Virus record (IMG/VR): IMGVR_UViG_3300045988_115755
From: a virus
DNA length: 64,000 bases
Direction: 5' to 3' (one strand)
Shown: piece after piece, positions 1-64,000 of the stretch
How the letters are laid out: each line of letters opens with the position of its first letter
Position numbering within the stretch: position 1 is the first letter of the stretch
Program-made: the position numbers and the translations under genes
Notes under the pieces: generated by a model
What the model was told of the DNA's origin: nothing
Seen by the model: the letters and a program-made list of their open reading frames with translations, nothing else
Database searches by the model: none

Positions 1-71
1 TACAAGATGTAAGAAAATTGGTTTTTATAATCCTATTCAATTTGAATTTTAGAAAGCTGGAGGAAAGAATA

Positions 72-782
72 ATGAATAATTTTTATAGAGAATTTAAACC
101 AGGAACAACCGCCGTAAATCTAATTGATATGTACGGTGTCAAGATCGTTGGAAAAATTGGAACATGGGAAAGTAGCTACGTTCCCAAAACTGATGCAATT
201 ACATATCTAAAAATCATTAAGAATGGTACAACGATCTACGATCACAATTTAGATGTCAATCGTTGTGTAAAATATGATGAGTTTGCACCCGATAAGCTGG
301 AGGCGGTTTGCTGGTTGCTTATGGAAAATGTTGACGCAATCGACATTGAAAACATTATGGATAGACTTATTCATAATGAATTATCACTCGATATTCATCA
401 TATGAAAATGTGGAAAGAACAAGAACGCAAAAAGGAAGAACAAAAAGCCTTGCACGAACAAAGAGAACAAAACAAGAAAGAAGGGTGTACCTTACTAGGA
501 AAACATGATCTGTATTTGTTTGACGGCGTGAAAACACCTAACAACGGATACCAAACAATGGTACTCCGATTCCATAATGACAAGTTTAAAGAGTCATTCT
601 TACACGCCTATGAGTTATACAAGAAAGATTCAAGAAATAAAACGGTAGGCGGTTACATGGACTTTTTGATCCAATATCCAAATACGGAGGATGCAAAACA
701 AATTGACATTGTTTACCGTTCTAATGATTTTATGAATTGGAATAATTTAGATGATATGGAAACAATATTGTCATTGGCTTAA
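72..782 (+). CDS. hypothetical protein (early region)
   Basis: ORF 18..782 trimmed to ATG at 72 preceded by GGAGG RBS; acidic/charged, no recognisable motif. Confidence 0.5.
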   Translation: MNNFYREFKPGTTAVNLIDMYGVKIVGKIGTWESSYVPKTDAITYLKIIKNGTTIYDHNLDVNRCVKYDEFAPDKLEAVCWLLMENVDAIDIENIMDRLIHNELSLDIHHMKMWKEQERKKEEQKALHEQREQNKKEGCTLLGKHDLYLFDGVKTPNNGYQTMVLRFHNDKFKESFLHAYELYKKDSRNKTVGGYMDFLIQYPNTEDAKQIDIVYRSNDFMNWNNLDDMETILSLA

Positions 783-798
783 CCAGGAGGAAAACATA

Positions 799-990
799 AT
801 GGAAAATAAGACACAATTACATAAACCAAAACTAACAGAAATAGTCGTTGCGATTGTATGGATTGCGATGGCTATTGTTACGTTTATAAGAATCCCTAGA
901 GCCTTCATACTAGAAGCGTTCTTATTAATGATTACCGCTGTCTATATGCTTGCTTGCATTGGATTTTTTGACGATACAGATACAGAATAG
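799..990 (+). CDS. small membrane protein
   Basis: ATG 799 after AGGAGG RBS; two hydrophobic helices (IVVAIVWIAMAIV / LLMITAVYMLACIGFF). Confidence 0.45.
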   Translation: MENKTQLHKPKLTEIVVAIVWIAMAIVTFIRIPRAFILEAFLLMITAVYMLACIGFFDDTDTE

Positions 991-1008
991 GAAAGAAAGT
1001 AGAACGGC

Positions 1009-1242
1009 ATGACAACGATTGCTATATACAGAAACAAAAGAAATAAAAATAAATATATAGAAGTCCATAACGATGGATATTATCACAATTCCATTAAACA
1101 GTTTATGCAATGGAAGAAAGATCACAACGGGAATCAGCTTGCCAAACCGATTAGAAATGAAACGGGTGATCGAGTCTTACATAGATGGAAAAAAGCAAAC
1201 CTGATGGAGCTACTGGAAGATTATGAACTGATTACGGCATAG
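1009..1242 (+). CDS. hypothetical protein
   Basis: 77-aa ORF, same strand, tightly packed. Confidence 0.4.
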   Translation: MTTIAIYRNKRNKNKYIEVHNDGYYHNSIKQFMQWKKDHNGNQLAKPIRNETGDRVLHRWKKANLMELLEDYELITA

Positions 1243-1256
1243 GAGGATGGAAGATT

Positions 1257-1472
1257 ATGAATCATCGTGCAACGTATCTTATCTATTATGAAGATAAGAA
1301 TGGGTATAGGGATAGCTATGAAGTTTACGGGTATGAACAACTTAGAGAAGCTATGAAGTGGTTACATAGTGATGAGATTAAAGCAACTGATATATCAATC
1401 TATAAGCAGGGAAAAGATTTTGAAAATAATTCTGATGACATTATAGAAGTATATAAAAATTGGTGGAAATAA
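1257..1472 (+). CDS. hypothetical protein
   Basis: ATG after GGAGGATGGAAG RBS. Confidence 0.5.
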   Translation: MNHRATYLIYYEDKNGYRDSYEVYGYEQLREAMKWLHSDEIKATDISIYKQGKDFENNSDDIIEVYKNWWK

Positions 1473-1489
1473 CCAGGAGGAACAATAGA

Positions 1490-1693
1490 ATGGGTAAAAT
1501 TAAAGTCAAAGTAAGCATTTATGATAGAACGGCAGTGCTAGAGTTAATGGAAAATTTCTTTCACGATTGCGGAGAGAATGGGGTATCAGATTTTAAAACG
1601 TGGTGTGAAGATAACGTCACGAAAAGTCAAGAATCTATTGTGGAAAATATCAAAGATGAAGTCAATCGAATTGCGTATGAATTATATGAATAG
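1490..1693 (+). CDS. hypothetical protein
   Basis: ATG 1490 after AGGAGG RBS (ORF 1460..1693 trimmed). Confidence 0.5.
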   Translation: MGKIKVKVSIYDRTAVLELMENFFHDCGENGVSDFKTWCEDNVTKSQESIVENIKDEVNRIAYELYE

Positions 1694-1706
1694 GAGGAAC
1701 GATAGA

Positions 1707-2012
1707 ATGGAAAAGAACTTAAAAGATTTATACTTTGTATCTGTTTATTACAGTTTTGATTGTGATTCACCGCTTTATGTTTTTAGTACAGAAGAAGAAG
1801 CGGTTGCATTTATTAGAAAACAATATCAGCATGAATTAAACATAGAATGTAGAGAATTGGAAATTGATATGAGTGTTTCTGAAAAGGATTATAGCGATTA
1901 TGGATTATTTGTCAATATATCTGATGATGGAAGTTTTGCACGTATTGAACAAGTAAACGATGATTCGTCATTTATTGAATGGAATTTAACAACATTAAGA
2001 AATGATTTATAA
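1707..2012 (+). CDS. hypothetical protein
   Basis: ATG 1707 after TAGGAGG RBS (ORF 1578..2012 trimmed). Confidence 0.5.
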   Translation: MEKNLKDLYFVSVYYSFDCDSPLYVFSTEEEAVAFIRKQYQHELNIECRELEIDMSVSEKDYSDYGLFVNISDDGSFARIEQVNDDSSFIEWNLTTLRNDL

Positions 2013-2029
2013 AAAGGAAGGTACACAAA

Positions 2030-2302
2030 ATGGAAATTTTAAAGATGACAGAATGCAAAACAGTAGTAATTCAGACAATTGAGAAGGAAGAACGAAATAC
2101 TTTTGATATTGGAAAAATCAAAGTATCTGCCTTGCCACCGATTGCAAAACGTGATCTTATCGCAGAACTTAAATGCAAGGGCTTCTGCGATGGAATGATT
2201 CACACGGCATTGCAATGTAGACTGGAAGATCTAAAGGACTATGTGAACGTATGGAAGTATGTGGCGTACATCTTAGCGGTAGAACTGATGGAAAGATTAT
2301 AA
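2030..2302 (+). CDS. hypothetical protein
   Basis: ATG after AAAGGAAGG RBS. Confidence 0.45.
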   Translation: MEILKMTECKTVVIQTIEKEERNTFDIGKIKVSALPPIAKRDLIAELKCKGFCDGMIHTALQCRLEDLKDYVNVWKYVAYILAVELMERL

Positions 2303-2319
2303 GAAGGGAGTTGGAAATT

Positions 2320-2508
2320 ATGATAACAAGAAATACATATCCCGATGGTAGAACGGAAATTTTTTGTGATACACCCGATGAATATAATGATTTATGCTGT
2401 GAGTTTGATCTTGAAGATTGCGGAGCAAGTGGAAAATATTATGGATCTAGTTGGAGCCACGATGATAAGAACAATGTAGATGTTTATTTTAAATATAAAG
2501 AAGAATAG
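2320..2508 (+). CDS. hypothetical protein
   Basis: ATG 2320 after AAGGGAG RBS. Confidence 0.45.
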   Translation: MITRNTYPDGRTEIFCDTPDEYNDLCCEFDLEDCGASGKYYGSSWSHDDKNNVDVYFKYKEE

Positions 2509-2524
2509 AAAGTAGGTGGAAAAA

Positions 2525-2779
2525 ATGAGTCGCAGAACGACAATGATAGCACTTGTGTGCCACGTAGAACGCAAGTATAACACGTTATACTTTACGGAAA
2601 ATCCGCCAAACGCTGGAATTGACGATGATTTGTTTGGCTACAAATATTTCTTGCTATTCAAGAACACGTTCGGAATTTTTCGGAAATACAGAACGCAAGA
2701 AGAAGCAGTCAACGACATGACGGAAATTTTAAAAGAAGATCCAGCTAATCTATTCAACTTCTCTGTATGCCGTACATAG
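2525..2779 (+). CDS. hypothetical protein
   Basis: ATG 2525 after AGGTGGA RBS. Confidence 0.45.
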   Translation: MSRRTTMIALVCHVERKYNTLYFTENPPNAGIDDDLFGYKYFLLFKNTFGIFRKYRTQEEAVNDMTEILKEDPANLFNFSVCRT

Positions 2780-2935
2780 TTTATTACATAGCCAATTAAA
2801 GGCTTTTACTGTCTGTAATGAAGCAGACTACACCATAACGGAAAGACTCGACTATTGAAGCTAATAGTTACTTTATATGAACGGAAAGACTGTACTACTG
2901 GTTGATGGTAGTGACGTATTGGAACGGGAAAACGG

Positions 2936-2979
2936 TGGCGTATGGTAATTTGTGATAGGTTCGATTCCTATCCCGTCAC
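2936..2979 (+). other. tRNA-like structured element A (GTGGCGTATGGTA box + T-arm-like hairpin GATAGG-TTCGATT-CCTATC + CCGTCAC tail)
   Basis: perfect 6-bp stem with 7-nt TTCRATT loop matching tRNA T-loop consensus; no convincing D/anticodon arms. Confidence 0.3.
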
Positions 2980-3027
2980 TTTATGGAAAATATAAATCAA
3001 AAGAATAAAGAAAGAAGGCACTTAATT

Positions 3028-3687
3028 ATGGGAAATCGTGCAATTATTAAAGGAAAGAACCAGGCGTTAGGCGTATATGTGCATTGGAATTGTGGTTATG
3101 ATTCTGTAAATGCTTTTTGTACATATTGTAAATTAAAAGGATACAGAAGTCCAGAAACTGATAGCTACGGAATTGCTAGGCTTGCACAAGTGATTGGAAA
3201 TTTCTTTGGCGGTAATGTTTCAGTAGGAATTGAGATCGTTGACAATAATCCGACACCCAAACAAGTTGAGGAATTATGGCTTGATAATGGAATCTATGAG
3301 ATTGAAGGTTGGAAAATTGTTAACCATATGAATCCTGATATAGTTATCAAAGAAGATCATGAGGAATATGACTTAATGGAATTTTTAGAAACCATTGACG
3401 AAAATATGCCGACTAAAGAACAGTTAGGAAAAGAATTCTTACATTCAGAAGAAATGAACGTCACGGATTTAAAAGTCGGTGACGTTGTTTATTATTGGAA
3501 TGAATTGTATGGAAAATATGAAAGACATACCGTTATAGGAATTGCAGAAGGCGAAACCATTAGAAACGGACATAATATGGATGGAATTCCATATATTGAT
3601 TTATACGAAAATAATGGATCATATGATGGAAATCCTAACAATTACTTAGCTTATCAGAAAACAATTAGAGTATGTAAAGAAAAGTAA
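3028..3687 (+). CDS. hypothetical protein
   Basis: ATG 3028 (ORF 2983..3687 trimmed), flanked on both sides by tRNA-like elements. Confidence 0.5.
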   Translation: MGNRAIIKGKNQALGVYVHWNCGYDSVNAFCTYCKLKGYRSPETDSYGIARLAQVIGNFFGGNVSVGIEIVDNNPTPKQVEELWLDNGIYEIEGWKIVNHMNPDIVIKEDHEEYDLMEFLETIDENMPTKEQLGKEFLHSEEMNVTDLKVGDVVYYWNELYGKYERHTVIGIAEGETIRNGHNMDGIPYIDLYENNGSYDGNPNNYLAYQKTIRVCKEK

Positions 3688-3694
3688 TTTATAG

Positions 3695-3752
3695 TGGCGT
3701 ATGGTAGATAAAAGAGTGCTTTTATCGGTGGGTTCAATTCCCACCTCGTTAC
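3695..3752 (+). other. tRNA-like structured element B (GTGGCGTATGGTA box + 8-bp hairpin + T-arm-like hairpin GGTGGG-TTCAATT-CCCACC)
   Basis: shares 13-nt box and T-loop-like hairpin with element A. Confidence 0.3.
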
Positions 3753-3781
3753 TTCACACGATTGAAATTATCGTGTATAAT
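3753..3781 (+). promoter_or_regulatory. sigma70-type promoter (TTCACA-17-TGTATAAT)
   Basis: -35 TTCACA 3753-3758, 17-nt spacer, extended -10 TGTATAAT ending 3781. Confidence 0.5.
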
Positions 3782-3835
3782 ATAAGAGAACAGTTAATAT
3801 TTTAAAGTCCTAAATAGGCAGAAAGGCTGGAAATT

Positions 3836-4555
3836 ATGTACGAATTTAAAGAAATGATCTTGCCAGAACATTTTAACCATGCTTCATACGCTGGATTTTG
3901 CGTGAAGCCTGGAATGTTTTATGGAGTAGAAAAAGAAAGTGGAAAATTAGTTGCTACAACGGGCTGGAATATAAATGGATCAACAAACATTTACATACAG
4001 CATGAACCAAAATCAAAATGGAATAACGACTTATGGGAAGATCTTTACGATGACTACGGAAAACCTTTAATCACGATTGAAGAGAATGACTTGAAGCGGA
4101 TCAGTGATAAGGTTAAAGATTTTCAGAAAACGGCAATGGATTTTGAAACGTGGGCAAATGTAAACGGATATACCGACGAATACTATGAAGATCTCACTAG
4201 AGAAGAAATGGATCAGATAGAATCAGCTTATGAATGGTATTACTTTATGGAATATCCAGAATTTGTGATCCAGCTTTTAAAAGAACTCTGGGCTATGGAA
4301 AAAAATGTTGAAATTTTAATGGAAGATGGCTGTACTAGAAAAGAAGCAGAAAAGCATTTAAACAATGGCACAGTTGTTTATACATTAGAAGATTTTACAG
4401 AAAATTTTGAATTTATGAAAAATTTTCATGAAGATGCAGATGAAATTGAAGCTGATAAGAAAATTAAGAAGATGTTGGAAACAAAAATTCCAATGGATGG
4501 GTATAGTTTTGTAAAGTACGATGGAAAAGAATGGTTAATTAGTTATTGTTTATAG
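3836..4555 (+). CDS. hypothetical protein
   Basis: 239-aa ORF with RBS GGCTGGAAATT-ATG. Confidence 0.55.
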   Translation: MYEFKEMILPEHFNHASYAGFCVKPGMFYGVEKESGKLVATTGWNINGSTNIYIQHEPKSKWNNDLWEDLYDDYGKPLITIEENDLKRISDKVKDFQKTAMDFETWANVNGYTDEYYEDLTREEMDQIESAYEWYYFMEYPEFVIQLLKELWAMEKNVEILMEDGCTRKEAEKHLNNGTVVYTLEDFTENFEFMKNFHEDADEIEADKKIKKMLETKIPMDGYSFVKYDGKEWLISYCL

Positions 4556-4573
4556 AATAAGGTGGTGGAAATT

Positions 4574-4906
4574 ATGAAATCATATAAAGAATACGAGAAA
4601 GTATTTATCGGAGACAGCGACATTGCAGCATTAACTTTTGTTGGAATAACAAAGAACGGATTAGAAGCAAAGATTTTAGACTTTGGTTGTGATGGAAGAT
4701 ATAATGCTTATATCGTGGACGAGAACGCAACGATCGGAGATCACTATACATTAGAGATGGAATATGAAACATCATCAGGCTTCAAGGCATGGCTTAAGAT
4801 TTATGACGATGAAGGATTGACAGCAGATTATAGGGCGGATCAGATTAGAGTATATCGTGCTGGAGATTTTGGCTGTATCATCCAGCTTATTGGGGAAAAA
4901 GAATAA
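4574..4906 (+). CDS. hypothetical protein
   Basis: ATG 4574 after GGTGGTGGAAATT. Confidence 0.5.
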   Translation: MKSYKEYEKVFIGDSDIAALTFVGITKNGLEAKILDFGCDGRYNAYIVDENATIGDHYTLEMEYETSSGFKAWLKIYDDEGLTADYRADQIRVYRAGDFGCIIQLIGEKE

Positions 4907-4938
4907 CGGAAAATTTAATACAAGAACAAAGTAATCTA

Positions 4939-4969
4939 GGAAGATGCAGAGATGTATCTTCCTTTTTTG
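4939..4969 (+). terminator. rho-independent terminator
   Basis: GGAAGAT...ATCTTCC hairpin followed by TTTTTT. Confidence 0.55.
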
Positions 4970-5013
4970 ATGGAAAATAAAATGCAGATTTAACGGAAAG
5001 TGAGAAATAGATT

Positions 5014-5346
5014 ATGTTAGATTTTACAAAAATTACATTTAACGAATTGGATGTTACAGATAAACCTTATCAGGTATTTTATGGTTACGAGTTAGATCAA
5101 AACGGAATTGATGATTTACTAAGAATATATGCAGATGATAAAGATATTCCAGAAGATGCTATTGTTCAAAATATTGAACTATGCTTGACGCTTTATTCAA
5201 GACATGATTGTAAATTAGAAGCATGTTGTACAGATATAAACAATAAGCAATATTGGATTGAATTGATTTTTCGGCTTACAAATTGTGATGAATTTATTGA
5301 GATAATACCTGAATGTGAAAGAATAAAAATCAAAAAGAGTTTATAG
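5014..5346 (+). CDS. hypothetical protein
   Basis: 110-aa ORF. Confidence 0.5.
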   Translation: MLDFTKITFNELDVTDKPYQVFYGYELDQNGIDDLLRIYADDKDIPEDAIVQNIELCLTLYSRHDCKLEACCTDINNKQYWIELIFRLTNCDEFIEIIPECERIKIKKSL

Positions 5347-5493
5347 AAGAATAGGAGAATGGAAATTATGAACAAATATAGAGATTATTATAGTGCAATC
5401 GTGAAAACAGAGAACGGACTGGATATTGATGTAGTGGAATTAGTTAACTGTGAGCTAGAATGACAGCAAGGTGGAAAACAGCCGATTGTCGGA

Positions 5494-5805
5494 ATGATTG
5501 CAAGTGACATTATTAATGAATTTAAGAAACATAAATTTACATGGCGTGACGTTGTAGAAATTAACGGAAAATGTTATGCAGAAGAATTTAGTATTAGCGG
5601 TATCATGGAAAATCCTGATACGTATATACTTGATGATTTTTACACATCGGTTGCTGAAAAACACAATGTAGATCTTACAAAAGAAGAGATTAAAACTTAC
5701 ATGATGGACAACATCTGCTTTGATCCTACTGAATTAGAATTCGGAGCAGAAGATTGCGGATGTTATATTGATGGACAGCCTGAATGGTTTGAGGAAGAAG
5801 AATAG
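5494..5805 (+). CDS. hypothetical acidic protein
   Basis: 103-aa ORF. Confidence 0.45.
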   Translation: MIASDIINEFKKHKFTWRDVVEINGKCYAEEFSISGIMENPDTYILDDFYTSVAEKHNVDLTKEEIKTYMMDNICFDPTELEFGAEDCGCYIDGQPEWFEEEE

Positions 5806-5995
5806 AAAACTCGGAGTTCTAATGTCCGAAAAATGGACTTTAAAAGAACGAAATTCGTCCTTTATGGGAAAGATTTTCCATTAATTGCAAGGGTTTTGTA
5901 TCAACGAAATTCGTCGGAACAAACGCAGCCCGAAAAAACGGACAACAATGGAAAATAAAAGAAACATTTGAAAGAAAGATATGAGGTATATAGAT

Positions 5996-7144
5996 ATGAA
6001 ATTTACATTAAATACAAAGGATTTTAAAGAAGTGATAAGCAAACTGGAAAAAACAATTAAGAATAGTGTAACAGATGATTGCATTGTATTTATGGGTGGA
6101 AATGTTGTGACATTTATTGCAAATACAGCAGATGCACGAATGGTTATCGTAAAAGACAGTGTTTGTGATGATATTGGAAAATTCGTTGTACCATTTGCTA
6201 AATTAAAACAAATATCAAAATTGAAAGCAAAAGATTTTACTTTTGATTTTCACAAACACGATGGAAAACTTATCGTAAAAGCCGATAAGAAAGTGCAGAG
6301 TATTATAGGATCAGAAGTCAACGTGATCTACAATGGACTGAAAAAATTACAACACGTTGCCATTATTCCAGGAAATGATCTTTTTGAGATGATGGAAAAA
6401 CTTTCATTATTTAATAAAGAGTTGTCAGATGCAAAACCACTTATGAATTGCTTTAATTTGAATATTGGAAACAAAACAATGACTGTGCTTGATGGATATA
6501 GAATTATTCAAAAAGATTTATCTGAATATATGTTTGGAGATACAACACTTACGGAAATTAATATCCCATTGAAAGCATATACAATGCTTAAAAATTCATT
6601 AAAGGGGAATAAGAATAACATAGAGATTCAAGCCAATCAAGATTATGTACAGTTTACTGGAAATGATTTTACTTTCTTTATTGAAATGGTAGATGGAGAA
6701 TATTTTGATGTAGATGGAATTTTAAAAGGGATTGAACCGACTGGATCAGTAGAGCTTGTAACAAAAGAATTAATGGAAATTACAAAGTATAATGTAAATC
6801 ATGTTAAAGGTTCAAGATTTCCAATGCTTCTACATAATAAAGAAAACAAATTAGTATCTTATTGTGAGAACAAACATAATGAGTCATCAATGGATTTTCT
6901 CGACACAAAGAACAATGAATTATCAGAAAATTTTGTGATTGGATTCGATCCGAACTTTGTATTAGATGCTTTAAAAGTTATTCAAAATGATACGTTTACA
7001 CTGGAAGTTATGAGTGATAAAGCACCATGTAAAATTATTGATAATGGATATACGATTGTACTTCTTCCAGTGAATATTAATATGATTGACAAATTTAATG
7101 AGGTATTAGAAAACATCAAAACTTTAAAACAGTCAATGGAATAA
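5996..7144 (+). CDS. DNA polymerase sliding clamp (DnaN/beta-clamp-like)
   Basis: about 380 aa, N-terminus MKFTLNTKDFKEVISKLEKTI and TFIANTADARMVIV resemble DnaN domain I; three-domain length; ATG 5996 after GAGGT. Confidence 0.5.
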   Translation: MKFTLNTKDFKEVISKLEKTIKNSVTDDCIVFMGGNVVTFIANTADARMVIVKDSVCDDIGKFVVPFAKLKQISKLKAKDFTFDFHKHDGKLIVKADKKVQSIIGSEVNVIYNGLKKLQHVAIIPGNDLFEMMEKLSLFNKELSDAKPLMNCFNLNIGNKTMTVLDGYRIIQKDLSEYMFGDTTLTEINIPLKAYTMLKNSLKGNKNNIEIQANQDYVQFTGNDFTFFIEMVDGEYFDVDGILKGIEPTGSVELVTKELMEITKYNVNHVKGSRFPMLLHNKENKLVSYCENKHNESSMDFLDTKNNELSENFVIGFDPNFVLDALKVIQNDTFTLEVMSDKAPCKIIDNGYTIVLLPVNINMIDKFNEVLENIKTLKQSME

Positions 7145-7152
7145 ATTAGTGT

Positions 7153-7183
7153 AAAGCGGCATCTACATTGGTGCCGCTTTTTG
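7153..7183 (+). terminator. rho-independent terminator
   Basis: AAAGCGGC...GCCGCTTT hairpin + TTTT. Confidence 0.55.
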
Positions 7184-7224
7184 AGTTAAAAGAAAAGTTT
7201 TATCGCAGAATAGGAGTGGAAATT

Positions 7225-7521
7225 ATGATGATTTATGAATTAGAAAGACCAGATATTGATTGTATTATTGATTGTTGTGAGAAATTAGAAGCAGAAGAAA
7301 AATTAAAAGTTCTTTATTTTGGAGAAAAAGCCAATCTTATATTATACATCCACAAAGATGTGGATTATTGCAGAGCAACCGATGAGTTTAATTTGGTAAC
7401 TTGTTCTACTTACAAAGACGGAAAAATCGTAGATAGTACGGATGATATTCATGTTACCGACGGTTCATTATACAGAGAACTCGATCGAATTTATCACAAT
7501 GATTTTAGAAAGTTTATTTAA
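7225..7521 (+). CDS. hypothetical protein
   Basis: ATG 7225 after AGGAGTGGAAATT. Confidence 0.45.
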   Translation: MMIYELERPDIDCIIDCCEKLEAEEKLKVLYFGEKANLILYIHKDVDYCRATDEFNLVTCSTYKDGKIVDSTDDIHVTDGSLYRELDRIYHNDFRKFI

Positions 7522-7539
7522 AAATAGGAGAGTAAGATT

Positions 7540-7881
7540 ATGAATACAGAAACAAAACAGGAAATTATCGCAATTAAGAAGAATGGAGGAAATATTATGA
7601 CATTGAAAGAAATGATTTTTAAAGGATTGTGTGATGGAACAGTGGAAATTATCAATAATTCAAATGATGATTGTATTGCTTGCCAGATTGGAGAATTTTG
7701 GTTTTACTTTATTGGAAGCGAAGATGAAGATTTAACATCTGATGAAGTGTATGAATCATATACTAAAGAAGAACTTGCAGAAATGATTTATTCAACACTG
7801 CGTGATATGGCAAATAATGGATTTGATGAAGTTGAATATTATAAGGCGTTTTTGGAAAAGAAATACATGAATAAACGATAA
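7540..7881 (+). CDS. hypothetical protein
   Basis: RBS TAGGAGAG. Confidence 0.45.
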   Translation: MNTETKQEIIAIKKNGGNIMTLKEMIFKGLCDGTVEIINNSNDDCIACQIGEFWFYFIGSEDEDLTSDEVYESYTKEELAEMIYSTLRDMANNGFDEVEYYKAFLEKKYMNKR

Positions 7882-7908
7882 CTTAATTAGATAGGAGAGT
7901 GATTAGTT

Positions 7909-8142
7909 ATGGAAAATAATGAAACAAAAAGAATCGCAAACATCTTATTTAATATGTCTTTAGGAATGGACTATAACACGTTTGTAGATGATTATAAAGA
8001 AGATATGGAAATGTTGACTGAAAGCATTGGAAAATTATCTAAGGCAGATGATCCGCTGTTCCATGTATTACAGAATATTGCAGATGATAATGCAGAAATG
8101 GAAAACAAACTTGTCAACGCAGATGGATCTATTTGCAGATAG
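7909..8142 (+). CDS. hypothetical protein
   Basis: RBS TAGGAGAG. Confidence 0.45.
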   Translation: MENNETKRIANILFNMSLGMDYNTFVDDYKEDMEMLTESIGKLSKADDPLFHVLQNIADDNAEMENKLVNADGSICR

Positions 8143-8154
8143 GAGATGGAAATT

Positions 8155-8436
8155 ATGAATGATAAAAAATACGTTACAGAAATTATGATGGCAATAAGAA
8201 TTAAATATAGACAGTCATCTTACAATTTATCTGATTTAACTAAAAAGTTGGAAAATGTTAATTTGGAGTTGATGCAAGCAGAAAACTATACAAAAGAAAT
8301 GTCATACAAACAGTATAAAAGATTAAAAGAAGAAGCAGAAGAATTAACAGAAGCAATTCGTATTGGAACGATTGCCCGTAATGTTTGGGATGACGCAAGA
8401 AAAGTTTGTATGAATGTTGTTGATGATGAAAATTAA
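8155..8436 (+). CDS. hypothetical protein
   Basis: ATG 8155 after AGGAGATGGAAATT. Confidence 0.45.
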   Translation: MNDKKYVTEIMMAIRIKYRQSSYNLSDLTKKLENVNLELMQAENYTKEMSYKQYKRLKEEAEELTEAIRIGTIARNVWDDARKVCMNVVDDEN

Positions 8437-8485
8437 ATGTCAATTTTATTAAAATAATATTGTGTAAAAAGTGTGTAAAATATTA

Positions 8486-8513
8486 TTGACAGTGTGTAGA
8501 TATTGTGTATAAT
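8486..8513 (+). promoter_or_regulatory. consensus sigma70 promoter (TTGACA-16-TATAAT)
   Basis: TTGACA 8486-8491, TATAAT 8508-8513, followed by RBS AAAGGAG and hicA. Confidence 0.6.
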
Positions 8514-8538
8514 ATAAGTAAGTAAAGGAGACAATACA

Positions 8539-8712
8539 ATGAAGCAGAAAGATTTAATCAAGAAGCTCAAAGCAGGCGGATTTGTCTTTGACAGACATGG
8601 CGGTAACCATGATATCTACATCAAAGGAAACAAAGTTGAATCAGTTCCACGGCACAAGGAAGTTGATGAAAGACTTGCTAAAGAGATTCTAAGAAGGAAC
8701 GGGCTGTTATAA
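8539..8712 (+). CDS. hicA: HicA-family mRNA interferase toxin (57 aa; below ORF-track cutoff)
   Basis: MKQKDLIKKLKAGGFVFDRHGGNHDIYIKGNKVESVPRHKEVDERLAKEILRRNGLL, the canonical YcfA/HicA fold signature (GG..H). Confidence 0.75.
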   Translation: MKQKDLIKKLKAGGFVFDRHGGNHDIYIKGNKVESVPRHKEVDERLAKEILRRNGLL

Positions 8713-8770
8713 TACAGCCTGCCCTTGGGAAATCTTGTTTGCAATCATATATAAGAATAGAGGTGAAAAT

Positions 8771-9205
8771 ATGAAAGCAGTATATCCTGTACTATTTACA
8801 AAAACCGATGACGGAAAATATTTAATTGAGGCACCAGATTTAAATGTATTAACGGAAGGAAAAGATATGTCGGATGCTATTAAAATGGCACGAGACGCAA
8901 TGGAATTAACTTGTGTTTCTATGGAAGATAGAGAGGTGGAAATTCCTAAACCAACAAATATTACAGATATCGATATTGCGAAAAGCACATTTTTTGATGA
9001 AGGAGAAACTATTGTTTCATTGGTTGATATTGATTCAACAGAATATCGAAGAAAAATTGATACAAAATCTGTAAGAAGAAATGTTGCATTACCTAGTTGG
9101 TTAAATTATGAAGCAGAACATTCTGGAATTAATGTTTCTAAAGTGTTACAAGATGCACTTATTCAAGTATTGAATGTTACTGATAGACCAAATTATAATA
9201 AATAA
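8771..9205 (+). CDS. hicB: HicB-family antitoxin (UPF0150/RNase H-like fold N-domain)
   Basis: immediately downstream of hicA; MKAVYPVLFTKTDDGKYLIEAPDLNVLTEGKDMSDAIKMARDAM matches HicB N-terminal domain; ATG 8771 after AGAGGTG. Confidence 0.6.
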   Translation: MKAVYPVLFTKTDDGKYLIEAPDLNVLTEGKDMSDAIKMARDAMELTCVSMEDREVEIPKPTNITDIDIAKSTFFDEGETIVSLVDIDSTEYRRKIDTKSVRRNVALPSWLNYEAEHSGINVSKVLQDALIQVLNVTDRPNYNK

Positions 9206-9236
9206 TATATATAAAAACGATTAATTTATTGTCAAT

Positions 9237-9263
9237 AGGCACTTTTAATAGTGCCTATTTTTT
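9237..9263 (+). terminator. rho-independent terminator after hicB
   Basis: TAGGCACT...AGTGCCTA hairpin + TTTTTT. Confidence 0.45.
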
Positions 9264-9282
9264 AGCAAAGGAGAGTAAAATT

Positions 9283-9453
9283 ATGCCATTGGTTTTATTA
9301 TTAATAATTATATTTATCGTTCCAGAGGATAGTTTGGAATATATGTTAGGAGCTATCTTAGGTGGTGGCTATGGAATTTTAATGGTTATAGCATTTGTTG
9401 CTATTCTGTATGGAATTTATAAGTTCTTTTCCGATCTTTGGAACGGAAGATAA
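9283..9453 (+). CDS. small membrane protein
   Basis: ATG 9283 after AAAGGAGAG; two TM helices. Confidence 0.4.
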   Translation: MPLVLLLIIIFIVPEDSLEYMLGAILGGGYGILMVIAFVAILYGIYKFFSDLWNGR

Positions 9454-9474
9454 AAAATTAATATAGGCAACTAG

Positions 9475-9507
9475 GACACTTATGGAAAATTCCAGAGTGT
9501 CTTTTTT
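9475..9507 (+). terminator. rho-independent terminator
   Basis: GACACT...AGTGTC hairpin + TTTTTT. Confidence 0.6.
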
Positions 9508-9543
9508 AATACAAATTTTTACATAAGAAAGGTGGAATTGATT

Positions 9544-10896
9544 ATGAATCTAAACGAAATGGAAATCCCTTGCGATCCAATTTTGGACAAAGCAAAGAGG
9601 GATGAGTTGGTGCAGAACACAGAACTTTTAAAACAGGTTACAATCAAGCCGATCCCGTGGCTTCCTGGACGAGATTATATTACTACGGAACAGGTAGCAC
9701 GATTCTTTGATGGAGATGTTGACGAGGTTAAGAGGCTGTGTACAAAGTATCGCAAAGAGTTTTTAGACGATGGAATGGAAGTTAAGACGGTGCAGGAGAT
9801 CATTGACGGTCAGGACGCAGCAACGGAAAAACAGAAGGGAAGAATCATGGTAACGTATCCGAACGGATTAAACATCTCATTCGGTTATAAGGGTACTAAG
9901 GTGTTTACTCTTAAATGTTTAATCAGATTGTCTTTGCTGATGGAAACTTCAAAGCTTGCCGAGAGTGTGAGATATTATGTTTTTATCAACGATTATATCA
10001 CGATAGAAGAGCAGAGAGAACAAGAACAGATAGAGGCAGGCGTTAAGCTTGTTGACACAACGGAAATTTTAGGTAGACGAATTGACTTATACAGAAGTAT
10101 TGAAGATCCGTTATTTTTGGCGAAGGATGTAGCAGAATGGATTGATTATAGTAAACGTCCTGATGGAAGTTATAGAACGGATAAAATGTTACAGGCGATT
10201 GATTCAGAAGAAAAATATAAGACCAAAATCTTAACCGCTAATAATGTTAGCGGGTCAAATTTAGGTCAGATTGATTCTACTGGAAAGACCATCAATCCAT
10301 TTTGGTTCCTCACAGAAGATGGACTCTATGAAGTGTGTATGCAGTCACGTAAACCGATTGCCAAGCAGATGAAGAAGCAGATCAAAGAATACCTTAGAAA
10401 CATCCGTAAGACAGGCGGTGCAGTTGACTTTGGAAAAGAATCACAGTTTATTGAACACTATTTTCCATCATTCTCTGAAGATGTCAAGCTTGCAATGGTA
10501 ACGGATCTGCGAACACAAAACAAAGAACTCAAAGAAGAGAATCAGAAATTGCAGAATGATAATAAGCTATTAGCAGCGAAAATTTTAACGTGGGATGATC
10601 GAAACAAGATGAACGCTGGGATTAGAAAGTTGGCTGCGGTTACAGGAACACAATTCTCTGTTATGTGGAACGAGCTTTATAAGAACTTGCAATATAAATA
10701 TCAGATTGATGTTAAAAAACGTGGAAAGAAACCATTTCTACAGTGGATTCAAGAACATGAATGGGATAAGGTACTGAAAGTTTTTTGTGCAATGTGTGAA
10801 GCTAGAAACCTATCTCCAACAGATATGTTCCAACAGACAGCACCAGTGGAAAATTTATATGATAATGAAGATGAGGATGATGAAGTATGGAATTAG
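9544..10896 (+). CDS. putative phage DNA-binding/antirepressor-like protein with C-terminal coiled coil
   Basis: 450 aa; N-terminal ITTEQVARFFDGDVDEVKRL resembles Rha/ORF6-type phage regulatory domains; coiled-coil NKELKEENQKLQNDNKLL; function uncertain. Confidence 0.35.
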   Translation: MNLNEMEIPCDPILDKAKRDELVQNTELLKQVTIKPIPWLPGRDYITTEQVARFFDGDVDEVKRLCTKYRKEFLDDGMEVKTVQEIIDGQDAATEKQKGRIMVTYPNGLNISFGYKGTKVFTLKCLIRLSLLMETSKLAESVRYYVFINDYITIEEQREQEQIEAGVKLVDTTEILGRRIDLYRSIEDPLFLAKDVAEWIDYSKRPDGSYRTDKMLQAIDSEEKYKTKILTANNVSGSNLGQIDSTGKTINPFWFLTEDGLYEVCMQSRKPIAKQMKKQIKEYLRNIRKTGGAVDFGKESQFIEHYFPSFSEDVKLAMVTDLRTQNKELKEENQKLQNDNKLLAAKILTWDDRNKMNAGIRKLAAVTGTQFSVMWNELYKNLQYKYQIDVKKRGKKPFLQWIQEHEWDKVLKVFCAMCEARNLSPTDMFQQTAPVENLYDNEDEDDEVWN

Positions 10897-11132
10897 AACA
10901 AGTTGTTCATTTCTTTGAACAGTTCTGCGGAATATCTTTTGTGTTATATGTGATTGTTTTCTTGACGTGGATTTTATTAAGAAAAATTGACCATGAATAT
11001 AATCAAGTATATTTAAAGAAGTATATAGGCATATTAGAGGAAATATTAGAGGCTATTATGAAGCCTATGAAAGTAATCACGACATTATGGGTTATTGTGG
11101 CTTTCGGAATGCTTATTTATCAGCTGATTTAA
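10887..11132 (+). CDS. small membrane protein
   Basis: 81 aa, two TM helices, overlaps upstream stop. Confidence 0.4.
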   Translation: MELEQVVHFFEQFCGISFVLYVIVFLTWILLRKIDHEYNQVYLKKYIGILEEILEAIMKPMKVITTLWVIVAFGMLIYQLI

Positions 11133-11152
11133 TTCCATATAATAATTTTGGC

Positions 11153-11189
11153 AAAGAACCGAACGGAAGGGGAAGGTTCTTTTTATTTT
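11153..11189 (+). terminator. rho-independent terminator
   Basis: AAAGAACC...GGTTCTTT hairpin + TTTTATTTT. Confidence 0.6.
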
Positions 11190-11198
11190 ACGGAAATA

Positions 11199-11340
11199 TT
11201 TGACAGGAACCGATTTGGCAGGTCGGTTCTTTGTCAAATTTATTATACACAAACTAATGATTAACTAAGCATATAATTGTTAATAGATAAGGTGTTGATT
11301 ACATAGAGAACTAATAGGAATAGAATAGGTTCCTATTAGG
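11199..11340. promoter_or_regulatory. operator-like palindromes and putative promoter upstream of Bro-N gene
   Basis: TTTGACAGGAACCGA...CGGTTCTTTGTCAAA inverted repeat; AATAGGAA...TTCCTATT inverted repeat; TTGACA(c.11324)-16-TAAATG. Confidence 0.35.
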
Positions 11341-11460
11341 ATTGACACACTAATAGTTGGAATTAAATGTTGATTTTATTTCTATTGGTTTACGGAATTA
11401 AAGCATACAAAAATAATGAGTATAGAGAAAAATAAGACAGTTTAGAAAGGAAGATGAAGA

Positions 11461-12552
11461 ATGAACCTACAGTTAGTTAAAACGGAAAATTTTAATGATT
11501 TATCGTGTGATTTTTATAGTGCTGAGGATGATATTTGGATGACAAGAAATCAAATTGGAGAAGCACTGGAATATGCAGATCCAAGAAAAGCAATTCAAAA
11601 TATTCACGATAAGAACAAGGCTCGGTTTATTGGAAAATCAAGTGTCCTCAAAACGAGGACGGTTGATGGAAGGAATAGGGAAACAGTTGTATATAATGAG
11701 TTGGGAGTATTTGAAATATGTAGATTAAGTCGTCAGCCAAAAGCAGATGCCTTTATGGACTGGGCATGGAATGTTATCAAAGCTTATCGTCATGGAAATT
11801 TAAGAACAGGAACTCCTGTAACGACAGTAGAGCAATTTCTTACAGAACAGACAGAACTTATGAGGCAGATGGAAAGAAACAATGAACGCCTATACAATGT
11901 TACTATCAAAGGTTTCAATCAATTAGCAGACATTGTGAAAGAGATGAAAGCCGAACGGAAAGAATTGTATAAGCAGATTGGCAAACCTACGAAAGATATT
12001 CCAGTCGTAGATACTGAAAGTGTTATTGCAGAATACAAACTCAATGAATGGAAATCCAATGTCTATTCTATTATTGATGATATTCTCAAAGAATCTGACG
12101 AACTAGGAACAACTACTAGAGATATTCTTAAAGAAGTGTACAGGTATCTCACTAACACATATGGAATTGTGTGGGAGCAGGATCGGAAAGAATACAAGGA
12201 GAAATATAATATTAGCGAAAGAGGTAATGTACCAACGATTGATCTTTGCTATGACAAATATCCTGATCTGTTAGTCAATTCATTGGAAAAACTTTTGCGA
12301 CAGTTCAGGAAAGAAAATGCACAGCCTGATTGGGAAGAAATGAAGATCAAGATTACCAATTATGCTAATCATATTGGAAATAAATCTAAAGGCGGAACTT
12401 CTGTTTATCGGAAAATCTATACTAAGATGACAGAAAACGGTGTTAATTGGGACGAGTATGCTCATGGAGTGCCTAAATCTCAACTTATTAAAACTAATGC
12501 AATTTTATATAACAGATTTTATGAAGCTGCTGTGGAAATTATTAGTGAATAA
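11461..12552 (+). CDS. Bro-N domain protein (phage antirepressor family)
   Basis: N-terminal FYSAEDDIWMTRNQIGEALEYADPRKAIQNIHDKNKARF matches Bro-N/KilA-N-like consensus. Confidence 0.65.
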   Translation: MNLQLVKTENFNDLSCDFYSAEDDIWMTRNQIGEALEYADPRKAIQNIHDKNKARFIGKSSVLKTRTVDGRNRETVVYNELGVFEICRLSRQPKADAFMDWAWNVIKAYRHGNLRTGTPVTTVEQFLTEQTELMRQMERNNERLYNVTIKGFNQLADIVKEMKAERKELYKQIGKPTKDIPVVDTESVIAEYKLNEWKSNVYSIIDDILKESDELGTTTRDILKEVYRYLTNTYGIVWEQDRKEYKEKYNISERGNVPTIDLCYDKYPDLLVNSLEKLLRQFRKENAQPDWEEMKIKITNYANHIGNKSKGGTSVYRKIYTKMTENGVNWDEYAHGVPKSQLIKTNAILYNRFYEAAVEIISE

Positions 12553-12567
12553 GAAAGAGGAAGAATA

Positions 12568-13194
12568 ATGAAATTTAAAATTGAAACAAATCCTTATGGA
12601 AATAAGAAAACAATGTTTCGGAAAAAGAATATTGAAATTAATCCTGGATTAACCGTATTAGTTGGGTGCAATGGTAGTGGAAAAACAACTTTGTTACAAC
12701 AGATTAAAAAAATCGTTACAGACAAAGGTATTAGCTGTATGAACTATGATAATGTATCTGATAACAAACATAATACAATAGCAGATGCTGTATATCTTGG
12801 AAATTTTGACATAGTAGCACAGCAATATTGTTCATCTGAGGGAGAAGGAATTATTCAAAACATCGGTAGACTTGCAGGACAAATTGGAAATACAGTTGCT
12901 ATGTGCAAAACGAAGGATGAAAAAGAATTATTTATTCTTATTGATGCAGTCGATAGTGGATTAAGCGTAGATACCATAAATGAAATTAAAATGGATTTAT
13001 TTGATATTGTATTAGAAGAACCTTTAGATGTTTACCTTATTGTATCTGCTAACGATTATACAATGGTTAGAAATGAACAGTGTTTTGATGTTTATACTGG
13101 AAACTATAAGTCATTTAAAGATTATGAAGATTATTATAAATTTATTATGAAGTCTCGTGAACGAAAAGATAAAAGGGATGGTAATGACAACTAA
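12568..13194 (+). CDS. small ABC/SMC-like P-loop ATPase
   Basis: Walker A GCNGSGKTT, signature-like SSEGEG, Walker B LFILIDAVDSGLS. Confidence 0.55.
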   Translation: MKFKIETNPYGNKKTMFRKKNIEINPGLTVLVGCNGSGKTTLLQQIKKIVTDKGISCMNYDNVSDNKHNTIADAVYLGNFDIVAQQYCSSEGEGIIQNIGRLAGQIGNTVAMCKTKDEKELFILIDAVDSGLSVDTINEIKMDLFDIVLEEPLDVYLIVSANDYTMVRNEQCFDVYTGNYKSFKDYEDYYKFIMKSRERKDKRDGNDN

Positions 13195-13237
13195 GAAAGA
13201 GATATGATAAAATAAAACAAATATTTGATCAGAAGGA

Positions 13238-13831
13238 ATGATAAAAATGGAAGATAGATATATGTATAAAGATATGAGCAAAATTCTAAAAGATAGGCAG
13301 ATTGGAGATTTTAAATTATCTCATTTTATAATAAGCAATCATGATGGGTATGCCATGTGTCATGGAATTACACCAGGAGATTATGTAAGATTAGAACATC
13401 GTGGCAGCGTCTTAATGTCTAATACACCAATGGAAAAAAGGACTAATGAAGATTTTGTAACAAATGCCCACGGAAAAGTTCTTATTGGTGGACTTGGAAT
13501 TGGTTTGATTTTACTTGCGATTCAAGATGATCCAATGATAGATAAGATTACCGTAGTGGAAAAGAATCAGGAAGTTATTGATTTGGTAGCAAGTCAGTTG
13601 CCATTGAGTGATAAGGTGGAAATCATCTGTGCAGATGTATATAATTATGTCCCAGAAGATTTTTATAATACAATTTATATGGATATTTGGAGCTTTATCA
13701 ACGAAGATATTTGTTATAACGAAATGTATCCACTTATGGATAAGTACGAACAATATTTAGATATTAATGATGAAGATAGATATCTTGATTGTTGGTGTAG
13801 ATATGAGGCAGAACATGGTATTAGAATTTAG
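13238..13831 (+). CDS. putative class I SAM-dependent methyltransferase
   Basis: glycine-rich motif I VLIGGLGIGLILLA followed by acidic residue, ICADVY motif; substrate unknown. Confidence 0.4.
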   Translation: MIKMEDRYMYKDMSKILKDRQIGDFKLSHFIISNHDGYAMCHGITPGDYVRLEHRGSVLMSNTPMEKRTNEDFVTNAHGKVLIGGLGIGLILLAIQDDPMIDKITVVEKNQEVIDLVASQLPLSDKVEIICADVYNYVPEDFYNTIYMDIWSFINEDICYNEMYPLMDKYEQYLDINDEDRYLDCWCRYEAEHGIRI

Positions 13832-13849
13832 AAATTGAGGTGATGTGAA

Positions 13850-14227
13850 ATGGAAATATTAACATTAAAGGGCAATGGAAAATCTAAACTGTTAATGCAG
13901 TTAATGAATCAGTGTGAATCAAAGCGAGCTTTAATGATTATCTATAAAGGACAGAATGTTTCTAAAAGTTGGATTCCATATGGCTGTATTTGTGCTGAAA
14001 CAGATGATATCAAATTTATAGAAAGCGGTGTTGAGCAGTATATCAAACGCATGGAGACAGTTGTGTATGAACCTATTGATTATATTGTGATATATTCTAA
14101 TGTAAAGACAGAGGATGAAATGAGAAGAGATGGAGTATATATGAAACTAAAATCTATATTAAATAAGTTTTATGTGAATATTGGAGAGTATAACGCTCCA
14201 ACTTGCATTGTAGCTTGTAAGGAATAA
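13850..14227 (+). CDS. hypothetical protein
   Basis: 125-aa ORF. Confidence 0.45.
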   Translation: MEILTLKGNGKSKLLMQLMNQCESKRALMIIYKGQNVSKSWIPYGCICAETDDIKFIESGVEQYIKRMETVVYEPIDYIVIYSNVKTEDEMRRDGVYMKLKSILNKFYVNIGEYNAPTCIVACKE

Positions 14228-14251
14228 AGTAATTAAAAAGGAGTGATTAAA

Positions 14252-14737
14252 ATGGAAAAATTTAAAGCATATACACCAGAAAAACCATATATGTGTGTTT
14301 ACGAAACAAAAGAAGATGGTATTGGCTATGCGACATTTGATAATGAAGAAGCTTTGATGGAATTGTTAAATGAGTGCAGAGAAAACGGAGATAAGATTTT
14401 AGATGCCTGCAAGGTTGAGGATCGTTATGAATTCAAAGATGGAAAATTTGAGTCTAAATATCAAAGAATGTATGAATATGCAGTCATTAAAGCGATTAAA
14501 GATAAGCATAAGGAATTAGGTAATAAATTAAGAAAAGTAATTAATGAAAGGATCGCTATAGAAGAAAAACTAGCAGATACAAACATGCCGTATCAAAAAT
14601 ATATGCATTTATTGCGTGAGAAAGAGGATATTGAAAAAAAAGAAGAAAAGTTAAGTCAGAGGAAACAAATCGTAAGAGATATGTTAGATGTCTGCTATGA
14701 AGCGGTATGGGGATGTGACGATCATAAGATAAAATGA
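14252..14737 (+). CDS. hypothetical protein
   Basis: ATG 14252 after AAGGAGTG. Confidence 0.45.
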   Translation: MEKFKAYTPEKPYMCVYETKEDGIGYATFDNEEALMELLNECRENGDKILDACKVEDRYEFKDGKFESKYQRMYEYAVIKAIKDKHKELGNKLRKVINERIAIEEKLADTNMPYQKYMHLLREKEDIEKKEEKLSQRKQIVRDMLDVCYEAVWGCDDHKIK

Positions 14738-14764
14738 AACTTTGATAGAAAGGAAGTTGGATAA

Positions 14765-15493
14765 ATGAGAGAAAATGCTAGGAAAGAAGGAGATTATATA
14801 ATATCAGAAGATGTTCTTGGAACATCATATAAACACCCATCATTTGGAATGTTATCATTCAATCGTACTCATGGCGGGCATAGCAATTTATTTGGCAGTA
14901 GCATTCAGCATAACGATACAATCCATATGGTATTAAAGGAAGGTGTGGTTATAAGGGGACTCAATGATGATAGGTATGTTGGAGAAGATGAGATTCTGGA
15001 AGTAGAAATGTCGCAATCACAATTTGCGGAATTAATTACTTCTATGAATGTTGGAACAGGTACTCCATGTACTATTAAATATTTACGTGGTAAAGGACGT
15101 ATTAACGAAGCGGATTTTATCAATAAAAGACAGCAGATAACAAATGAATTTAAAGAGTCTATGAACGAGCGTATGAGCGATGCAAAAGAATTTTATGATG
15201 AAGTCAAGGAGCTTTTTACTACGAAGAAATCTATTGGAAAAGGCGATCGAGAAATGATCCTGAGAAGACTTGCCAACGTGACTCAAGGTATGGAATCTAG
15301 TTCAAAATTTATCTTTGATCAATTCCAAAATCAGATAGACAAAACAATTACAGAAGCTAAAGGAGAAATCGAGGCTTTTGCACAGAATAAAATTAATGCA
15401 ATAGCTCAACAAGCTCTTGTAGAACAGAAAGAAGATATTTTAAAATTAGAGAATCCTGTTGATGTAAATCATATGGAACTTGATGAAGAATAA
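14765..15493 (+). CDS. hypothetical protein
   Basis: 242-aa ORF. Confidence 0.5.
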   Translation: MRENARKEGDYIISEDVLGTSYKHPSFGMLSFNRTHGGHSNLFGSSIQHNDTIHMVLKEGVVIRGLNDDRYVGEDEILEVEMSQSQFAELITSMNVGTGTPCTIKYLRGKGRINEADFINKRQQITNEFKESMNERMSDAKEFYDEVKELFTTKKSIGKGDREMILRRLANVTQGMESSSKFIFDQFQNQIDKTITEAKGEIEAFAQNKINAIAQQALVEQKEDILKLENPVDVNHMELDEE

Positions 15494-15521
15494 AACGAAA
15501 ATTTGATGGGAGGCGGTATAG

Positions 15522-15896
15522 ATGGTGGATTTAAATGACCACAAGTGCATGTCTGAATATACAGACGAAGAACTGTTAGAGCAGGGAAAGTTAAATCTTC
15601 AAGCAAGATCACATGGAATAAGAAGCGATAGAACTTTTTTAGAACAATATATAGTCTTGGAAGAAATCGGCAAGCGATGGATTCGAGAACATGAAAATAT
15701 GAAGAAAGAAAATATCGTGAGTAATCAGTTCAAAAGCTGGAGCGATGATAAGTTGTTGAAATTTTATAAGGAACGAAAAGAAATTTATAATGGAAATTTC
15801 CCTATCTCGTATATTAATATGTTAGCGGAAATTTCTGATCGTTGGATTAAACAGAATGAAATTAAAGAGATAGAATTAGAAGAAGGTGCTAAATGA
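15522..15896 (+). CDS. hypothetical protein
   Basis: 124-aa ORF. Confidence 0.45.
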   Translation: MVDLNDHKCMSEYTDEELLEQGKLNLQARSHGIRSDRTFLEQYIVLEEIGKRWIREHENMKKENIVSNQFKSWSDDKLLKFYKERKEIYNGNFPISYINMLAEISDRWIKQNEIKEIELEEGAK

Positions 15897-16138
15897 GAAA
15901 ACCAATAACAAAATGTCCGCACTGCGGAAGTGATCGTGGAATGGCTGTTAGGTTTAAAGCTACTGGAACCGATATATATAGTTTTGATGGACATTTTCAA
16001 GATGAAGAAATTATTGAATGCTGTACATATAATAAATGTATGACATGCTGTGACTGTGGTAAACGTATAATGAGTTATGATGAATTTATGACACATTATG
16101 CAATTGATGAATTAACAGGTAAGCATTTAAAACAGTGA
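15893..16138 (+). CDS. zinc-ribbon protein
   Basis: CPHCGS...CCDCGKR cysteine pairs. Confidence 0.45.
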   Translation: MRKPITKCPHCGSDRGMAVRFKATGTDIYSFDGHFQDEEIIECCTYNKCMTCCDCGKRIMSYDEFMTHYAIDELTGKHLKQ

Positions 16139-16178
16139 AAGGAGAATTTTATCTCTGCATATAGATGGGAGTGATGCC

Positions 16179-16904
16179 ATGAGTAATACAGGATGGATTA
16201 AACTCCATCGGAAAATTACAGATCACTGGTTATGGGAAGATAAACCATTTGCCAGAGGACAAGCAATGATTGACTTATTGATTCTCGCAGGATATAATGA
16301 TCAATCGAAATACATTGATGGAAATTTAGAAACAGTTGAGCGAGGATCGGTAGTTACTTCGATCAGAAGATTGTGTGATCGATGGGGATGGAGCAATTCA
16401 AAGGTTGTCAAATTTTTAAAGACACTGGAAAACGACAGTATCATACATGTAAAAAGCGACACTAAAAAGACAGTCATAACCATAGTAAATTACAGTGTTT
16501 ATCAAGGTTTTGTAGATGAAAAAACTACACAGAAACGACACAAAAACGACGCAGAAGCGACACATAAAAAGAAAGTAAAGAATAATAATAAATATAAATA
16601 TAATAATAATATAAAGCGGTTCAGACCGCCTGATTGCGAGCAAGTCTCCAGATATTGCCAACAAAGAAACAACGGGATTGATCCAGAAGAGTTTGTGGAT
16701 TACTACACAGCCAAAGACTGGATGATTGGCAATAGCAAAATGCAAGACTGGAAGGCAGCAGTACGAAACTGGGAACGTAATCAAGCTAAGAAGAACGCTA
16801 AACAAAAGTCTAAGACAACAAACCTTTCACGTTTGGAGTGTGATCGTGACTATGATTTCGGTGCGTTGGAAAGACAACTTTTTGAGAAGCAAATGACGGG
16901 ATGA
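16179..16904 (+). CDS. phage replisome organizer / replication initiation protein (N-terminal domain)
   Basis: GWIKLHRKITDHWLWEDKPF is the hallmark of the phage replisome-organizer N-terminal domain; K/N-rich linker. Confidence 0.6.
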   Translation: MSNTGWIKLHRKITDHWLWEDKPFARGQAMIDLLILAGYNDQSKYIDGNLETVERGSVVTSIRRLCDRWGWSNSKVVKFLKTLENDSIIHVKSDTKKTVITIVNYSVYQGFVDEKTTQKRHKNDAEATHKKKVKNNNKYKYNNNIKRFRPPDCEQVSRYCQQRNNGIDPEEFVDYYTAKDWMIGNSKMQDWKAAVRNWERNQAKKNAKQKSKTTNLSRLECDRDYDFGALERQLFEKQMTG

Positions 16905-16950
16905 ACCTGTATGACGGATAATGATTTGCGAACTGAATAATGGCAATTTT

Positions 16951-16978
16951 GAGAAGCTTATGGGCTTCTTTTTGTTTT
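16951..16978 (+). terminator. rho-independent terminator
   Basis: GAGAAGC...GCTTCTT hairpin + TTTTGTTTT. Confidence 0.55.
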
Positions 16979-17081
16979 GTCTAAATTTAGAGAATAGGAG
17001 TGAGAATTATGGAATTAATCGAGGTAGAAATTAAACCAGAAGTACGTGAACAGTGTAACAACTAAGAGAGGTGAGATTATC

Positions 17082-18032
17082 ATGGCAGCAATACAGTTTG
17101 AAGTTATTGAAACAGTAAATAATAATAACGCAGAAGAATCTGAAACAAAGATTAAAAGACGCAAGGACGGAAATCCTAAATGGACTCGATCTAACAAACA
17201 AAAAGGCGTATCATCTTTAGTGTATCCGATCAAGGACAGAAAACAATTTGCAGCCTTTAATGCATATTTTAGAGACCAGATTGATAAATCGTACACAGAG
17301 TACAAACGATATGTAGCTGCCAGAAACAATCTTTTGGTTACAGTTGGAAACAATACAGCATATCGTATCTCTGATATTGTTAGACTCAAATGGGGCGATT
17401 TATTGGAAGATAAGACTCGTAAGCAGGAAAAGAAAACAAAGAAATTTAGAACTGTATACTTTAACGACTTAGTAACCGAAGCAGTGGATATTTTCTTTGA
17501 AGCTGTCGCAGGAACTAAATATGATGTCAAGATTGATGGCGAAGTGCCAATGGATGATTATGTTTTCGGAACATGTAAATCTGGATCAGGACACATGACA
17601 GAAGCAAATGCTTTAGACTTTGTTAAAAAAGGTGCTAAAGCAGTTGGAATTGAGGATAACATTGGTACACATACACTACGAAAGAACTTTGTGTATTGGA
17701 CACTTGTTGATCATAAAGATGATCAGAACGTATTGTATACACTTATGAGATTATTGAATCATAGTAGCCCTGCAATGACGTTTTTATATGCTACAATTAC
17801 AGAGGAGGAAACTCATGTATTGTTTGACGATATCGCTCAGACATACAAGGATATTATCAGCGGAGCATTTAATGGACTGAGGGAAAATGTTATTAACGTG
17901 AGCTATGATAGAGTAATGGAGATTATCAAGTGTGCTTATGATACAGGGAAAGATGATGCAGATAAAGATAATGGAGTGCATGAGGATAATATGCAAGCAT
18001 TAAAAGAATTACTGGAAGGAGTTATTGTATGA
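17082..18032 (+). CDS. tyrosine recombinase / phage integrase family
   Basis: RISDIVRLKWGDL (Arg I), HTLRKNF (H-x-x-R), LLNHSS...FLYA (catalytic Tyr region); ATG 17082 after AGAGAGGTGAG. Confidence 0.65.
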   Translation: MAAIQFEVIETVNNNNAEESETKIKRRKDGNPKWTRSNKQKGVSSLVYPIKDRKQFAAFNAYFRDQIDKSYTEYKRYVAARNNLLVTVGNNTAYRISDIVRLKWGDLLEDKTRKQEKKTKKFRTVYFNDLVTEAVDIFFEAVAGTKYDVKIDGEVPMDDYVFGTCKSGSGHMTEANALDFVKKGAKAVGIEDNIGTHTLRKNFVYWTLVDHKDDQNVLYTLMRLLNHSSPAMTFLYATITEEETHVLFDDIAQTYKDIISGAFNGLRENVINVSYDRVMEIIKCAYDTGKDDADKDNGVHEDNMQALKELLEGVIV

Positions 18033-18142
18033 TATTTGTAACAGGAGACACACATGGGGATTGGATGACTCGATTAAACAGTCATTCTTTCCCAGAAGAT
18101 AATGCAATTGCAATTTACGAACAGATAATTAGAATTTCATAA
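18029..18142 (+). pseudogene. 37-aa remnant of a calcineurin-like metallophosphoesterase (N-terminal motif only)
   Basis: MIFVTGDTHGDW matches metallophosphoesterase motif I-II (GDxHG); ORF terminates after 37 codons. Confidence 0.3.
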
Positions 18143-18154
18143 GGAGAATTTTGT

Positions 18155-18475
18155 ATGAAGATAAATACAATTAGACAAAATAAAGAAGAAAAGAAAGTAA
18201 ACCAGAATCTTGTGTGGATTTCGGCAGAGATTCCACCGCTAAAGCCAGATAACGCATCACGTTATATGAGATATAAAACATATCCTGTGATTGTAGATTA
18301 CAGATATAATGATGGATATGTGGACGAAGTGCTTGATTTTTGTGACTATGACTTTGAAGAAAAGAGGTGGAAATTAGACAAGCCGCATAAAATCAGACAG
18401 TATTTTCCACTTCCAAGCAAGCACAAGGTAAAGTGTTCGAACAAAAAGAGAACACTTGTTCGAAAAACATCTTGA
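18155..18475 (+). CDS. hypothetical protein
   Basis: 106-aa basic ORF. Confidence 0.4.
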   Translation: MKINTIRQNKEEKKVNQNLVWISAEIPPLKPDNASRYMRYKTYPVIVDYRYNDGYVDEVLDFCDYDFEEKRWKLDKPHKIRQYFPLPSKHKVKCSNKKRTLVRKTS

Positions 18476-18557
18476 TTTTGTTCTGTCGTAGCATTATAAT
18501 AAGAAGTGTAAAAATTCTTTGTTATATTAAACTTTTGAAAAATATCTTTAAATGCTA

Positions 18558-18586
18558 TTGACAAGCATATAAAGGTATGGTATATT
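18558..18586 (+). promoter_or_regulatory. sigma70 promoter with extended -10 (TTGACA-17-TGGTATATT); copy 1 of a 44-nt repeat
   Basis: TTGACA 18558-18563; TATATT 18581-18586; near-identical copy at 61814-61857. Confidence 0.55.
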
Positions 18587-18592
18587 TAACTC

Positions 18593-19090
18593 ATGGAAAT
18601 GAAAATGCAACTGAGGGAAGTTGAGGTACATGAAATGAACGGATATACTAATAAAAAAGAAAATGGAAAGAGATACGACAAAGATGAAAAGAAACAATAT
18701 GAATATGGGAAATATATGAAGCCGCATGTGTGGGAAATATATTTTGCCGATCTACCTGAAGTAGAAGATAGTCATATATTGTGTGGGTTACGACCAGTGA
18801 TTGTATTTTCAAATGATATATGCAATAGTACGAGTACGGAAATCAATGTTTATCCTCTAACTAAAAGGATAAGAAATTGGATTCCTACACATGTTACTAT
18901 ATGCAAAAATAAAGTAAATGGTCTTAAAAGAAACTCTCAAGTGTATTGTGAGCAAGGACGAACAATTCCAAAACGGAATTTGTTAGAATACTGGGGACAA
19001 GTAACCAACTTATCTCTTCAATTAAAAATTGCACATGCCATTATGATACAGAATGGTATGTTGTCATATATGAATGTGGCAGCGTCATAG
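18593..19090 (+). CDS. MazF/PemK-family toxin-like protein with N-terminal extension
   Basis: IYFADLPEVEDSHILCGLRPVIVFSNDICNSTSTEINVYPLTKRIRNWIPTHVTI...RTIPKRNLLEYWGQV fits MazF/PemK core; alternative start ATG 18635 after GAGGT. Confidence 0.55.
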   Translation: MEMKMQLREVEVHEMNGYTNKKENGKRYDKDEKKQYEYGKYMKPHVWEIYFADLPEVEDSHILCGLRPVIVFSNDICNSTSTEINVYPLTKRIRNWIPTHVTICKNKVNGLKRNSQVYCEQGRTIPKRNLLEYWGQVTNLSLQLKIAHAIMIQNGMLSYMNVAAS

Positions 19091-19105
19091 AATGGAGAAA
19101 GTTTT

Positions 19106-20134
19106 ATGAATAATAAAGAATTTATAGAAAATTATATAAAGACAAAAGTCTCAGAGTCAGCACGACCAGGATGGGAATGGATGTTGGATTCTGATATTGC
19201 AAGAGAGGACGAACAGGGCTTAACATACGCTCCAGGAACAATCCAAGAGGCTATGTTAAGGGCAGGGAAAGGGACTGCAAGAAATCGAACCATGAACTCT
19301 ATTGTGAAAAGATATAACCAACTTGTAGATCTATACACCTACGCAAATGAATGTAACTATATAAAATATAATCCATTCAAAAGTGATAAATTTATTGATC
19401 TACAAATCGTTGTTGATATTTATTTTTCCAATCAGGTCAACGTGAACTACGTATCGAAAGAACAATTGAACGAACTTCTGATAGCTTTAGCTCTGCGTAA
19501 AAAGCCATTGGATAAAAAAACAAGGTTACAAATCGTACTATATCTAGTAAGTTTGTATAACGGTATTGATGCTGACGCCTTAAAGGACTTAAAGTTTTCT
19601 GAAATCGACGAAGAGAAACAAACGATCTCAGGGAAACCAATTGGTAAAAACTTTTTAGATATGATTGCATACTATAAAAACGCAATGGGTGAGAATATTT
19701 ATGAAGATCATATAATTATTCCATCATACAAATGTGATGATTTGCAGGAATATAAAAAAGCACAAGACCGTATTGGTTACAATATCAGATTTTTATTTAA
19801 TACACTTGGTAAATCGTTAAATTATTATAAAATGTCAAAAAATGACGTTATTAATTCTGGGTTTGTACAGTATTTAAAATCAAGAATGAGCATTGAATCA
19901 ATATCTGAACTGTATTATGTTAAGCCAAAGGATGGTGTAGCGAGATCATTAAGCGCTAAGATGTTCAATGATATTGCGATTGATTTTTATTACAAATACT
20001 ATAAAACATATAAATTGGATGACGTACCGTATAATTTTAGTAGGAGACAAACGGTAATTGGAAAAACGATCAGTTATCTATATCAAGATGAAGATTACAA
20101 GAATTATCGTGCGCATCAAATCATGACAGAGTAA
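19106..20134 (+). CDS. hypothetical protein (weak resemblance to integrase N-terminal SAM-like domain; no catalytic motifs seen)
   Basis: 342-aa ORF. Confidence 0.5.
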   Translation: MNNKEFIENYIKTKVSESARPGWEWMLDSDIAREDEQGLTYAPGTIQEAMLRAGKGTARNRTMNSIVKRYNQLVDLYTYANECNYIKYNPFKSDKFIDLQIVVDIYFSNQVNVNYVSKEQLNELLIALALRKKPLDKKTRLQIVLYLVSLYNGIDADALKDLKFSEIDEEKQTISGKPIGKNFLDMIAYYKNAMGENIYEDHIIIPSYKCDDLQEYKKAQDRIGYNIRFLFNTLGKSLNYYKMSKNDVINSGFVQYLKSRMSIESISELYYVKPKDGVARSLSAKMFNDIAIDFYYKYYKTYKLDDVPYNFSRRQTVIGKTISYLYQDEDYKNYRAHQIMTE

Positions 20135-20146
20135 AGGAAGGGATTT

Positions 20147-20518
20147 TTGTATATGGACAATCAAATATTAAACATGTTGGTAGCGAATCAATCAAATCAA
20201 ATGCGTGTTGATGTACTTGATTTACACTCGTCAGAAATGTCATCTTGGTTTCTGAGCGAATATAAGATTCGGGCAGATGATGCGAAGATAAAAATCTATG
20301 GCAAAGATAAAGATCTTTCATATCATTGGATCGAATTTATTCAAGATGAGAATTTGTTCTCTCATATTAAGCAGGACGACATATTTGACATAATCAAATG
20401 CCTGCAATTTACATACAAAGAGAGATACAATGTTGGAATAAAAATACAGACAACAAAAAAGAAAGCAGAAGTCTTTGGCAAAACTTCTACTTTCACACAA
20501 ACTAATAATTCTAACTAA
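20147..20518 (+). CDS. hypothetical protein
   Basis: 123-aa ORF. Confidence 0.45.
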   Translation: MYMDNQILNMLVANQSNQMRVDVLDLHSSEMSSWFLSEYKIRADDAKIKIYGKDKDLSYHWIEFIQDENLFSHIKQDDIFDIIKCLQFTYKERYNVGIKIQTTKKKAEVFGKTSTFTQTNNSN

Positions 20519-20712
20519 ACAAATAATAAATAACAAAAAAGGATTTTTTTGAATCTATCGTGTTGGCAGCACGATAGAAAATCGAATTAAGTATTTAGAA
20601 TTGTTTAATAGATAAGGATAATAATATCCTTAAAATCATTATAACAATTCTAAACATGTTCGTCAACATGAAAATTTTTCCAAAAAACTACAATTAAATA
20701 TAGGAGTGATGT

Positions 20713-21363
20713 ATGAAATACATAATTACGAATGAAGAGTTCTATGTAAAAAGAGATCATGCAAGAAATAAATACGTTCGTGATAATCGTAAGTCTGAAG
20801 CTACTCAATTTACCTCCAAACAAGCAAAGCATATTTTAGGTTTGAAGCATAAATATACGTGGATGAAAGACGGATTTTATGCCAGAGAAATTGAGCTAGG
20901 TAAAATTGGCAAACCCATGGAATCTAGCGAAATAATGCGTAAGGGTAATGGAAATTGCTTTATGGATTGGGAATGTGATAATACATTGATCGACAATATA
21001 GAGACTGAGGAAAGAGCCATAGTAGGACTTCTAGCATATGACTCAGATCAATTAGGAGAAAAGAAGTTTGAATTAGAGCAGGCATTATCATATGCCGATT
21101 CTGCCAGAAGTGATATTCTTCATGCGATTGAGTTTAAAAAGATTGATGCTGCGAAACGTGCAGTGATTGTTGGGTATCTTAAAACCTTACAGGAATTACA
21201 CAGAAAGATCAAGAATTGTATTCGGTACATAGAAGTGATGCAGAATTGCATGGATAATCAGAAAGATATATGTACTTTAAAGAAAGAATTAAAAGATGCA
21301 GAACATAAGTCGTATGTCGGTAGAACAAAGTATTATGAGCTGATCCAGAATATAATCGGGTAG
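20713..21363 (+). CDS. hypothetical protein
   Basis: 216-aa ORF after TAGGAGTG. Confidence 0.5.
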   Translation: MKYIITNEEFYVKRDHARNKYVRDNRKSEATQFTSKQAKHILGLKHKYTWMKDGFYAREIELGKIGKPMESSEIMRKGNGNCFMDWECDNTLIDNIETEERAIVGLLAYDSDQLGEKKFELEQALSYADSARSDILHAIEFKKIDAAKRAVIVGYLKTLQELHRKIKNCIRYIEVMQNCMDNQKDICTLKKELKDAEHKSYVGRTKYYELIQNIIG

Positions 21364-21446
21364 AGTTTCTTCCTTATTATATATGATGACTCGCACAGGC
21401 ATTTGTGCAAAATTAAAATGTAAAATTATAACTTAGGAGGTATTTA

Positions 21447-22271
21447 ATGACAGAAGAAAAGGATATTGTAAATGAAGGATTAAATACATTAGTATTTAGC
21501 AATGATAAATTTGGGAATATCCGCACAGCGGTCTTAGATAATAATCCGTGGTTTGCTGGCAAAGATGTTGCTGAATGTTTAGAGTACAAAAATACAAAAG
21601 ACGCTCTTGCAAGACATGTAGATGCCGAAGACAAACAATTAATCCTAAGGTCGCAAATCACGACCTTAGAAAATGTACCAAACAGAGGACTCACATTTAT
21701 TAATGAGTCAGGACTTTATGCATTAATCTTTGGAAGTAAGCTTGATAAGGCAAAAGAATTCAAGCATTGGGTAACATCAGAAGTTCTTCCGCAGATTCGT
21801 AAGACGGGCGGATATATTCCAATTGAAAAAGATGATGATGATTTAACTATCATGGCGAAAGCATTGAATATTATGCAAAACACTTTGGAGCAAAAGGATG
21901 AACTATTAGCCCAGAAAGAAGAAGTTATCAGTAAACAGAAGCCACTTGTTGATTTTGCTAATACGGTCAGTGCCACACCAACAATGGTTGATATGAAAAC
22001 AATGGCAAAGCTTCTTGAGAAAGAAAATCAAGATATTCATATGGGCAGAAACAAATTATTTGCGTGGTTAAGAAAAGAAGGGTATCTCATGTCAGATAAT
22101 ACCCCATATGAAAGATATGTTAAGCAGGGCATTTTCAAATTAACAGAAAGTGAGGTTGAAACTAAGAATGGAAACAAGTTGATTACCAAAACATATGTGA
22201 CTGGCAAAGGGCAATTATACTTGGCAAAGAAATTAGCACAATACTTTGCCTCACAGAGTGCATCAGCTTAG
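21447..22271 (+). CDS. Bro-N + KilAC/ANT antirepressor
   Basis: N-terminal FGNIRTAVLDNNPWFAGKDVAECLEYKNTKDALARHV (Bro-N), C-terminal antirepressor-like segment. Confidence 0.65.
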   Translation: MTEEKDIVNEGLNTLVFSNDKFGNIRTAVLDNNPWFAGKDVAECLEYKNTKDALARHVDAEDKQLILRSQITTLENVPNRGLTFINESGLYALIFGSKLDKAKEFKHWVTSEVLPQIRKTGGYIPIEKDDDDLTIMAKALNIMQNTLEQKDELLAQKEEVISKQKPLVDFANTVSATPTMVDMKTMAKLLEKENQDIHMGRNKLFAWLRKEGYLMSDNTPYERYVKQGIFKLTESEVETKNGNKLITKTYVTGKGQLYLAKKLAQYFASQSASA

Positions 22272-22285
22272 AGAGGAGACAAAGA

Positions 22286-23626
22286 ATGGAAGAAAATAAA
22301 ACGGGCGTTTGGATAAAAATGAGGAGTGGAGAAAAACTTAGGTATGACCATGATTGGATGGAACCATTTGGTGTAGGTGATCTGGTCGAAATAAATAGTG
22401 AAGATATGTATGTAAACTTTAAAATTGTAACTGTTGAATCCAGAAATAATCCATCAATAACTACTTATGGAATCAAACCTCAAGTTAGAATTGATCGAAC
22501 TCTACATCCTCATGATGTTACTAAATTTCGAAATGCTGAAGCAATTGTAATGGATGTGAATAAATACAGTCAGGCATTGATTATTGTTCCATTTTGGTAT
22601 AACAAAAAACTATATAGAAACCAGAGAATACGTTCGTCAGAAGTTGCCATTACAATTACAAGAATAGAAAAATTAAAAACAATAAATGAAGATATTGAGA
22701 TTCAGACAGGTACGATTTCAGCCGACAAAATACAGATTGATACATTAACTCTACCGTCACTCTCAGAAAGAAGAGTGTCTGCTCTGTCACACTATCAGCA
22801 AAAACCAATTACTGCAACGTCAGAACCAATAAAGAATGAGGTTGGTGAGCTTTCAGCCACAGGGAAATCGTGGATGATACATGACGACCGTGGGTTGAGT
22901 CCTTATGCACCAACACATATTGATTGGAATGGTGAAATGAGTGCGACTTTAACATTCTCGCCAAAAAAAATTGATGAAATCATGAACAAACTTGCAGGAA
23001 ACGAAGAGGAGAAAGATATGTATACAGAAAAATTAAAAGACAAAATCAAAAAAGTTATTTATGTAGACAAAGAGATGACAGTTAGGGAACCTATTTTAGA
23101 TAGTAATGGTAAGCCACTCGAAAGAGGTGGTAAACCAGTAACTAAGGCTAAATTTTACAGAGGTATGGTTAAGGTGGTTTGGAACTGTGGTACTGAAACT
23201 GTTGCTTATACAAGCAGATTCGACAGATTTAACAGAGAAGAAGGTTTCAAGACTTGTGTATTAAAATACCTGTTTGGTAACGCAGGCGCCTATGATGCTG
23301 TTGACTTCTGGACAAACAAATATGTGAAATATCCAAGTAGCTGCATTGAAGTGACAGAAAATTTATGCAAACTGGAAGAGATCATCGAGAATGATAAGCA
23401 CAGAGAAGAGGAACGCAAAGGTTTACCTCATGCAAAATTCTTAAGAAGAACGGTGGATCGTTTAGTACCTAGCTTTTCAGATGACAAATTACATTATGCA
23501 CCAGAAGATGAAAAGCTTGCTAATGAATTTAAGAAATTAGCAAAGAAATATTTTCCAGAACTTAAATGTAGGGAAATTTATATTAATGATAGAAAACAGG
23601 AAGACGTTTTCGTAGCAATTAAATAA
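22286..23626 (+). CDS. hypothetical protein (446 aa)
   Basis: long ORF, no motif recognised. Confidence 0.5.
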   Translation: MEENKTGVWIKMRSGEKLRYDHDWMEPFGVGDLVEINSEDMYVNFKIVTVESRNNPSITTYGIKPQVRIDRTLHPHDVTKFRNAEAIVMDVNKYSQALIIVPFWYNKKLYRNQRIRSSEVAITITRIEKLKTINEDIEIQTGTISADKIQIDTLTLPSLSERRVSALSHYQQKPITATSEPIKNEVGELSATGKSWMIHDDRGLSPYAPTHIDWNGEMSATLTFSPKKIDEIMNKLAGNEEEKDMYTEKLKDKIKKVIYVDKEMTVREPILDSNGKPLERGGKPVTKAKFYRGMVKVVWNCGTETVAYTSRFDRFNREEGFKTCVLKYLFGNAGAYDAVDFWTNKYVKYPSSCIEVTENLCKLEEIIENDKHREEERKGLPHAKFLRRTVDRLVPSFSDDKLHYAPEDEKLANEFKKLAKKYFPELKCREIYINDRKQEDVFVAIK

Positions 23627-23648
23627 CAAAATGAAAAGGAGATAAATT

Positions 23649-25718
23649 ATGTGCACACCAATGAATGAAAACTGGAGCAATTTTTTAAACAAATTGTCAG
23701 AGCGTTTAAATAAGATGCTCGACTATGTAGAGAAAAACAATTCTACATTGTATGAAACTGATATTGATAAAGATGAGCTTTGGGAAGTATATTTGAGCAG
23801 TTTCCCTGAAGGAACAAACAAAATGTATCGCAAACGACGAGAATATGACTGTGGTCATTGCCGAAACTTTATTAAAACAATCGGTGGAGCTGTGGCAATT
23901 GTTGACGGCAAGCTTCATACAATTTGGGAAATTGATACTGAGGATGCCGTATTTCAGCCAGTAGTTGATGCTTTACGAACATATGTAGAATCAAAGCCAA
24001 TTAAGGATATTTGGAGGCATTTTACAAATACAGTTGGAGTAAAAAGTACAAATGAGTATACAGAAGATAAGCAGATTATCAAATGGACTCATATGTACAC
24101 ACCGATTCCAGAGAGATTACTAGAAAGAAAATCTGATATTCCTACAGTTAAAGCAAAAGTTAGAGATCGAAAGAATGTGTTTAAAGGATCACTTGATGAA
24201 ATCACAGAAGAAGCTGTTGATACAGTGTTAGAGCTGATCGCTTCAAACACTCTTTACAGAGGACAGGAATGGGAAAGAGTATTAAAAGATTTTAGAAAAT
24301 ATCAGCGAGAATACAACGGTTTGTCAGATGAAGAAAAAGATATATACACATGGACAAAAGCCATGACGATCGGAGATGTAATTGGTCGTATTAGAAACCA
24401 TAGTATCGGTACATTACTTGTGAATATCAGTGAGGATATGGACTTAGATAATGCGGTTAAGGCTTATGAAAATGTTGTAGCTCCTGCGAATTACAAACGA
24501 CCAAAGGCAATTTTTACAAAGAAAATGCTTGAGGATGCAAAGAAAACTGTGACTGATTTAGGATATATGGATTCATTACAGCGTAGATTTGCGAAACTTG
24601 ATGATATTACAGTCAACAATATCCTGTTTTGTAATCGTGATGCAGCACCACGTATTCAGGGCGGTTTAGATATTTTCGATGAGATGAGTAAGGAAGTTGC
24701 TGTAAATCCTAAGAAGTTCTCTAAAGTCGAAGAAATCAGTGCAGAGAAATTCGTATCAGATGTACTTCCAACGGCAAAAGAATTAGAAGTTCTGTTTGAA
24801 AATCGTCACAAGAAGAATATGGTTTCACTGATCGCACCTGTAAATAAAGATGCTAAGAACATGATGAAGTGGAGTAATCCTTTCAGCTGGGCATATTCAG
24901 GAAATATGACAGACAGTGAAATGAAAGAAAGAGTTAAGAACGCAGGTGGTGCAGTTGATGGAGTTTTAAGATTCTCAATTCAGTGGAATGCAAATACAGA
25001 TTGGAATCAGGACGATTTTGATGCACATTGCAGAACTCCACGTCATCATATCTATTATGCTTCAATGCATGATTATGCAACTGGTGGAAGCCTTGATGTT
25101 GATGTAACTCATCCACATAGAGGAGAGCCTGCCGTAGAAAATATTACATGGGCAGATAAATCCAAAATGGTTGACGGAGAATATGAATTTTTCGTAAGAA
25201 ATTTTGCTCATAGAAATGGAGTTTCTGGATTTACAGCAGAGATTGAATTTGATGGACAGATTTATGAATTTGAATATGATAAGCCTTTACGTCAGAACGA
25301 AGATGTTCCAGTAGCTACAGTTACATTAAAAGATGGTGTGTTTACAATCAAAGAGAAACTTCCATCAACAACATCTTCAAGAGAAATCTGGGGAATCAAT
25401 ACAAACCAGTTTGTGCCAGTAACAGTAATGTGTTATTCACCTAACTATTGGGACGAGCAGACAGGTATTGGACATAAACATTATCTGTTTATGTTAAACG
25501 GATGTGTAAATGAAGATACTCCAAATGGATTCTTCAATGAGTTTTTGAAGCAGGAATTAGTACAGCACAAGAGAGTATTCGAGGCTTTAGGAAGTAAAAT
25601 GCATGTCGCAGATGATCTAAACCAGTTATCAGGAATTGGTTTCAGTTCTACAAAACGAGATGATGTGATCGTCAAAGTTAAGGGTGCGACAGAAAGAGTT
25701 CTTAAAATTAAATTTTAA
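23649..25718 (+). CDS. hypothetical protein (689 aa)
   Basis: long ORF immediately upstream of NAD operon; no motif recognised. Confidence 0.5.
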   Translation: MCTPMNENWSNFLNKLSERLNKMLDYVEKNNSTLYETDIDKDELWEVYLSSFPEGTNKMYRKRREYDCGHCRNFIKTIGGAVAIVDGKLHTIWEIDTEDAVFQPVVDALRTYVESKPIKDIWRHFTNTVGVKSTNEYTEDKQIIKWTHMYTPIPERLLERKSDIPTVKAKVRDRKNVFKGSLDEITEEAVDTVLELIASNTLYRGQEWERVLKDFRKYQREYNGLSDEEKDIYTWTKAMTIGDVIGRIRNHSIGTLLVNISEDMDLDNAVKAYENVVAPANYKRPKAIFTKKMLEDAKKTVTDLGYMDSLQRRFAKLDDITVNNILFCNRDAAPRIQGGLDIFDEMSKEVAVNPKKFSKVEEISAEKFVSDVLPTAKELEVLFENRHKKNMVSLIAPVNKDAKNMMKWSNPFSWAYSGNMTDSEMKERVKNAGGAVDGVLRFSIQWNANTDWNQDDFDAHCRTPRHHIYYASMHDYATGGSLDVDVTHPHRGEPAVENITWADKSKMVDGEYEFFVRNFAHRNGVSGFTAEIEFDGQIYEFEYDKPLRQNEDVPVATVTLKDGVFTIKEKLPSTTSSREIWGINTNQFVPVTVMCYSPNYWDEQTGIGHKHYLFMLNGCVNEDTPNGFFNEFLKQELVQHKRVFEALGSKMHVADDLNQLSGIGFSSTKRDDVIVKVKGATERVLKIKF

Positions 25719-25738
25719 TATAAAAGGAGATTAAATTT

Positions 25739-26128
25739 ATGACAACAGAAAATTTATTCGAAATGGCTACTAGAAACAAAATGAGATTCTCATCTACAAA
25801 AGGCGAATTATCCGTAGAAGATTTATGGGATTTATCCGATAAAGATTTAGATGTGGTATACAAAAATTTGAAAGACCAGGAAGTCAAATCTTCAGAAGAA
25901 AGCCTGTTGGATGATGCAAATGTTGATCCAAAATTAACAGCTGCGATTGGTATTGTAAGATACATCTTTACAACAAAACGTAATGAGAGACTTGCTGAGA
26001 AGGAACGTATTGATAAGAAACTGAAACAGAAAAAATATATTGATGCTCTTTCCAAGAAACAGGATGAGGCTATTGAGAAGATGTCAGAAGCAGAATTACG
26101 TGCGATGATTGATTCGTTAGAAGATTAA
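25739..26128 (+). CDS. hypothetical coiled-coil protein
   Basis: 129-aa ORF. Confidence 0.45.
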   Translation: MTTENLFEMATRNKMRFSSTKGELSVEDLWDLSDKDLDVVYKNLKDQEVKSSEESLLDDANVDPKLTAAIGIVRYIFTTKRNERLAEKERIDKKLKQKKYIDALSKKQDEAIEKMSEAELRAMIDSLED

Positions 26129-26185
26129 GATGATATACCTGCTCGTCAAATTTGACGGGTGGGTGCTTAAAGAAAGGAGATTGGA

Positions 26186-26653
26186 ATGATTTATAAATTA
26201 GAATTAGGCGACTGGTCGGAAGATGGGCATAAAATATCAGAAAGTTTTTTATTTGATTGTAACTATGATATTCATAAAATTCGACAAGCGTATAAAGATA
26301 GTTGTAAAAAGCTAGGAGTGGCTTTTAATTACAATGAAGATTATACGGGTCTAGGTCTTGGTTGTAGAAGTGAGAGATTGATTTGGACAGAGTATCAAGA
26401 ATCAGAAATGAGCGAAACAGCATTTGAAATTTTAAATAATTCTGGGTGTTTTAAAGAGGTTGATTTCTATAAAGAAGATGGCGTGTATTATATCGAAGAA
26501 AGGAAAGACTGTGCAAAACTTATTATGAATTTTATCGCACTGTCTATGCCTGAAGATTTTCGATATAAGCTTGTCCAAGAGCCAAAAGTTGAATCGATTA
26601 ATAGTTGGAATCATGAACTGAGACAGCACTTTGGGTATGGATTATTTGATTAA
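26186..26653 (+). CDS. hypothetical protein
   Basis: 155-aa ORF. Confidence 0.45.
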   Translation: MIYKLELGDWSEDGHKISESFLFDCNYDIHKIRQAYKDSCKKLGVAFNYNEDYTGLGLGCRSERLIWTEYQESEMSETAFEILNNSGCFKEVDFYKEDGVYYIEERKDCAKLIMNFIALSMPEDFRYKLVQEPKVESINSWNHELRQHFGYGLFD

Positions 26654-26684
26654 TAAAACAGTAATTTAATGGAAGGAGAAAACA

Positions 26685-27287
26685 ATGGACGTTAATAAAT
26701 TATTGGTTGTCGTCGATATGCAGAATGATTTTATCGACGGAAGCCTTGGAACCAAAGAAGCACAGGAAATTGTTCCCAAAGTAATTGAGAAAATTAAAAA
26801 TTTTGATGGCATTATTGTTGCAACAATGGACACACACGATGAAAATTATTTATCTACACAGGAAGGAAAGAATCTTCCAGTAAAGCATTGCATCTGCGGA
26901 GAAGATGGATGGCATTTAAATGAAGAAGTTAGAAAGGCATTATTATCGTCAGAGATGTTTTGTCGCAATGACAAGCAAGAAAATGCTATTTGGCTTCTTG
27001 AGAACTATTGTAAAGAAACATTTGGGTCATTAGAACTTATGGACGATTGTTCTGATGAATTCGGTGAAGATGGTCGGTCTCATCCAGAAGATGTTGAAAT
27101 TACCTTAATTGGTCTTTGTACAGATATTTGTGTAATCTCAAATGCAATGTTGCTAAAAGCAACGTTGCCAGAGGCAAAGATTCTTGTAGATGCATCTTGT
27201 TGTGCGGGTGTGACACCAGAAAGTCATAAGAACGCACTTGAAGCAATGAAGATGTGCCAGATTGAAGTAATTAATGAGGAGGATTAA
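26685..27287 (+). CDS. isochorismatase-family cysteine hydrolase, nicotinamidase (PncA)-like
   Basis: VVDMQNDF (catalytic Asp), conserved Lys region, LIGLCTDICV (nucleophilic Cys); first gene of NAD operon. Confidence 0.55.
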   Translation: MDVNKLLVVVDMQNDFIDGSLGTKEAQEIVPKVIEKIKNFDGIIVATMDTHDENYLSTQEGKNLPVKHCICGEDGWHLNEEVRKALLSSEMFCRNDKQENAIWLLENYCKETFGSLELMDDCSDEFGEDGRSHPEDVEITLIGLCTDICVISNAMLLKATLPEAKILVDASCCAGVTPESHKNALEAMKMCQIEVINEED

Positions 27288-27290
27288 TGA

Positions 27291-28133
27291 ATGATTATTG
27301 TAAATGGAATTGAGATTAAGCCACAGAAATTTCCAGATGGTACGCAGAAAATTGATGTCTCTGAACCAGTTTATGGTTTCTTATTTGATGAAAAATATAA
27401 ATTTTTCTGTCTTGGATGGTTATATGAGTCTGACGAAGAGTTATTTGATATATATTGTATTTCAAGAACATTAAAAGAAAGATGCCCAAGTACACCACAA
27501 GAATTAGAAATGCCATATATTCCAAATGCCAGGTTCGATCGTGTTAAGAGTAAAGGTGAGTGTTTTACTTTAAAATATTTTTCAGAGATTATTAATAGTC
27601 TAGGATTTGCCAAAGTGGTAGTTCAAGATCCACATTCACATGTTTCTACAGCATTGTTGAATAATGTGGAAGTCAAGAATGTTGACAATGAAATATTCGT
27701 GGCTATAAATTCTATTGAAGCAGAAGAACAGGATAAAAATTTAGTCATCTATTTCCCAGACAGTGGGGCTTTAAAACGATATTCAGATCAGGTTCAGTCA
27801 TATTATTATCCGATTGTCTATGGAATTAAAAATCGTGATTGGAAGACAGGGGAAATTCTTGGTATTGAGATTCATGGAGATACAGAGAAATTAGATGAGA
27901 ATACAGCAATTTTAATGATTGATGATATTTGTAGTAAGGGTGGCACATTTTACTACGGATCAAAAGAATTAAACAAATACGGTTGTAAAGATATGTATTT
28001 GTACGTTACTCACTGTGAAAACACAATTCTTGATGGCGAATTACTAAAGGAAGATAGTTTGTTTAAAAAAGTATTTACAACACGTAGTATTTTTACGAAA
28101 GAACATGAGAAAGTTGAGGTGTTAGGTTTATGA
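27291..28133 (+). CDS. Prs-like pyrophosphokinase (PRPP synthetase family; candidate ADP-ribose pyrophosphokinase Adps)
   Basis: FPDGTQKIDVSEPV, MPYIPNARFDR, VVVQDPHS, IYFPDSGALKRY, AILMIDDICSKGGT parallel the Prs motifs FSDGE / ARQDR / VDLHA / PDAGGVKRA / DDMIDTGGT. Confidence 0.65.
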   Translation: MIIVNGIEIKPQKFPDGTQKIDVSEPVYGFLFDEKYKFFCLGWLYESDEELFDIYCISRTLKERCPSTPQELEMPYIPNARFDRVKSKGECFTLKYFSEIINSLGFAKVVVQDPHSHVSTALLNNVEVKNVDNEIFVAINSIEAEEQDKNLVIYFPDSGALKRYSDQVQSYYYPIVYGIKNRDWKTGEILGIEIHGDTEKLDENTAILMIDDICSKGGTFYYGSKELNKYGCKDMYLYVTHCENTILDGELLKEDSLFKKVFTTRSIFTKEHEKVEVLGL

Positions 28134-29599
28134 AACAGACAAATCCAATGTTATTAATTGATTTTTATAAAGCAGTTCATGCTGAAATGTTACCAAAAGG
28201 TATTACAAAATCTGTTTCTTATTTTACTCCACGTATGAGCAGAGTAAAACGATGGAATGAAGTAGCCATGTTTGGATTACAAGGATTCATTAAAGAGTAT
28301 TTGGTCGATTATTTTAATGAGTATTTTTTCTTTGAATATAGAAACAAAGCAATTGGTACTTATAAGACAGTAATGGATGCAGCTCTTGGAGAAGGTACAT
28401 ATGGATTACAGAAAATCGAAGATTTATATGATCTTGGCTATCTTCCAATTGAGATTAAGGCTCTTCCTGAAGGAACTTTAGTACCAATGCATGTGCCGAT
28501 GTTTAGTATTGAGAATACACATAAAGATTTTGCATGGTTACCACAGGCATTAGAAAGCTTAATTTCCGCAGAAATGTGGCATCCGATGATCGCCGCAACT
28601 GTTGGACATACATACAGACAGATTGTTAATAAGTTCTATGAAATGACTTGTGATGACGATATTCTAAAATCTAAAGCATTAGGGGCTTTCGATTTTCGTG
28701 GCGAAGAATGTTTACAGTCTGCGGTTAAAGCAGGGGCAGGATGGTGTTTATCATTCTTAAATACTGCAACAGTTCCAACAATTCCGTATTTAGAGAGAAA
28801 TTATAACTGTGATTGCACGAAAGAGCCAGTTGCTTTTGGTAGTCCGTCTACTGAGCATTCGGTTATGTGTAGTAATTATGCGATTGACGGAGATGAAGAG
28901 ACACTGATTAAAAGATTGCTAACAGAGATTTACCCAAATACAAGCTTCTCCGCAGTGTTAGATTCTTATGATTATTGGAATGTTGTAGAGAATATTCTTC
29001 CAAAACTCAAGAATGAGATCATGAATCACAATGGATGTTTTCTTGTAAGAGGGGATTCAGGAGATTGTGTAGATGTAGTAACCAGAACAGTATTCAAGTT
29101 ATGGGAAAAGTTTGGCGGAATTACGAATAGTAAAGGATATAAAGTATTAGATCCTCATGTAAAAGCAATTTATGGAGACTCAATTACAGTGCAGAGATGT
29201 GAGCAGATTTATGACATCTTAGAGAAGAATGGATTCGCAGCAAACAATGTCGCACTTGGCGTAGGATCATTCTCATTCCAGTGTATCGAAGAAGATGGAG
29301 TTTTGAAGCCATTTACAAGAGACACATTCAGTAGCTGTATCAAAGCAACGTATTGTGAGATTGATGATAAACCATATCCAATTTTTAAGAATCCGAAAGA
29401 TGGTGGATTTAAGAAATCTCAGAGAGGTTTATGTCATGTCTATAAAGAATCAGACGGTAAATTGACATTTAAAGATGGATATACTTCAGAAAATCTTCCA
29501 ATGAATAATCTGCTTGAGACAGTATTTAGAGATGGCAAATTGGTAAAAGAACAGTCATTACAGGAAATTAGAAGAGTTTTAAACGAAGGAGAATTTTAA
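28130..29599 (+). CDS. nicotinamide phosphoribosyltransferase family (NAMPT/NadV-like; candidate Namat)
   Basis: 489 aa, N-terminal LLIDFYKAVH (variant of NAMPT DSYK motif); ATGA overlap with Prs-like gene. Confidence 0.75.
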   Translation: MKQTNPMLLIDFYKAVHAEMLPKGITKSVSYFTPRMSRVKRWNEVAMFGLQGFIKEYLVDYFNEYFFFEYRNKAIGTYKTVMDAALGEGTYGLQKIEDLYDLGYLPIEIKALPEGTLVPMHVPMFSIENTHKDFAWLPQALESLISAEMWHPMIAATVGHTYRQIVNKFYEMTCDDDILKSKALGAFDFRGEECLQSAVKAGAGWCLSFLNTATVPTIPYLERNYNCDCTKEPVAFGSPSTEHSVMCSNYAIDGDEETLIKRLLTEIYPNTSFSAVLDSYDYWNVVENILPKLKNEIMNHNGCFLVRGDSGDCVDVVTRTVFKLWEKFGGITNSKGYKVLDPHVKAIYGDSITVQRCEQIYDILEKNGFAANNVALGVGSFSFQCIEEDGVLKPFTRDTFSSCIKATYCEIDDKPYPIFKNPKDGGFKKSQRGLCHVYKESDGKLTFKDGYTSENLPMNNLLETVFRDGKLVKEQSLQEIRRVLNEGEF

Positions 29600-30111
29600 T
29601 GATTAAAATTATTGAAGGCGATTTGTTTGATACAAATGCGAAATTTATTTGTCATCAAGTAAATTGTGCAGGAAAAATGGGATCTGGGGTAGCGTTACAG
29701 GTACGACAAAAATATCCGCATGTATATAAAGAATATGAAAAAGTTGCTTCGGAAGATATGTTAGGGGAAGTACAGATCATACCAGTGAATTCAAAATTTA
29801 TCGGACATGAACCAGGAGATATTTGGTGTGGTATGAAAGTAAAAGGGTTCAGGGAAACACAATGGATTTGTAATTTATTTGCTCAAAAGAGTTATGGATA
29901 TGACGGCAAGCAGTATACTTCAAATGAAGCTTTGAGACAGTGCTTAAAAAAACTTGCAGGAATGGTGCATGAGAAAAACAATAACTTTGGACAAACAATC
30001 GCTATGCCATATAAAATTGGATGTTGTCGTGGAGGATCTGATTGGAGCGATGTTGCCAATATTATCGAAGAAGAATTTAAAGATTGTAATGTAGAATTAT
30101 GGAGGTTATAA
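29599..30111 (+). CDS. macro domain protein (ADP-ribose binding/processing)
   Basis: MIKIIEGDLFDTNAKFICHQVNCAGKMGSGVALQV matches macro domain N-terminal signature; TAATG overlap with upstream gene. Confidence 0.65.
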   Translation: MIKIIEGDLFDTNAKFICHQVNCAGKMGSGVALQVRQKYPHVYKEYEKVASEDMLGEVQIIPVNSKFIGHEPGDIWCGMKVKGFRETQWICNLFAQKSYGYDGKQYTSNEALRQCLKKLAGMVHEKNNNFGQTIAMPYKIGCCRGGSDWSDVANIIEEEFKDCNVELWRL

Positions 30112-30114
30112 AAC

Positions 30115-30885
30115 ATGAGTTTTAATGCAGCAGAAACCAAAGACAGATTAGTGCAGTGGATCAGAGATTGGTTTGAAATTAATGGTAAAGGATGTAATGC
30201 CATTGTAGGAATTTCAGGAGGCAAGGATTCATCAGTGGTTGCAGCCTTATGTGTAGAAGCACTTGGTAAGGATCGAGTAATTGGAATTATGATGCCACAG
30301 GGTGTGCAGAGTGATATTGAGTATTCTCAGATGCTATGTGATCATCTAGGAATTGAACATTACACAGTTAATATTTTTAATGCTTGCAGAGATATTAAAC
30401 ATGAAATCAGAGATGAATTAGGTGGTAAATGGAGTAAACAAAGTGCCACAAATTTACCTGCTCGTATCCGTATGGTTACATTATATGCTTTTGCACAGAG
30501 TATGAATGGAAGGGTCAGTTGTAATTGCAATTTATCCGAAGATTGGGTTGGATATGCGACTTATGGCGGAGATGGATTTGGATCATTTGCTCCACTTGCC
30601 GATCTGACTGTGACAGAAGTTAAAGCAATTGGTAAAGTTCTGGGACTTCCAACAGAGTTAATCGAAAAAACTCCTACTGATGGGTTATGTGGCAAGACAG
30701 ATGAAGATAATCTTGGATTTACATACGAAGTGTTGGATGAATATATCAGAACAGGTGAATGCAAGGATAAAGTAGTGAGACAGATCATTGATGAAATGCA
30801 TGAGAAGAATGTATTTAAACTTGCTCCAATGCCTAAATTTATATCTGGCATGTGGATCGAGGCAGGAATGGAGTTGGATGATTAA
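30115..30885 (+). CDS. nadE: NH3-dependent NAD+ synthetase
   Basis: PP-loop SGGKDSSVVAAL, about 256 aa. Confidence 0.75.
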   Translation: MSFNAAETKDRLVQWIRDWFEINGKGCNAIVGISGGKDSSVVAALCVEALGKDRVIGIMMPQGVQSDIEYSQMLCDHLGIEHYTVNIFNACRDIKHEIRDELGGKWSKQSATNLPARIRMVTLYAFAQSMNGRVSCNCNLSEDWVGYATYGGDGFGSFAPLADLTVTEVKAIGKVLGLPTELIEKTPTDGLCGKTDEDNLGFTYEVLDEYIRTGECKDKVVRQIIDEMHEKNVFKLAPMPKFISGMWIEAGMELDD

Positions 30886-30887
30886 AT

Positions 30888-31220
30888 ATGGAAGTTAAAG
30901 CAAAATGGACAGGTCGTGGTTTTGCACTCTGTATTGGAGAATGGAAGCTTTATGTTGATGGCAAAGATGTTACCGATAAGATTCCAGAAGACTTACGCAC
31001 AGAACCTATGAATACATATAAGAAATATGAGAGATGGTATTTTAAGGATGGGGTTGAAGAATGGGAGTCATATTATGACGGACTGAAACAAGATGAATGG
31101 ATTGAGTCTAATAAATATTGGTTAGATGAAATTACAACAGATATTGATGTTCAGCGCCAGATTTTCAAGGCAATCAACGAAGAGGATTTTCGCACTAATT
31201 CTTGTGGCGGATGTATCTAA
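30888..31220 (+). CDS. hypothetical protein
   Basis: 110-aa ORF. Confidence 0.45.
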   Translation: MEVKAKWTGRGFALCIGEWKLYVDGKDVTDKIPEDLRTEPMNTYKKYERWYFKDGVEEWESYYDGLKQDEWIESNKYWLDEITTDIDVQRQIFKAINEEDFRTNSCGGCI

Positions 31221-31279
31221 TAACAAGATTATAACACGAAGGTGTTATGATAAATAAATTTTAAACAAAGGAGATATTT

Positions 31280-32740
31280 ATGATTGAAGTAATTGGAACA
31301 GTGGTACCAGTGGTTGCTGCGGTAGGTGGTTTGGGAGCTATTATCGGTAGCGGTTATGTCAAAGCAAGTCCAGATAAAGCTTATATTATTTCTGGACTTA
31401 GAAAGACACCTAAGACATTAATTGGTAAGGCAGGGTTAAAAATCCCATTCTTTGAAAAAGCAGATCATCTTAATCTTGAGTTAATTCCAATTGATGTTAA
31501 GACATCAAGTTCTGTGCCTACAGCAGATTATATCAATATCAATGTAGATGCAGCGGTCAATGTAAAGGTTAGCAGTAATCCAGAAAGATTAAAACTTGCA
31601 GCAGAAAACTTTTTAAATAAGCCAGTAGGCAATATTGGACAGGTTGCAAGAGAAGTTCTTGAAGGTAATATGCGAGAGATCGTTGGAAAGATGAGTCTCG
31701 AAGAAATGGTTTCTGATCGTCAGAAATTTGCACAGCTTGTTACAGAAAATGCGAAGCCAGATCTTGCTGCAATGGGATTAGATATTATTAGTTTTAATGT
31801 TCAGAATTTTATGGATGATAATGATGTTATTGAAAATCTTGGTGTAGATAATGTTGTTAAAATCAAGAAGAAGGCTGCGATTTCCAGAGCTGAAAGCGAA
31901 AGAGATATTGAAAAAGCAAAAGCAATGGCTGAAAAAGAAGCAAATGATGCAAAGGTAGAGTCAGCAACAGCGATTGCAGAAAAGAATAACAATCTGGAGA
32001 TTAAAAAATCTGAGCTTGAAAAGATTTCAAAAGCAAAGAAAGCTGAGGCAGATGCAGCATACAAGATTCAGGAAGAAAAATCACGTAAAGAAATTGAAGT
32101 TGTAACTGCGGATGCTAATATTATGCGTCAGGAAAAGGAAATTGAACTGAAACGAAAAGACGTTGAGGTAACAGAGCAGACATTAGATGCACAGATCAAG
32201 AAGCAGGCAGAGGCTGAAAGATATGCTTCACAGCAGAAAGCAGATGCAGACTTATACAAGAAACAGAAAGAATCTGAAGCTAACAAATATGCCAAAGAAA
32301 AAGAAGCTGAATCTACAAAATATGCTATGGAGCAGGAAGCTGAAGGTATTCGTGCAAAGGGTGTAGCAGAAGCCGAAGCAATCAAAGCTAAAGGTATTGC
32401 TGAAGCAGAAGCAATCGAAAAGAAAGCAGAAGCTATGAAACAGATGGGTAAAGCATCTATTGTAGAAATGATGTGTCAGATGTTCCCAGAAGCAGTTAAA
32501 AATGCAGCCGCACCATTAGGAAATGTAGGAAGTATCACTATGTATGGAGAAGGAAACACAACAAAATTAACAAAAGATATTATGAATGTTGTGAATCAGG
32601 TATCAGATGGTGTTAAAGGATCTACAGGTGTTGATCTTGCAAAGATGTTAAAAGATTTTGTTTCTGGAGATAACGAAGTAGAATCTACAGATAATGAAAA
32701 TCTTGGAACGCCAGAGCCAGCAGATTACCGTGAGTTCTAA
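31280..32740 (+). CDS. flotillin-like SPFH/band-7 domain protein
   Basis: N-terminal TM helix then SPFH core with long Ala/Glu/Lys-rich coiled-coil flotillin-type repeat. Confidence 0.65.
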   Translation: MIEVIGTVVPVVAAVGGLGAIIGSGYVKASPDKAYIISGLRKTPKTLIGKAGLKIPFFEKADHLNLELIPIDVKTSSSVPTADYININVDAAVNVKVSSNPERLKLAAENFLNKPVGNIGQVAREVLEGNMREIVGKMSLEEMVSDRQKFAQLVTENAKPDLAAMGLDIISFNVQNFMDDNDVIENLGVDNVVKIKKKAAISRAESERDIEKAKAMAEKEANDAKVESATAIAEKNNNLEIKKSELEKISKAKKAEADAAYKIQEEKSRKEIEVVTADANIMRQEKEIELKRKDVEVTEQTLDAQIKKQAEAERYASQQKADADLYKKQKESEANKYAKEKEAESTKYAMEQEAEGIRAKGVAEAEAIKAKGIAEAEAIEKKAEAMKQMGKASIVEMMCQMFPEAVKNAAAPLGNVGSITMYGEGNTTKLTKDIMNVVNQVSDGVKGSTGVDLAKMLKDFVSGDNEVESTDNENLGTPEPADYREF

Positions 32741-32754
32741 TAGGAGAAATTATT

Positions 32755-33489
32755 ATGGCAATTATTATTATTTGTGTAATTGTAGCAATTATCGCATATT
32801 TACAATTTACTAAAAACGGAAAGCAGATTAAAAATGTGGCATCTGGAACAGTTACAGAAAAGATCAAAGAAAATGCAATGACTCCAGAGGGAGCAAGAGC
32901 CAGATATAATACTGCAATTAAAGAGAAACAGGACTTTTATAAGAAAACAATGGGTACATACACAACGGTAGCTGGTAGATTGGCAACAATGGAAGATGAT
33001 CTCAAAGAAACAAAAGAAGAAATTTCTAAAACCGAGGCAATGATCAACCAGTACATTGATAATCATGATGATAAAAAAGCAATGTATTATGCTCAAAAAT
33101 TAGCCACGCTAAAGGCACAGAAATCAGTGTACGAAAAGAAAATCCCAGAGTTGCAATCCACAAAGGATAAACAGGAAGAAATTAAAAACCAGGCATATGA
33201 TCAGCTCATCAAGTTAAAAGGCGAAAAAGATACTGTAGTTCTCCAGATGGAGGCAGATCAGCAGATTGCAGAATTACAGAAAAATTTAGATCAATATAAT
33301 AGTTCAAATGCTGCTCAGGAAGGTTTGGAAGAGGTTCGAGAAGGAGCAAAGAAACTTAGCGAACAAGCCAAAGGTGTTACCATTGCGTATGAATCTAGTG
33401 CAGAAACATTGGATTATCATATGGAACAAGAAGAGCGACAGCAGGAAGCTAAAGCCATATTAGATCAGATGAAAAACGCTCGTAAATAG
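32755..33489 (+). CDS. single-pass membrane coiled-coil protein (flotillin operon partner)
   Basis: N-terminal TM MAIIIICVIVAIIAYLQF then 200 aa of coiled coil. Confidence 0.45.
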   Translation: MAIIIICVIVAIIAYLQFTKNGKQIKNVASGTVTEKIKENAMTPEGARARYNTAIKEKQDFYKKTMGTYTTVAGRLATMEDDLKETKEEISKTEAMINQYIDNHDDKKAMYYAQKLATLKAQKSVYEKKIPELQSTKDKQEEIKNQAYDQLIKLKGEKDTVVLQMEADQQIAELQKNLDQYNSSNAAQEGLEEVREGAKKLSEQAKGVTIAYESSAETLDYHMEQEERQQEAKAILDQMKNARK

Positions 33490-33560
33490 CGGATAGACTC
33501 ATCTATAAAAAATTAATTTCACAAACATAAAACTGGCATTTGAAATAAAGTGCCAGTCAT

Positions 33561-33699
33561 GGAAACATAGCTTAGTTGGTAGAGCAGGCAATACATAAAC
33601 ATTCATTTTTCTACCTCCATATAAGTATTTTATTTATTTACATTTTATTTTTTCATCACATATAAATTGCCGACACAGGTTCGATTCCTGTTGTTTCCA
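33561..33699 (+). tRNA. tRNA-like gene, anticodon CAU (Met/Ile2 type) interrupted by about 68-nt AT-rich insertion in anticodon loop
   Basis: acceptor GGAAACA/TGTTTCC perfect 7 bp; D-arm GCTT-AGTTGGTA-GAGC; anticodon stem GGCAA...TTGCC separated by 75 nt; T-arm ACAGG-TTCGATT-CCTGT; discriminator A. Confidence 0.5.
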
Positions 33700-33739
33700 C
33701 TAAAAAAGACTTCAACCTAAATGGTCAAAGCCTTTTTGA

Positions 33740-33943
33740 TTAATCGTTTGGTATGACCTCGATAACATCTTCAACTTTGCAATCAAGATATAAGCAAATT
33801 TTATCAATGTTTTCGAGACTGATATATTGATTCTTTGCCATCTTAGCAATAGTACCAGAACCCATATTTAATGCGGTTCGTAAATCAGATTTTGTCATAT
33901 CTTTTTTCGCTAAAGTAACGAAAAGCGGTTTATAACTTATCAT
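33740..33943 (-). CDS. XRE-family HTH transcriptional regulator (Cro/CI-type)
   Basis: MISYKPLFVTLAKKDMTKSDLRTALNMGSGTIAKMAKNQ HTH; GGAGG RBS on minus strand; only credible minus-strand gene. Confidence 0.65.
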   Translation of the reverse strand: MISYKPLFVTLAKKDMTKSDLRTALNMGSGTIAKMAKNQYISLENIDKICLYLDCKVEDVIEVIPND

Positions 33944-33964
33944 ATGATATACCTCCACATCTAT

Positions 33965-33993
33965 ATTGTAGCATATTACATACAGGATGTAAA
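33965..33993 (-). promoter_or_regulatory. minus-strand promoter for XRE gene (TTTACA-17-TACAAT)
   Basis: reverse complement of 33965-33993. Confidence 0.4.
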
Positions 33994-34024
33994 ATAAAAT
34001 ATTCAAGAAGTTGAAGATTTTATA

Positions 34025-34053
34025 TTGACACTATATGCAAGAAGTGGTATATT
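34025..34053 (+). promoter_or_regulatory. sigma70 promoter with extended -10 (TTGACA-17-TGGTATATT), divergent from XRE
   Basis: TTGACA 34025-34030, TATATT 34048-34053. Confidence 0.55.
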
Positions 34054-34108
34054 ATATTCAACAAGTGAGAGATAAACTTTAAGAAATGAAATATGAAGGG
34101 GCGAGAGA

Positions 34109-34516
34109 ATGTCAAATAAAATTTACAGATATTATCAACCAAACGATAAAGATACAAAAGACAATCATTCAGATTGCGTGATTAGAGCATTAACAAAAGT
34201 TCTTAATAAAGAATGGTTAGCAACATTTGATGATTTATTACCATACGCAAGAGACATGCAGTGTATGCCATCAGAGCGAAAATGTTACGAAGAATATTTA
34301 TTTGATAATGGCTTTGCTTATCAAGGCATAAGCAACAGAAAGGGATCTAAACGACCAACAGTTGAAAGCTTTGCAAAAGATCATAAGCAAGGCAATTACT
34401 TGGTAAATGTTGCGAATCATGTAGTTGCAATTTCAGATGGTAATTACTACGATACTTGGGATTCTGGAGATTGTTGCTTGTATGGATATTACTATAAAGA
34501 AGAAGGAGAGAAATAA
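34109..34516 (+). CDS. hypothetical protein
   Basis: 135-aa ORF after GGGGCGAGAGA. Confidence 0.45.
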   Translation: MSNKIYRYYQPNDKDTKDNHSDCVIRALTKVLNKEWLATFDDLLPYARDMQCMPSERKCYEEYLFDNGFAYQGISNRKGSKRPTVESFAKDHKQGNYLVNVANHVVAISDGNYYDTWDSGDCCLYGYYYKEEGEK

Positions 34517-34804
34517 ATGAGAAAGAAAATTTTAGCAACTGTTCTAGGCGCAACAATTTGCTTAGGATCAATGACAGGATGTACCGCAGGATTCAAAAGA
34601 GAAGTTGTTGATATGAAAAGCAATTGGAATGGCGGTATGAATAGAGTCATTACAGTATACACGGCAGACGGTAAGAAGATTGCTGAATATAAAGGAAAAA
34701 TTGATATTGATACAAATGATGGTGGATATGTCAAGTTTGACTACAAAGGTAAGAGATATATTTATTACAACTGTTTTGTAGAAAGTATCGCAGATATTGA
34801 TTAG
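34517..34804 (+). CDS. lipoprotein
   Basis: signal peptide + lipobox LGSMTGC. Confidence 0.55.
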   Translation: MRKKILATVLGATICLGSMTGCTAGFKREVVDMKSNWNGGMNRVITVYTADGKKIAEYKGKIDIDTNDGGYVKFDYKGKRYIYYNCFVESIADID

Positions 34805-34831
34805 AAGTATAGAAAAAAGGAAGTGGATAAA

Positions 34832-35329
34832 ATGGGAATTAAAAATCTAACAGAAGCAGAAGAAAAAGAGTTTTACAGACTTGTTGAGAAAATGAATGGA
34901 AAAGAACCAGACAAGAAACAGGATGTAAAGGTAAAGAAACCAAAGTGTAGGCAAGAGTATTTTTTTGCCAATAGTCGTGGATGTGTTGAATGTAGTACAT
35001 GGCAAGATACAGTTGCAGATAACGAAAGATGGGAATTTGGAAACGTCTTTCTGACAAGAGAGAAAGCGTTATTTGATGTAGAAAAAAGAAAAGTAGAAGT
35101 TGAGTTGGAACGGTATGCAGATGAACATAATAGCAAGATAGTTAAAAAACGTTTTTGTATTCAATATGATGATGAGGATACAAAACAACTGAGTTGTGAC
35201 TTTTGGAGTTTAAAGTTACAAGGGGCGGTGATGTTTACGTCAAGACAGCTTGTATTTGATGCAATCGAAGCAGTAGGAAAAGAAAGAATTTTAAAATACA
35301 TCTTTGGGGTAGAAAGTGAGGGGAAATAA
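34832..35329 (+). CDS. hypothetical protein, paralog 1 of tandem pair
   Basis: GNVFLTREKALFDVEKRKVEVELERYADEHN vs next gene GNVFKTEKDTEFGIEKQKVKVELEQYAKEHN. Confidence 0.5.
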   Translation: MGIKNLTEAEEKEFYRLVEKMNGKEPDKKQDVKVKKPKCRQEYFFANSRGCVECSTWQDTVADNERWEFGNVFLTREKALFDVEKRKVEVELERYADEHNSKIVKKRFCIQYDDEDTKQLSCDFWSLKLQGAVMFTSRQLVFDAIEAVGKERILKYIFGVESEGK

Positions 35330-35863
35330 ATGAGTACAACAAAAACAATTGATATTTCGAAATTATCTGAAGCACAGCAGAATTTATTTAAATCATTATT
35401 TGATCAGTTTTGTGAAAGATCGGAACCGAAAGAAGAAACTAATCCATGTGGATTAAATAATGGGGATACGTATTATTTCATCACTGATGATGGACATATC
35501 TGTATGGCAAAATGGCAAAACAGAACTTCAGATTTTAGAAGATTAGCTTTAGGAAATGTATTTAAGACTGAAAAGGATACAGAGTTTGGTATTGAAAAGC
35601 AGAAGGTCAAAGTAGAGCTTGAGCAATACGCAAAAGAACATAATGATCCAGAGAAAGAAGAGTGGAATGGCATAAATCCACATTATACTATTAGATATGA
35701 TATTGGAGATGAAGCTTTAGTAAGATCATCAAATCATGTAGTAGAAAATATCAATGATATTTATTTCACTTCCGAAGATATTGTTAAAAATGCCGTTGAT
35801 TATATTGGAGCAAAACGCATCATGAAATATCTATTTGATGTTGATTGTGAGGTGGATGAATAA
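35330..35863 (+). CDS. hypothetical protein, paralog 2 of tandem pair
   Basis: shares internal and C-terminal blocks with 34832..35329. Confidence 0.5.
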   Translation: MSTTKTIDISKLSEAQQNLFKSLFDQFCERSEPKEETNPCGLNNGDTYYFITDDGHICMAKWQNRTSDFRRLALGNVFKTEKDTEFGIEKQKVKVELEQYAKEHNDPEKEEWNGINPHYTIRYDIGDEALVRSSNHVVENINDIYFTSEDIVKNAVDYIGAKRIMKYLFDVDCEVDE

Positions 35864-36300
35864 TGGTGATATTGGTACTTATAATCGCCATAATTGCTTT
35901 AATAATCTACAAAGGTTGCTTCTCTGGTGATTTTGATGTTGTGTTAATTCCGATTAACTTTGCTGTCATCGTAGTTTTATGTTTGCTACTGAGTAACTTG
36001 TATGAAAATCAAGGCGTCAATCAGAAAATTAAAATGTATGAAACACAAAATTGGCAACTTGAGAGAAAGATTGATGTGACTGTTAAGAGTTACATGAATC
36101 ATGAAAAGGATACATACAAAGAATTTAAAGCTGGTGATGGAATGGCATTGATCACAACATATCCTGAATTAAGAAGTAATGAACTTGTTAAAGAACAGAT
36201 GGATACATACCAAAGCAATTATCGCAAGATTGCAAAATTAAAAGAAAAAGAAATTGATTACAATGTTACTAAGTGGTGGATTTATTTTGGAGGAGAATGA
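35863..36300 (+). CDS. membrane protein
   Basis: two N-terminal TM helices. Confidence 0.45.
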   Translation: MVILVLIIAIIALIIYKGCFSGDFDVVLIPINFAVIVVLCLLLSNLYENQGVNQKIKMYETQNWQLERKIDVTVKSYMNHEKDTYKEFKAGDGMALITTYPELRSNELVKEQMDTYQSNYRKIAKLKEKEIDYNVTKWWIYFGGE

Positions 36301-36302
36301 TT

Positions 36303-36503
36303 ATGAAAGTTTTATATCATGCAAAACCATATAAAGTGTATGGAGTTTGCACAGACAAATGTGATTCTAGCAGTTGTGGAGACACTTATACAGCCTTTTT
36401 GATTTATCTTGATGAAGCATTTAGATGGTCATGGGTTAATGTTCGTGATTGTATACCATACAAAAAGAAAAAACATAAGAAGGAAGAGGGTAAACGATAT
36501 TAG
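36303..36503 (+). CDS. small Cys-rich protein
   Basis: ATG 36303 after GGAGGAGAATG. Confidence 0.35.
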   Translation: MKVLYHAKPYKVYGVCTDKCDSSSCGDTYTAFLIYLDEAFRWSWVNVRDCIPYKKKKHKKEEGKRY

Positions 36504-36924
36504 ATACAGATACGCACTTAGAGATGTTTCGCTATTTGCACTTACTGACGATACAACCGATGAAGAAAAAATAATATTTACAATTCAAGGGAGCAAGGCT
36601 GATATGAATTACAATCTAACATTTCCTGTCGTAGTTCTAAAAGATGAGAATGACTCAGTTCCATATATGGCATATATCCCATATTTTGACGTAATGACGC
36701 AGGGATATGATCAAGAGGAATTGCAAATGATGGTCAAAGATTTGTTAAATCTCTGCTTAGAAGATAAGGAATCTTACACAATTCCTGCATGGGCATATAG
36801 TTATTTCAATGAAGACGATGTCAAGGAACGAGGCAGAAAATATTTCACAGAACTTGATGATGGAGACGATACATATTTTCAGAAGAATTTTTACACAGTA
36901 TGGTGGTTCGATTTTAGGAGATAG
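36409..36924 (+). CDS. hypothetical protein (start uncertain, overlaps previous ORF in +1 frame)
   Basis: 171-aa ORF. Confidence 0.35.
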   Translation: MMKHLDGHGLMFVIVYHTKRKNIRRKRVNDIRYRYALRDVSLFALTDDTTDEEKIIFTIQGSKADMNYNLTFPVVVLKDENDSVPYMAYIPYFDVMTQGYDQEELQMMVKDLLNLCLEDKESYTIPAWAYSYFNEDDVKERGRKYFTELDDGDDTYFQKNFYTVWWFDFRR

Positions 36925-36947
36925 TAGTAGAAAAGGAGAAAGATAAA

Positions 36948-37130
36948 ATGGACGTTTTGTTTTACATAATTTGGGTATTGGCGTTTATGGTAATCGTAGC
37001 AATTGGAATTGGAGTACCATATATGACCTATTATAATTACAAAAGAATTAAGGCAATGGATAAGAAACTTACGGGTATGTGCACAGGTCTTGGCATTATG
37101 TTAAGACCAGAAGAGGGTGATGAAAAATGA
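36948..37130 (+). CDS. small membrane protein
   Basis: one TM helix; RBS AAAAGGAGAAAG. Confidence 0.4.
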   Translation: MDVLFYIIWVLAFMVIVAIGIGVPYMTYYNYKRIKAMDKKLTGMCTGLGIMLRPEEGDEK

Positions 37131-37435
37131 AAGATATGAGAAATAATCCCATTGAAAATGGAAATCTGTGTTTTAGATCAAGAATGGTAAATGGAGAAAC
37201 ATTGATGGGGTATGCATTAGTTATCTCAAACAAGTTGTTTTGGATAGACGGATGGAATAACTATATTTCTAGTTACGACAAACTTAATTCTAAGCAATTA
37301 ATTGTTATCGAACACCTAAATGATGACGAAAAGAAAATGAGAAAAGAGTGGTTAGAGTTTATGGCAACAACAAAATCAAAAAAGGTTAAAGATGAAGATA
37401 AAGAAATTGTGAAAGACTTATTGAGTAAAAAATGA
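37127..37435 (+). CDS. hypothetical protein
   Basis: 102-aa ORF. Confidence 0.45.
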   Translation: MKDMRNNPIENGNLCFRSRMVNGETLMGYALVISNKLFWIDGWNNYISSYDKLNSKQLIVIEHLNDDEKKMRKEWLEFMATTKSKKVKDEDKEIVKDLLSKK

Positions 37436-37450
37436 GGTGCAAGGTATTAA

Positions 37451-37630
37451 ATGAGAAGATTAATTTGGTATATAAGATCTTGTTTTTGTAAGCATGATTG
37501 GGAGTTAATATTTGATACCCGCTACGAAGAAGAATCTTATGGTAAATGGTACGACATTATTACAACTAAAGGTAGGCAAAAGGTTTATCGTTGTAAAAAA
37601 TGTGGTTGCGAAAAAAGATATAGAACGTAA
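37451..37630 (+). CDS. zinc-ribbon protein (59 aa; below ORF-track cutoff)
   Basis: CFCKHDW...CKKCGC. Confidence 0.35.
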   Translation: MRRLIWYIRSCFCKHDWELIFDTRYEEESYGKWYDIITTKGRQKVYRCKKCGCEKRYRT

Positions 37631-37663
37631 AATCTGAGTTTTATGTAAAGTGAGGTGATTAAC

Positions 37664-37975
37664 ATGGAAGCCAATATTGAGTTTGCCATTGGCTATGCCA
37701 TTGGGTTTTGTATCGTTGGGGCGATCGTATTTCTAAGACATGAAAGAAAGATGGATCGCCTGAGGCAGACAAATGTAAATCTGATCTTAGATAAGATGTC
37801 GTTTATGGCTGATGCTAACAACAAAGAAAATGATACATATAATAAGGAAGAAACTCGTTCAGATGTTAAGGACGCAGTTAAGTATGCAATGAAGAAAAGT
37901 CATCCAGATAATGGTGGCAGTGCAGATGATTTTAGAAAATTTAGAGAGCTTTATGAAGAAATGGAAGGTAAGTAA
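37664..37975 (+). CDS. membrane-anchored J-domain-like protein
   Basis: N-terminal TM helix; C-terminal KKSHPDNGGSADDFRKFRELYEEM resembles DnaJ HPD motif/helix II-III. Confidence 0.45.
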   Translation: MEANIEFAIGYAIGFCIVGAIVFLRHERKMDRLRQTNVNLILDKMSFMADANNKENDTYNKEETRSDVKDAVKYAMKKSHPDNGGSADDFRKFRELYEEMEGK

Positions 37976-38257
37976 ATGCTAAAGGTCGGAGATAGAGTTT
38001 ATATTTATAGAATGAAGCCAGCGGCTAAAGGAGGTTTGGTTAGAAATAACGACAAAGGTACAATTACTCGCATCGGAACAGATGAGATTGGTCGCAGATA
38101 TGGGTATAGATATATGACCGTTAAATTTGACAAACCAGTAAATACCTCTAATCGTGATATTTACTCTTTAGAATTTTTTGAAAACAAGGATGATCGTAAG
38201 ATAGGTAGAATACGAGATATTGGATTCTTACTATATGGTAGAAAATATGAGGAATAA
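37976..38257 (+). CDS. hypothetical protein
   Basis: 93-aa ORF. Confidence 0.45.
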   Translation: MLKVGDRVYIYRMKPAAKGGLVRNNDKGTITRIGTDEIGRRYGYRYMTVKFDKPVNTSNRDIYSLEFFENKDDRKIGRIRDIGFLLYGRKYEE

Positions 38258-38262
38258 GACTC

Positions 38263-38448
38263 ATGAGTAAACAAGAATCATTGAAGTTTTTGCAAGGTTT
38301 GATTGACGAAGTAGAAAATTGGACAAAAGAAGATATTGAGCGAGGTCGGAAGTTGATGGAGAAAATATATAAAAAAGAACCAAAAGAAGTTGAAAATAGT
38401 GATGGGTATTGGGAATTTATAATGCCAGATGGTAAGGAAGTGAAGTAG
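38263..38448 (+). CDS. hypothetical protein
   Basis: 61-aa ORF. Confidence 0.4.
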   Translation: MSKQESLKFLQGLIDEVENWTKEDIERGRKLMEKIYKKEPKEVENSDGYWEFIMPDGKEVK

Positions 38449-38608
38449 ATATGGCTAAGAAACAAAATAAAACATACTTATAAAAAATTGTATTTTAATA
38501 CATGGCGTGTTCTAGAGAATTTATCTCGCTTATTTGTTTGATAAGTACGCTAAAAGTGAGGCATAAATGTATTCACTAAAATCTATGTTAATTGAATATT
38601 TGAGGTAC

Positions 38609-38694
38609 AAGACCTATCAAATTTAACATAGGTACGGAACGTGGATCATTAAATAACGAAGAAACGTGGAGCTTAAGACCTATCAAATTTAACA
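38609..38694. repeat. two exact 20-nt direct repeats AAGACCTATCAAATTTAACA (38609-38628, 38675-38694) in a 270-nt gene-free region
   Basis: read directly. Confidence 0.6.
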
Positions 38695-38719
38695 AAAACT
38701 AAAGGAAATTAAACAAAAA

Positions 38720-38887
38720 ATGAAAACAAGGCAACAGCGTAAACAGGAAATAAAACGATTCTTTGATCGTCTGAGTCCTGACGAATTGGACAAGCTATTA
38801 GAAAGAAATGGAATTAATGATAAAGAGTCTGATGAGGCTCTTGCATATAGAATTATAAAAGAAGAAATTGAGAAAGGAGAGATGTAA
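38720..38887 (+). CDS. hypothetical small protein (55 aa)
   Basis: ORF MKTRQQRKQEIKRFFDRLSPDELDKLLERNG...; weak RBS. Confidence 0.3.
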   Translation: MKTRQQRKQEIKRFFDRLSPDELDKLLERNGINDKESDEALAYRIIKEEIEKGEM

Positions 38888-38889
38888 CG

Positions 38890-39210
38890 ATGAATAAAAT
38901 GTTACAGATTGCGATAATTGATACAAGTACAATGTTGGGTATACCCGCATATACAGTAGATTGGTCGGTTTTATCAGAAGCCGAATGTCGCAACATTCTT
39001 AAAGCAATGAATTTTCATCAACCAACAGAGGAGGAAGTGAGTGATGCAATTAATATTCTCCTTGCACACCTCTATTACAAAAGACAATCAGGTACATATG
39101 TTGATGTAGATGTAATGAACGATAAAGCAAGTCAGAAAGAAATGACAATTTCAGAAATTGAAAAAGAACTTGGTCATAAAGTAAAAATATTGAAGGAGAA
39201 AGAAGAATGA
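38890..39210 (+). CDS. hypothetical protein
   Basis: 106-aa ORF. Confidence 0.45.
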   Translation: MNKMLQIAIIDTSTMLGIPAYTVDWSVLSEAECRNILKAMNFHQPTEEEVSDAINILLAHLYYKRQSGTYVDVDVMNDKASQKEMTISEIEKELGHKVKILKEKEE

Positions 39211-39620
39211 AAGTGTTTTTAGGTGGAACATGTTCTGGCTGGAAATGGAGAGACCAGTTACAAAAGATATTAGATTGTGATTATTATAATCCGATCGTAA
39301 AAAATTGGAGTGAAGAAGACCGACTGCGAGAAGTTAAGGAAAGAGAAGAGTCCGATTATGTTCTGTATGGTATTATGAATGGTATTAAAGGGGTATACAG
39401 TATTGCAGAAGTAGTTGATGATTCTCATAAGCGACCAGATAAAGTGATCTTTCTTAATCTCTATCAGGAACAAAAGAATAAAGAATCTAAGCAGATGAGT
39501 CACAGTTTAAAAGCAGTCGAAAATTTATTGAAAGAAAATCGTATTAAAGTATATTCTGGCGTACATGCTATGCAGGATGTTGCAGATTTTCTTAACTTAA
39601 TGAATAAACGAAAGGGGTAA
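39207..39620 (+). CDS. nucleoside 2-deoxyribosyltransferase (Rcl/NDT)-like protein, copy 1
   Basis: MKVFLGGTCSGWKW N-terminus; weaker match than 43531 paralog. Confidence 0.4.
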   Translation: MKVFLGGTCSGWKWRDQLQKILDCDYYNPIVKNWSEEDRLREVKEREESDYVLYGIMNGIKGVYSIAEVVDDSHKRPDKVIFLNLYQEQKNKESKQMSHSLKAVENLLKENRIKVYSGVHAMQDVADFLNLMNKRKG

Positions 39621-39626
39621 AGAAGA

Positions 39627-40580
39627 ATGAAATGTTTTTATCATGTTGATCAAGACGGCATCGTATCTGGTTTCTATGTCAGAAAAGCTTGCGAACAGCG
39701 AGGTTTAGCATTTGAACCAGAGGACTTCCGAAAAATTAATTACGGCATGAAATTCCCGTTTCATGACATTGAACAGGACGAATTCGTATTTATTGTAGAC
39801 TACAGTATTGAACCAGAAGAAATGTGGCAGTTGCTCAGTATTACAAAGAATGTATTTTGGATCGACCATCATCAGTCTACGATTGAAGCATATAAAGATT
39901 TCATGTGTGATGTGAAAGGAATTCGAATCACTGGAGCAGGTATTTCAGGAGCGAATCTAACATGGTTGTACTTTAAAGAAATGTGTGACAAAGATTGGGA
40001 GCAAATTGAGAGGACGGATGAGAAAAATGTAAAAAGATTACTCAATATATATAAATATAAAGAAGATTATCCAAAACTGGCAGAATATACAGCCATGTGG
40101 GATACATTTTATTTTGGTGCAACGTCAGAACAATTCATAAAAGCATTTCACTATGCATTTGAATCGTACGATTTTGATGCGTTAAGTCCATTGTTAAACA
40201 TGTTAAATGGAGATCAAGGAATTTATGAAACAGTAAAAATTATTGGTGATATGATAACAGATGGCTTATCAATTATTGAGTATTTAGAAGCAAATGCAGA
40301 ACAATATCTTAGAGCATACGGTTTTGAAACCACCTTTGAAGGGCATAAAGTCTATGCAATCAATCGAGCATTAATCAATTCTGATTTCTTCGAATCTATT
40401 GACGCTTCTAAATACGATATGTTCATCGGTTTTTCATTCAATGGAAGTATGTGGGAATACCAGCTACGATCCGCAGAACAGGATAAAGTAAATGTGTATG
40501 AGCTTGCTGTGAAATATGGTGGTGGCGGTCATCCAAATGCAGCTGGGTTCAGAAGTGATAAATATGTGTTAGGAGTGTGA
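39627..40580 (+). CDS. DHH/DHHA1 phosphoesterase, NrnA-like (nanoRNase / pAp phosphatase family)
   Basis: YHVDQDGIVSG (DHH motifs I-II), WIDHHQS (motif III DHH), C-terminal GGGGHPNAAGF (DHHA1 GGGH). Confidence 0.7.
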   Translation: MKCFYHVDQDGIVSGFYVRKACEQRGLAFEPEDFRKINYGMKFPFHDIEQDEFVFIVDYSIEPEEMWQLLSITKNVFWIDHHQSTIEAYKDFMCDVKGIRITGAGISGANLTWLYFKEMCDKDWEQIERTDEKNVKRLLNIYKYKEDYPKLAEYTAMWDTFYFGATSEQFIKAFHYAFESYDFDALSPLLNMLNGDQGIYETVKIIGDMITDGLSIIEYLEANAEQYLRAYGFETTFEGHKVYAINRALINSDFFESIDASKYDMFIGFSFNGSMWEYQLRSAEQDKVNVYELAVKYGGGGHPNAAGFRSDKYVLGV

Positions 40581-40583
40581 TGT

Positions 40584-41369
40584 ATGTCAAGGAAAAATAC
40601 AAGAGAAATTGAACTTGCTTTTAGTAAACACAGAGATCCAGATTGGGAAGCCGATGTTGAAATTTATGGTAAAAGAGTTTTAAAAACAGTTCGTGGTATT
40701 TGTCTTGGAGATGAATGGACGGAAATTGATTCATTGAAAAATAAAGATTGGATTGAGTTGTCAGATATGTTTGGTAATTTTGACAATCATAATCCCTATT
40801 TCAATCATAACCCACAATATGTTTTATTGGATAAATTCTCTATAACATCTCCTGCGATATTGTGTAGCAATGAAATAGTTATGAAAAATGGCAAAGTTTT
40901 GAGTGTTGATAATATATCAGCAAATCTATCAGGCGAAAATGAGGTATACAAGATTTATTCAAATACGAAATATGATGATTATACATATTATGATGAATCA
41001 AAAAATTTAGTATTTGAATTAGCATCAAAAGATGTTGATAAGATAATCCGATTTATGAGAGATTTTATGGATGTATTGCGTGACAGTAAGTTAACAAAGT
41101 ATAGAAATAGTAGTTTTTTATGGAGACTATTTAACACTCTTGATATGCCATATTTTAAACAAACATATTCCATGAATGATTTGAAAAAATATACAAACAC
41201 ATTTAGATCCGAGGTTTGTGGTCAACTAAAAGAAACTATTCCTAATTTTAAATATACTGGAGTTCCAATGGGCGGGTATATTGAAAGATATTTTGAATTA
41301 AGCTATGTAGAGGAAGTACAAAAATTCATTAAAGAACAGGAGGATAAAAAATGTGAAGAAATTAAATGA
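40584..41369 (+). CDS. hypothetical protein
   Basis: 261-aa ORF. Confidence 0.5.
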   Translation: MSRKNTREIELAFSKHRDPDWEADVEIYGKRVLKTVRGICLGDEWTEIDSLKNKDWIELSDMFGNFDNHNPYFNHNPQYVLLDKFSITSPAILCSNEIVMKNGKVLSVDNISANLSGENEVYKIYSNTKYDDYTYYDESKNLVFELASKDVDKIIRFMRDFMDVLRDSKLTKYRNSSFLWRLFNTLDMPYFKQTYSMNDLKKYTNTFRSEVCGQLKETIPNFKYTGVPMGGYIERYFELSYVEEVQKFIKEQEDKKCEEIK

Positions 41370-41886
41370 TGAACAGCGAAAGCTGATTGAAGATAATTAT
41401 TCTTTAATTTGGCATTTACATGAAAAATATTTTACAAAGTTTACAGATTTTGATACATATATGGATCTTGGTCGTATGGCAATTTGTAAAGCAGCATTAA
41501 AATGGGACGAGTCTAAAGGAACTTTTGGTACATATCTCTTTTGGGTATTACGTTCAGAAGTGAATCAATATTATACAAAATGGCACAGACCAACAGAAAA
41601 AATGAATAGGAATGCTGAATCGTTAGATACGCCATTGGCAGGATATGAACCAGAAGATGATATTACAATCGGAACAACACTGATGAGTGGGGATAACGTA
41701 GAAGATGAGGTACTTACAAAGGTACATTTTCAAAATGAGTTTGATAAATTGGCACCGAGAAATAAAAAGATTATTGTTTTAAAACAGAAAGGTTTAACAC
41801 AAAGACAAATTGCAAATCAACTTGGAATCACTCATCAGTGGGTTAGTCAAAATATTGTACAGTTTAAGAAAGCATTATGTGGTTAA
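41353..41886 (+). CDS. phage sigma factor (sigma-70 family, regions 2 and 4), copy 1
   Basis: NDEQRKLIEDNYSLIWHL...FGTYLFWVLRSEV (region 2) and LTQRQIANQLGITHQWVSQ (region 4 HTH). Confidence 0.65.
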   Translation: MKKLNDEQRKLIEDNYSLIWHLHEKYFTKFTDFDTYMDLGRMAICKAALKWDESKGTFGTYLFWVLRSEVNQYYTKWHRPTEKMNRNAESLDTPLAGYEPEDDITIGTTLMSGDNVEDEVLTKVHFQNEFDKLAPRNKKIIVLKQKGLTQRQIANQLGITHQWVSQNIVQFKKALCG

Positions 41887-41899
41887 GAGAGGTGAGACC

Positions 41900-42733
41900 A
41901 TGACAATTGAAGAAGTAAAGGATTACATAAACTCGTCTACAGAGTATGACTTTTTGCGAGATTATCCGCACAAAATCGCTTTTCTCACGTTAGGTGGAAG
42001 TTATGCCTACGGAACAAATACAGAGGATTCGGACATTGATTTACGTGGTGTTTTCCTTAGTGATAAAAGAGAGATTTTGTTGAATAATAATCAGAACAAT
42101 CTTGAGAAGACCGATGATCATAAAGACATTGATACCGTGTTACATTCTCATATTAAGATGATTAATATGCTTGCCAAGGGCAATCCTACATTTTTAGAGT
42201 TGCTATATTTTGCACCAGACCGCTATTTGTATGTATCCGATATTGGTATGGAGTTGATCAAAAATAGAGATATGTTCTTATCTAAGAGAGTTTATCATGC
42301 ATATAAAGGATATATTTGTGATTGCCTGACTCGAACGAGTTTTAAGTATTATAAAAATAAAGATTCAGAGAAAGAAAGGCAAAAGGCAGAACGATACGCT
42401 AATAAATCAATGATGCATGCAGTTCGATTATTGTTACAGGGCATTGAATTATTACATAACGGAACAATGTTAGGATCTATGGACGACATAGGAAAAGATC
42501 TTGTAAAGATCAAAGAAGGATACAATAGTACGCATAAAACATATAGATTTGGCAAACACAATGAGCATACAGAATATTTACCAAATCAGTCATACGATGT
42601 TTTTATTGAAGGATTACTTTATCAATTTGATTATGATTATATGAATACTGATTTGCCAGACGAACCAGACTGGGATCGTATCAATAACTTCTTGATGACA
42701 ACAAATGAACGAATTGTGAGAGGAATGGTGTAA
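41900..42733 (+). CDS. Pol-beta superfamily nucleotidyltransferase
   Basis: GGSYAYGTNTEDSDIDLRGVF NTase motif; ATG 41900 after AGAGGTGAG. Confidence 0.55.
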   Translation: MTIEEVKDYINSSTEYDFLRDYPHKIAFLTLGGSYAYGTNTEDSDIDLRGVFLSDKREILLNNNQNNLEKTDDHKDIDTVLHSHIKMINMLAKGNPTFLELLYFAPDRYLYVSDIGMELIKNRDMFLSKRVYHAYKGYICDCLTRTSFKYYKNKDSEKERQKAERYANKSMMHAVRLLLQGIELLHNGTMLGSMDDIGKDLVKIKEGYNSTHKTYRFGKHNEHTEYLPNQSYDVFIEGLLYQFDYDYMNTDLPDEPDWDRINNFLMTTNERIVRGMV

Positions 42734-42735
42734 AA

Positions 42736-43005
42736 ATGTATGTAAAGATTGGAGACGAAATTGCTTTTCATCCTGGCGAATGCTTAGAAGAATTTGTTGA
42801 ATCTTGCAGGATAACTCCTTATCAGCTTGCGAGTAAAATCGGCATGGATGTTGATTATGTGCAAGGGCTGATTAACGGATCACAAAGTGTTACAAAAGAA
42901 TTTGCGAAAACAATGGCAGACCATTATGGGTTTGCTGATGATGGACAGTTCTGGTTAAATTTGCAAGAAACATTTGATAAGAAAGTAGGTGGCAGAGATG
43001 TTTAA
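42736..43005 (+). CDS. HigA-like XRE-family HTH protein
   Basis: HPGECLEEFV...TPYQLASKIGMDVDYVQGLINGSQSVTKEFAKTMADHYG...FWLNLQ matches HigA antidote family. Confidence 0.5.
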   Translation: MYVKIGDEIAFHPGECLEEFVESCRITPYQLASKIGMDVDYVQGLINGSQSVTKEFAKTMADHYGFADDGQFWLNLQETFDKKVGGRDV

Positions 43006-43534
43006 ATTAATAAAACGCCCACGTTCTGATAACGATAAATGTACTAAATATGATGTTGTGCTTGATAAAGAGTATACTGTAGAAGAATTTATTGATGCGA
43101 TTGCAGATGGAAGAAATGGAACGCATGGTCAGATTACAATAAAAAATGATAAACAAGCCATTGAATCACTTGTCTATAATATCGAGAGTATTGATTATAG
43201 ACATTGTAAACTTCAAAATGCTGAAGAAAAAATTAAACAAGTATGGGCATATGGTAGCTGGTTAAAAATCAATTATACTATCTTACTTGAAAACAAACAG
43301 GAAACACAAAAAGGTGCGCTCAGATTTATTGTTAAGAAGCCAAATGGAGAAGAATCAGTGGTTGTTATTTTTAAGAATAAATCCGATGGCACATATTCGT
43401 TTGTTAATTTGACAAAAGAGCATATTTGTTCGTGTAAATTTAAGACAATTGAGGAAGCGATTCAGGATATGAATGATCGACTAAGAAAAGGATTGATTGA
43501 GTCCTATGTTGTGAAAGGAGAAATGAAACAGTGA
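42989..43534 (+). CDS. hypothetical protein
   Basis: 181-aa ORF. Confidence 0.45.
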   Translation: MAEMFKLIKRPRSDNDKCTKYDVVLDKEYTVEEFIDAIADGRNGTHGQITIKNDKQAIESLVYNIESIDYRHCKLQNAEEKIKQVWAYGSWLKINYTILLENKQETQKGALRFIVKKPNGEESVVVIFKNKSDGTYSFVNLTKEHICSCKFKTIEEAIQDMNDRLRKGLIESYVVKGEMKQ

Positions 43535-44010
43535 GTAATGTATTTCAGATTTATTTAGCAGGCGGTATGCAGGATTTGTCGTTTGAAGAACAGAATGAGT
43601 GGAGAAAAGAAATTTGTAGGTGTATCAATAGTCGCTGTGAGAAATCATTAGTTGATGTAAAACCAGTTAGCATTATCAATCCAGTAGATTATTACAATTT
43701 CGAAAATGACAAACATGAGACAGAAAAAGAAGTTATGAGATTTGATACTCGTCTTGTTAAGAATAGCGATTTGATTATTGTGTATGCAAATGATCCAAAG
43801 AGTATTGGTACATCTATGGAAATTGCTATTGCTCATGAAAATAATATTCCAGTATTGATTTTAAATGATGGGAACGAAAAACTTCATTCTTGGTGGATTG
43901 AGATGTCTGATAGGGTATTTAGTGAATATATTGGTCTGTGTCAATATGTTGTAGATTTTTATTTAGAGATGAAACATTATCGTTGTGTACATAATGTGAC
44001 AATAAAATAG
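43531..44010 (+). CDS. nucleoside 2-deoxyribosyltransferase (Rcl/NDT)-like protein, copy 2
   Basis: IYLAGGM...DTRLVKNSDLIIVYANDPKSIGTSMEIAIAHENNIPVLIL matches NDT/Rcl fold consensus. Confidence 0.5.
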   Translation: MSNVFQIYLAGGMQDLSFEEQNEWRKEICRCINSRCEKSLVDVKPVSIINPVDYYNFENDKHETEKEVMRFDTRLVKNSDLIIVYANDPKSIGTSMEIAIAHENNIPVLILNDGNEKLHSWWIEMSDRVFSEYIGLCQYVVDFYLEMKHYRCVHNVTIK

Positions 44011-44206
44011 GAATTTGATGTTAAAAATAACCACAATATATAGTATGTCTATAAATATTATATACTATATATTGCTGTAGAAAAGGAGTTGAAACACTAT
44101 TACAGCAGAAAAACAAGGCAAGTTTATTATTTTCCATCTGGATGATGGTAAAACTTGCAAATATGATTTATCAAATGGTGATTGTTATGGCAAAAGTGGT
44201 AAGAAA

Positions 44207-45241
44207 GTGAAAGCTTTAAATAATATTCTGTCTGGACATTCAGCTGATGAATTGGATAAATTGTTTGTATCAAATCCACATTATGCAGAGTTTCTAAAAT
44301 ATGTAAACTGGCGAAGAAATTGTGAAATGGGAAGAACTACATGGGGCTTCATTGATTATAATTTAGGAACTTTGTTTGAATATGCAAGTAAGTATTCTAT
44401 GTGCGAGCAGTTCTTTGCTATAGGGTTTACACACAAACAAGTCACAGAAGATTTTAAATATTCAATTAATGAAGTACCAAAATGGTTGAGAAATTATTGT
44501 CTTGGTGTGAAGAATAGACGATTGTTAAGTAATGATTTTGTTGATTTTTATAAGATGTATCCAGATTATGTACAAACGATTTTACAGACAGAGTATATGA
44601 CATTAACTAAAGAATATTTAATAAATTTCTTTGAGGATAATCATAGATATCGTTTTACGAAAATTTTGGAGGCTTTAAATCAGGATTATGGCTATAATCT
44701 TGCAGATGTGTTTGTTTATATAGATAGAATAATTACATTTGAAGCTGCTACCAATAGTATAAATTGGTTACTCGGAGAATTGCGTGATTATGCCCGTATG
44801 ATGGACGCAATCAGTCATAAATTTGATAGATATCCAAGACATTTCAAAACAACAATGGATATTGTCACAAGAAATTACAAAAGATTACAAAAAGAATTTT
44901 CGGAAGAAGTCTTTAAGAAACGTATTACTAAAGAATATGAATTTACATATAAAGGATTGAGATTCTTTTACCCAGACTCTACTCAAGACATTAAAGACGA
45001 AGCGGTGCAGCAAAATAATTGTGTGGCAAGTTACATAGATCGAGTCATTGATGGCGAATGTCACATTATGTTCTTGAGAAGAATAAAAGAGCCAGACAAA
45101 TCGTTAGTGACGATTGAAATACAAAATGGACGAATCGTACAAGCACTGCAAAGATTCAATGACCCTCTAACTGCCGATCAACAAGAAGCGGTCGATGCAT
45201 GGAATGAACATTTTAGCAAGAAAGGTAAGGTGGCAGCATGA
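44207..45241 (+). CDS. hypothetical protein (GTG start; frame stays open upstream to 44093 with no ATG)
   Basis: 344-aa ORF. Confidence 0.45.
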   Translation: MKALNNILSGHSADELDKLFVSNPHYAEFLKYVNWRRNCEMGRTTWGFIDYNLGTLFEYASKYSMCEQFFAIGFTHKQVTEDFKYSINEVPKWLRNYCLGVKNRRLLSNDFVDFYKMYPDYVQTILQTEYMTLTKEYLINFFEDNHRYRFTKILEALNQDYGYNLADVFVYIDRIITFEAATNSINWLLGELRDYARMMDAISHKFDRYPRHFKTTMDIVTRNYKRLQKEFSEEVFKKRITKEYEFTYKGLRFFYPDSTQDIKDEAVQQNNCVASYIDRVIDGECHIMFLRRIKEPDKSLVTIEIQNGRIVQALQRFNDPLTADQQEAVDAWNEHFSKKGKVAA

Positions 45242-45783
45242 TTAATATTAATGAATTAACTACAGATTATAAGATTAAATTAAAGAAGCCAATGGGATGT
45301 TTCGATAATCTTGGCGAGGTATGTGAAATCGTTAAGATTGATACAGATGAAAATGTTATCAATTTTAGATTTGGTGCGAATGGAATGCATCTTGGTGTGA
45401 TGTCTGGAGATGAATTAGAAAAATACTTTGATGTTATTGAACCTGCTGTTGTGCCAGATGATTATGATTGGCATCCATATGGGTTTATTGACGGACACCA
45501 GGTTGAATATCTGGCGCTTAAGAATGGTAGTATTTTGATGGAGACTGCATACAATGGAGATGATGGAACAATTTCCGTGGAGTATTGTCATCCTGAAAAT
45601 CCTTATCGGCAAATTAAAAATGGGCAAAGAGGTAAGTTTTATGAAGATGATTTAAAGGTTGCTTTTTTCAAATTACAGAAATCATATTATGGTCAATTAT
45701 ATGAAGATATACAAGAAGAAGTCGAATTAGATTTTATGAAAAATAAAGATAAATTGGTAGCAGTTGAAGTCAATGAACGGTAA
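45238..45783 (+). CDS. hypothetical protein
   Basis: 181-aa ORF overlapping upstream stop. Confidence 0.45.
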   Translation: MININELTTDYKIKLKKPMGCFDNLGEVCEIVKIDTDENVINFRFGANGMHLGVMSGDELEKYFDVIEPAVVPDDYDWHPYGFIDGHQVEYLALKNGSILMETAYNGDDGTISVEYCHPENPYRQIKNGQRGKFYEDDLKVAFFKLQKSYYGQLYEDIQEEVELDFMKNKDKLVAVEVNER

Positions 45784-46011
45784 GATGCAATGATAGATAA
45801 TGTAAAACTAACAATCCGAATATTTTCAATTGCAGTGTGCGTATTGTTGTATGTAGTTATCTGGGTTTAGTTCATAATGACTGGTTGTGATGATTCATCC
45901 TATTGGGATTGGACTAAATATTATAGGACATTTTTCTTATGGATTATGTTACATGTAGTATGCTTAATTGGAGTAATTTTGTGGGCATGGTGTTAGAAAG
46001 AGATGATAAAG

Positions 46012-46410
46012 ATGGGCGGTTTCAAAGCTGGAGACGAAGTGTATTTTGCTTGGTACGATGAACCATATACTGTTAAGTCTGGAATCATTACGGAGATTAA
46101 ATGTCTTGGCGATCTAATATATATAATGATACAAGACAGTATAACGCATGGTTTATATATGGTTCTTTTAGATGAGATATATCGCACTGAATCAGAAATA
46201 AAAGCGGTTCTAAAACGAGAGTTTTATGGCAAGGTAAATGAGGTTAAAAAAGACATTCATACCTTAGAAGATTTGCTGAAATTTATGTATGACAATGGTC
46301 TCGTAGATTGGTCATCACCACATATAAATGGTTGGCAGACAGATTGGGTAAGTCGTGTTGCAGTACGAGAACTGGCAAAAGAAATTTGCGGTATTGAGTT
46401 AGGAGAGTAA
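46012..46410 (+). CDS. hypothetical protein
   Basis: ATG 46012. Confidence 0.45.
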   Translation: MGGFKAGDEVYFAWYDEPYTVKSGIITEIKCLGDLIYIMIQDSITHGLYMVLLDEIYRTESEIKAVLKREFYGKVNEVKKDIHTLEDLLKFMYDNGLVDWSSPHINGWQTDWVSRVAVRELAKEICGIELGE

Positions 46411-46415
46411 TGTAG

Positions 46416-47057
46416 ATGGAGAAGAAACTTTTGTGCGCATATTGTCGAAAGCTAGTTGATTATGAACTTGAAACAAGGTTTACAATTGTTCCAATGATAG
46501 GTGAAAGAATTTCGTTTGCAGAGACATATGGTATTTGTAAGATTTGTGGAAGTGAAATTTTTATTCCAGAGGTACATGATCATAACATGGAAGCTATGGA
46601 CAGAGTATATCGGATTACAAAAGAGCGAAAGGGGAATTTAGCAATGAATCAAACCTATCAAAATTGTGGTATGTACTGCAAGGCACAGAATTATGATACT
46701 AATAAGTGGATTACTGGGACATACATCGGTAAAGGATGGTTATTATTCCCAAGATGTGAACCAGCAGACCATAGTGGTATGTATGGGTGTCAAGTAAAAG
46801 AAGATACCATTTGTCAATCAACTGGCAGAGAAAATGAATTCGAATATGATGTTGTACAATTGGTTGATGATGACGAAGACGTATATTTGATTATTTATAA
46901 TGATGAAGATTTGGCGTGGCAGATGTTATCTGTTTATGGTTCTGATATGATTGATTTAGGAGAAATTAAACCAGATCAATATGTGAAACTTGGCAATATC
47001 AAAGAAGATGATTATTGGAGAAAGGAATGGGAAAGACAGAGTGAAAAAAGAAAATAA
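46416..47057 (+). CDS. zinc-ribbon protein
   Basis: CAYC...CKICGS. Confidence 0.45.
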   Translation: MEKKLLCAYCRKLVDYELETRFTIVPMIGERISFAETYGICKICGSEIFIPEVHDHNMEAMDRVYRITKERKGNLAMNQTYQNCGMYCKAQNYDTNKWITGTYIGKGWLLFPRCEPADHSGMYGCQVKEDTICQSTGRENEFEYDVVQLVDDDEDVYLIIYNDEDLAWQMLSVYGSDMIDLGEIKPDQYVKLGNIKEDDYWRKEWERQSEKRK

Positions 47058-47499
47058 TAAAGTATTTACATACGGGCAGTTAGAAGAATTAAGAAATAGT
47101 TTAGCACTTTCAATAGGCGAGTTTGAATCATCAAATAAGCAAGATCATATACTTCGAAAATATTATAATATATGTAGTTTACTTGATACGTTTCAACTGA
47201 CGAAACCGCTAGTTGATGAACTAAAACGTCATCCGATTGCAGCGAGATATTTTGTTTTGTCGTTATGGAACGAATTGGTGGATTCGTGTCTTAATGCGTG
47301 CGATACATTGACTGTGAATGATATAGAGAATCGAGATTCCGAAAAACTACTATCTACTAAAACCAATGCGGCACAGTACATCCATGTATTAAATGATATG
47401 ATTTCCATAAATGATTATACAACAATTCAAGATGAGGCGTTGCAGTTTGCAATTGATACAATTAAGGAGAAATATAATGGAGAAAGAAAAGAAAAGTAA
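47041..47499 (+). CDS. hypothetical protein (GTG start uncertain)
   Basis: ORF 46990..47499 overlapping previous gene. Confidence 0.35.
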   Translation: MKKENNKVFTYGQLEELRNSLALSIGEFESSNKQDHILRKYYNICSLLDTFQLTKPLVDELKRHPIAARYFVLSLWNELVDSCLNACDTLTVNDIENRDSEKLLSTKTNAAQYIHVLNDMISINDYTTIQDEALQFAIDTIKEKYNGERKEK

Positions 47500-47710
47500 A
47501 TTACATACGCCAAAAGAAATTTTAAATGCACTGCATGTGATTCAGGATACGTGCGAGTATTATCTTCATGGCAATGATGAAGATTGCAAAAAATGCCCAT
47601 TATGTACAATGACAGGGAGGGCACCAAGTTGCACGATTAGAGATTCTGATCCTTATGTTTGGGAGATTGATGATGATCCAGATACTACGTGGCGAGCATT
47701 TGAAAAATAG
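47477..47710 (+). CDS. small Cys-rich protein, paralog 1
   Basis: ATG 47477 after AAGGAGAAA; ...IQDTCEYYL...CKKCPLC... Confidence 0.4.
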   Translation: MEKEKKSKLHTPKEILNALHVIQDTCEYYLHGNDEDCKKCPLCTMTGRAPSCTIRDSDPYVWEIDDDPDTTWRAFEK

Positions 47711-47721
47711 GAGGTGTTTAT

Positions 47722-47958
47722 ATGGATGAGAAAAATTATGGAGAGTATACAGATGAAGAAGTGGCAAAATCATTAAAAACAATTCAAGATATTTGTTCGC
47801 TTAATAAAGATGATTGTGGTTGTAGCATTAAATGCCCATTTTTAGAACTACAGGATGGAGGAGCTAGACAAATATGCCCTATCACCTATAATTATCCTGC
47901 CGTTTGGAGATTAAACAAATTCCCACCTAAGCAATGGGAACCTTTTTACAAGGGATAA
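47722..47958 (+). CDS. small Cys-rich protein, paralog 2
   Basis: ...IQDICSLNKDDCGCSIKCPFL... aligns with previous gene. Confidence 0.45.
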   Translation: MDEKNYGEYTDEEVAKSLKTIQDICSLNKDDCGCSIKCPFLELQDGGARQICPITYNYPAVWRLNKFPPKQWEPFYKG

Positions 47959-47989
47959 ACTACATAAACACAAGTAAATAAAGGAGAAA

Positions 47990-48532
47990 ATGTCGTTGAA
48001 ATTAAATGACGAACAGAGAAAATTAGTGGAACAAAATCATAATTTGATTTACTCTGCTATGACAAAATGCGGTATCCGCAGACAAGATTTTGATGACTAT
48101 TATGGATTCGCTGCTATTGGGTTGTGTAAGGCAGCAATTGATTATGATGAAACACGATCTAAATCATTTTCGACATATGCGTATTTATGTATACAAAATG
48201 AAATAACGGTATATAACAAATACAGATTTCGGCAGAGAAGAAAGGGTGATATGAATACTATTTCATATAATCATATGTTAGATGATTGGGATGAAGACAA
48301 AAATGAAAATTCATTTCTTTTAAAGGATGAAGAAAATTTTGAAAAAAATATTATTTTCAAGTTGAATTTTCAAGATAAATGTTACACACTAAATAATAAG
48401 GACAGAATGATTGTTGATTTAAAATCAAAAGGTTATACATATCAAGAAATCGCAAAAATGTTTGGCACATCATTTCAAGCGATACAACAAAAGATTAAAA
48501 GAATGCGATCAACAACATTTTCCAGATTATAA
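47990..48532 (+). CDS. phage sigma factor (sigma-70 family), copy 2
   Basis: NDEQRKLVEQNHNLIYS...FSTYAYLCIQNEI and YTYQEIAKMFGTSFQAIQQ; paralog of 41353..41886. Confidence 0.65.
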   Translation: MSLKLNDEQRKLVEQNHNLIYSAMTKCGIRRQDFDDYYGFAAIGLCKAAIDYDETRSKSFSTYAYLCIQNEITVYNKYRFRQRRKGDMNTISYNHMLDDWDEDKNENSFLLKDEENFEKNIIFKLNFQDKCYTLNNKDRMIVDLKSKGYTYQEIAKMFGTSFQAIQQKIKRMRSTTFSRL

Positions 48533-48569
48533 AAGTTGAATAACGCAAACAACTTTTATTATTTTTTTT
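48533..48569 (+). terminator. rho-independent terminator
   Basis: AAGTTG...CAACTT hairpin + TTATTATTTTTTTT. Confidence 0.6.
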
Positions 48570-48742
48570 GACGCATTTGTTATAAACGTGCTAGAACGAT
48601 TATAACAATATAAGACGATCAGATAAAATTATTTTTTGTTCCTGTTGACTTTGGCAGAGTTGACAGTGGATATAAATTGATGACTTATTTACAAACTAAA
48701 AACTAACTAAACAAATTTAATAACAGAAAGAGGTAAATTTAT

Positions 48743-49855
48743 TTGGCAGAAAACACAAAATCTAAAAGACTTTTCAACTTACCAGAAACTAAAGGTACAT
48801 TTCAGTTAGAAGGATTAATCACTGATTGTGCAAAAGACGACTTTTATAAGGAAGGTAAAACGCAGAAAGGCAAAGATAAACGAACGTTATCTTTCGGAGT
48901 TAAAGTAGAACCCGATGTAAAAGTTGGATGTAAAATTCAGGCATTTGAAAAACCTACAGTATGTTTTATCAAACGAGAGAAAGATGGTACATACAAAACT
49001 AAAAAAATTCCTTGGGCGGATCGTTTTAAATCGGCTGAAGAATTAGGACTTGGCGAAGGTTGGGCAATTATTGGTTCAAGAGCAGGTCTTGAAAAAGAGA
49101 CCAATGATAAAGGACAGGTTGTTAATAAGAAAGTTGTCTTAGATCCATTTGATTTAACAAAATATACTTCAGAACATATGGCAGACAACCAGAGTGTATT
49201 CATCAAAGGAGATATTGAATATGGAAGTTTTACTGGGGAAGACGGTACTAAACGTCAGTGGTCAAGAATGTCTCCAACACAGATTAGTTTAACAAGTAAA
49301 GAAATTGATCTTGATGATGAAGAACGTAAAGTAAGATCTGATTTCAAACAGACAATGGTATTCACAAATATCGAACAGGAAAAAGAAAATGATGTGCCAA
49401 CAGGACGTTTTATCGTTTATGGAAAGATTATTGGTTATTCATCTGTTGATGATGCTGAATTCTATATGACAAATAAGAAATTAGCAAAAACTTTTAAGAA
49501 AAATGTGAAGCCATATTCATCTATTGAAGTTTGGGGACATATTAAGACAGAAATTCAGACAGAAGAAGTTGAAGTAGAAGATGATGGATGGGGAGAAGCA
49601 GATCCTACAAAGAGAGTCGTAAATTCTGCAAGAAAAGAACTTATTATCACTGGCGCAAGCAAAGACAGTATTGATTCAGAAACATACACCAGAGAAGCAA
49701 TTGATGCAGCGATTGAAGCTATTAAAAAGGCAGAAGCAGCAAGAAGTGATTTTGGTGAGTCTGATGATAAACAGACAAGTAGTTCTTCTACAGATGATGA
49801 ATGGGGATCTGGTTTTGATGATTCTTCAGATGATACTGAAGGCGATGTTTGGTAA
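48743..49855 (+). CDS. putative ssDNA-binding/recombination protein with acidic C-terminal tail (TTG start)
   Basis: 370 aa, C-terminus SSSTDDEWGSGFDDSSDDTEGDVW typical of phage SSB tails; position just before Sak4-like ATPase. Confidence 0.35.
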   Translation: MAENTKSKRLFNLPETKGTFQLEGLITDCAKDDFYKEGKTQKGKDKRTLSFGVKVEPDVKVGCKIQAFEKPTVCFIKREKDGTYKTKKIPWADRFKSAEELGLGEGWAIIGSRAGLEKETNDKGQVVNKKVVLDPFDLTKYTSEHMADNQSVFIKGDIEYGSFTGEDGTKRQWSRMSPTQISLTSKEIDLDDEERKVRSDFKQTMVFTNIEQEKENDVPTGRFIVYGKIIGYSSVDDAEFYMTNKKLAKTFKKNVKPYSSIEVWGHIKTEIQTEEVEVEDDGWGEADPTKRVVNSARKELIITGASKDSIDSETYTREAIDAAIEAIKKAEAARSDFGESDDKQTSSSSTDDEWGSGFDDSSDDTEGDVW

Positions 49856-49920
49856 GAGCAATTCTAAATCATTTCACAAATAAATAACAAAAACAATATA
49901 TACATAAAGGAGTTTTACAT

Positions 49921-51135
49921 TTGGCAAAAGCAAGAAAAGCAGCAAAAACACAGAGTAAATTGATGACTATTATTTATGGAGAACCTTTTACTGGTAAAAG
50001 TACACTGGCAATGCAGTTAGCGTATTTTAAACGCCCAGATGGGAAACCTTTCAGAGTCTTATATTTAGACTCTGAATCAGGAAGTATTGATGATTATTTA
50101 CCAGAATTAGAGGAAAATGGTGTAAATCTCGAAAACATTTACATTGTTTACACTCAGAGCTTAGGAGAAGTAAGACATTATATTGATACAGTCAAAACAA
50201 ACGGTGACTTCTACGAGCTTGATGACGATGGAGAAGAAACTGATGATGTAGTTTTAGATGCAGATGGTCTTCCATTTAGAGCTGATGCGATTGTTGTAGA
50301 TGGATCAACAATCTTAAATCTGACTACAAAACAGGGATTGATTGAGTTCTCTAAGAAAAGAAATCGTGTAAAAGCGGATGCTGCAAATATGACAGGTGAA
50401 GCTAGACTTGTCAAAATTGAAGGTGCAGGTATGGAATTAAAAGATTACCAGACTGTAAACTTCAAAGGTCAGGATTTAATTCTTGATTTATTAGCTTCTG
50501 GAGCACATTGTGTTGTAACAGCAAGAGAAAAAGATGAGACAGAATCTAAGATGATTGACGGTAAAAGAGAAACTGTTACGACAGGTCGTAAGATTATTGA
50601 CGGATTTAAAGGTATGGATTATAACGCCAAAACAGTAATTCGTACATTCGTTGATAGTGAAACTGATATGGTTTGTGCTCAGATATTGAAAGATAGAACA
50701 CATACATATAAAAAGAACGAGATTGTAGAAGATCCACAGATGTTAGCTTGGCAGAAAGTTATTGATAATTCTGTTGGGAACAAAGAGTTTACACTTGGTA
50801 ATGCTCTTACAAAAGCAGTAGATGTTGAACAGAAAATCTATAAGAGAGAAATTCTTGGAGAAGCAGGTAAGCCAGTTTCCGAAGAGGAAGCAGAAAAAGA
50901 AGAATCTGGTGTGTTATCCAGTGGCTCATCTAGCAAAAAAGATTCTGTTCAGGATGTAAAAAAACGAATTTCTGACAGAATTAAAAAATTAGCCCCTCCA
51001 AAAAGACAGGAAATGAAAGATAAGCTCGCCAAAGAAGGATTACCTACCGCCTTTAGTCGTCTTAATGATCTTGATCAGCTAAAGAAGATAGAAGAAATCT
51101 TAGTGAAAAAAATCAAAGAAGATCAGGAAGGATAA
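49921..51135 (+). CDS. RecA-fold ATPase, Sak4/AAA_24-like recombination protein (TTG start)
   Basis: IIYGEPFTGKSTLA Walker A at N-terminus, Walker B-like AIVVDG. Confidence 0.5.
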   Translation: MAKARKAAKTQSKLMTIIYGEPFTGKSTLAMQLAYFKRPDGKPFRVLYLDSESGSIDDYLPELEENGVNLENIYIVYTQSLGEVRHYIDTVKTNGDFYELDDDGEETDDVVLDADGLPFRADAIVVDGSTILNLTTKQGLIEFSKKRNRVKADAANMTGEARLVKIEGAGMELKDYQTVNFKGQDLILDLLASGAHCVVTAREKDETESKMIDGKRETVTTGRKIIDGFKGMDYNAKTVIRTFVDSETDMVCAQILKDRTHTYKKNEIVEDPQMLAWQKVIDNSVGNKEFTLGNALTKAVDVEQKIYKREILGEAGKPVSEEEAEKEESGVLSSGSSSKKDSVQDVKKRISDRIKKLAPPKRQEMKDKLAKEGLPTAFSRLNDLDQLKKIEEILVKKIKEDQEG

Positions 51136-51214
51136 GGTGAAATTACAAAAGGGTTTATTTGGTAGCCATTTTGGCTACCTAATCCTTTGATATTGGACGA
51201 GGAGTAACTGTAGT

Positions 51215-51910
51215 ATGGCAGATGTTTTAACAGTAAAATGCGCTTATTGTAAAGAAGTAATTGAACTTGATTTAGATAAAGTGCAAGAGATTGTTAAATA
51301 TGACAATAGTTATTATCACAAAGAATGTTTCCGCAAAATGTGTGAAGCAAAATTATTATCCAAAAATACTAAACATGACAAATGGTTATCTGCATTGTCT
51401 AAGATTGATGAATATAATCAGAAAGCACGAGTGTTACTTGAACCAAGATTGTTAGAAGACAAAGTATATCGGTTTATTCTTGATAATTATAACTACATTG
51501 GTTCTGTACCAGCATATGTTTTTACAAAATTGAAAAGTATTTATAAAGGTACATATCGTGGTTTGGCGAAACCAATTCCACCAAGTGATCTTTTAGATAT
51601 GTGGAAGCGTCAAATGAAATATCTTAAGAAAAATCGAACATTTTTGATACAAAAAGGAACGATGGATGAAGATAATCCAACACACCAGGTTAATTATGAT
51701 TTGGCAGTTTTAGTAGGAAAGTATGATAGTTATTTACGATGGAAAGAGAAACAGAAATTAAATGAAGTAGACAAAAAGAATAATGAAAAATTTGCAAAAT
51801 CTTTTGTTGAAACAAATAATATCACAACTCAAAAAACTGTAGTAACAGCCACACAAGACGATAACATGGATGACATTTTAAGTGATATTTTTGGTGAGGG
51901 ACTTGATTGA
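51215..51910 (+). CDS. zinc-finger protein
   Basis: CAYC...HKECFRKMC. Confidence 0.45.
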   Translation: MADVLTVKCAYCKEVIELDLDKVQEIVKYDNSYYHKECFRKMCEAKLLSKNTKHDKWLSALSKIDEYNQKARVLLEPRLLEDKVYRFILDNYNYIGSVPAYVFTKLKSIYKGTYRGLAKPIPPSDLLDMWKRQMKYLKKNRTFLIQKGTMDEDNPTHQVNYDLAVLVGKYDSYLRWKEKQKLNEVDKKNNEKFAKSFVETNNITTQKTVVTATQDDNMDDILSDIFGEGLD

Positions 51911-53460
51911 CAGAAGAAACAGTAGAACGTAAAAGTGTAACTAACATTCAGAGTGAAATGATGTTTATCGGTGCTTTGTATAAACAACCAGATTTATATG
52001 TTTCTTATGGTGGATATATGAGAAGTCAGTATGATTTCAGTGATGAGGCATGTAAATTTTTCTATGATATGTTTGAGATTATGTACAAAACATTTACTCA
52101 AACGATTGAGGAAGACAAGGTAAATATGTTCATGAGTCAATCAGATGAAAGACTTAGGACATACAAAAGATACAAAGGGTGGAAGACGATTTCATCATGG
52201 ATGCAGGTTGCAGATTGTGATGATTTTAAAAAATATTATAATCTCGTTAAGAAATATTCTCTTGTAAGAGAGTATGACAGAAATGGATATCCTGTTCAAC
52301 GAATTTTAAACCATAGGTTATTTGAAAAATGGGAAGCAAAAGATATTTATAGAGTGATTCGATCTCAGGCGGATAAAATTAACACTGTTATTAGCGCAGG
52401 CGAAGATTCTGTCTTATTGAATAGTGGTGTTGAATCACAGGTTGAATCATTTTTATCAAAACCAGATTTGGGGATTCCGTTACCTTGGGCGATTCTCAAC
52501 AAGATGTTCAGAGGATGTCGCCTTGGAAAGGTAATTTTTAATGGATTCTTAAGTAATGAAGGAAAATCAAGAAATATGATGTTGTTGATTGCATATATCG
52601 TATTGGCAATGGACGAGAAATTTTTATTGCTTAGTAATGAGATGGATGAGGACGATTTACGAAATTGCTTAGTCGTTACAGTGATCAACAACAAATGCTT
52701 CAAAGAGCTTCATGGTATTGATATTGAAAAACCAGAAGAAGAAATAGTTCTCGGTATTTACAGAGATAATAATGGCAATGTAATTGAAAGAAAAACAAAT
52801 GAAAATGGAGACTTTATTGAAACAGAAGAGGAGTACAGACATAGAGTAGCTACTACATCAGATGAGTTTCAGAAAGTTATGCAAGTTGCAAAATGGGTAG
52901 ATCAGAAACGTCAAGGAAAATTATATTTCAAAGATGTTGGCTCTGATTACTCAGATTCGGCATTAGAGTTTGAATTTAGAAAACATCGTATGTTATATGA
53001 TGTGAAATATTGTGGTTATGACACGTTAAAAGGTTATCGTATTGATGATTGGCAAACGGTGAAACAGACAGCCACAAAAATTAAAGAGCTTATGAAAGAA
53101 ATCCATATGTTTTGTTTCTCTGTATTCCAGTTAACTGATGATACAGTGTATACAGATATATTCCAGTTAAGTAGTAATAATATTGCCAATGCAAAACAGA
53201 TTAAGCACGTTGCTGACATCTTAATGCTTGGTAAAAGATTACATCCTGACGAATATTACAAATATCAGTATATATCAATTAGTGATTGGGGAGAGCCACA
53301 GGCGCACGATCTAAAAAAGGACAAGACATATTTCTGTATTAAGGTTGATAAAAACCGAGGCGGTAACAAGAATGTTATTCCAATTTTTGAAATCAATTTG
53401 GATTTAAATACTTGGGACGAAATAGGATATGTCATAAAACGAGAGAAAAACGGAGCGTAG
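51907..53460 (+). CDS. DnaB-like replicative helicase (TTG start)
   Basis: N-terminal domain E..MFIGALYKQPDLY; RecA-like C-domain with NGFLSNEGKSRNMM P-loop. Confidence 0.55.
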   Translation: MTEETVERKSVTNIQSEMMFIGALYKQPDLYVSYGGYMRSQYDFSDEACKFFYDMFEIMYKTFTQTIEEDKVNMFMSQSDERLRTYKRYKGWKTISSWMQVADCDDFKKYYNLVKKYSLVREYDRNGYPVQRILNHRLFEKWEAKDIYRVIRSQADKINTVISAGEDSVLLNSGVESQVESFLSKPDLGIPLPWAILNKMFRGCRLGKVIFNGFLSNEGKSRNMMLLIAYIVLAMDEKFLLLSNEMDEDDLRNCLVVTVINNKCFKELHGIDIEKPEEEIVLGIYRDNNGNVIERKTNENGDFIETEEEYRHRVATTSDEFQKVMQVAKWVDQKRQGKLYFKDVGSDYSDSALEFEFRKHRMLYDVKYCGYDTLKGYRIDDWQTVKQTATKIKELMKEIHMFCFSVFQLTDDTVYTDIFQLSSNNIANAKQIKHVADILMLGKRLHPDEYYKYQYISISDWGEPQAHDLKKDKTYFCIKVDKNRGGNKNVIPIFEINLDLNTWDEIGYVIKREKNGA

Positions 53461-53463
53461 GTT

Positions 53464-54492
53464 ATGGACGTAGCACAGCTAAAAGAATATATATACGACA
53501 ACAATTATGTAGAAAATATTCTGAAAGATATAGGCTGTCATCATATTAAATATCATTCGTCTGGATATTGGAGCTGTGCAAATAAAGATGGGGATAATGA
53601 ATCCGCAGTTATTACATATAACAACGAAAACCTAAATTGCACAAATTATACAAGAAAAATGACAGCAAAAGAAAGACAGACAGATTTAATTGACTTGGTA
53701 TGCTTTACAAAAAGTCTGTCTTTCCCAGACGGTTTAAAATATCTAGCCAATTTGATCGGCATAGATTATTATCATGATTTTAATGAGCAACTGCCAGAAA
53801 GTTTGCAGATCACTCAATTGATTCATGATATGAAAGAAAATATAGAAACCGAAGAAGATAAACCAGTCAAGCCAATTCCAAAACAAATTCTTTCCTATTA
53901 TAAAGACTATGTTAATGATTTATTTTATGAAGATCATATCAGTTATTTAACTCAGAAGGAATTTAATATTGGCTATGACGAAGATACAAACAGAATTACA
54001 ATACCTATTTTTTCTGAAATTGGTGATTTGGTAGGTGTTAAAGGACGATTGTTCAAGAAAAAGTTAGATAAACATGATTTGAAATATTTATATATTGAGC
54101 CATGCGCTAGACAAAGAATCTTATACGGATTGAATAAAACTCTACCTTATATAGAAAGGATTGGAAGGGTATATGTTGCAGAAGCAGAAAAAGCTGTCAT
54201 GCAGCTATGGTCATATGGATATCAAAATGTTGTGGCAACTGGCGGCAAGCAAGTTTCAAGACAGCAAATCGACATGTTAACAAGACTCGGAGTTGAAATA
54301 GTATTTATTTTTGACAAAGATGTTGAGTTAAAAGAGATTCAAAAGCTTGGCGATCGTTTTATTGATGGAGTTCCGATTTCATACATTATGGATAATTCAA
54401 AAGAAGGAATCCTTGATGAAAAAGAATCACCTACTGATGACCCTAAAAAATGGGAACTATTGTTAAATAACTATTTGTATACACTTAAATAA
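53464..54492 (+). CDS. DnaG-like DNA primase (zinc-binding + TOPRIM)
   Basis: CHH...C zinc region; TOPRIM YVAEAEKAVMQLWSYGYQNVVATGG...IVFIFDKD. Confidence 0.65.
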   Translation: MDVAQLKEYIYDNNYVENILKDIGCHHIKYHSSGYWSCANKDGDNESAVITYNNENLNCTNYTRKMTAKERQTDLIDLVCFTKSLSFPDGLKYLANLIGIDYYHDFNEQLPESLQITQLIHDMKENIETEEDKPVKPIPKQILSYYKDYVNDLFYEDHISYLTQKEFNIGYDEDTNRITIPIFSEIGDLVGVKGRLFKKKLDKHDLKYLYIEPCARQRILYGLNKTLPYIERIGRVYVAEAEKAVMQLWSYGYQNVVATGGKQVSRQQIDMLTRLGVEIVFIFDKDVELKEIQKLGDRFIDGVPISYIMDNSKEGILDEKESPTDDPKKWELLLNNYLYTLK

Positions 54493-54559
54493 GAATAGGC
54501 AGGTTATACATATAAAATACAAATTATATGAAGGTGGCACAAATGATACCTCTAATGTT

Positions 54560-56308
54560 GTGCCAGAAATTTTAAGAAATAGAGGGATTGATGATTATGA
54601 AACGTATTTGAACCTTGATGATAGCGTAATTCAAGATTATGCCGATTTAGATGGTATCAAAAACGCAGTAAATACAACGATTTTTGCACTTAAAAATGGA
54701 CATAAAATCGGTATTTTAATTGACGAAGATGTAGACGGATTTTGTTCGGCTTCAATGGCATATATGTACTTAAATCGTATTAATAATGAACTTTATGACA
54801 GCAAGAGTAACATTTGTTACTTATTGCATAAAAAAGCAAAAGCTCACGGATTAAGTGAAGATATTACTATACCTGAAGACGTAAAACTTTTAATAATTCC
54901 AGATGCAGGCACCAACGATATAACACAGTGTACAGAACTTGTAGACCGTGGCGTACAGATTGTAATTCTTGATCACCATGAAAAAGAAAAATCTGAAGAA
55001 ATAATGCCAGAGGAAGTTGTCATTGTAAATAATCAGTGTAGCCCACGATATAAAAATAAAGACTTATGCGGGGCAGGAATTGTCTATAGATTTTTACAGG
55101 CAATGGATGATGAGTTATGGATCAATTATGCTGATGATTATTTAGATTTATGTGCATTAGCGAATATCGGTGATGTCATGGATATGAGATCATTTGAGAC
55201 ACGTCGATTAGTGGATAAAGGGATTCAGAATATTCAGAATAAATGCTTTAAAGCACTAATTCAGGCACAAGATTATTCAATGCATAGTATTGTAAATATC
55301 CATAATATTCAATGGTATATTGTTCCAATTATTAATGGTATGGTGCGGTTCGGCTCTTTAAAAGATAAAGAGTTAGTTTTTAGAGCATTTATCGAAGACT
55401 ATGAGGTATTTGACTATAAGAAAAGAGCAACAAAAAACAACCCTGCGAAAGTAATCAAAGAGAATATTTACGATCGTGCTGCTCGATTATGTAAAAATGC
55501 TAAAGGTAAACAGGATCGTCAAAAGAAAAAGATGGTTCCGATTATTATGAAAGAGGCAGAAAAAGATAAAGATAGTAAGATTACTATACTTGATGTTACA
55601 GAAACATTAGATAGCAGTTTGACAGGATTGGTTGCTATTAAGATTGCTGAAGATATGAACAGACCATGTTTATTATTACGAAAACATACTAACCCAGAAA
55701 CAGGATTAGTAGAAATGAGTGGTAGTGCAAGGAATGTAGATCATAGCCCGATTGATAGTTTGAAAGATGTGATATCCGAAACAAATTCATTTTTATGGGC
55801 AAAAGGTCATGCCAATGCATTTGGATGTTCGACAGATAATATCTCTAAAGCAATCACAGAATTAAACGACAAACTGAAAGACGTTAAATATGATGCAACT
55901 TATAGAGTTGATTTTATTGTAGATGCTTGCAGATTAGATTTTGAACTACTACAGGAAATGTCTAAATTAGATGATATCCGTGGGCAGGGTATTGATGATC
56001 CGATGATTGCTGTTAAGAATATTACATTAAATAAGGAAGAAATTAATGTTGTTGGTAAGAAAATGGATACAATGCAATTCAAGATTAATGATATTCCATG
56101 CGTGATGTTTAGATGTGATGAAAAAAATAAGATTTATGATTGGATTATGAATGATTTTTCTGACGAAGGCACAGTTACATTTGAATTAGTAGGAACTGCA
56201 CAGACTAATATCTTTAACGGAATTAGACAATATCAAATTGCGGTTGATGATATTAATGTTCTGAGCATCACAACAGATGAAGAATTAGACGAAGATATTT
56301 GGGATTGA
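54560..56308 (+). CDS. RecJ-like ssDNA exonuclease (DHH/DHHA1 family; start uncertain, GTG)
   Basis: ILIDEDVDGFCSASM (DHH I-II), LDHHEK (III), GHANAFG (DHHA1); about 580 aa. Confidence 0.65.
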   Translation: MPEILRNRGIDDYETYLNLDDSVIQDYADLDGIKNAVNTTIFALKNGHKIGILIDEDVDGFCSASMAYMYLNRINNELYDSKSNICYLLHKKAKAHGLSEDITIPEDVKLLIIPDAGTNDITQCTELVDRGVQIVILDHHEKEKSEEIMPEEVVIVNNQCSPRYKNKDLCGAGIVYRFLQAMDDELWINYADDYLDLCALANIGDVMDMRSFETRRLVDKGIQNIQNKCFKALIQAQDYSMHSIVNIHNIQWYIVPIINGMVRFGSLKDKELVFRAFIEDYEVFDYKKRATKNNPAKVIKENIYDRAARLCKNAKGKQDRQKKKMVPIIMKEAEKDKDSKITILDVTETLDSSLTGLVAIKIAEDMNRPCLLLRKHTNPETGLVEMSGSARNVDHSPIDSLKDVISETNSFLWAKGHANAFGCSTDNISKAITELNDKLKDVKYDATYRVDFIVDACRLDFELLQEMSKLDDIRGQGIDDPMIAVKNITLNKEEINVVGKKMDTMQFKINDIPCVMFRCDEKNKIYDWIMNDFSDEGTVTFELVGTAQTNIFNGIRQYQIAVDDINVLSITTDEELDEDIWD

Positions 56309-56309
56309 G

Positions 56310-59300
56310 GTGAAGTTAGTGAGCAGTTCATTACATACACATTCGCATTATTCATTGTTAGATGGATATGCATTACCTGAAGAAAACTTACAAAGAGCAG
56401 AAGAGATAGGATTAAAAGCCCTGGCTATCACAGAACATGGCAATGAGTATAGTTGGTGCTATTATGATAAGCTTCATGAGAAATATCCAAGTGTTAAATT
56501 GATTTTTGGAGTTGAATTTTATGAATGCTTTGATATGACAGAACAGAACAAGGATAGCAAATATTTCCATTTAATTGTATTGGCAAAGAACGAGAATGGT
56601 CGAAAAGCAATTAATCAATTGGTAACTGATTCAAATTTTCATGGATTTTACTACAAGCCACGAATTGATCTGAATGCGTTGAAACCATATGCTAAGGATC
56701 TGGTTGTGAGTAGTGCTTGTTTGGCATCTAAACTTGCCAGAGAGCCAGATTATCAGAAATGTGTTGAATATGTTCGTGAATACAAAGAGATTTTTCCACA
56801 TTTTTATTTAGAAATGCAGTCACATTCACATCAGGATCAAATGGTATATAATCAGAAAATCTTACAGCTTTCAGTAGACACTAATACACCATACATTATT
56901 ACAACTGATAGTCACGCTGCTAGAAAAGAAGATTTATATTATCAGAACTGGCATGTAAAACTTGCTCACGATACTGAAACCGCAGCAGAAATTTACGAAG
57001 GATGTTATTTGCAATCTGATGATGAAATTCATGCAATTATGGATAGTCAAATTGGAGAAGATGCAGTAACTAAAGGACTTGAAGAAACAGATAGGATTGC
57101 TGATCTGATAGATGAAATCCACATGCCATTTCAGGCACCTCAGTTGCCATCTTTTCCATTACCTGAAGGATTTGAAGATAATTATTCTTATTTAAAGTAT
57201 CTGATTGACACAGGGTGGGTAAAACGAGGATTCGATAAATTACCAGAAGATGAGCAGAAGTTAAGAAAAGAAAGAATTGATTATGAATTAGATATTATTC
57301 ATTCAATGGGATTCGATGGGTATTTCTTAATTGTATGGGATTTTATCAATTTTGCAAGAGAAAATGGTATTCCAATTGGTGCTGGTCGAGGTAGTTGTGC
57401 AGGTAGTTTGGTGTGTTACACGATTACAATTACAGACTTAGATCCTATCAAATATGGACTGATTTTTGAAAGATTTTTAAATCCAGAGCGAATTTCAATG
57501 CCAGATACAGATACAGATGTTGGTACACGAGATGAGATTATCCAATATTTGATCGATAAGTATGGCGAAAACAGAGTATGCCAGATTATCAATTTCAGTT
57601 TTATTACTCCAATTGTGGCAATCAAAGATGTTGGCAAGGTTTTAGGGTTCAATTATCACGAGATGGACAAACTAAGTAAAAAATTTGTATATGACACGAT
57701 TGAAGAATCTTTATGGAATAACAGAGATTTAGCAGAGAATCCAAGATATGAAGAGCTTTTTGACGTTGCATCTCATCTTGCAGGTAGAGTAAAAACAGTA
57801 TCTTCTCATGCAGGTGGTGTTGGAATTGTAGATACAGATATTAGCGATTATATGGCAATGAAACTTGGAACTGATGGAGAACACGTCATCCAAGTAGATA
57901 AACGTATCGTTGAAGAGATTGGGATTATTAAATTTGATATTTTGGGTGTTGCTACATTGAACACTGTAAAAGAAGCCGAAATTGACGCAGGGTTAACTGA
58001 GTTTGATGTAAATATTAACAATCCAAAGTTTGAAATGGATAAAGGATCATATGAATTATTGCGTAGTGCAATGACGAATGGTGTTTTTCAGGTCGAAAGT
58101 GCTGGTATGAAGGATTTGCTGGTTAGGTTACAAGTCTCAAACATGGAAGAGTTGGCAGCTGTATTAGCACTGTATAGACCAGATGCAATGGATGTCTTAG
58201 AAGAATTCATTGAGTATAAACATCATCCAGAGAAAATTACATATATCCATCCAGATATGGAGCCAATCTTAAAGGAAACGTATGGATGTATGATTTATCA
58301 GGAGCAATTACTTGATATTGTTCGTAAATTTGGTGGTCGAAGTTATGGAGGAGCTGACTTATTCCGTAAGGCGATTGGTAAGAAGAATATTGAACTTGTA
58401 AAGTCTGAATCTAAAAAGCTTTATTACGAGATTATTGAGAATGGATACCCCGAAGAAATTGCAAAACAGATTAGCGAGACATTATCCCAAAAAGGGGGAT
58501 ACTTATTCAATAAAAGTCATGCGTACTCCTACGCTGTATTATGCTTACAAACAGCGTTTTTAAAGAAACATTATGCGTTGTGTTTTTTTAAGGCATTATT
58601 GAATCGCAATAAAGATAAGGCAGGAATGGTAAATAAATATATTCTTGATGCCAAAGCGTTTAAGATTCAAGTGTTACCACCAAACTTAAATAAATCAATG
58701 ATGAATTTCAGTATTGACGATGTGTATATATTGTTTGGATTATCGGCTATCAGTGGTATTGGAGAAAAAATTGCAAAGGTGATTCTTGAAGACCGTGATA
58801 AAAATGGTAAATTCATAGGATTTGAAAACTTTTGCGAACGTATTAACCCAAGTAAATCACAGGTTATTCAGTTGATCAAAGCAGGTGCAATTCCAACAAA
58901 GAATAAACGTAAAACTTTAATTCAATATTTGAAATCTATGTATCAGCCAACAACATTTAAACCAGTTGCGAAAGCACCGAGTTACAAACAATTACTTATT
59001 AAATGGGATATTGACGCTGAAGATTACCGTATAGGTGAGAAGAAATATGATTACGACAAAGATGCAATATTAAAAGCTTACAACGATAAAAAGTATGAAC
59101 TGTATAAAGATAAGGAAAAAGAACGATTTCAGAAATTTATCGCACAGAATCAAAAATATCTTGAGAATGAAGATTTTTGGGAATTTGAAGCATTGCAAAT
59201 CTTTATCAACGATAACCCATTTGATCAGGCATACAAGTATATGTCAAAACAATTTCAAGATGTTGAAGATGGAGATGATTGTACTGTGGTTGCAGTGATC

Positions 59301-59552
59301 GCTAAAGTTGATAAAAAGAAAGACAAAAATAAAAAGACATTTGCGTATGTGAATTTATATTCTAGTTTTGGATTGACTGAGGCAATCGTCTGGCATTCGC
59401 AATTAAAAGAATATGAAGATATGATTGTCAAAGGAAATCAGATTGCGATGTTATGCAGAAAAGATTCAGATGAGAAGGTTATCGCAAAGAAAATTAAACC
59501 ATATAAACAATGGCTAGAAGATATTAAGAAAGTGAAGGGGGTTGTCGCCTAA
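56310..59552 (+). CDS. dnaE: DNA polymerase III alpha subunit (DnaE-type, PHP domain N-terminus)
   Basis: LHTHSHYSLLDG PHP motif; 1080 aa; GTG start. Confidence 0.85.
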   Translation: MKLVSSSLHTHSHYSLLDGYALPEENLQRAEEIGLKALAITEHGNEYSWCYYDKLHEKYPSVKLIFGVEFYECFDMTEQNKDSKYFHLIVLAKNENGRKAINQLVTDSNFHGFYYKPRIDLNALKPYAKDLVVSSACLASKLAREPDYQKCVEYVREYKEIFPHFYLEMQSHSHQDQMVYNQKILQLSVDTNTPYIITTDSHAARKEDLYYQNWHVKLAHDTETAAEIYEGCYLQSDDEIHAIMDSQIGEDAVTKGLEETDRIADLIDEIHMPFQAPQLPSFPLPEGFEDNYSYLKYLIDTGWVKRGFDKLPEDEQKLRKERIDYELDIIHSMGFDGYFLIVWDFINFARENGIPIGAGRGSCAGSLVCYTITITDLDPIKYGLIFERFLNPERISMPDTDTDVGTRDEIIQYLIDKYGENRVCQIINFSFITPIVAIKDVGKVLGFNYHEMDKLSKKFVYDTIEESLWNNRDLAENPRYEELFDVASHLAGRVKTVSSHAGGVGIVDTDISDYMAMKLGTDGEHVIQVDKRIVEEIGIIKFDILGVATLNTVKEAEIDAGLTEFDVNINNPKFEMDKGSYELLRSAMTNGVFQVESAGMKDLLVRLQVSNMEELAAVLALYRPDAMDVLEEFIEYKHHPEKITYIHPDMEPILKETYGCMIYQEQLLDIVRKFGGRSYGGADLFRKAIGKKNIELVKSESKKLYYEIIENGYPEEIAKQISETLSQKGGYLFNKSHAYSYAVLCLQTAFLKKHYALCFFKALLNRNKDKAGMVNKYILDAKAFKIQVLPPNLNKSMMNFSIDDVYILFGLSAISGIGEKIAKVILEDRDKNGKFIGFENFCERINPSKSQVIQLIKAGAIPTKNKRKTLIQYLKSMYQPTTFKPVAKAPSYKQLLIKWDIDAEDYRIGEKKYDYDKDAILKAYNDKKYELYKDKEKERFQKFIAQNQKYLENEDFWEFEALQIFINDNPFDQAYKYMSKQFQDVEDGDDCTVVAVIAKVDKKKDKNKKTFAYVNLYSSFGLTEAIVWHSQLKEYEDMIVKGNQIAMLCRKDSDEKVIAKKIKPYKQWLEDIKKVKGVVA

Positions 59553-61815
59553 AGTGGTGGATAGTACAAAAGAATATGAGTTTGAGATTGTCCCATTATA
59601 TCAGATTTATTATAATGAAGAATCTTTATTTGGGATTTACACATTCTGTACAGCAGAAGATTTACCAGAATGTAAACCATATAATAATAATGATTTTGAT
59701 GACTTATCCGATAAAAAAATGAATAAATGTGGCAAATTGGTTGGTAATATGCAGGAGTTGTATTTAGGAACGAAATATAAGGTTAAAGCCAATATGACAT
59801 ATTCTAAGAAATACAATGAATACCAATATAAACCACTTTCTATAGTTGCTGAAGTTCCTAAAACTTTTGAAGCACAAAAGGTATTTTTAAAAACACAGAC
59901 GAACGCAGCAATCGCAGATCAGTTAATTGCGAAATATCCTAATGTTGTCGAAGATGTAATGAATGGTCAGTTAAAGATGATTGACCATTCAGAAATCAAA
60001 GGACTAGGAGATAAAACTTGGAAGAAGCTTAGAGATAAAATTATTAAAAACTATGTGATTTCTGACATTGTTGTAATGTTGCAACCATATGGGGTTACGT
60101 TACCAACGATTGAAAGATTATTGAAATCCGAACCTAATCCAAGTGTCTTAAAAAAGCAAATTGAACAAAATTCATATATACTAACTAGAGTAAAGGGTAT
60201 GGGATTTAAACGAGTTGATGATATTGCACTCAAATTGAAACCAGAATTGCGATGCTCAAATCAACGGTTAAATGCATTTATTTCCTACGACTTGCATCAA
60301 GTTGGTGATAATGATGGACATACATATGTGTATATCAAAAATTTAAGAAGCAATATTAGTAATGCAGTATCTGAATGCTTACCTATATTTGACGAATGGT
60401 TTGATGAAGAATCAGATAAAAATTTACCAAATTATTTATATACATCTGGAGATAAAATTGGTCTGAAATCGTACTATAAAATAGAAATGAATATTTACGA
60501 ATTGATTAAAGATATGGAGAAATATTCATTTGGGAATACAACAGATTACGAACCAATAACAGATAGTGAGATTAGTCAGACGATTTCTGAAGTTGAAGAT
60601 GAAGAAGGGTTTATGTTTTCAGAAGAGCAAATTACAGGAGTTAACAAAGCATTAAATTGCCAAGTTGTGTTTATTTCTGGAGAAGCTGGAACTGGTAAAA
60701 CAACAATTCTGAAACCAATTATTAAATGCTACCAAAAAAGAAATAATAGCATTGTTGCGTGTGCCTTATCTGCAAAAGCAGCCCAAAGAATTAAAGAAGC
60801 AACAGGCTTAGACTCACGGACTATTCATAGATTGCTTATGGCAGAAGGTATTGATAGTTTTTGTTACAATCAAGATAACCCATTACCTGCTGATGTAGTA
60901 ATTATGGACGAAAGTAGTATGACAAATGCGAGCCTTTTCTATAATTTTTTATTAGCAATTCGACCAGGAACACGATTAATTTTTTGTGGTGACTATATGC
61001 AGTTGCCACCAATTGGATTTGGTAATATTTTCTCGGATCTGTTAAAAAAGAAAGGTTTAAATAGTGTGCAGCTTACCAAACCGATGAGACAAGCAGAAAA
61101 ATCTGGTATTTTAACGGATGCAAGAAAGATTCGAAGAGGGATTAATCCATTGGATAGTCCACAGTTAAAAATTGTCCATGGTGAACTAAATGATATGTTT
61201 TATTTGTTTAGGAAGAATAGAGAATCATTGTTTAATATGGCAGTAAAACAGTATATTAAATCTGTTAAAGAGGAAGGAATTGACAATGTTGTGATTGTTT
61301 CTCCACGAAGAAGTAATTGTACGAACAGTACAGATGAATTGAACAAAGCAGTACAGAAAGAATTATTTGCTAGTAGTAATAAACCATTTGTTGAATTCAA
61401 AGATCGTAAATACTATTTAGGAGATAAGGTATTACAGACCTCAAATGATTACGAGCGAGACGTATTTAATGGTGATATTGGATACATTACAGCGATTGAT
61501 AAAGAAAAAGAAATATGTTTGGTGTCTATGAATGCAAATATCGAAGAGAAGATGATTGAATATTCTTTCGCTCAACTTGGACAACTGCAATTAGCATACG
61601 CATTAACCACGCATAAGCTTCAAGGATCGGCAGCACAGACCATGATCGGTATTATTGACAATACGCATTACAAATTGCTTGATAACTGTATGTTATATAC
61701 GATGTTAACACGAGCTAAGAAAAGATTTGCGCTCCTTGCAGAGCCAGAAGCGTTCAAAAGATGTATTATGACAAATCATAATAAGCGACGTACATGGCTA
61801 AGTTTACAATCATAA
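59542..61815 (+). CDS. RecD-like SF1 helicase
   Basis: VFISGEAGTGKTT Walker A; DESSM Walker B; about 757 aa. Confidence 0.7.
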   Translation: MSPKVVDSTKEYEFEIVPLYQIYYNEESLFGIYTFCTAEDLPECKPYNNNDFDDLSDKKMNKCGKLVGNMQELYLGTKYKVKANMTYSKKYNEYQYKPLSIVAEVPKTFEAQKVFLKTQTNAAIADQLIAKYPNVVEDVMNGQLKMIDHSEIKGLGDKTWKKLRDKIIKNYVISDIVVMLQPYGVTLPTIERLLKSEPNPSVLKKQIEQNSYILTRVKGMGFKRVDDIALKLKPELRCSNQRLNAFISYDLHQVGDNDGHTYVYIKNLRSNISNAVSECLPIFDEWFDEESDKNLPNYLYTSGDKIGLKSYYKIEMNIYELIKDMEKYSFGNTTDYEPITDSEISQTISEVEDEEGFMFSEEQITGVNKALNCQVVFISGEAGTGKTTILKPIIKCYQKRNNSIVACALSAKAAQRIKEATGLDSRTIHRLLMAEGIDSFCYNQDNPLPADVVIMDESSMTNASLFYNFLLAIRPGTRLIFCGDYMQLPPIGFGNIFSDLLKKKGLNSVQLTKPMRQAEKSGILTDARKIRRGINPLDSPQLKIVHGELNDMFYLFRKNRESLFNMAVKQYIKSVKEEGIDNVVIVSPRRSNCTNSTDELNKAVQKELFASSNKPFVEFKDRKYYLGDKVLQTSNDYERDVFNGDIGYITAIDKEKEICLVSMNANIEEKMIEYSFAQLGQLQLAYALTTHKLQGSAAQTMIGIIDNTHYKLLDNCMLYTMLTRAKKRFALLAEPEAFKRCIMTNHNKRRTWLSLQS

Positions 61816-61832
61816 AATATCTTTAAATGCTA

Positions 61833-61861
61833 TTGACAAGCACATAAAGGTATGGTAAGAT
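61833..61861 (+). promoter_or_regulatory. sigma70 promoter (TTGACA-17-TGGTAAGAT); copy 2 of 44-nt repeat
   Basis: 61814-61857 matches 18539-18582 with 1 mismatch. Confidence 0.5.
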
Positions 61862-61891
61862 AAGGACATGTTAAAGAAAGGAGATGTGGAA

Positions 61892-62530
61892 ATGAGAAAA
61901 AGATTTTTAATGAAAGTTATTTCGTTTAGTTTTTTAGCAATGTGTTCGGGGTTTATGACTCACACAGTCAAAGCAGAGGAGCGACCCTCTGTAGAGGCTT
62001 CAACACTATCAACAGAGACAACTGCTGTAGAAAATAAGCAAGACAATGTGATTTCAAATAATCCAATCAGTCAAAGCGTTGAATTAAAAGACGTTCATGA
62101 GCATTATCAGAAATGTAAGAAAGCTGATGAAGAGAAAGCAAGACAGATTCGATTAGAAAAACTTCGAAAGAAACGATTGCGAATTAAACGACAACGGCTG
62201 AAGCGAAAGCAAGAACTAGAAAAGAGTTCGCTTGGAACATTTTTGATCACGGCATATTGTCCATGTTATGAGTGTTCAGAAGGATATGGATCTAAGATTG
62301 CTTGGAATCACGCAGGACATAAATTTGCTCGACCATATCATACGATTGCGGTTGATAAAAACATTATCCCTTATGGAACAAGAGTTAAGATTGAAGGATA
62401 CGGTGATACAATCTTTGTGGCAGAAGATTGTGGAGGCAAAGTAAAAGGAATGCATGTAGACGTGTTCAAATCAACACATTCCGAAACGGTAAATGTGCAA
62501 CAGCACAGAAAAGTATATGTAGTGAGGTAA
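61892..62530 (+). CDS. secreted 3D-domain protein (MltA/YabE-like cell-wall binding/lytic domain)
   Basis: signal peptide; C-terminal ITAYCPCYECSEGYGSKIAW...YGTRVKIEGYGDTIFVAEDCGG...MHVDVF = 3D domain with three Asp. Confidence 0.55.
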   Translation: MRKRFLMKVISFSFLAMCSGFMTHTVKAEERPSVEASTLSTETTAVENKQDNVISNNPISQSVELKDVHEHYQKCKKADEEKARQIRLEKLRKKRLRIKRQRLKRKQELEKSSLGTFLITAYCPCYECSEGYGSKIAWNHAGHKFARPYHTIAVDKNIIPYGTRVKIEGYGDTIFVAEDCGGKVKGMHVDVFKSTHSETVNVQQHRKVYVVR

Positions 62531-62614
62531 TTGGCAGTTACTGAAAGACATAGAAACACAAATTAAAATAATCAACTAAACAATATAAACAAGAAAAGGA
62601 AAATCCAAAAAATT

Positions 62615-64000
62615 ATGAAAACTGAATATGTGAAAGAAATGAATGTCTTGATCGACAGAATCAATGATGCTTCATATGCGTACTACGCAGAGGATAATCC
62701 GATCATTTCAGATAAAGAATTTGACGATTTATGCACTGCTTTAGAACGACTTGAGAGAGATTCTGGCGTTGTTTTAAATAATTCGCCCATCCACCACGTT
62801 CAAGGATTTGTAATTGATTCTCTGGCTAAAGTAAAGCATACACGCCCAATGTTATCAGCTCAGAAGACAAAAGATGTCAATGAGGTCAAAAAATTTCTTG
62901 CGGATAAAATTGGTGTTTTATCGTGGAAGGAAGATGGTTTGACGGTGGTACTAAGGTACGAAAAAGGACGCTTAAAACAAGCAATTACAAGGGGAAATGG
63001 CGAAATTGGAGAAGATGTGACTCATACAGCACGTATGATTTTCAATTTACCTCTTGAGATTCCTGATAAGCGAAGTATTGAGGTACGTGGCGAATCAGTT
63101 ATCAGTTATGAAAACTTCCAGAAAATCAATGAAGCGTCGCATGGTAAATACAAGAGCGCAAGAAATCTGGCAGCAGGCACAATTAGACAGTTAGATGCGA
63201 ATGTAGCAAAGAAAAGAAAACTTGCTTACAAGGCATTTGAGTTAGTCAAAATTGATGGCGTATCTGATGAAGAAATGCCAAGCATTGCTGATAGTTTTAA
63301 ATATCTTGCAGAGCAGGGATTTGACGTTGTAGAACATCAGATTATTGATCGAAATAATGTTGAAGAATATATTGAGAAATTTGATCCAGAAGAATATGAA
63401 TATCCTGTTGATGGTCTGATTTTCACTTATAACGACTATCAGTATGGTAAATCTCTTGGGGCAACGAGTAAATTTCCCTTAAATATGCTTGCGATGAAAT
63501 GGTCTGATGACCTCTACGAAACAATAATCAGAGATATTGAATGGAATACATCTCGTACAGGGTTGATTAATCCAGTTGCAGTATTCGATCCAGTTGATCT
63601 TGATGGCGCAGAAACTACAAGAGCTACATTACATAACGTAAGTTACATTGAGGGATTAGAACTTGGTGTAGGTGATACGATTCAGGTTTATCGTAGTAAT
63701 ATGGTAATACCAAAAGTACACGATAATCTGACAAGAAGTAATACATTCAAGATTCCAGATACTTGTCCAACCTGCGGTGGCGAAGCAAAAATCATCAACG
63801 AGAATGACAGTAAGGTTCTGAAATGTATGAATCCTGACTGCAAGGCAAAGCTATTAAGCAAGTTTTTGAACTTTGTTTCCAGAGATGCAATGAATATTCA
63901 AGGTTTATCTGAGGCAACACTGAAAAGATTTATTGATCTTGGATGGCTGAAAGATTATACAGATATTTATAATTTAGCAGAGCATAAATCTGAGATGAAG
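62615..64000 (+). CDS. ligA: NAD-dependent DNA ligase (3'-truncated by window end)
   Basis: N-terminal Ia domain YAYYAEDNPIISDKEFDDL, adenylation KxDG (SWKEDGLTV), Zn-finger CPTCGG...C..C. Confidence 0.8.
   Translation, partial: MKTEYVKEMNVLIDRINDASYAYYAEDNPIISDKEFDDLCTALERLERDSGVVLNNSPIHHVQGFVIDSLAKVKHTRPMLSAQKTKDVNEVKKFLADKIGVLSWKEDGLTVVLRYEKGRLKQAITRGNGEIGEDVTHTARMIFNLPLEIPDKRSIEVRGESVISYENFQKINEASHGKYKSARNLAAGTIRQLDANVAKKRKLAYKAFELVKIDGVSDEEMPSIADSFKYLAEQGFDVVEHQIIDRNNVEEYIEKFDPEEYEYPVDGLIFTYNDYQYGKSLGATSKFPLNMLAMKWSDDLYETIIRDIEWNTSRTGLINPVAVFDPVDLDGAETTRATLHNVSYIEGLELGVGDTIQVYRSNMVIPKVHDNLTRSNTFKIPDTCPTCGGEAKIINENDSKVLKCMNPDCKAKLLSKFLNFVSRDAMNIQGLSEATLKRFIDLGWLKDYTDIYNLAEHKSEMK

Follow-up and report, generated by a model that had tools for sequence, protein, structure and literature searches.

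A phage operon with PncA and NadE partners suggests a nicotinic-acid version of NARP1, a pathway that rebuilds NAD+

The window (the whole 64-kb stretch of DNA that was analysed, from IMG/VR virus record IMGVR_UViG_3300045988_115755) represents part of a gut phage genome of ~160 kb. An ORF check of the window confirmed five tightly coupled genes on the + strand; their coordinates, their junctions and all five family assignments hold as first proposed. The genes and the features discussed below are as follows.

26685..27287, + strand, PncA-like nicotinamidase, 200 aa
27291..28133, + strand, Adps homologue of the Prs superfamily, 280 aa
28130..29599, + strand, Namat-clade transferase whose pyridine pocket is remodelled, 489 aa
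28682..28849, + strand, pocket substitutions in the Namat-like gene (G185, N211, A213, S240)
29282..29311, + strand, insertion of ten residues, CIEEDGVLKP (385-394), into the "selectivity clamp helix" motif of Namat
29599..30111, + strand, macro-domain protein, Adpp-like, 170 aa
30115..30885, + strand, NH3-type NAD synthetase NadE, 256 aa
30888..31220, + strand, ORF after NadE, function unknown, 110 aa (phrog_20678)

A 3-nt spacer lies between the PncA and Adps genes, and the end of the PncA gene contains a GAGGAGG Shine-Dalgarno sequence. An ATGA overlap joins Adps to Namat, a TAATG overlap joins Namat to the macro gene, and a second 3-nt spacer precedes NadE. Since the same genes recur together in >200 related loci, the arrangement is not due to chance. 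The ORF that begins 2 nt past NadE is kept solely in the closest relatives (L003-L031); it falls outside the conserved core, and its membership of the module is uncertain. Elsewhere in the window, the NAD-dependent ligase reported at 62615 to the end is also present, with the adenylation, OB and Ia domains of LigA.

The first and last enzymes of the operon have clear family signatures. The PncA-like protein matches the isochorismatase/PncA-like family PF00857 (E 2e-18), and its top solved match is the Pyrococcus horikoshii nicotinamidase 1ilw (E 4e-13). In the alignment, it retains both the catalytic triad (D11, K110, C145) and the nicotinamidase-specific metal site (D49, H51, H68), with counterparts in 1ilw at D10/C133 (catalytic) and D52/H54/H71 (metal). 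These residues are invariant, or almost so, across 67 distinct family members. NadE scores 170.7 bits on TIGR00552 (cut-off 63.65), matches PF02540 at E 3e-51, carries a SGGKDS P-loop at residue 34 and has no glutaminase domain. NadE is also found alone in other phages, such as those of cyanobacteria and pelagibacteria (cyanophages and pelagiphages).

The Prs-like protein, proposed as an Adps candidate, does group with Adps rather than with cellular Prs as judged by similarity: it shares 40% identity (E 4e-42) with the biochemically characterised SPbetaL1 Adps, matches any solved cellular Prs at E 6e-12 or weaker, and scores 90 bits on TIGR01251, under the cut-off of 113. It also matches phrog_619. 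Among the features that discriminate Adps (PMC13586617), the protein has the aromatics F92 and F220. Canonical Adps carry Phe at these positions in 21/29 and 29/29 cases, respectively, and two Prs fragments carry Ile. With its 280 aa, the protein stops short of the C-terminal helices of Prs. Residues R81/R84, H115, D157, K180 and D211-D212-I213 are conserved. The PRPP loop DDICSKGGT is indeed present (residues 211-219), but the Prs motifs cited in the earlier note are common to Prs and Adps and have no diagnostic value.

The NAMPT-like protein matches PF04095, PF18127 and phrog_448. Its similarity to the solved SPbetaL1 Namat (9w5x/9w5w, an entry confirmed by 100% identity) reaches E 2e-113, versus about E 2e-50 for human NAMPT, which places it, as had been suggested, with Namat rather than canonical NAMPT. 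In the tree, it lies within the Adps-linked Namat radiation: Namats with the variant pocket make up a single deep clade (bootstrap 89%) that branches from inside canonical Adps-linked Namat, a topology that points to descent from within the canonical group.

Catalytic H243 of the window enzyme is kept, as is every ribose and phosphate contact. The four substituted pocket residues, G185, N211, A213 and S240, correspond to H187, G213, D215 and A242 of SPbetaL1 Namat, and, once the numbering is shifted to that of published residue lists, to H191, G217, D219 and A244 of human NAMPT. The variant and canonical clades are each fixed for a different residue at only 20/485 positions, and all four sites are included; contacts 13, 15, 189, 192, 306, 308, 360, 361, 390, 391, 399 and 400 are the same in both. 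The remodelling is restricted to the base side of the pocket. Divergent sites are only modestly over-represented at the seven nicotinamide contacts listed (2/7, Fisher p = 0.03).

The nicotinamide-recognising Asp is replaced in 208/208 variant loci and 0/39 canonical loci. Position 215 is Ala in the window enzyme and Ser in one variant lineage, position 187 is Gly/Ser/Ala, and position 213 is Asn, Lys or Arg depending on lineage, rarely Leu; Asn, Lys and Arg, as donors or cations, would suit a carboxylate. In published mutagenesis of human NAMPT, Asp219 sets substrate specificity, with D219S switching it and D219A abolishing activity, and H191R, G217R and A244M obstruct the tunnel beside the nicotinamide site. 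In SPbetaL1 Namat, D215A lowers NAD+ output about 8-fold. With the recognising Asp absent and the base pocket remodelled, the earlier note's assumption that Namat adds nicotinamide is not supported for this enzyme; the remodelled pocket strictly co-occurs with PncA and NadE. The note's hint at deamidated routes proved to be the key point.

This co-occurrence was counted in 192 related loci whose flanking sequence extends for 4 kb or more in both directions, 165 with the variant and 27 with the canonical pocket. Both PncA and NadE accompany 160/165 variant loci, whereas neither gene occurs in any of the 27 canonical loci. Counted separately, PncA and NadE are each present in 162/165 variant and 0/27 canonical loci. 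Adps occurs in all 192, including 165/165 variant loci, and the conserved core consists of four genes: PncA, Adps, the Namat variant and NadE. Linkage to PncA and NadE persists even where Namat identity has fallen to 32% (Phass-1), and through several rearrangements of gene order. Because all variants share a single ancestor, however, the covariation represents one evolutionary event kept over time, not many independent ones. The variant clade is carried by phages of the gut that have links to Lachnospiraceae and other Clostridia.

The macro gene is an accessory outside this core. It is found in 74/165 (45%) variant versus 4/27 (15%) canonical loci of the same set, and its slot is variable, being occupied by unrelated small genes in other loci. 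The protein scores 28.3 bits on PF01661 (cut-off 22), matches phrog_335 "phosphatase" at E 4e-40, and gives a full-length alignment (E 2e-24) with a macro protein of Vibrio phage 184E37.3a, whose gene lies between Adps and Namat, the order also described for the NARP1-AP of Vibrio phage Gary (bioRxiv 10.64898/2026.01.28.702374).

Three direct observations bear on what the operon does: the five family memberships, the pocket substitutions, and the strict co-occurrence with PncA and NadE. The reading preferred here, to which a probability of roughly 0.6 is given, is that the operon derives from NARP1, by which phages reconstitute NAD+, and is a deamidated form of it based on nicotinate. What each step consumes and yields, and the counter-defence role, are inferred. 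A host NADase would cleave NAD+ into ADP-ribose (ADPR) and nicotinamide, and PncA would convert the latter into nicotinate and NH3. Adps, as an ADP-ribose pyrophosphokinase, would react ADPR with ATP to give ADPR-PP and AMP; the Namat variant, with nicotinate as its predicted base, would then form nicotinic acid adenine dinucleotide (NaAD) and PPi from nicotinate and ADPR-PP. NadE would complete the route from NaAD, ATP and NH3 to NAD+, with PncA setting free an ammonia for every nicotinamide. The macro protein would be an optional feeder that converts ADPR-1''-phosphate, a product of RES-type NAD+ phosphorylases, to ADPR. A Namat that used nicotinate would consume exactly what PncA makes and make exactly what NadE consumes, so pathway logic favours the nicotinate reading. 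The loss of the nicotinamide-recognising residue together with these partners suggests an undescribed nicotinic-acid version of NARP1, and no description of such a version was found in the searchable literature. Against it, the nicotinate route is longer and costs one extra ATP. Among the 49 ORFs scanned in the window, no PncB, NadD or NMNAT was found; NMNAT or NadD could sit elsewhere in the genome, and PncB and NadD would in any case come from the host.

An unlikely alternative is that the locus combines a canonical NARP1-AP with two helpers that act independently. The Namat-like enzyme would still make NAD+ directly from nicotinamide, while PncA and NadE would boost host Preiss-Handler salvage, with host PncB and NadD acting between them, as a parallel NAD+ supply. 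Kinship to Adps and Namat is strong, NadE on its own in cyanophages and pelagiphages is evidently able to act as a stand-alone auxiliary gene, and PncB and NadD are expected in Clostridial hosts. Yet PncA and Namat would then compete for the same nicotinamide, to whose use D215A and D219A are harmful, and neither the universal replacement of the recognising Asp in the variants nor the absence of PncA and NadE beside the canonical pocket is explained. Because pocket remodelling strictly co-occurs with the two genes, a single nicotinate-based pathway reads better than canonical NARP1 with extras.

Less probable again is a PRPP-based analogue of the Preiss-Handler route, in which the Prs-like protein would supply PRPP, the NAMPT-like enzyme would make NaMN as a nicotinate phosphoribosyltransferase, host NadD would adenylate it and phage NadE would finish; alternatively, NadE would act on NaMN as an NMN synthetase. 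The solved Namat keeps PRPP activity in vitro, and the window enzyme scores above cut-off on NCBIfam NF006629 "nicotinate phosphoribosyltransferase", a historical name for a NadV-like family. The clamp helix (PMC12774641) is also altered: the window motif GSFSFQ-CIEEDGVLKP-FTRD, versus GSFTYQYNTRD in canonical Namat, eliminates the Tyr396 equivalent, so the enzyme may not favour ADPR-PP over PRPP. Nevertheless, R38 (R40), F381 (F392) and the T-R-D triplet are retained, and mutating clamp residues singly has mild effects in SPbetaL1 Namat. The insertion occurs in the window-type and K/S/S lineages but not in the Phass-type lineage, whose clamp helix has canonical length and which shows the same PncA/NadE linkage. 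Further against this scheme, the Prs-like protein belongs to the Adps clade, with its aromatic adenine contacts and lid and without the Prs C-terminus; SPbetaL1 Adps yielded no product in a published assay meant to test Prs activity; and the window scan found no NadD/NMNAT. Least probable of all is a pocket adapted to another pyridine base or analogue, or of relaxed specificity, with a module product other than NaAD: sequence alone cannot name the base and residue 213 varies by lineage, but two invariant partners, a metal-dependent nicotinamidase and a NAD synthetase, bracket exactly nicotinate and NaAD.

The nicotinate-based reading can be set beside four known systems. Phage-encoded restoration of NAD+ is also achieved by NARP2 (NadV and NMNAT, Vibrio phage KVP40) and NARP3 (PnuC and NadR, PMC13464706), but the window transferase lies in the Adps-linked Namat clade, and the scan of 49 window ORFs turned up no NMNAT, NadR or PnuC.

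With the Preiss-Handler pathway (PncA, PncB, NadD, NadE), the module shares the first and last enzymes, PncA and an NH3-dependent NadE, and the same logic of deamidation, formation of an acid-form dinucleotide and re-amidation. In contrast, PRPP-dependent PncB and the adenylyltransferase NadD are replaced by Adps and a Namat-derived transferase, and these middle enzymes would reuse ADP-ribose rather than PRPP and ATP.

NARP1-AP, described in 2026, adds the macro-domain ADPR-1''-phosphate phosphatase Adpp to NARP1 and occurs in 15% of NARP1 phages (bioRxiv 10.64898/2026.01.28.702374). As published there, the macro gene lies inside the operon and is an accessory in a minority of operons; unlike there, the window gene follows Namat, in a variable slot, and is commoner in the variant clade. 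The earlier note regarded the macro domain as an extension of the described module and the five-gene composition as undescribed. A clean-up role on ADPR-1''-phosphate fits the macro gene, but this addition was already published; it is the PncA and NadE pair with the remodelled Namat pocket that appears to be the new part.

The closest system is NARP1 itself, Adps plus Namat (Osterman et al., bioRxiv 10.1101/2024.02.11.579819; structures in PMC12774641 and PMC13586617). Shared with it are the adjacent, translationally coupled Adps-clade and Namat-clade genes and the conserved Adps acceptor/catalytic residues, Namat catalytic core, SCL arginine and Phe392. The variant differs in its pocket (Asp215 to Ala/Ser, Ala242 to Ser, Gly213 to Asn/Lys/Arg, His187 to Gly/Ser/Ala), in the clamp-helix insertion of two of its three lineages, in its PncA and NadE, which the sampled canonical loci lack, and in its predicted product, which would be NaAD, not NAD+.

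The five + strand ORFs of the module lie exactly where the earlier note had placed them; its spacers and overlaps were borne out when the junctions were reread on the window sequence, and profile searches confirm its family calls for all five proteins.

26685-27287, + strand, PncA-like protein; 3-nt spacer to the next gene, with a Shine-Dalgarno sequence within the PncA 3' end
27291-28133, + strand, Prs-like protein, candidate Adps; 4-nt ATGA overlap with the next gene
28130-29599, + strand, NAMPT-like transferase, candidate Namat; 1-nt overlap (TAATG) with the next gene
29599-30111, + strand, macro-domain protein; 3-nt spacer to the next gene
30115-30885, + strand, NadE
30888-31220, + strand, sixth small ORF of 110 aa, beginning 2 nt past NadE; phrog_20678 (unknown function)

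The 110-aa ORF gives a weak, sub-threshold match to the TscA antitoxin and is kept in the closest relatives only. Shortly downstream of the module lies a gene for a 486-aa SPFH/Band-7 flotillin-like protein (31280-32740). A scan of 23000-34500 returned 42 promoters and 5 terminators versus 45.4 and 3.9, respectively, in shuffled sequence; there is no excess, and the boundary of the transcription unit is thus undefined.

The surroundings are a phage replication and early-gene region, on the + strand almost throughout, that also encodes a beta-clamp, Bro-N/ANT proteins, a primase-like protein, RecJ, RecD2, and a sigma factor. Across 1-64000, the + strand holds nearly all ORFs of at least 110 aa, every 2-kb bin has a positive GC skew, and GC content is 29-37%. 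Bro-N domains occur in three proteins (9532-10896, 11461-12552, and 21447-22271), one of which has a KilAC/ANT domain. The early region further encodes a HicB-like antitoxin domain protein (8735-9205) and a PemK/MazF-like toxin domain protein (18593-19090), which are not adjacent to each other; a phage-integrase-family protein lies at 17046-18032. The sigma-70-like factor (41353-41886) is overlapped by an RlaP-family nucleotidyltransferase of the RNA-repair-associated pol-beta fold (41810-42733). The NAD-dependent ligase seen from 62615 to the end is confirmed as LigA by its adenylation, OB, Ia, and zinc-finger domains, with its ORF (62615-64000) truncated by the window end. A tRNA scan found no tRNA genes in the window, and hence there is no hint there of stop-codon recoding as in the published human-gut phage Phass-1.

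The transferase carries the main finding. The earlier note had read it as a candidate for the nicotinamide-adding Namat of a NARP1 pair. Its kinship to Namat holds: it matches the solved Namat of phage SPbetaL1 (PDB 9w5x/9w5w, entry identity verified at 100%) with E 2e-113, as opposed to about 2e-50 for human NAMPT. What does not hold is the nicotinamide-recognizing Asp215 (SPbetaL1 Namat numbering), which is replaced by Ala. Profile searches place the protein in the NAMPT family (PF04095, PF18127), and a 60-taxon neighbour-joining tree with bacterial homologues lacking Adps as its root puts it within the Adps-linked Namat radiation. The outgroup, L180-L182 from Desulfotomaculaceae and Pelotomaculum MAGs, has the canonical pocket (H/G/D/A), and Adps, PncA, and NadE are absent from its neighbourhood; these homologues are probably ordinary NadV-type enzymes. 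A second solved enzyme named "nicotinamide phosphoribosyltransferase" (PDB 9ke8/9keo) matches the window protein with E 2e-90, far better than human NAMPT, and has a canonical pocket and the clamp helix GAQTYQRNTRD.

The window protein shares the Namat core with both clades considered here, the variant one (position 215 Ala or Ser, position 242 Ser) and the canonical one (Asp or Glu and Ala). This applies to Asp13, Tyr15, Phe189, Arg192, His245, Arg306, and Asp308, and likewise to Gly360-Asp361, Gly390-Ser391, Arg399, and Asp400; the catalytic His and every ribose or phosphate contact are kept in the window transferase. The position of Ser190, an NMN-phosphate contact in SPbetaL1 Namat, is Asp in enzymes of the window type (D188, 28691-28693); other variant lineages have Ser or Gly there. 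An acidic residue beside the phosphate is unexpected, and D188 may act through a metal.

The selectivity clamp of Namat comprises the stacking residue Arg40 of SCL and the SCH motif GSX-phi-X-phi-X-phi-TRD, whose positions 3 and 7 are aromatic (PMC12774641). Of its elements, the window protein has R38 (Arg40), G379-S380-F381, in which F381 is the Phe392 equivalent, and T396-R397-D398. The helix, which reads GSFTYQYNTRD in canonical Namat, is altered to GSFSFQ-CIEEDGVLKP-FTRD in the window, where the position-7 aromatic (Tyr396) has given way to a 10-residue insertion. Judging from the alignment, F395, directly before TRD, might stand in for the lost aromatic. Phass-type Namat has a clamp helix of canonical length, GAYTYQYVTRD, alongside an A/S pocket.

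Where SPbetaL1 Namat has Asp215 and Ala242, the window protein has A213 and S240, and position 215 is Ala or Ser and 242 is Ser in 208/208 variant loci. In SPbetaL1 Namat, Asp215 hydrogen-bonds the nicotinamide amide, and D215A cuts NAD+ output about 8-fold (PMC12774641). Its human NAMPT counterpart is Asp219 which, as citing reviews report from Khan et al. 2006, sets substrate specificity, D219S switching it and D219A abolishing activity. A column-by-column comparison of 49 variant and 31 canonical non-redundant sequences found only 20 of 485 positions at which a residue conserved in canonical Namat is replaced in the variant. Among these are 187, 213, 215, and 242, equivalent to human H191, G217, D219, and A244 by the numbering offsets between published residue lists. 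According to reviews, the human substitutions H191R, G217R, and A244M block the tunnel beside the nicotinamide site. At 12 ligand contacts of the ribose, phosphate, and catalytic side, the two clades have the same residue. Taken together, replacement on the base side and retention of these 12 contacts indicate that the chemistry has been retained while the base-recognition side has been rebuilt.

Three deep variant lineages can be told apart by residues 187/213/215/242: G/N/A/S, the window type; S or A/K/S/S; and G/R/A/S, the Phass-1 type, whose enzyme is only 32% identical to that of the window. Residue 213 is thus Asn, Lys, or Arg, each a hydrogen-bond donor or a cation, as would be expected beside a carboxylate.

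The pocket type was compared with gene content in 264 loci, in which all six-frame ORFs were searched with HMMs built from the proteins of the module. The loci were drawn from relatives of the window enzyme in IMG/VR and GTDB species genomes, relatives of SPbetaL1 Namat, relatives of the Phass-1 and K/S/S-type enzymes, and reference phages. The 208 variant loci represent 182 distinct Namat sequences, as some contigs were fetched twice.

Genes accompanying the transferase, by pocket type, among loci in which the transferase is flanked by 4 kb or more of sequence on each side.
Variant pocket (Ala or Ser/Ser), 165 loci: Adps 165, PncA 162, NadE 162, PncA and NadE together 160, macro 74
Canonical pocket (Asp or Glu/Ala), 27 loci: Adps 27, PncA 0, NadE 0, PncA and NadE together 0, macro 4

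The usual gene order is PncA-Adps-Namat-(macro)-NadE, and rearranged versions exist, for example Adps-Namat-macro-NadE-PncA. The variants group together in a single clade (89% bootstrap), nested inside canonical Namat, and multiple independent origins of the pocket change are rejected on this ground. The counts should therefore be read as an association that arose once and was kept through deep divergence, not as many independent events.

The PncA-like protein is an isochorismatase-family member (PF00857, E 2e-18) with the triad D11, K110, and C145 and the metal site D49, H51, and H68, aligned to D10/C133 and D52/H54/H71 of P. horikoshii PncA; these residues are invariant or nearly so among 67 family members. 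The Asp-x-His...His metal site, the mark of nicotinamidases within the isochorismatase family, is kept. The score against the nicotinamidase equivalog NF008623 is 30.9 bits, far under the cut-off of 174, which makes the window PncA a divergent member of the family. Relative to the P. horikoshii enzyme it has an insertion of ~50 residues (roughly 85-135), and besides C145 it has four cysteines (C69, C149, C173, and C191) conserved in at least 97% of the 67 members. In 14 loci a conserved 120-aa ORF with no Pfam match lies between PncA and Adps (e.g., L032:4841-5212). NadE scores 170.7 bits against TIGR00552 (cut-off 63.65) and has the P-loop SGGKDS at residue 34. With 256 aa in a single domain and no glutaminase domain, it is an NAD synthetase of the NH3 type.

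PncA would make nicotinate, NadE would use a dinucleotide containing nicotinate, and the operon has only two enzymes between them, Adps and a Namat derivative without its amide-recognizing Asp. The most economical reading is thus a four-step one, to which we assign a probability of roughly 60%. PncA would convert nicotinamide to nicotinate and Adps would convert ADPR to ADPR-PP; the Namat variant would then join nicotinate and ADPR-PP to give NaAD, from which NadE would form NAD+. Such a route would resemble the Preiss-Handler pathway with PncB and NadD exchanged for two NARP1 enzymes, whereby ADP-ribose would be recycled. The leading alternative, which we regard as improbable, is a canonical nicotinamide-using Namat with PncA and NadE as independent helpers. 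It accords with the kinship to Namat and sits poorly with the loss of Asp215.

The next alternative, a PRPP/NaMN route, appears less likely still. In the Prs-like protein, the PRPP-synthetase motifs singled out in the earlier note are common to Prs and Adps and do not discriminate between them; the Adps candidacy stands on additional, Adps-specific features. The protein shares 40% identity (E 4e-42) with the biochemically characterized Adps of Bacillus phage SPbetaL1, compared with E 6e-12 for the best solved cellular Prs, and its TIGR01251 score of 90 bits falls under the cut-off of 113. In the structure of ICP1 Adps (PMC13586617, 2026), adenine is contacted by Phe18', Arg87, and Phe92. Further determinants are His121, Asp161, the catalytic Lys185, and Asp212-Asp213-Ile214, followed by a remodelled PP loop with an aromatic cap or lid; the Prs C-terminal helices alpha11-alpha12 are lacking. 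These determinants were mapped via the Adps sequences of SPbetaL1 and Vibrio phage 184E37.3a; the alignment comprised 29 canonical and 72 variant-type Adps as well as two fragments of Prs, one from B. subtilis and one from S. solfataricus. All have counterparts in the window protein (F14, R81/R84, F92, H115, D157, K180, D211-D212-I213, and F220). The F92 position is Phe in 21/29 canonical Adps and the F220 position in 29/29, while both are Ile in the two Prs fragments. The length of 280 aa is that of Adps, and the gene overlaps the Namat-like one by 4 nt; adjacency to a Namat homologue, the NARP1 criterion, is found in 97% of the Adps clade. On sequence grounds, the protein belongs to the Adps clade, apart from cellular Prs.

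Allelic variation is evident within the operon. Beside Namat-like genes 97-98% identical to that of the window (L003-L031), Adps is diverged, with ~70% identity in most; in L015, L023, and L031 it is 98-100% identical, and PncA ranges from 63 to 100%. Such sharply differing alleles beside a near-identical transferase gene suggest recombination or allele swapping.

A different base or product, for which the rebuilt pocket leaves room and the nicotinate-linked flanking enzymes give little encouragement, seems the least probable of the alternatives. The module does not match NARP2 (a PRPP-preferring NadV plus NMNAT): the transferase lies in the Adps-linked clade, and none of the 49 ORFs scanned in the 64-kb window has an NMNAT or cytidylyltransferase-like domain. 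NARP3 (PnuC plus NadR) is unrelated to the module.

The macro protein scores 28.3 bits against PF01661 (cut-off 22), and its gene lies directly 3' of Namat. In NARP1-AP, defined by a macro gene (PF01661, PF14519, or PF20016) no more than two genes from the NARP1 operon, Adpp is a macro protein that removes the phosphate from the ADPR-1''-phosphate generated by aRES NAD+ phosphorylases, and NARP1 then uses the ADPR (bioRxiv 10.64898/2026.01.28.702374). The window protein can be aligned from end to end (E 2e-24) with the product of a macro gene that lies between Adps and Namat in Vibrio phage 184E37.3a; this Adps-macro-Namat order is that of published NARP1-AP. Among solved domains, DarG macro domains match better (E 2e-9) than Poa1p (6lfu, E 1e-4). 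A DarG antitoxin is nevertheless ruled out: the match to model NF048014 covers the macro part only (positions 1-142 of 338) and reaches 75 bits where 250 are required, and the protein, 170 aa long, has no DarT-like neighbour among the window ORFs. De-ADP-ribosylation of DNA or protein is a possible activity.

The macro gene behaves as a swappable accessory. Its frequency in canonical loci (4/27, 15%) equals the published 15% (bioRxiv 10.64898/2026.01.28.702374), it is missing in most phages whose transferase is 98% identical to that of the window, and in other loci unrelated small genes fill the slot. In 16 loci, mostly without macro, a 251-aa protein with a DFDDT motif and no Pfam match is encoded between Namat and NadE (e.g., L032:7482-8240); by eye it looks HAD-phosphatase-like and may be an alternative phosphatase for ADPR derivatives. 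In Phass-1 (L001), a 139-aa gene at the macro position (L001:8555-8974) matches neither Pfam nor the macro HMM. Other genes within variant modules, by locus of the collection, are as follows.

L122:9400-9822, YspA-type SLOG domain (PF10686)
L051:7428-7868, nucleoside 2-deoxyribosyltransferase-like protein (PF15891)
L109:8861-9670, FolD-like NAD(P)-binding domain (PF02882)
L173:9361-9813, 144-aa protein, no Pfam match

The variable slot beside the transferase could take accessories, macro/Adpp among them, that convert ADPR derivatives to ADPR.

The nearest IMG/VR contigs are 140-170 kb long. In GTDB, homologous modules occur chiefly in MAGs of Lachnospiraceae and other Clostridia from human and ruminant guts, and they are also present in a few cultured isolates, among them Filifactor villosus CCUG 46385, Bacterium 0.1xD8-71, and Lachnospiraceae bacterium IMSAGC_011. 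In INPHARED, megablast with the 4.2-kb region as query gave only a 65-bp match, and hence no close cultured relative. Phass-1 has the same module, annotated as [quoted passage not shown] and left undiscussed in its paper.

NAD+ depletion is among the commonest antiphage strategies of bacteria, and phages most often counter it with NARP1. The proposed route would let phages rebuild NAD+ from the nicotinate pool, which would suit hosts or environments that rapidly deamidate or lose nicotinamide. Possible advantages are that charged nicotinate stays in the cell while nicotinamide diffuses off and that the ATP-driven NadE step draws the pathway forward; nicotinate may also be the available pool, since gut bacteria deamidate nicotinamide fast. 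The broader proposal stands slightly better than even: a widespread gut-phage clade would possess a four-enzyme "ADP-ribose Preiss-Handler" pathway, with an undescribed NaAD-forming reaction at its centre and Namat specificity switched by D215A/S, A242S, G213N/K/R, and H187G/S/A.

If true, direct synthesis of NaAD from ADPR-PP would be a new enzymatic reaction, and the NAMPT/Namat fold would hold a natural specificity switch of three or four residues, easily tested by mutagenesis. A counter-defence pathway would have been rebuilt on the deamidated NAD arm across a whole gut-phage clade linked to Lachnospiraceae and other Clostridia. An annotation rule would also follow, whereby a Namat homologue with Ala/Ser 215 and Ser 242 accompanied by PncA and NadE is of the deamidated type; current tools would call such loci plain NARP1, or "Prs, NAMPT, NadE".

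The earlier note regarded the five-gene composition as undescribed. Its macro extension is already published as NARP1-AP, and a nicotinate route with PncA and NadE was not found described. The NARP1 literature searched is silent on nicotinate, PncA, NadE, and NaAD in such a role, and the wider literature searched, mostly from outside subscription journals, yielded no earlier account linking NARP1, Namat, or ADPR-PP to nicotinate, PncA, or NadE. NARP1, NARP1-AP, an RyR-domain glycosidase accessory, NARP2, and NARP3 are all on record. The counter-defence logic of the module is known, and what would be new is its nicotinate-based route and the predicted NaAD-forming reaction.
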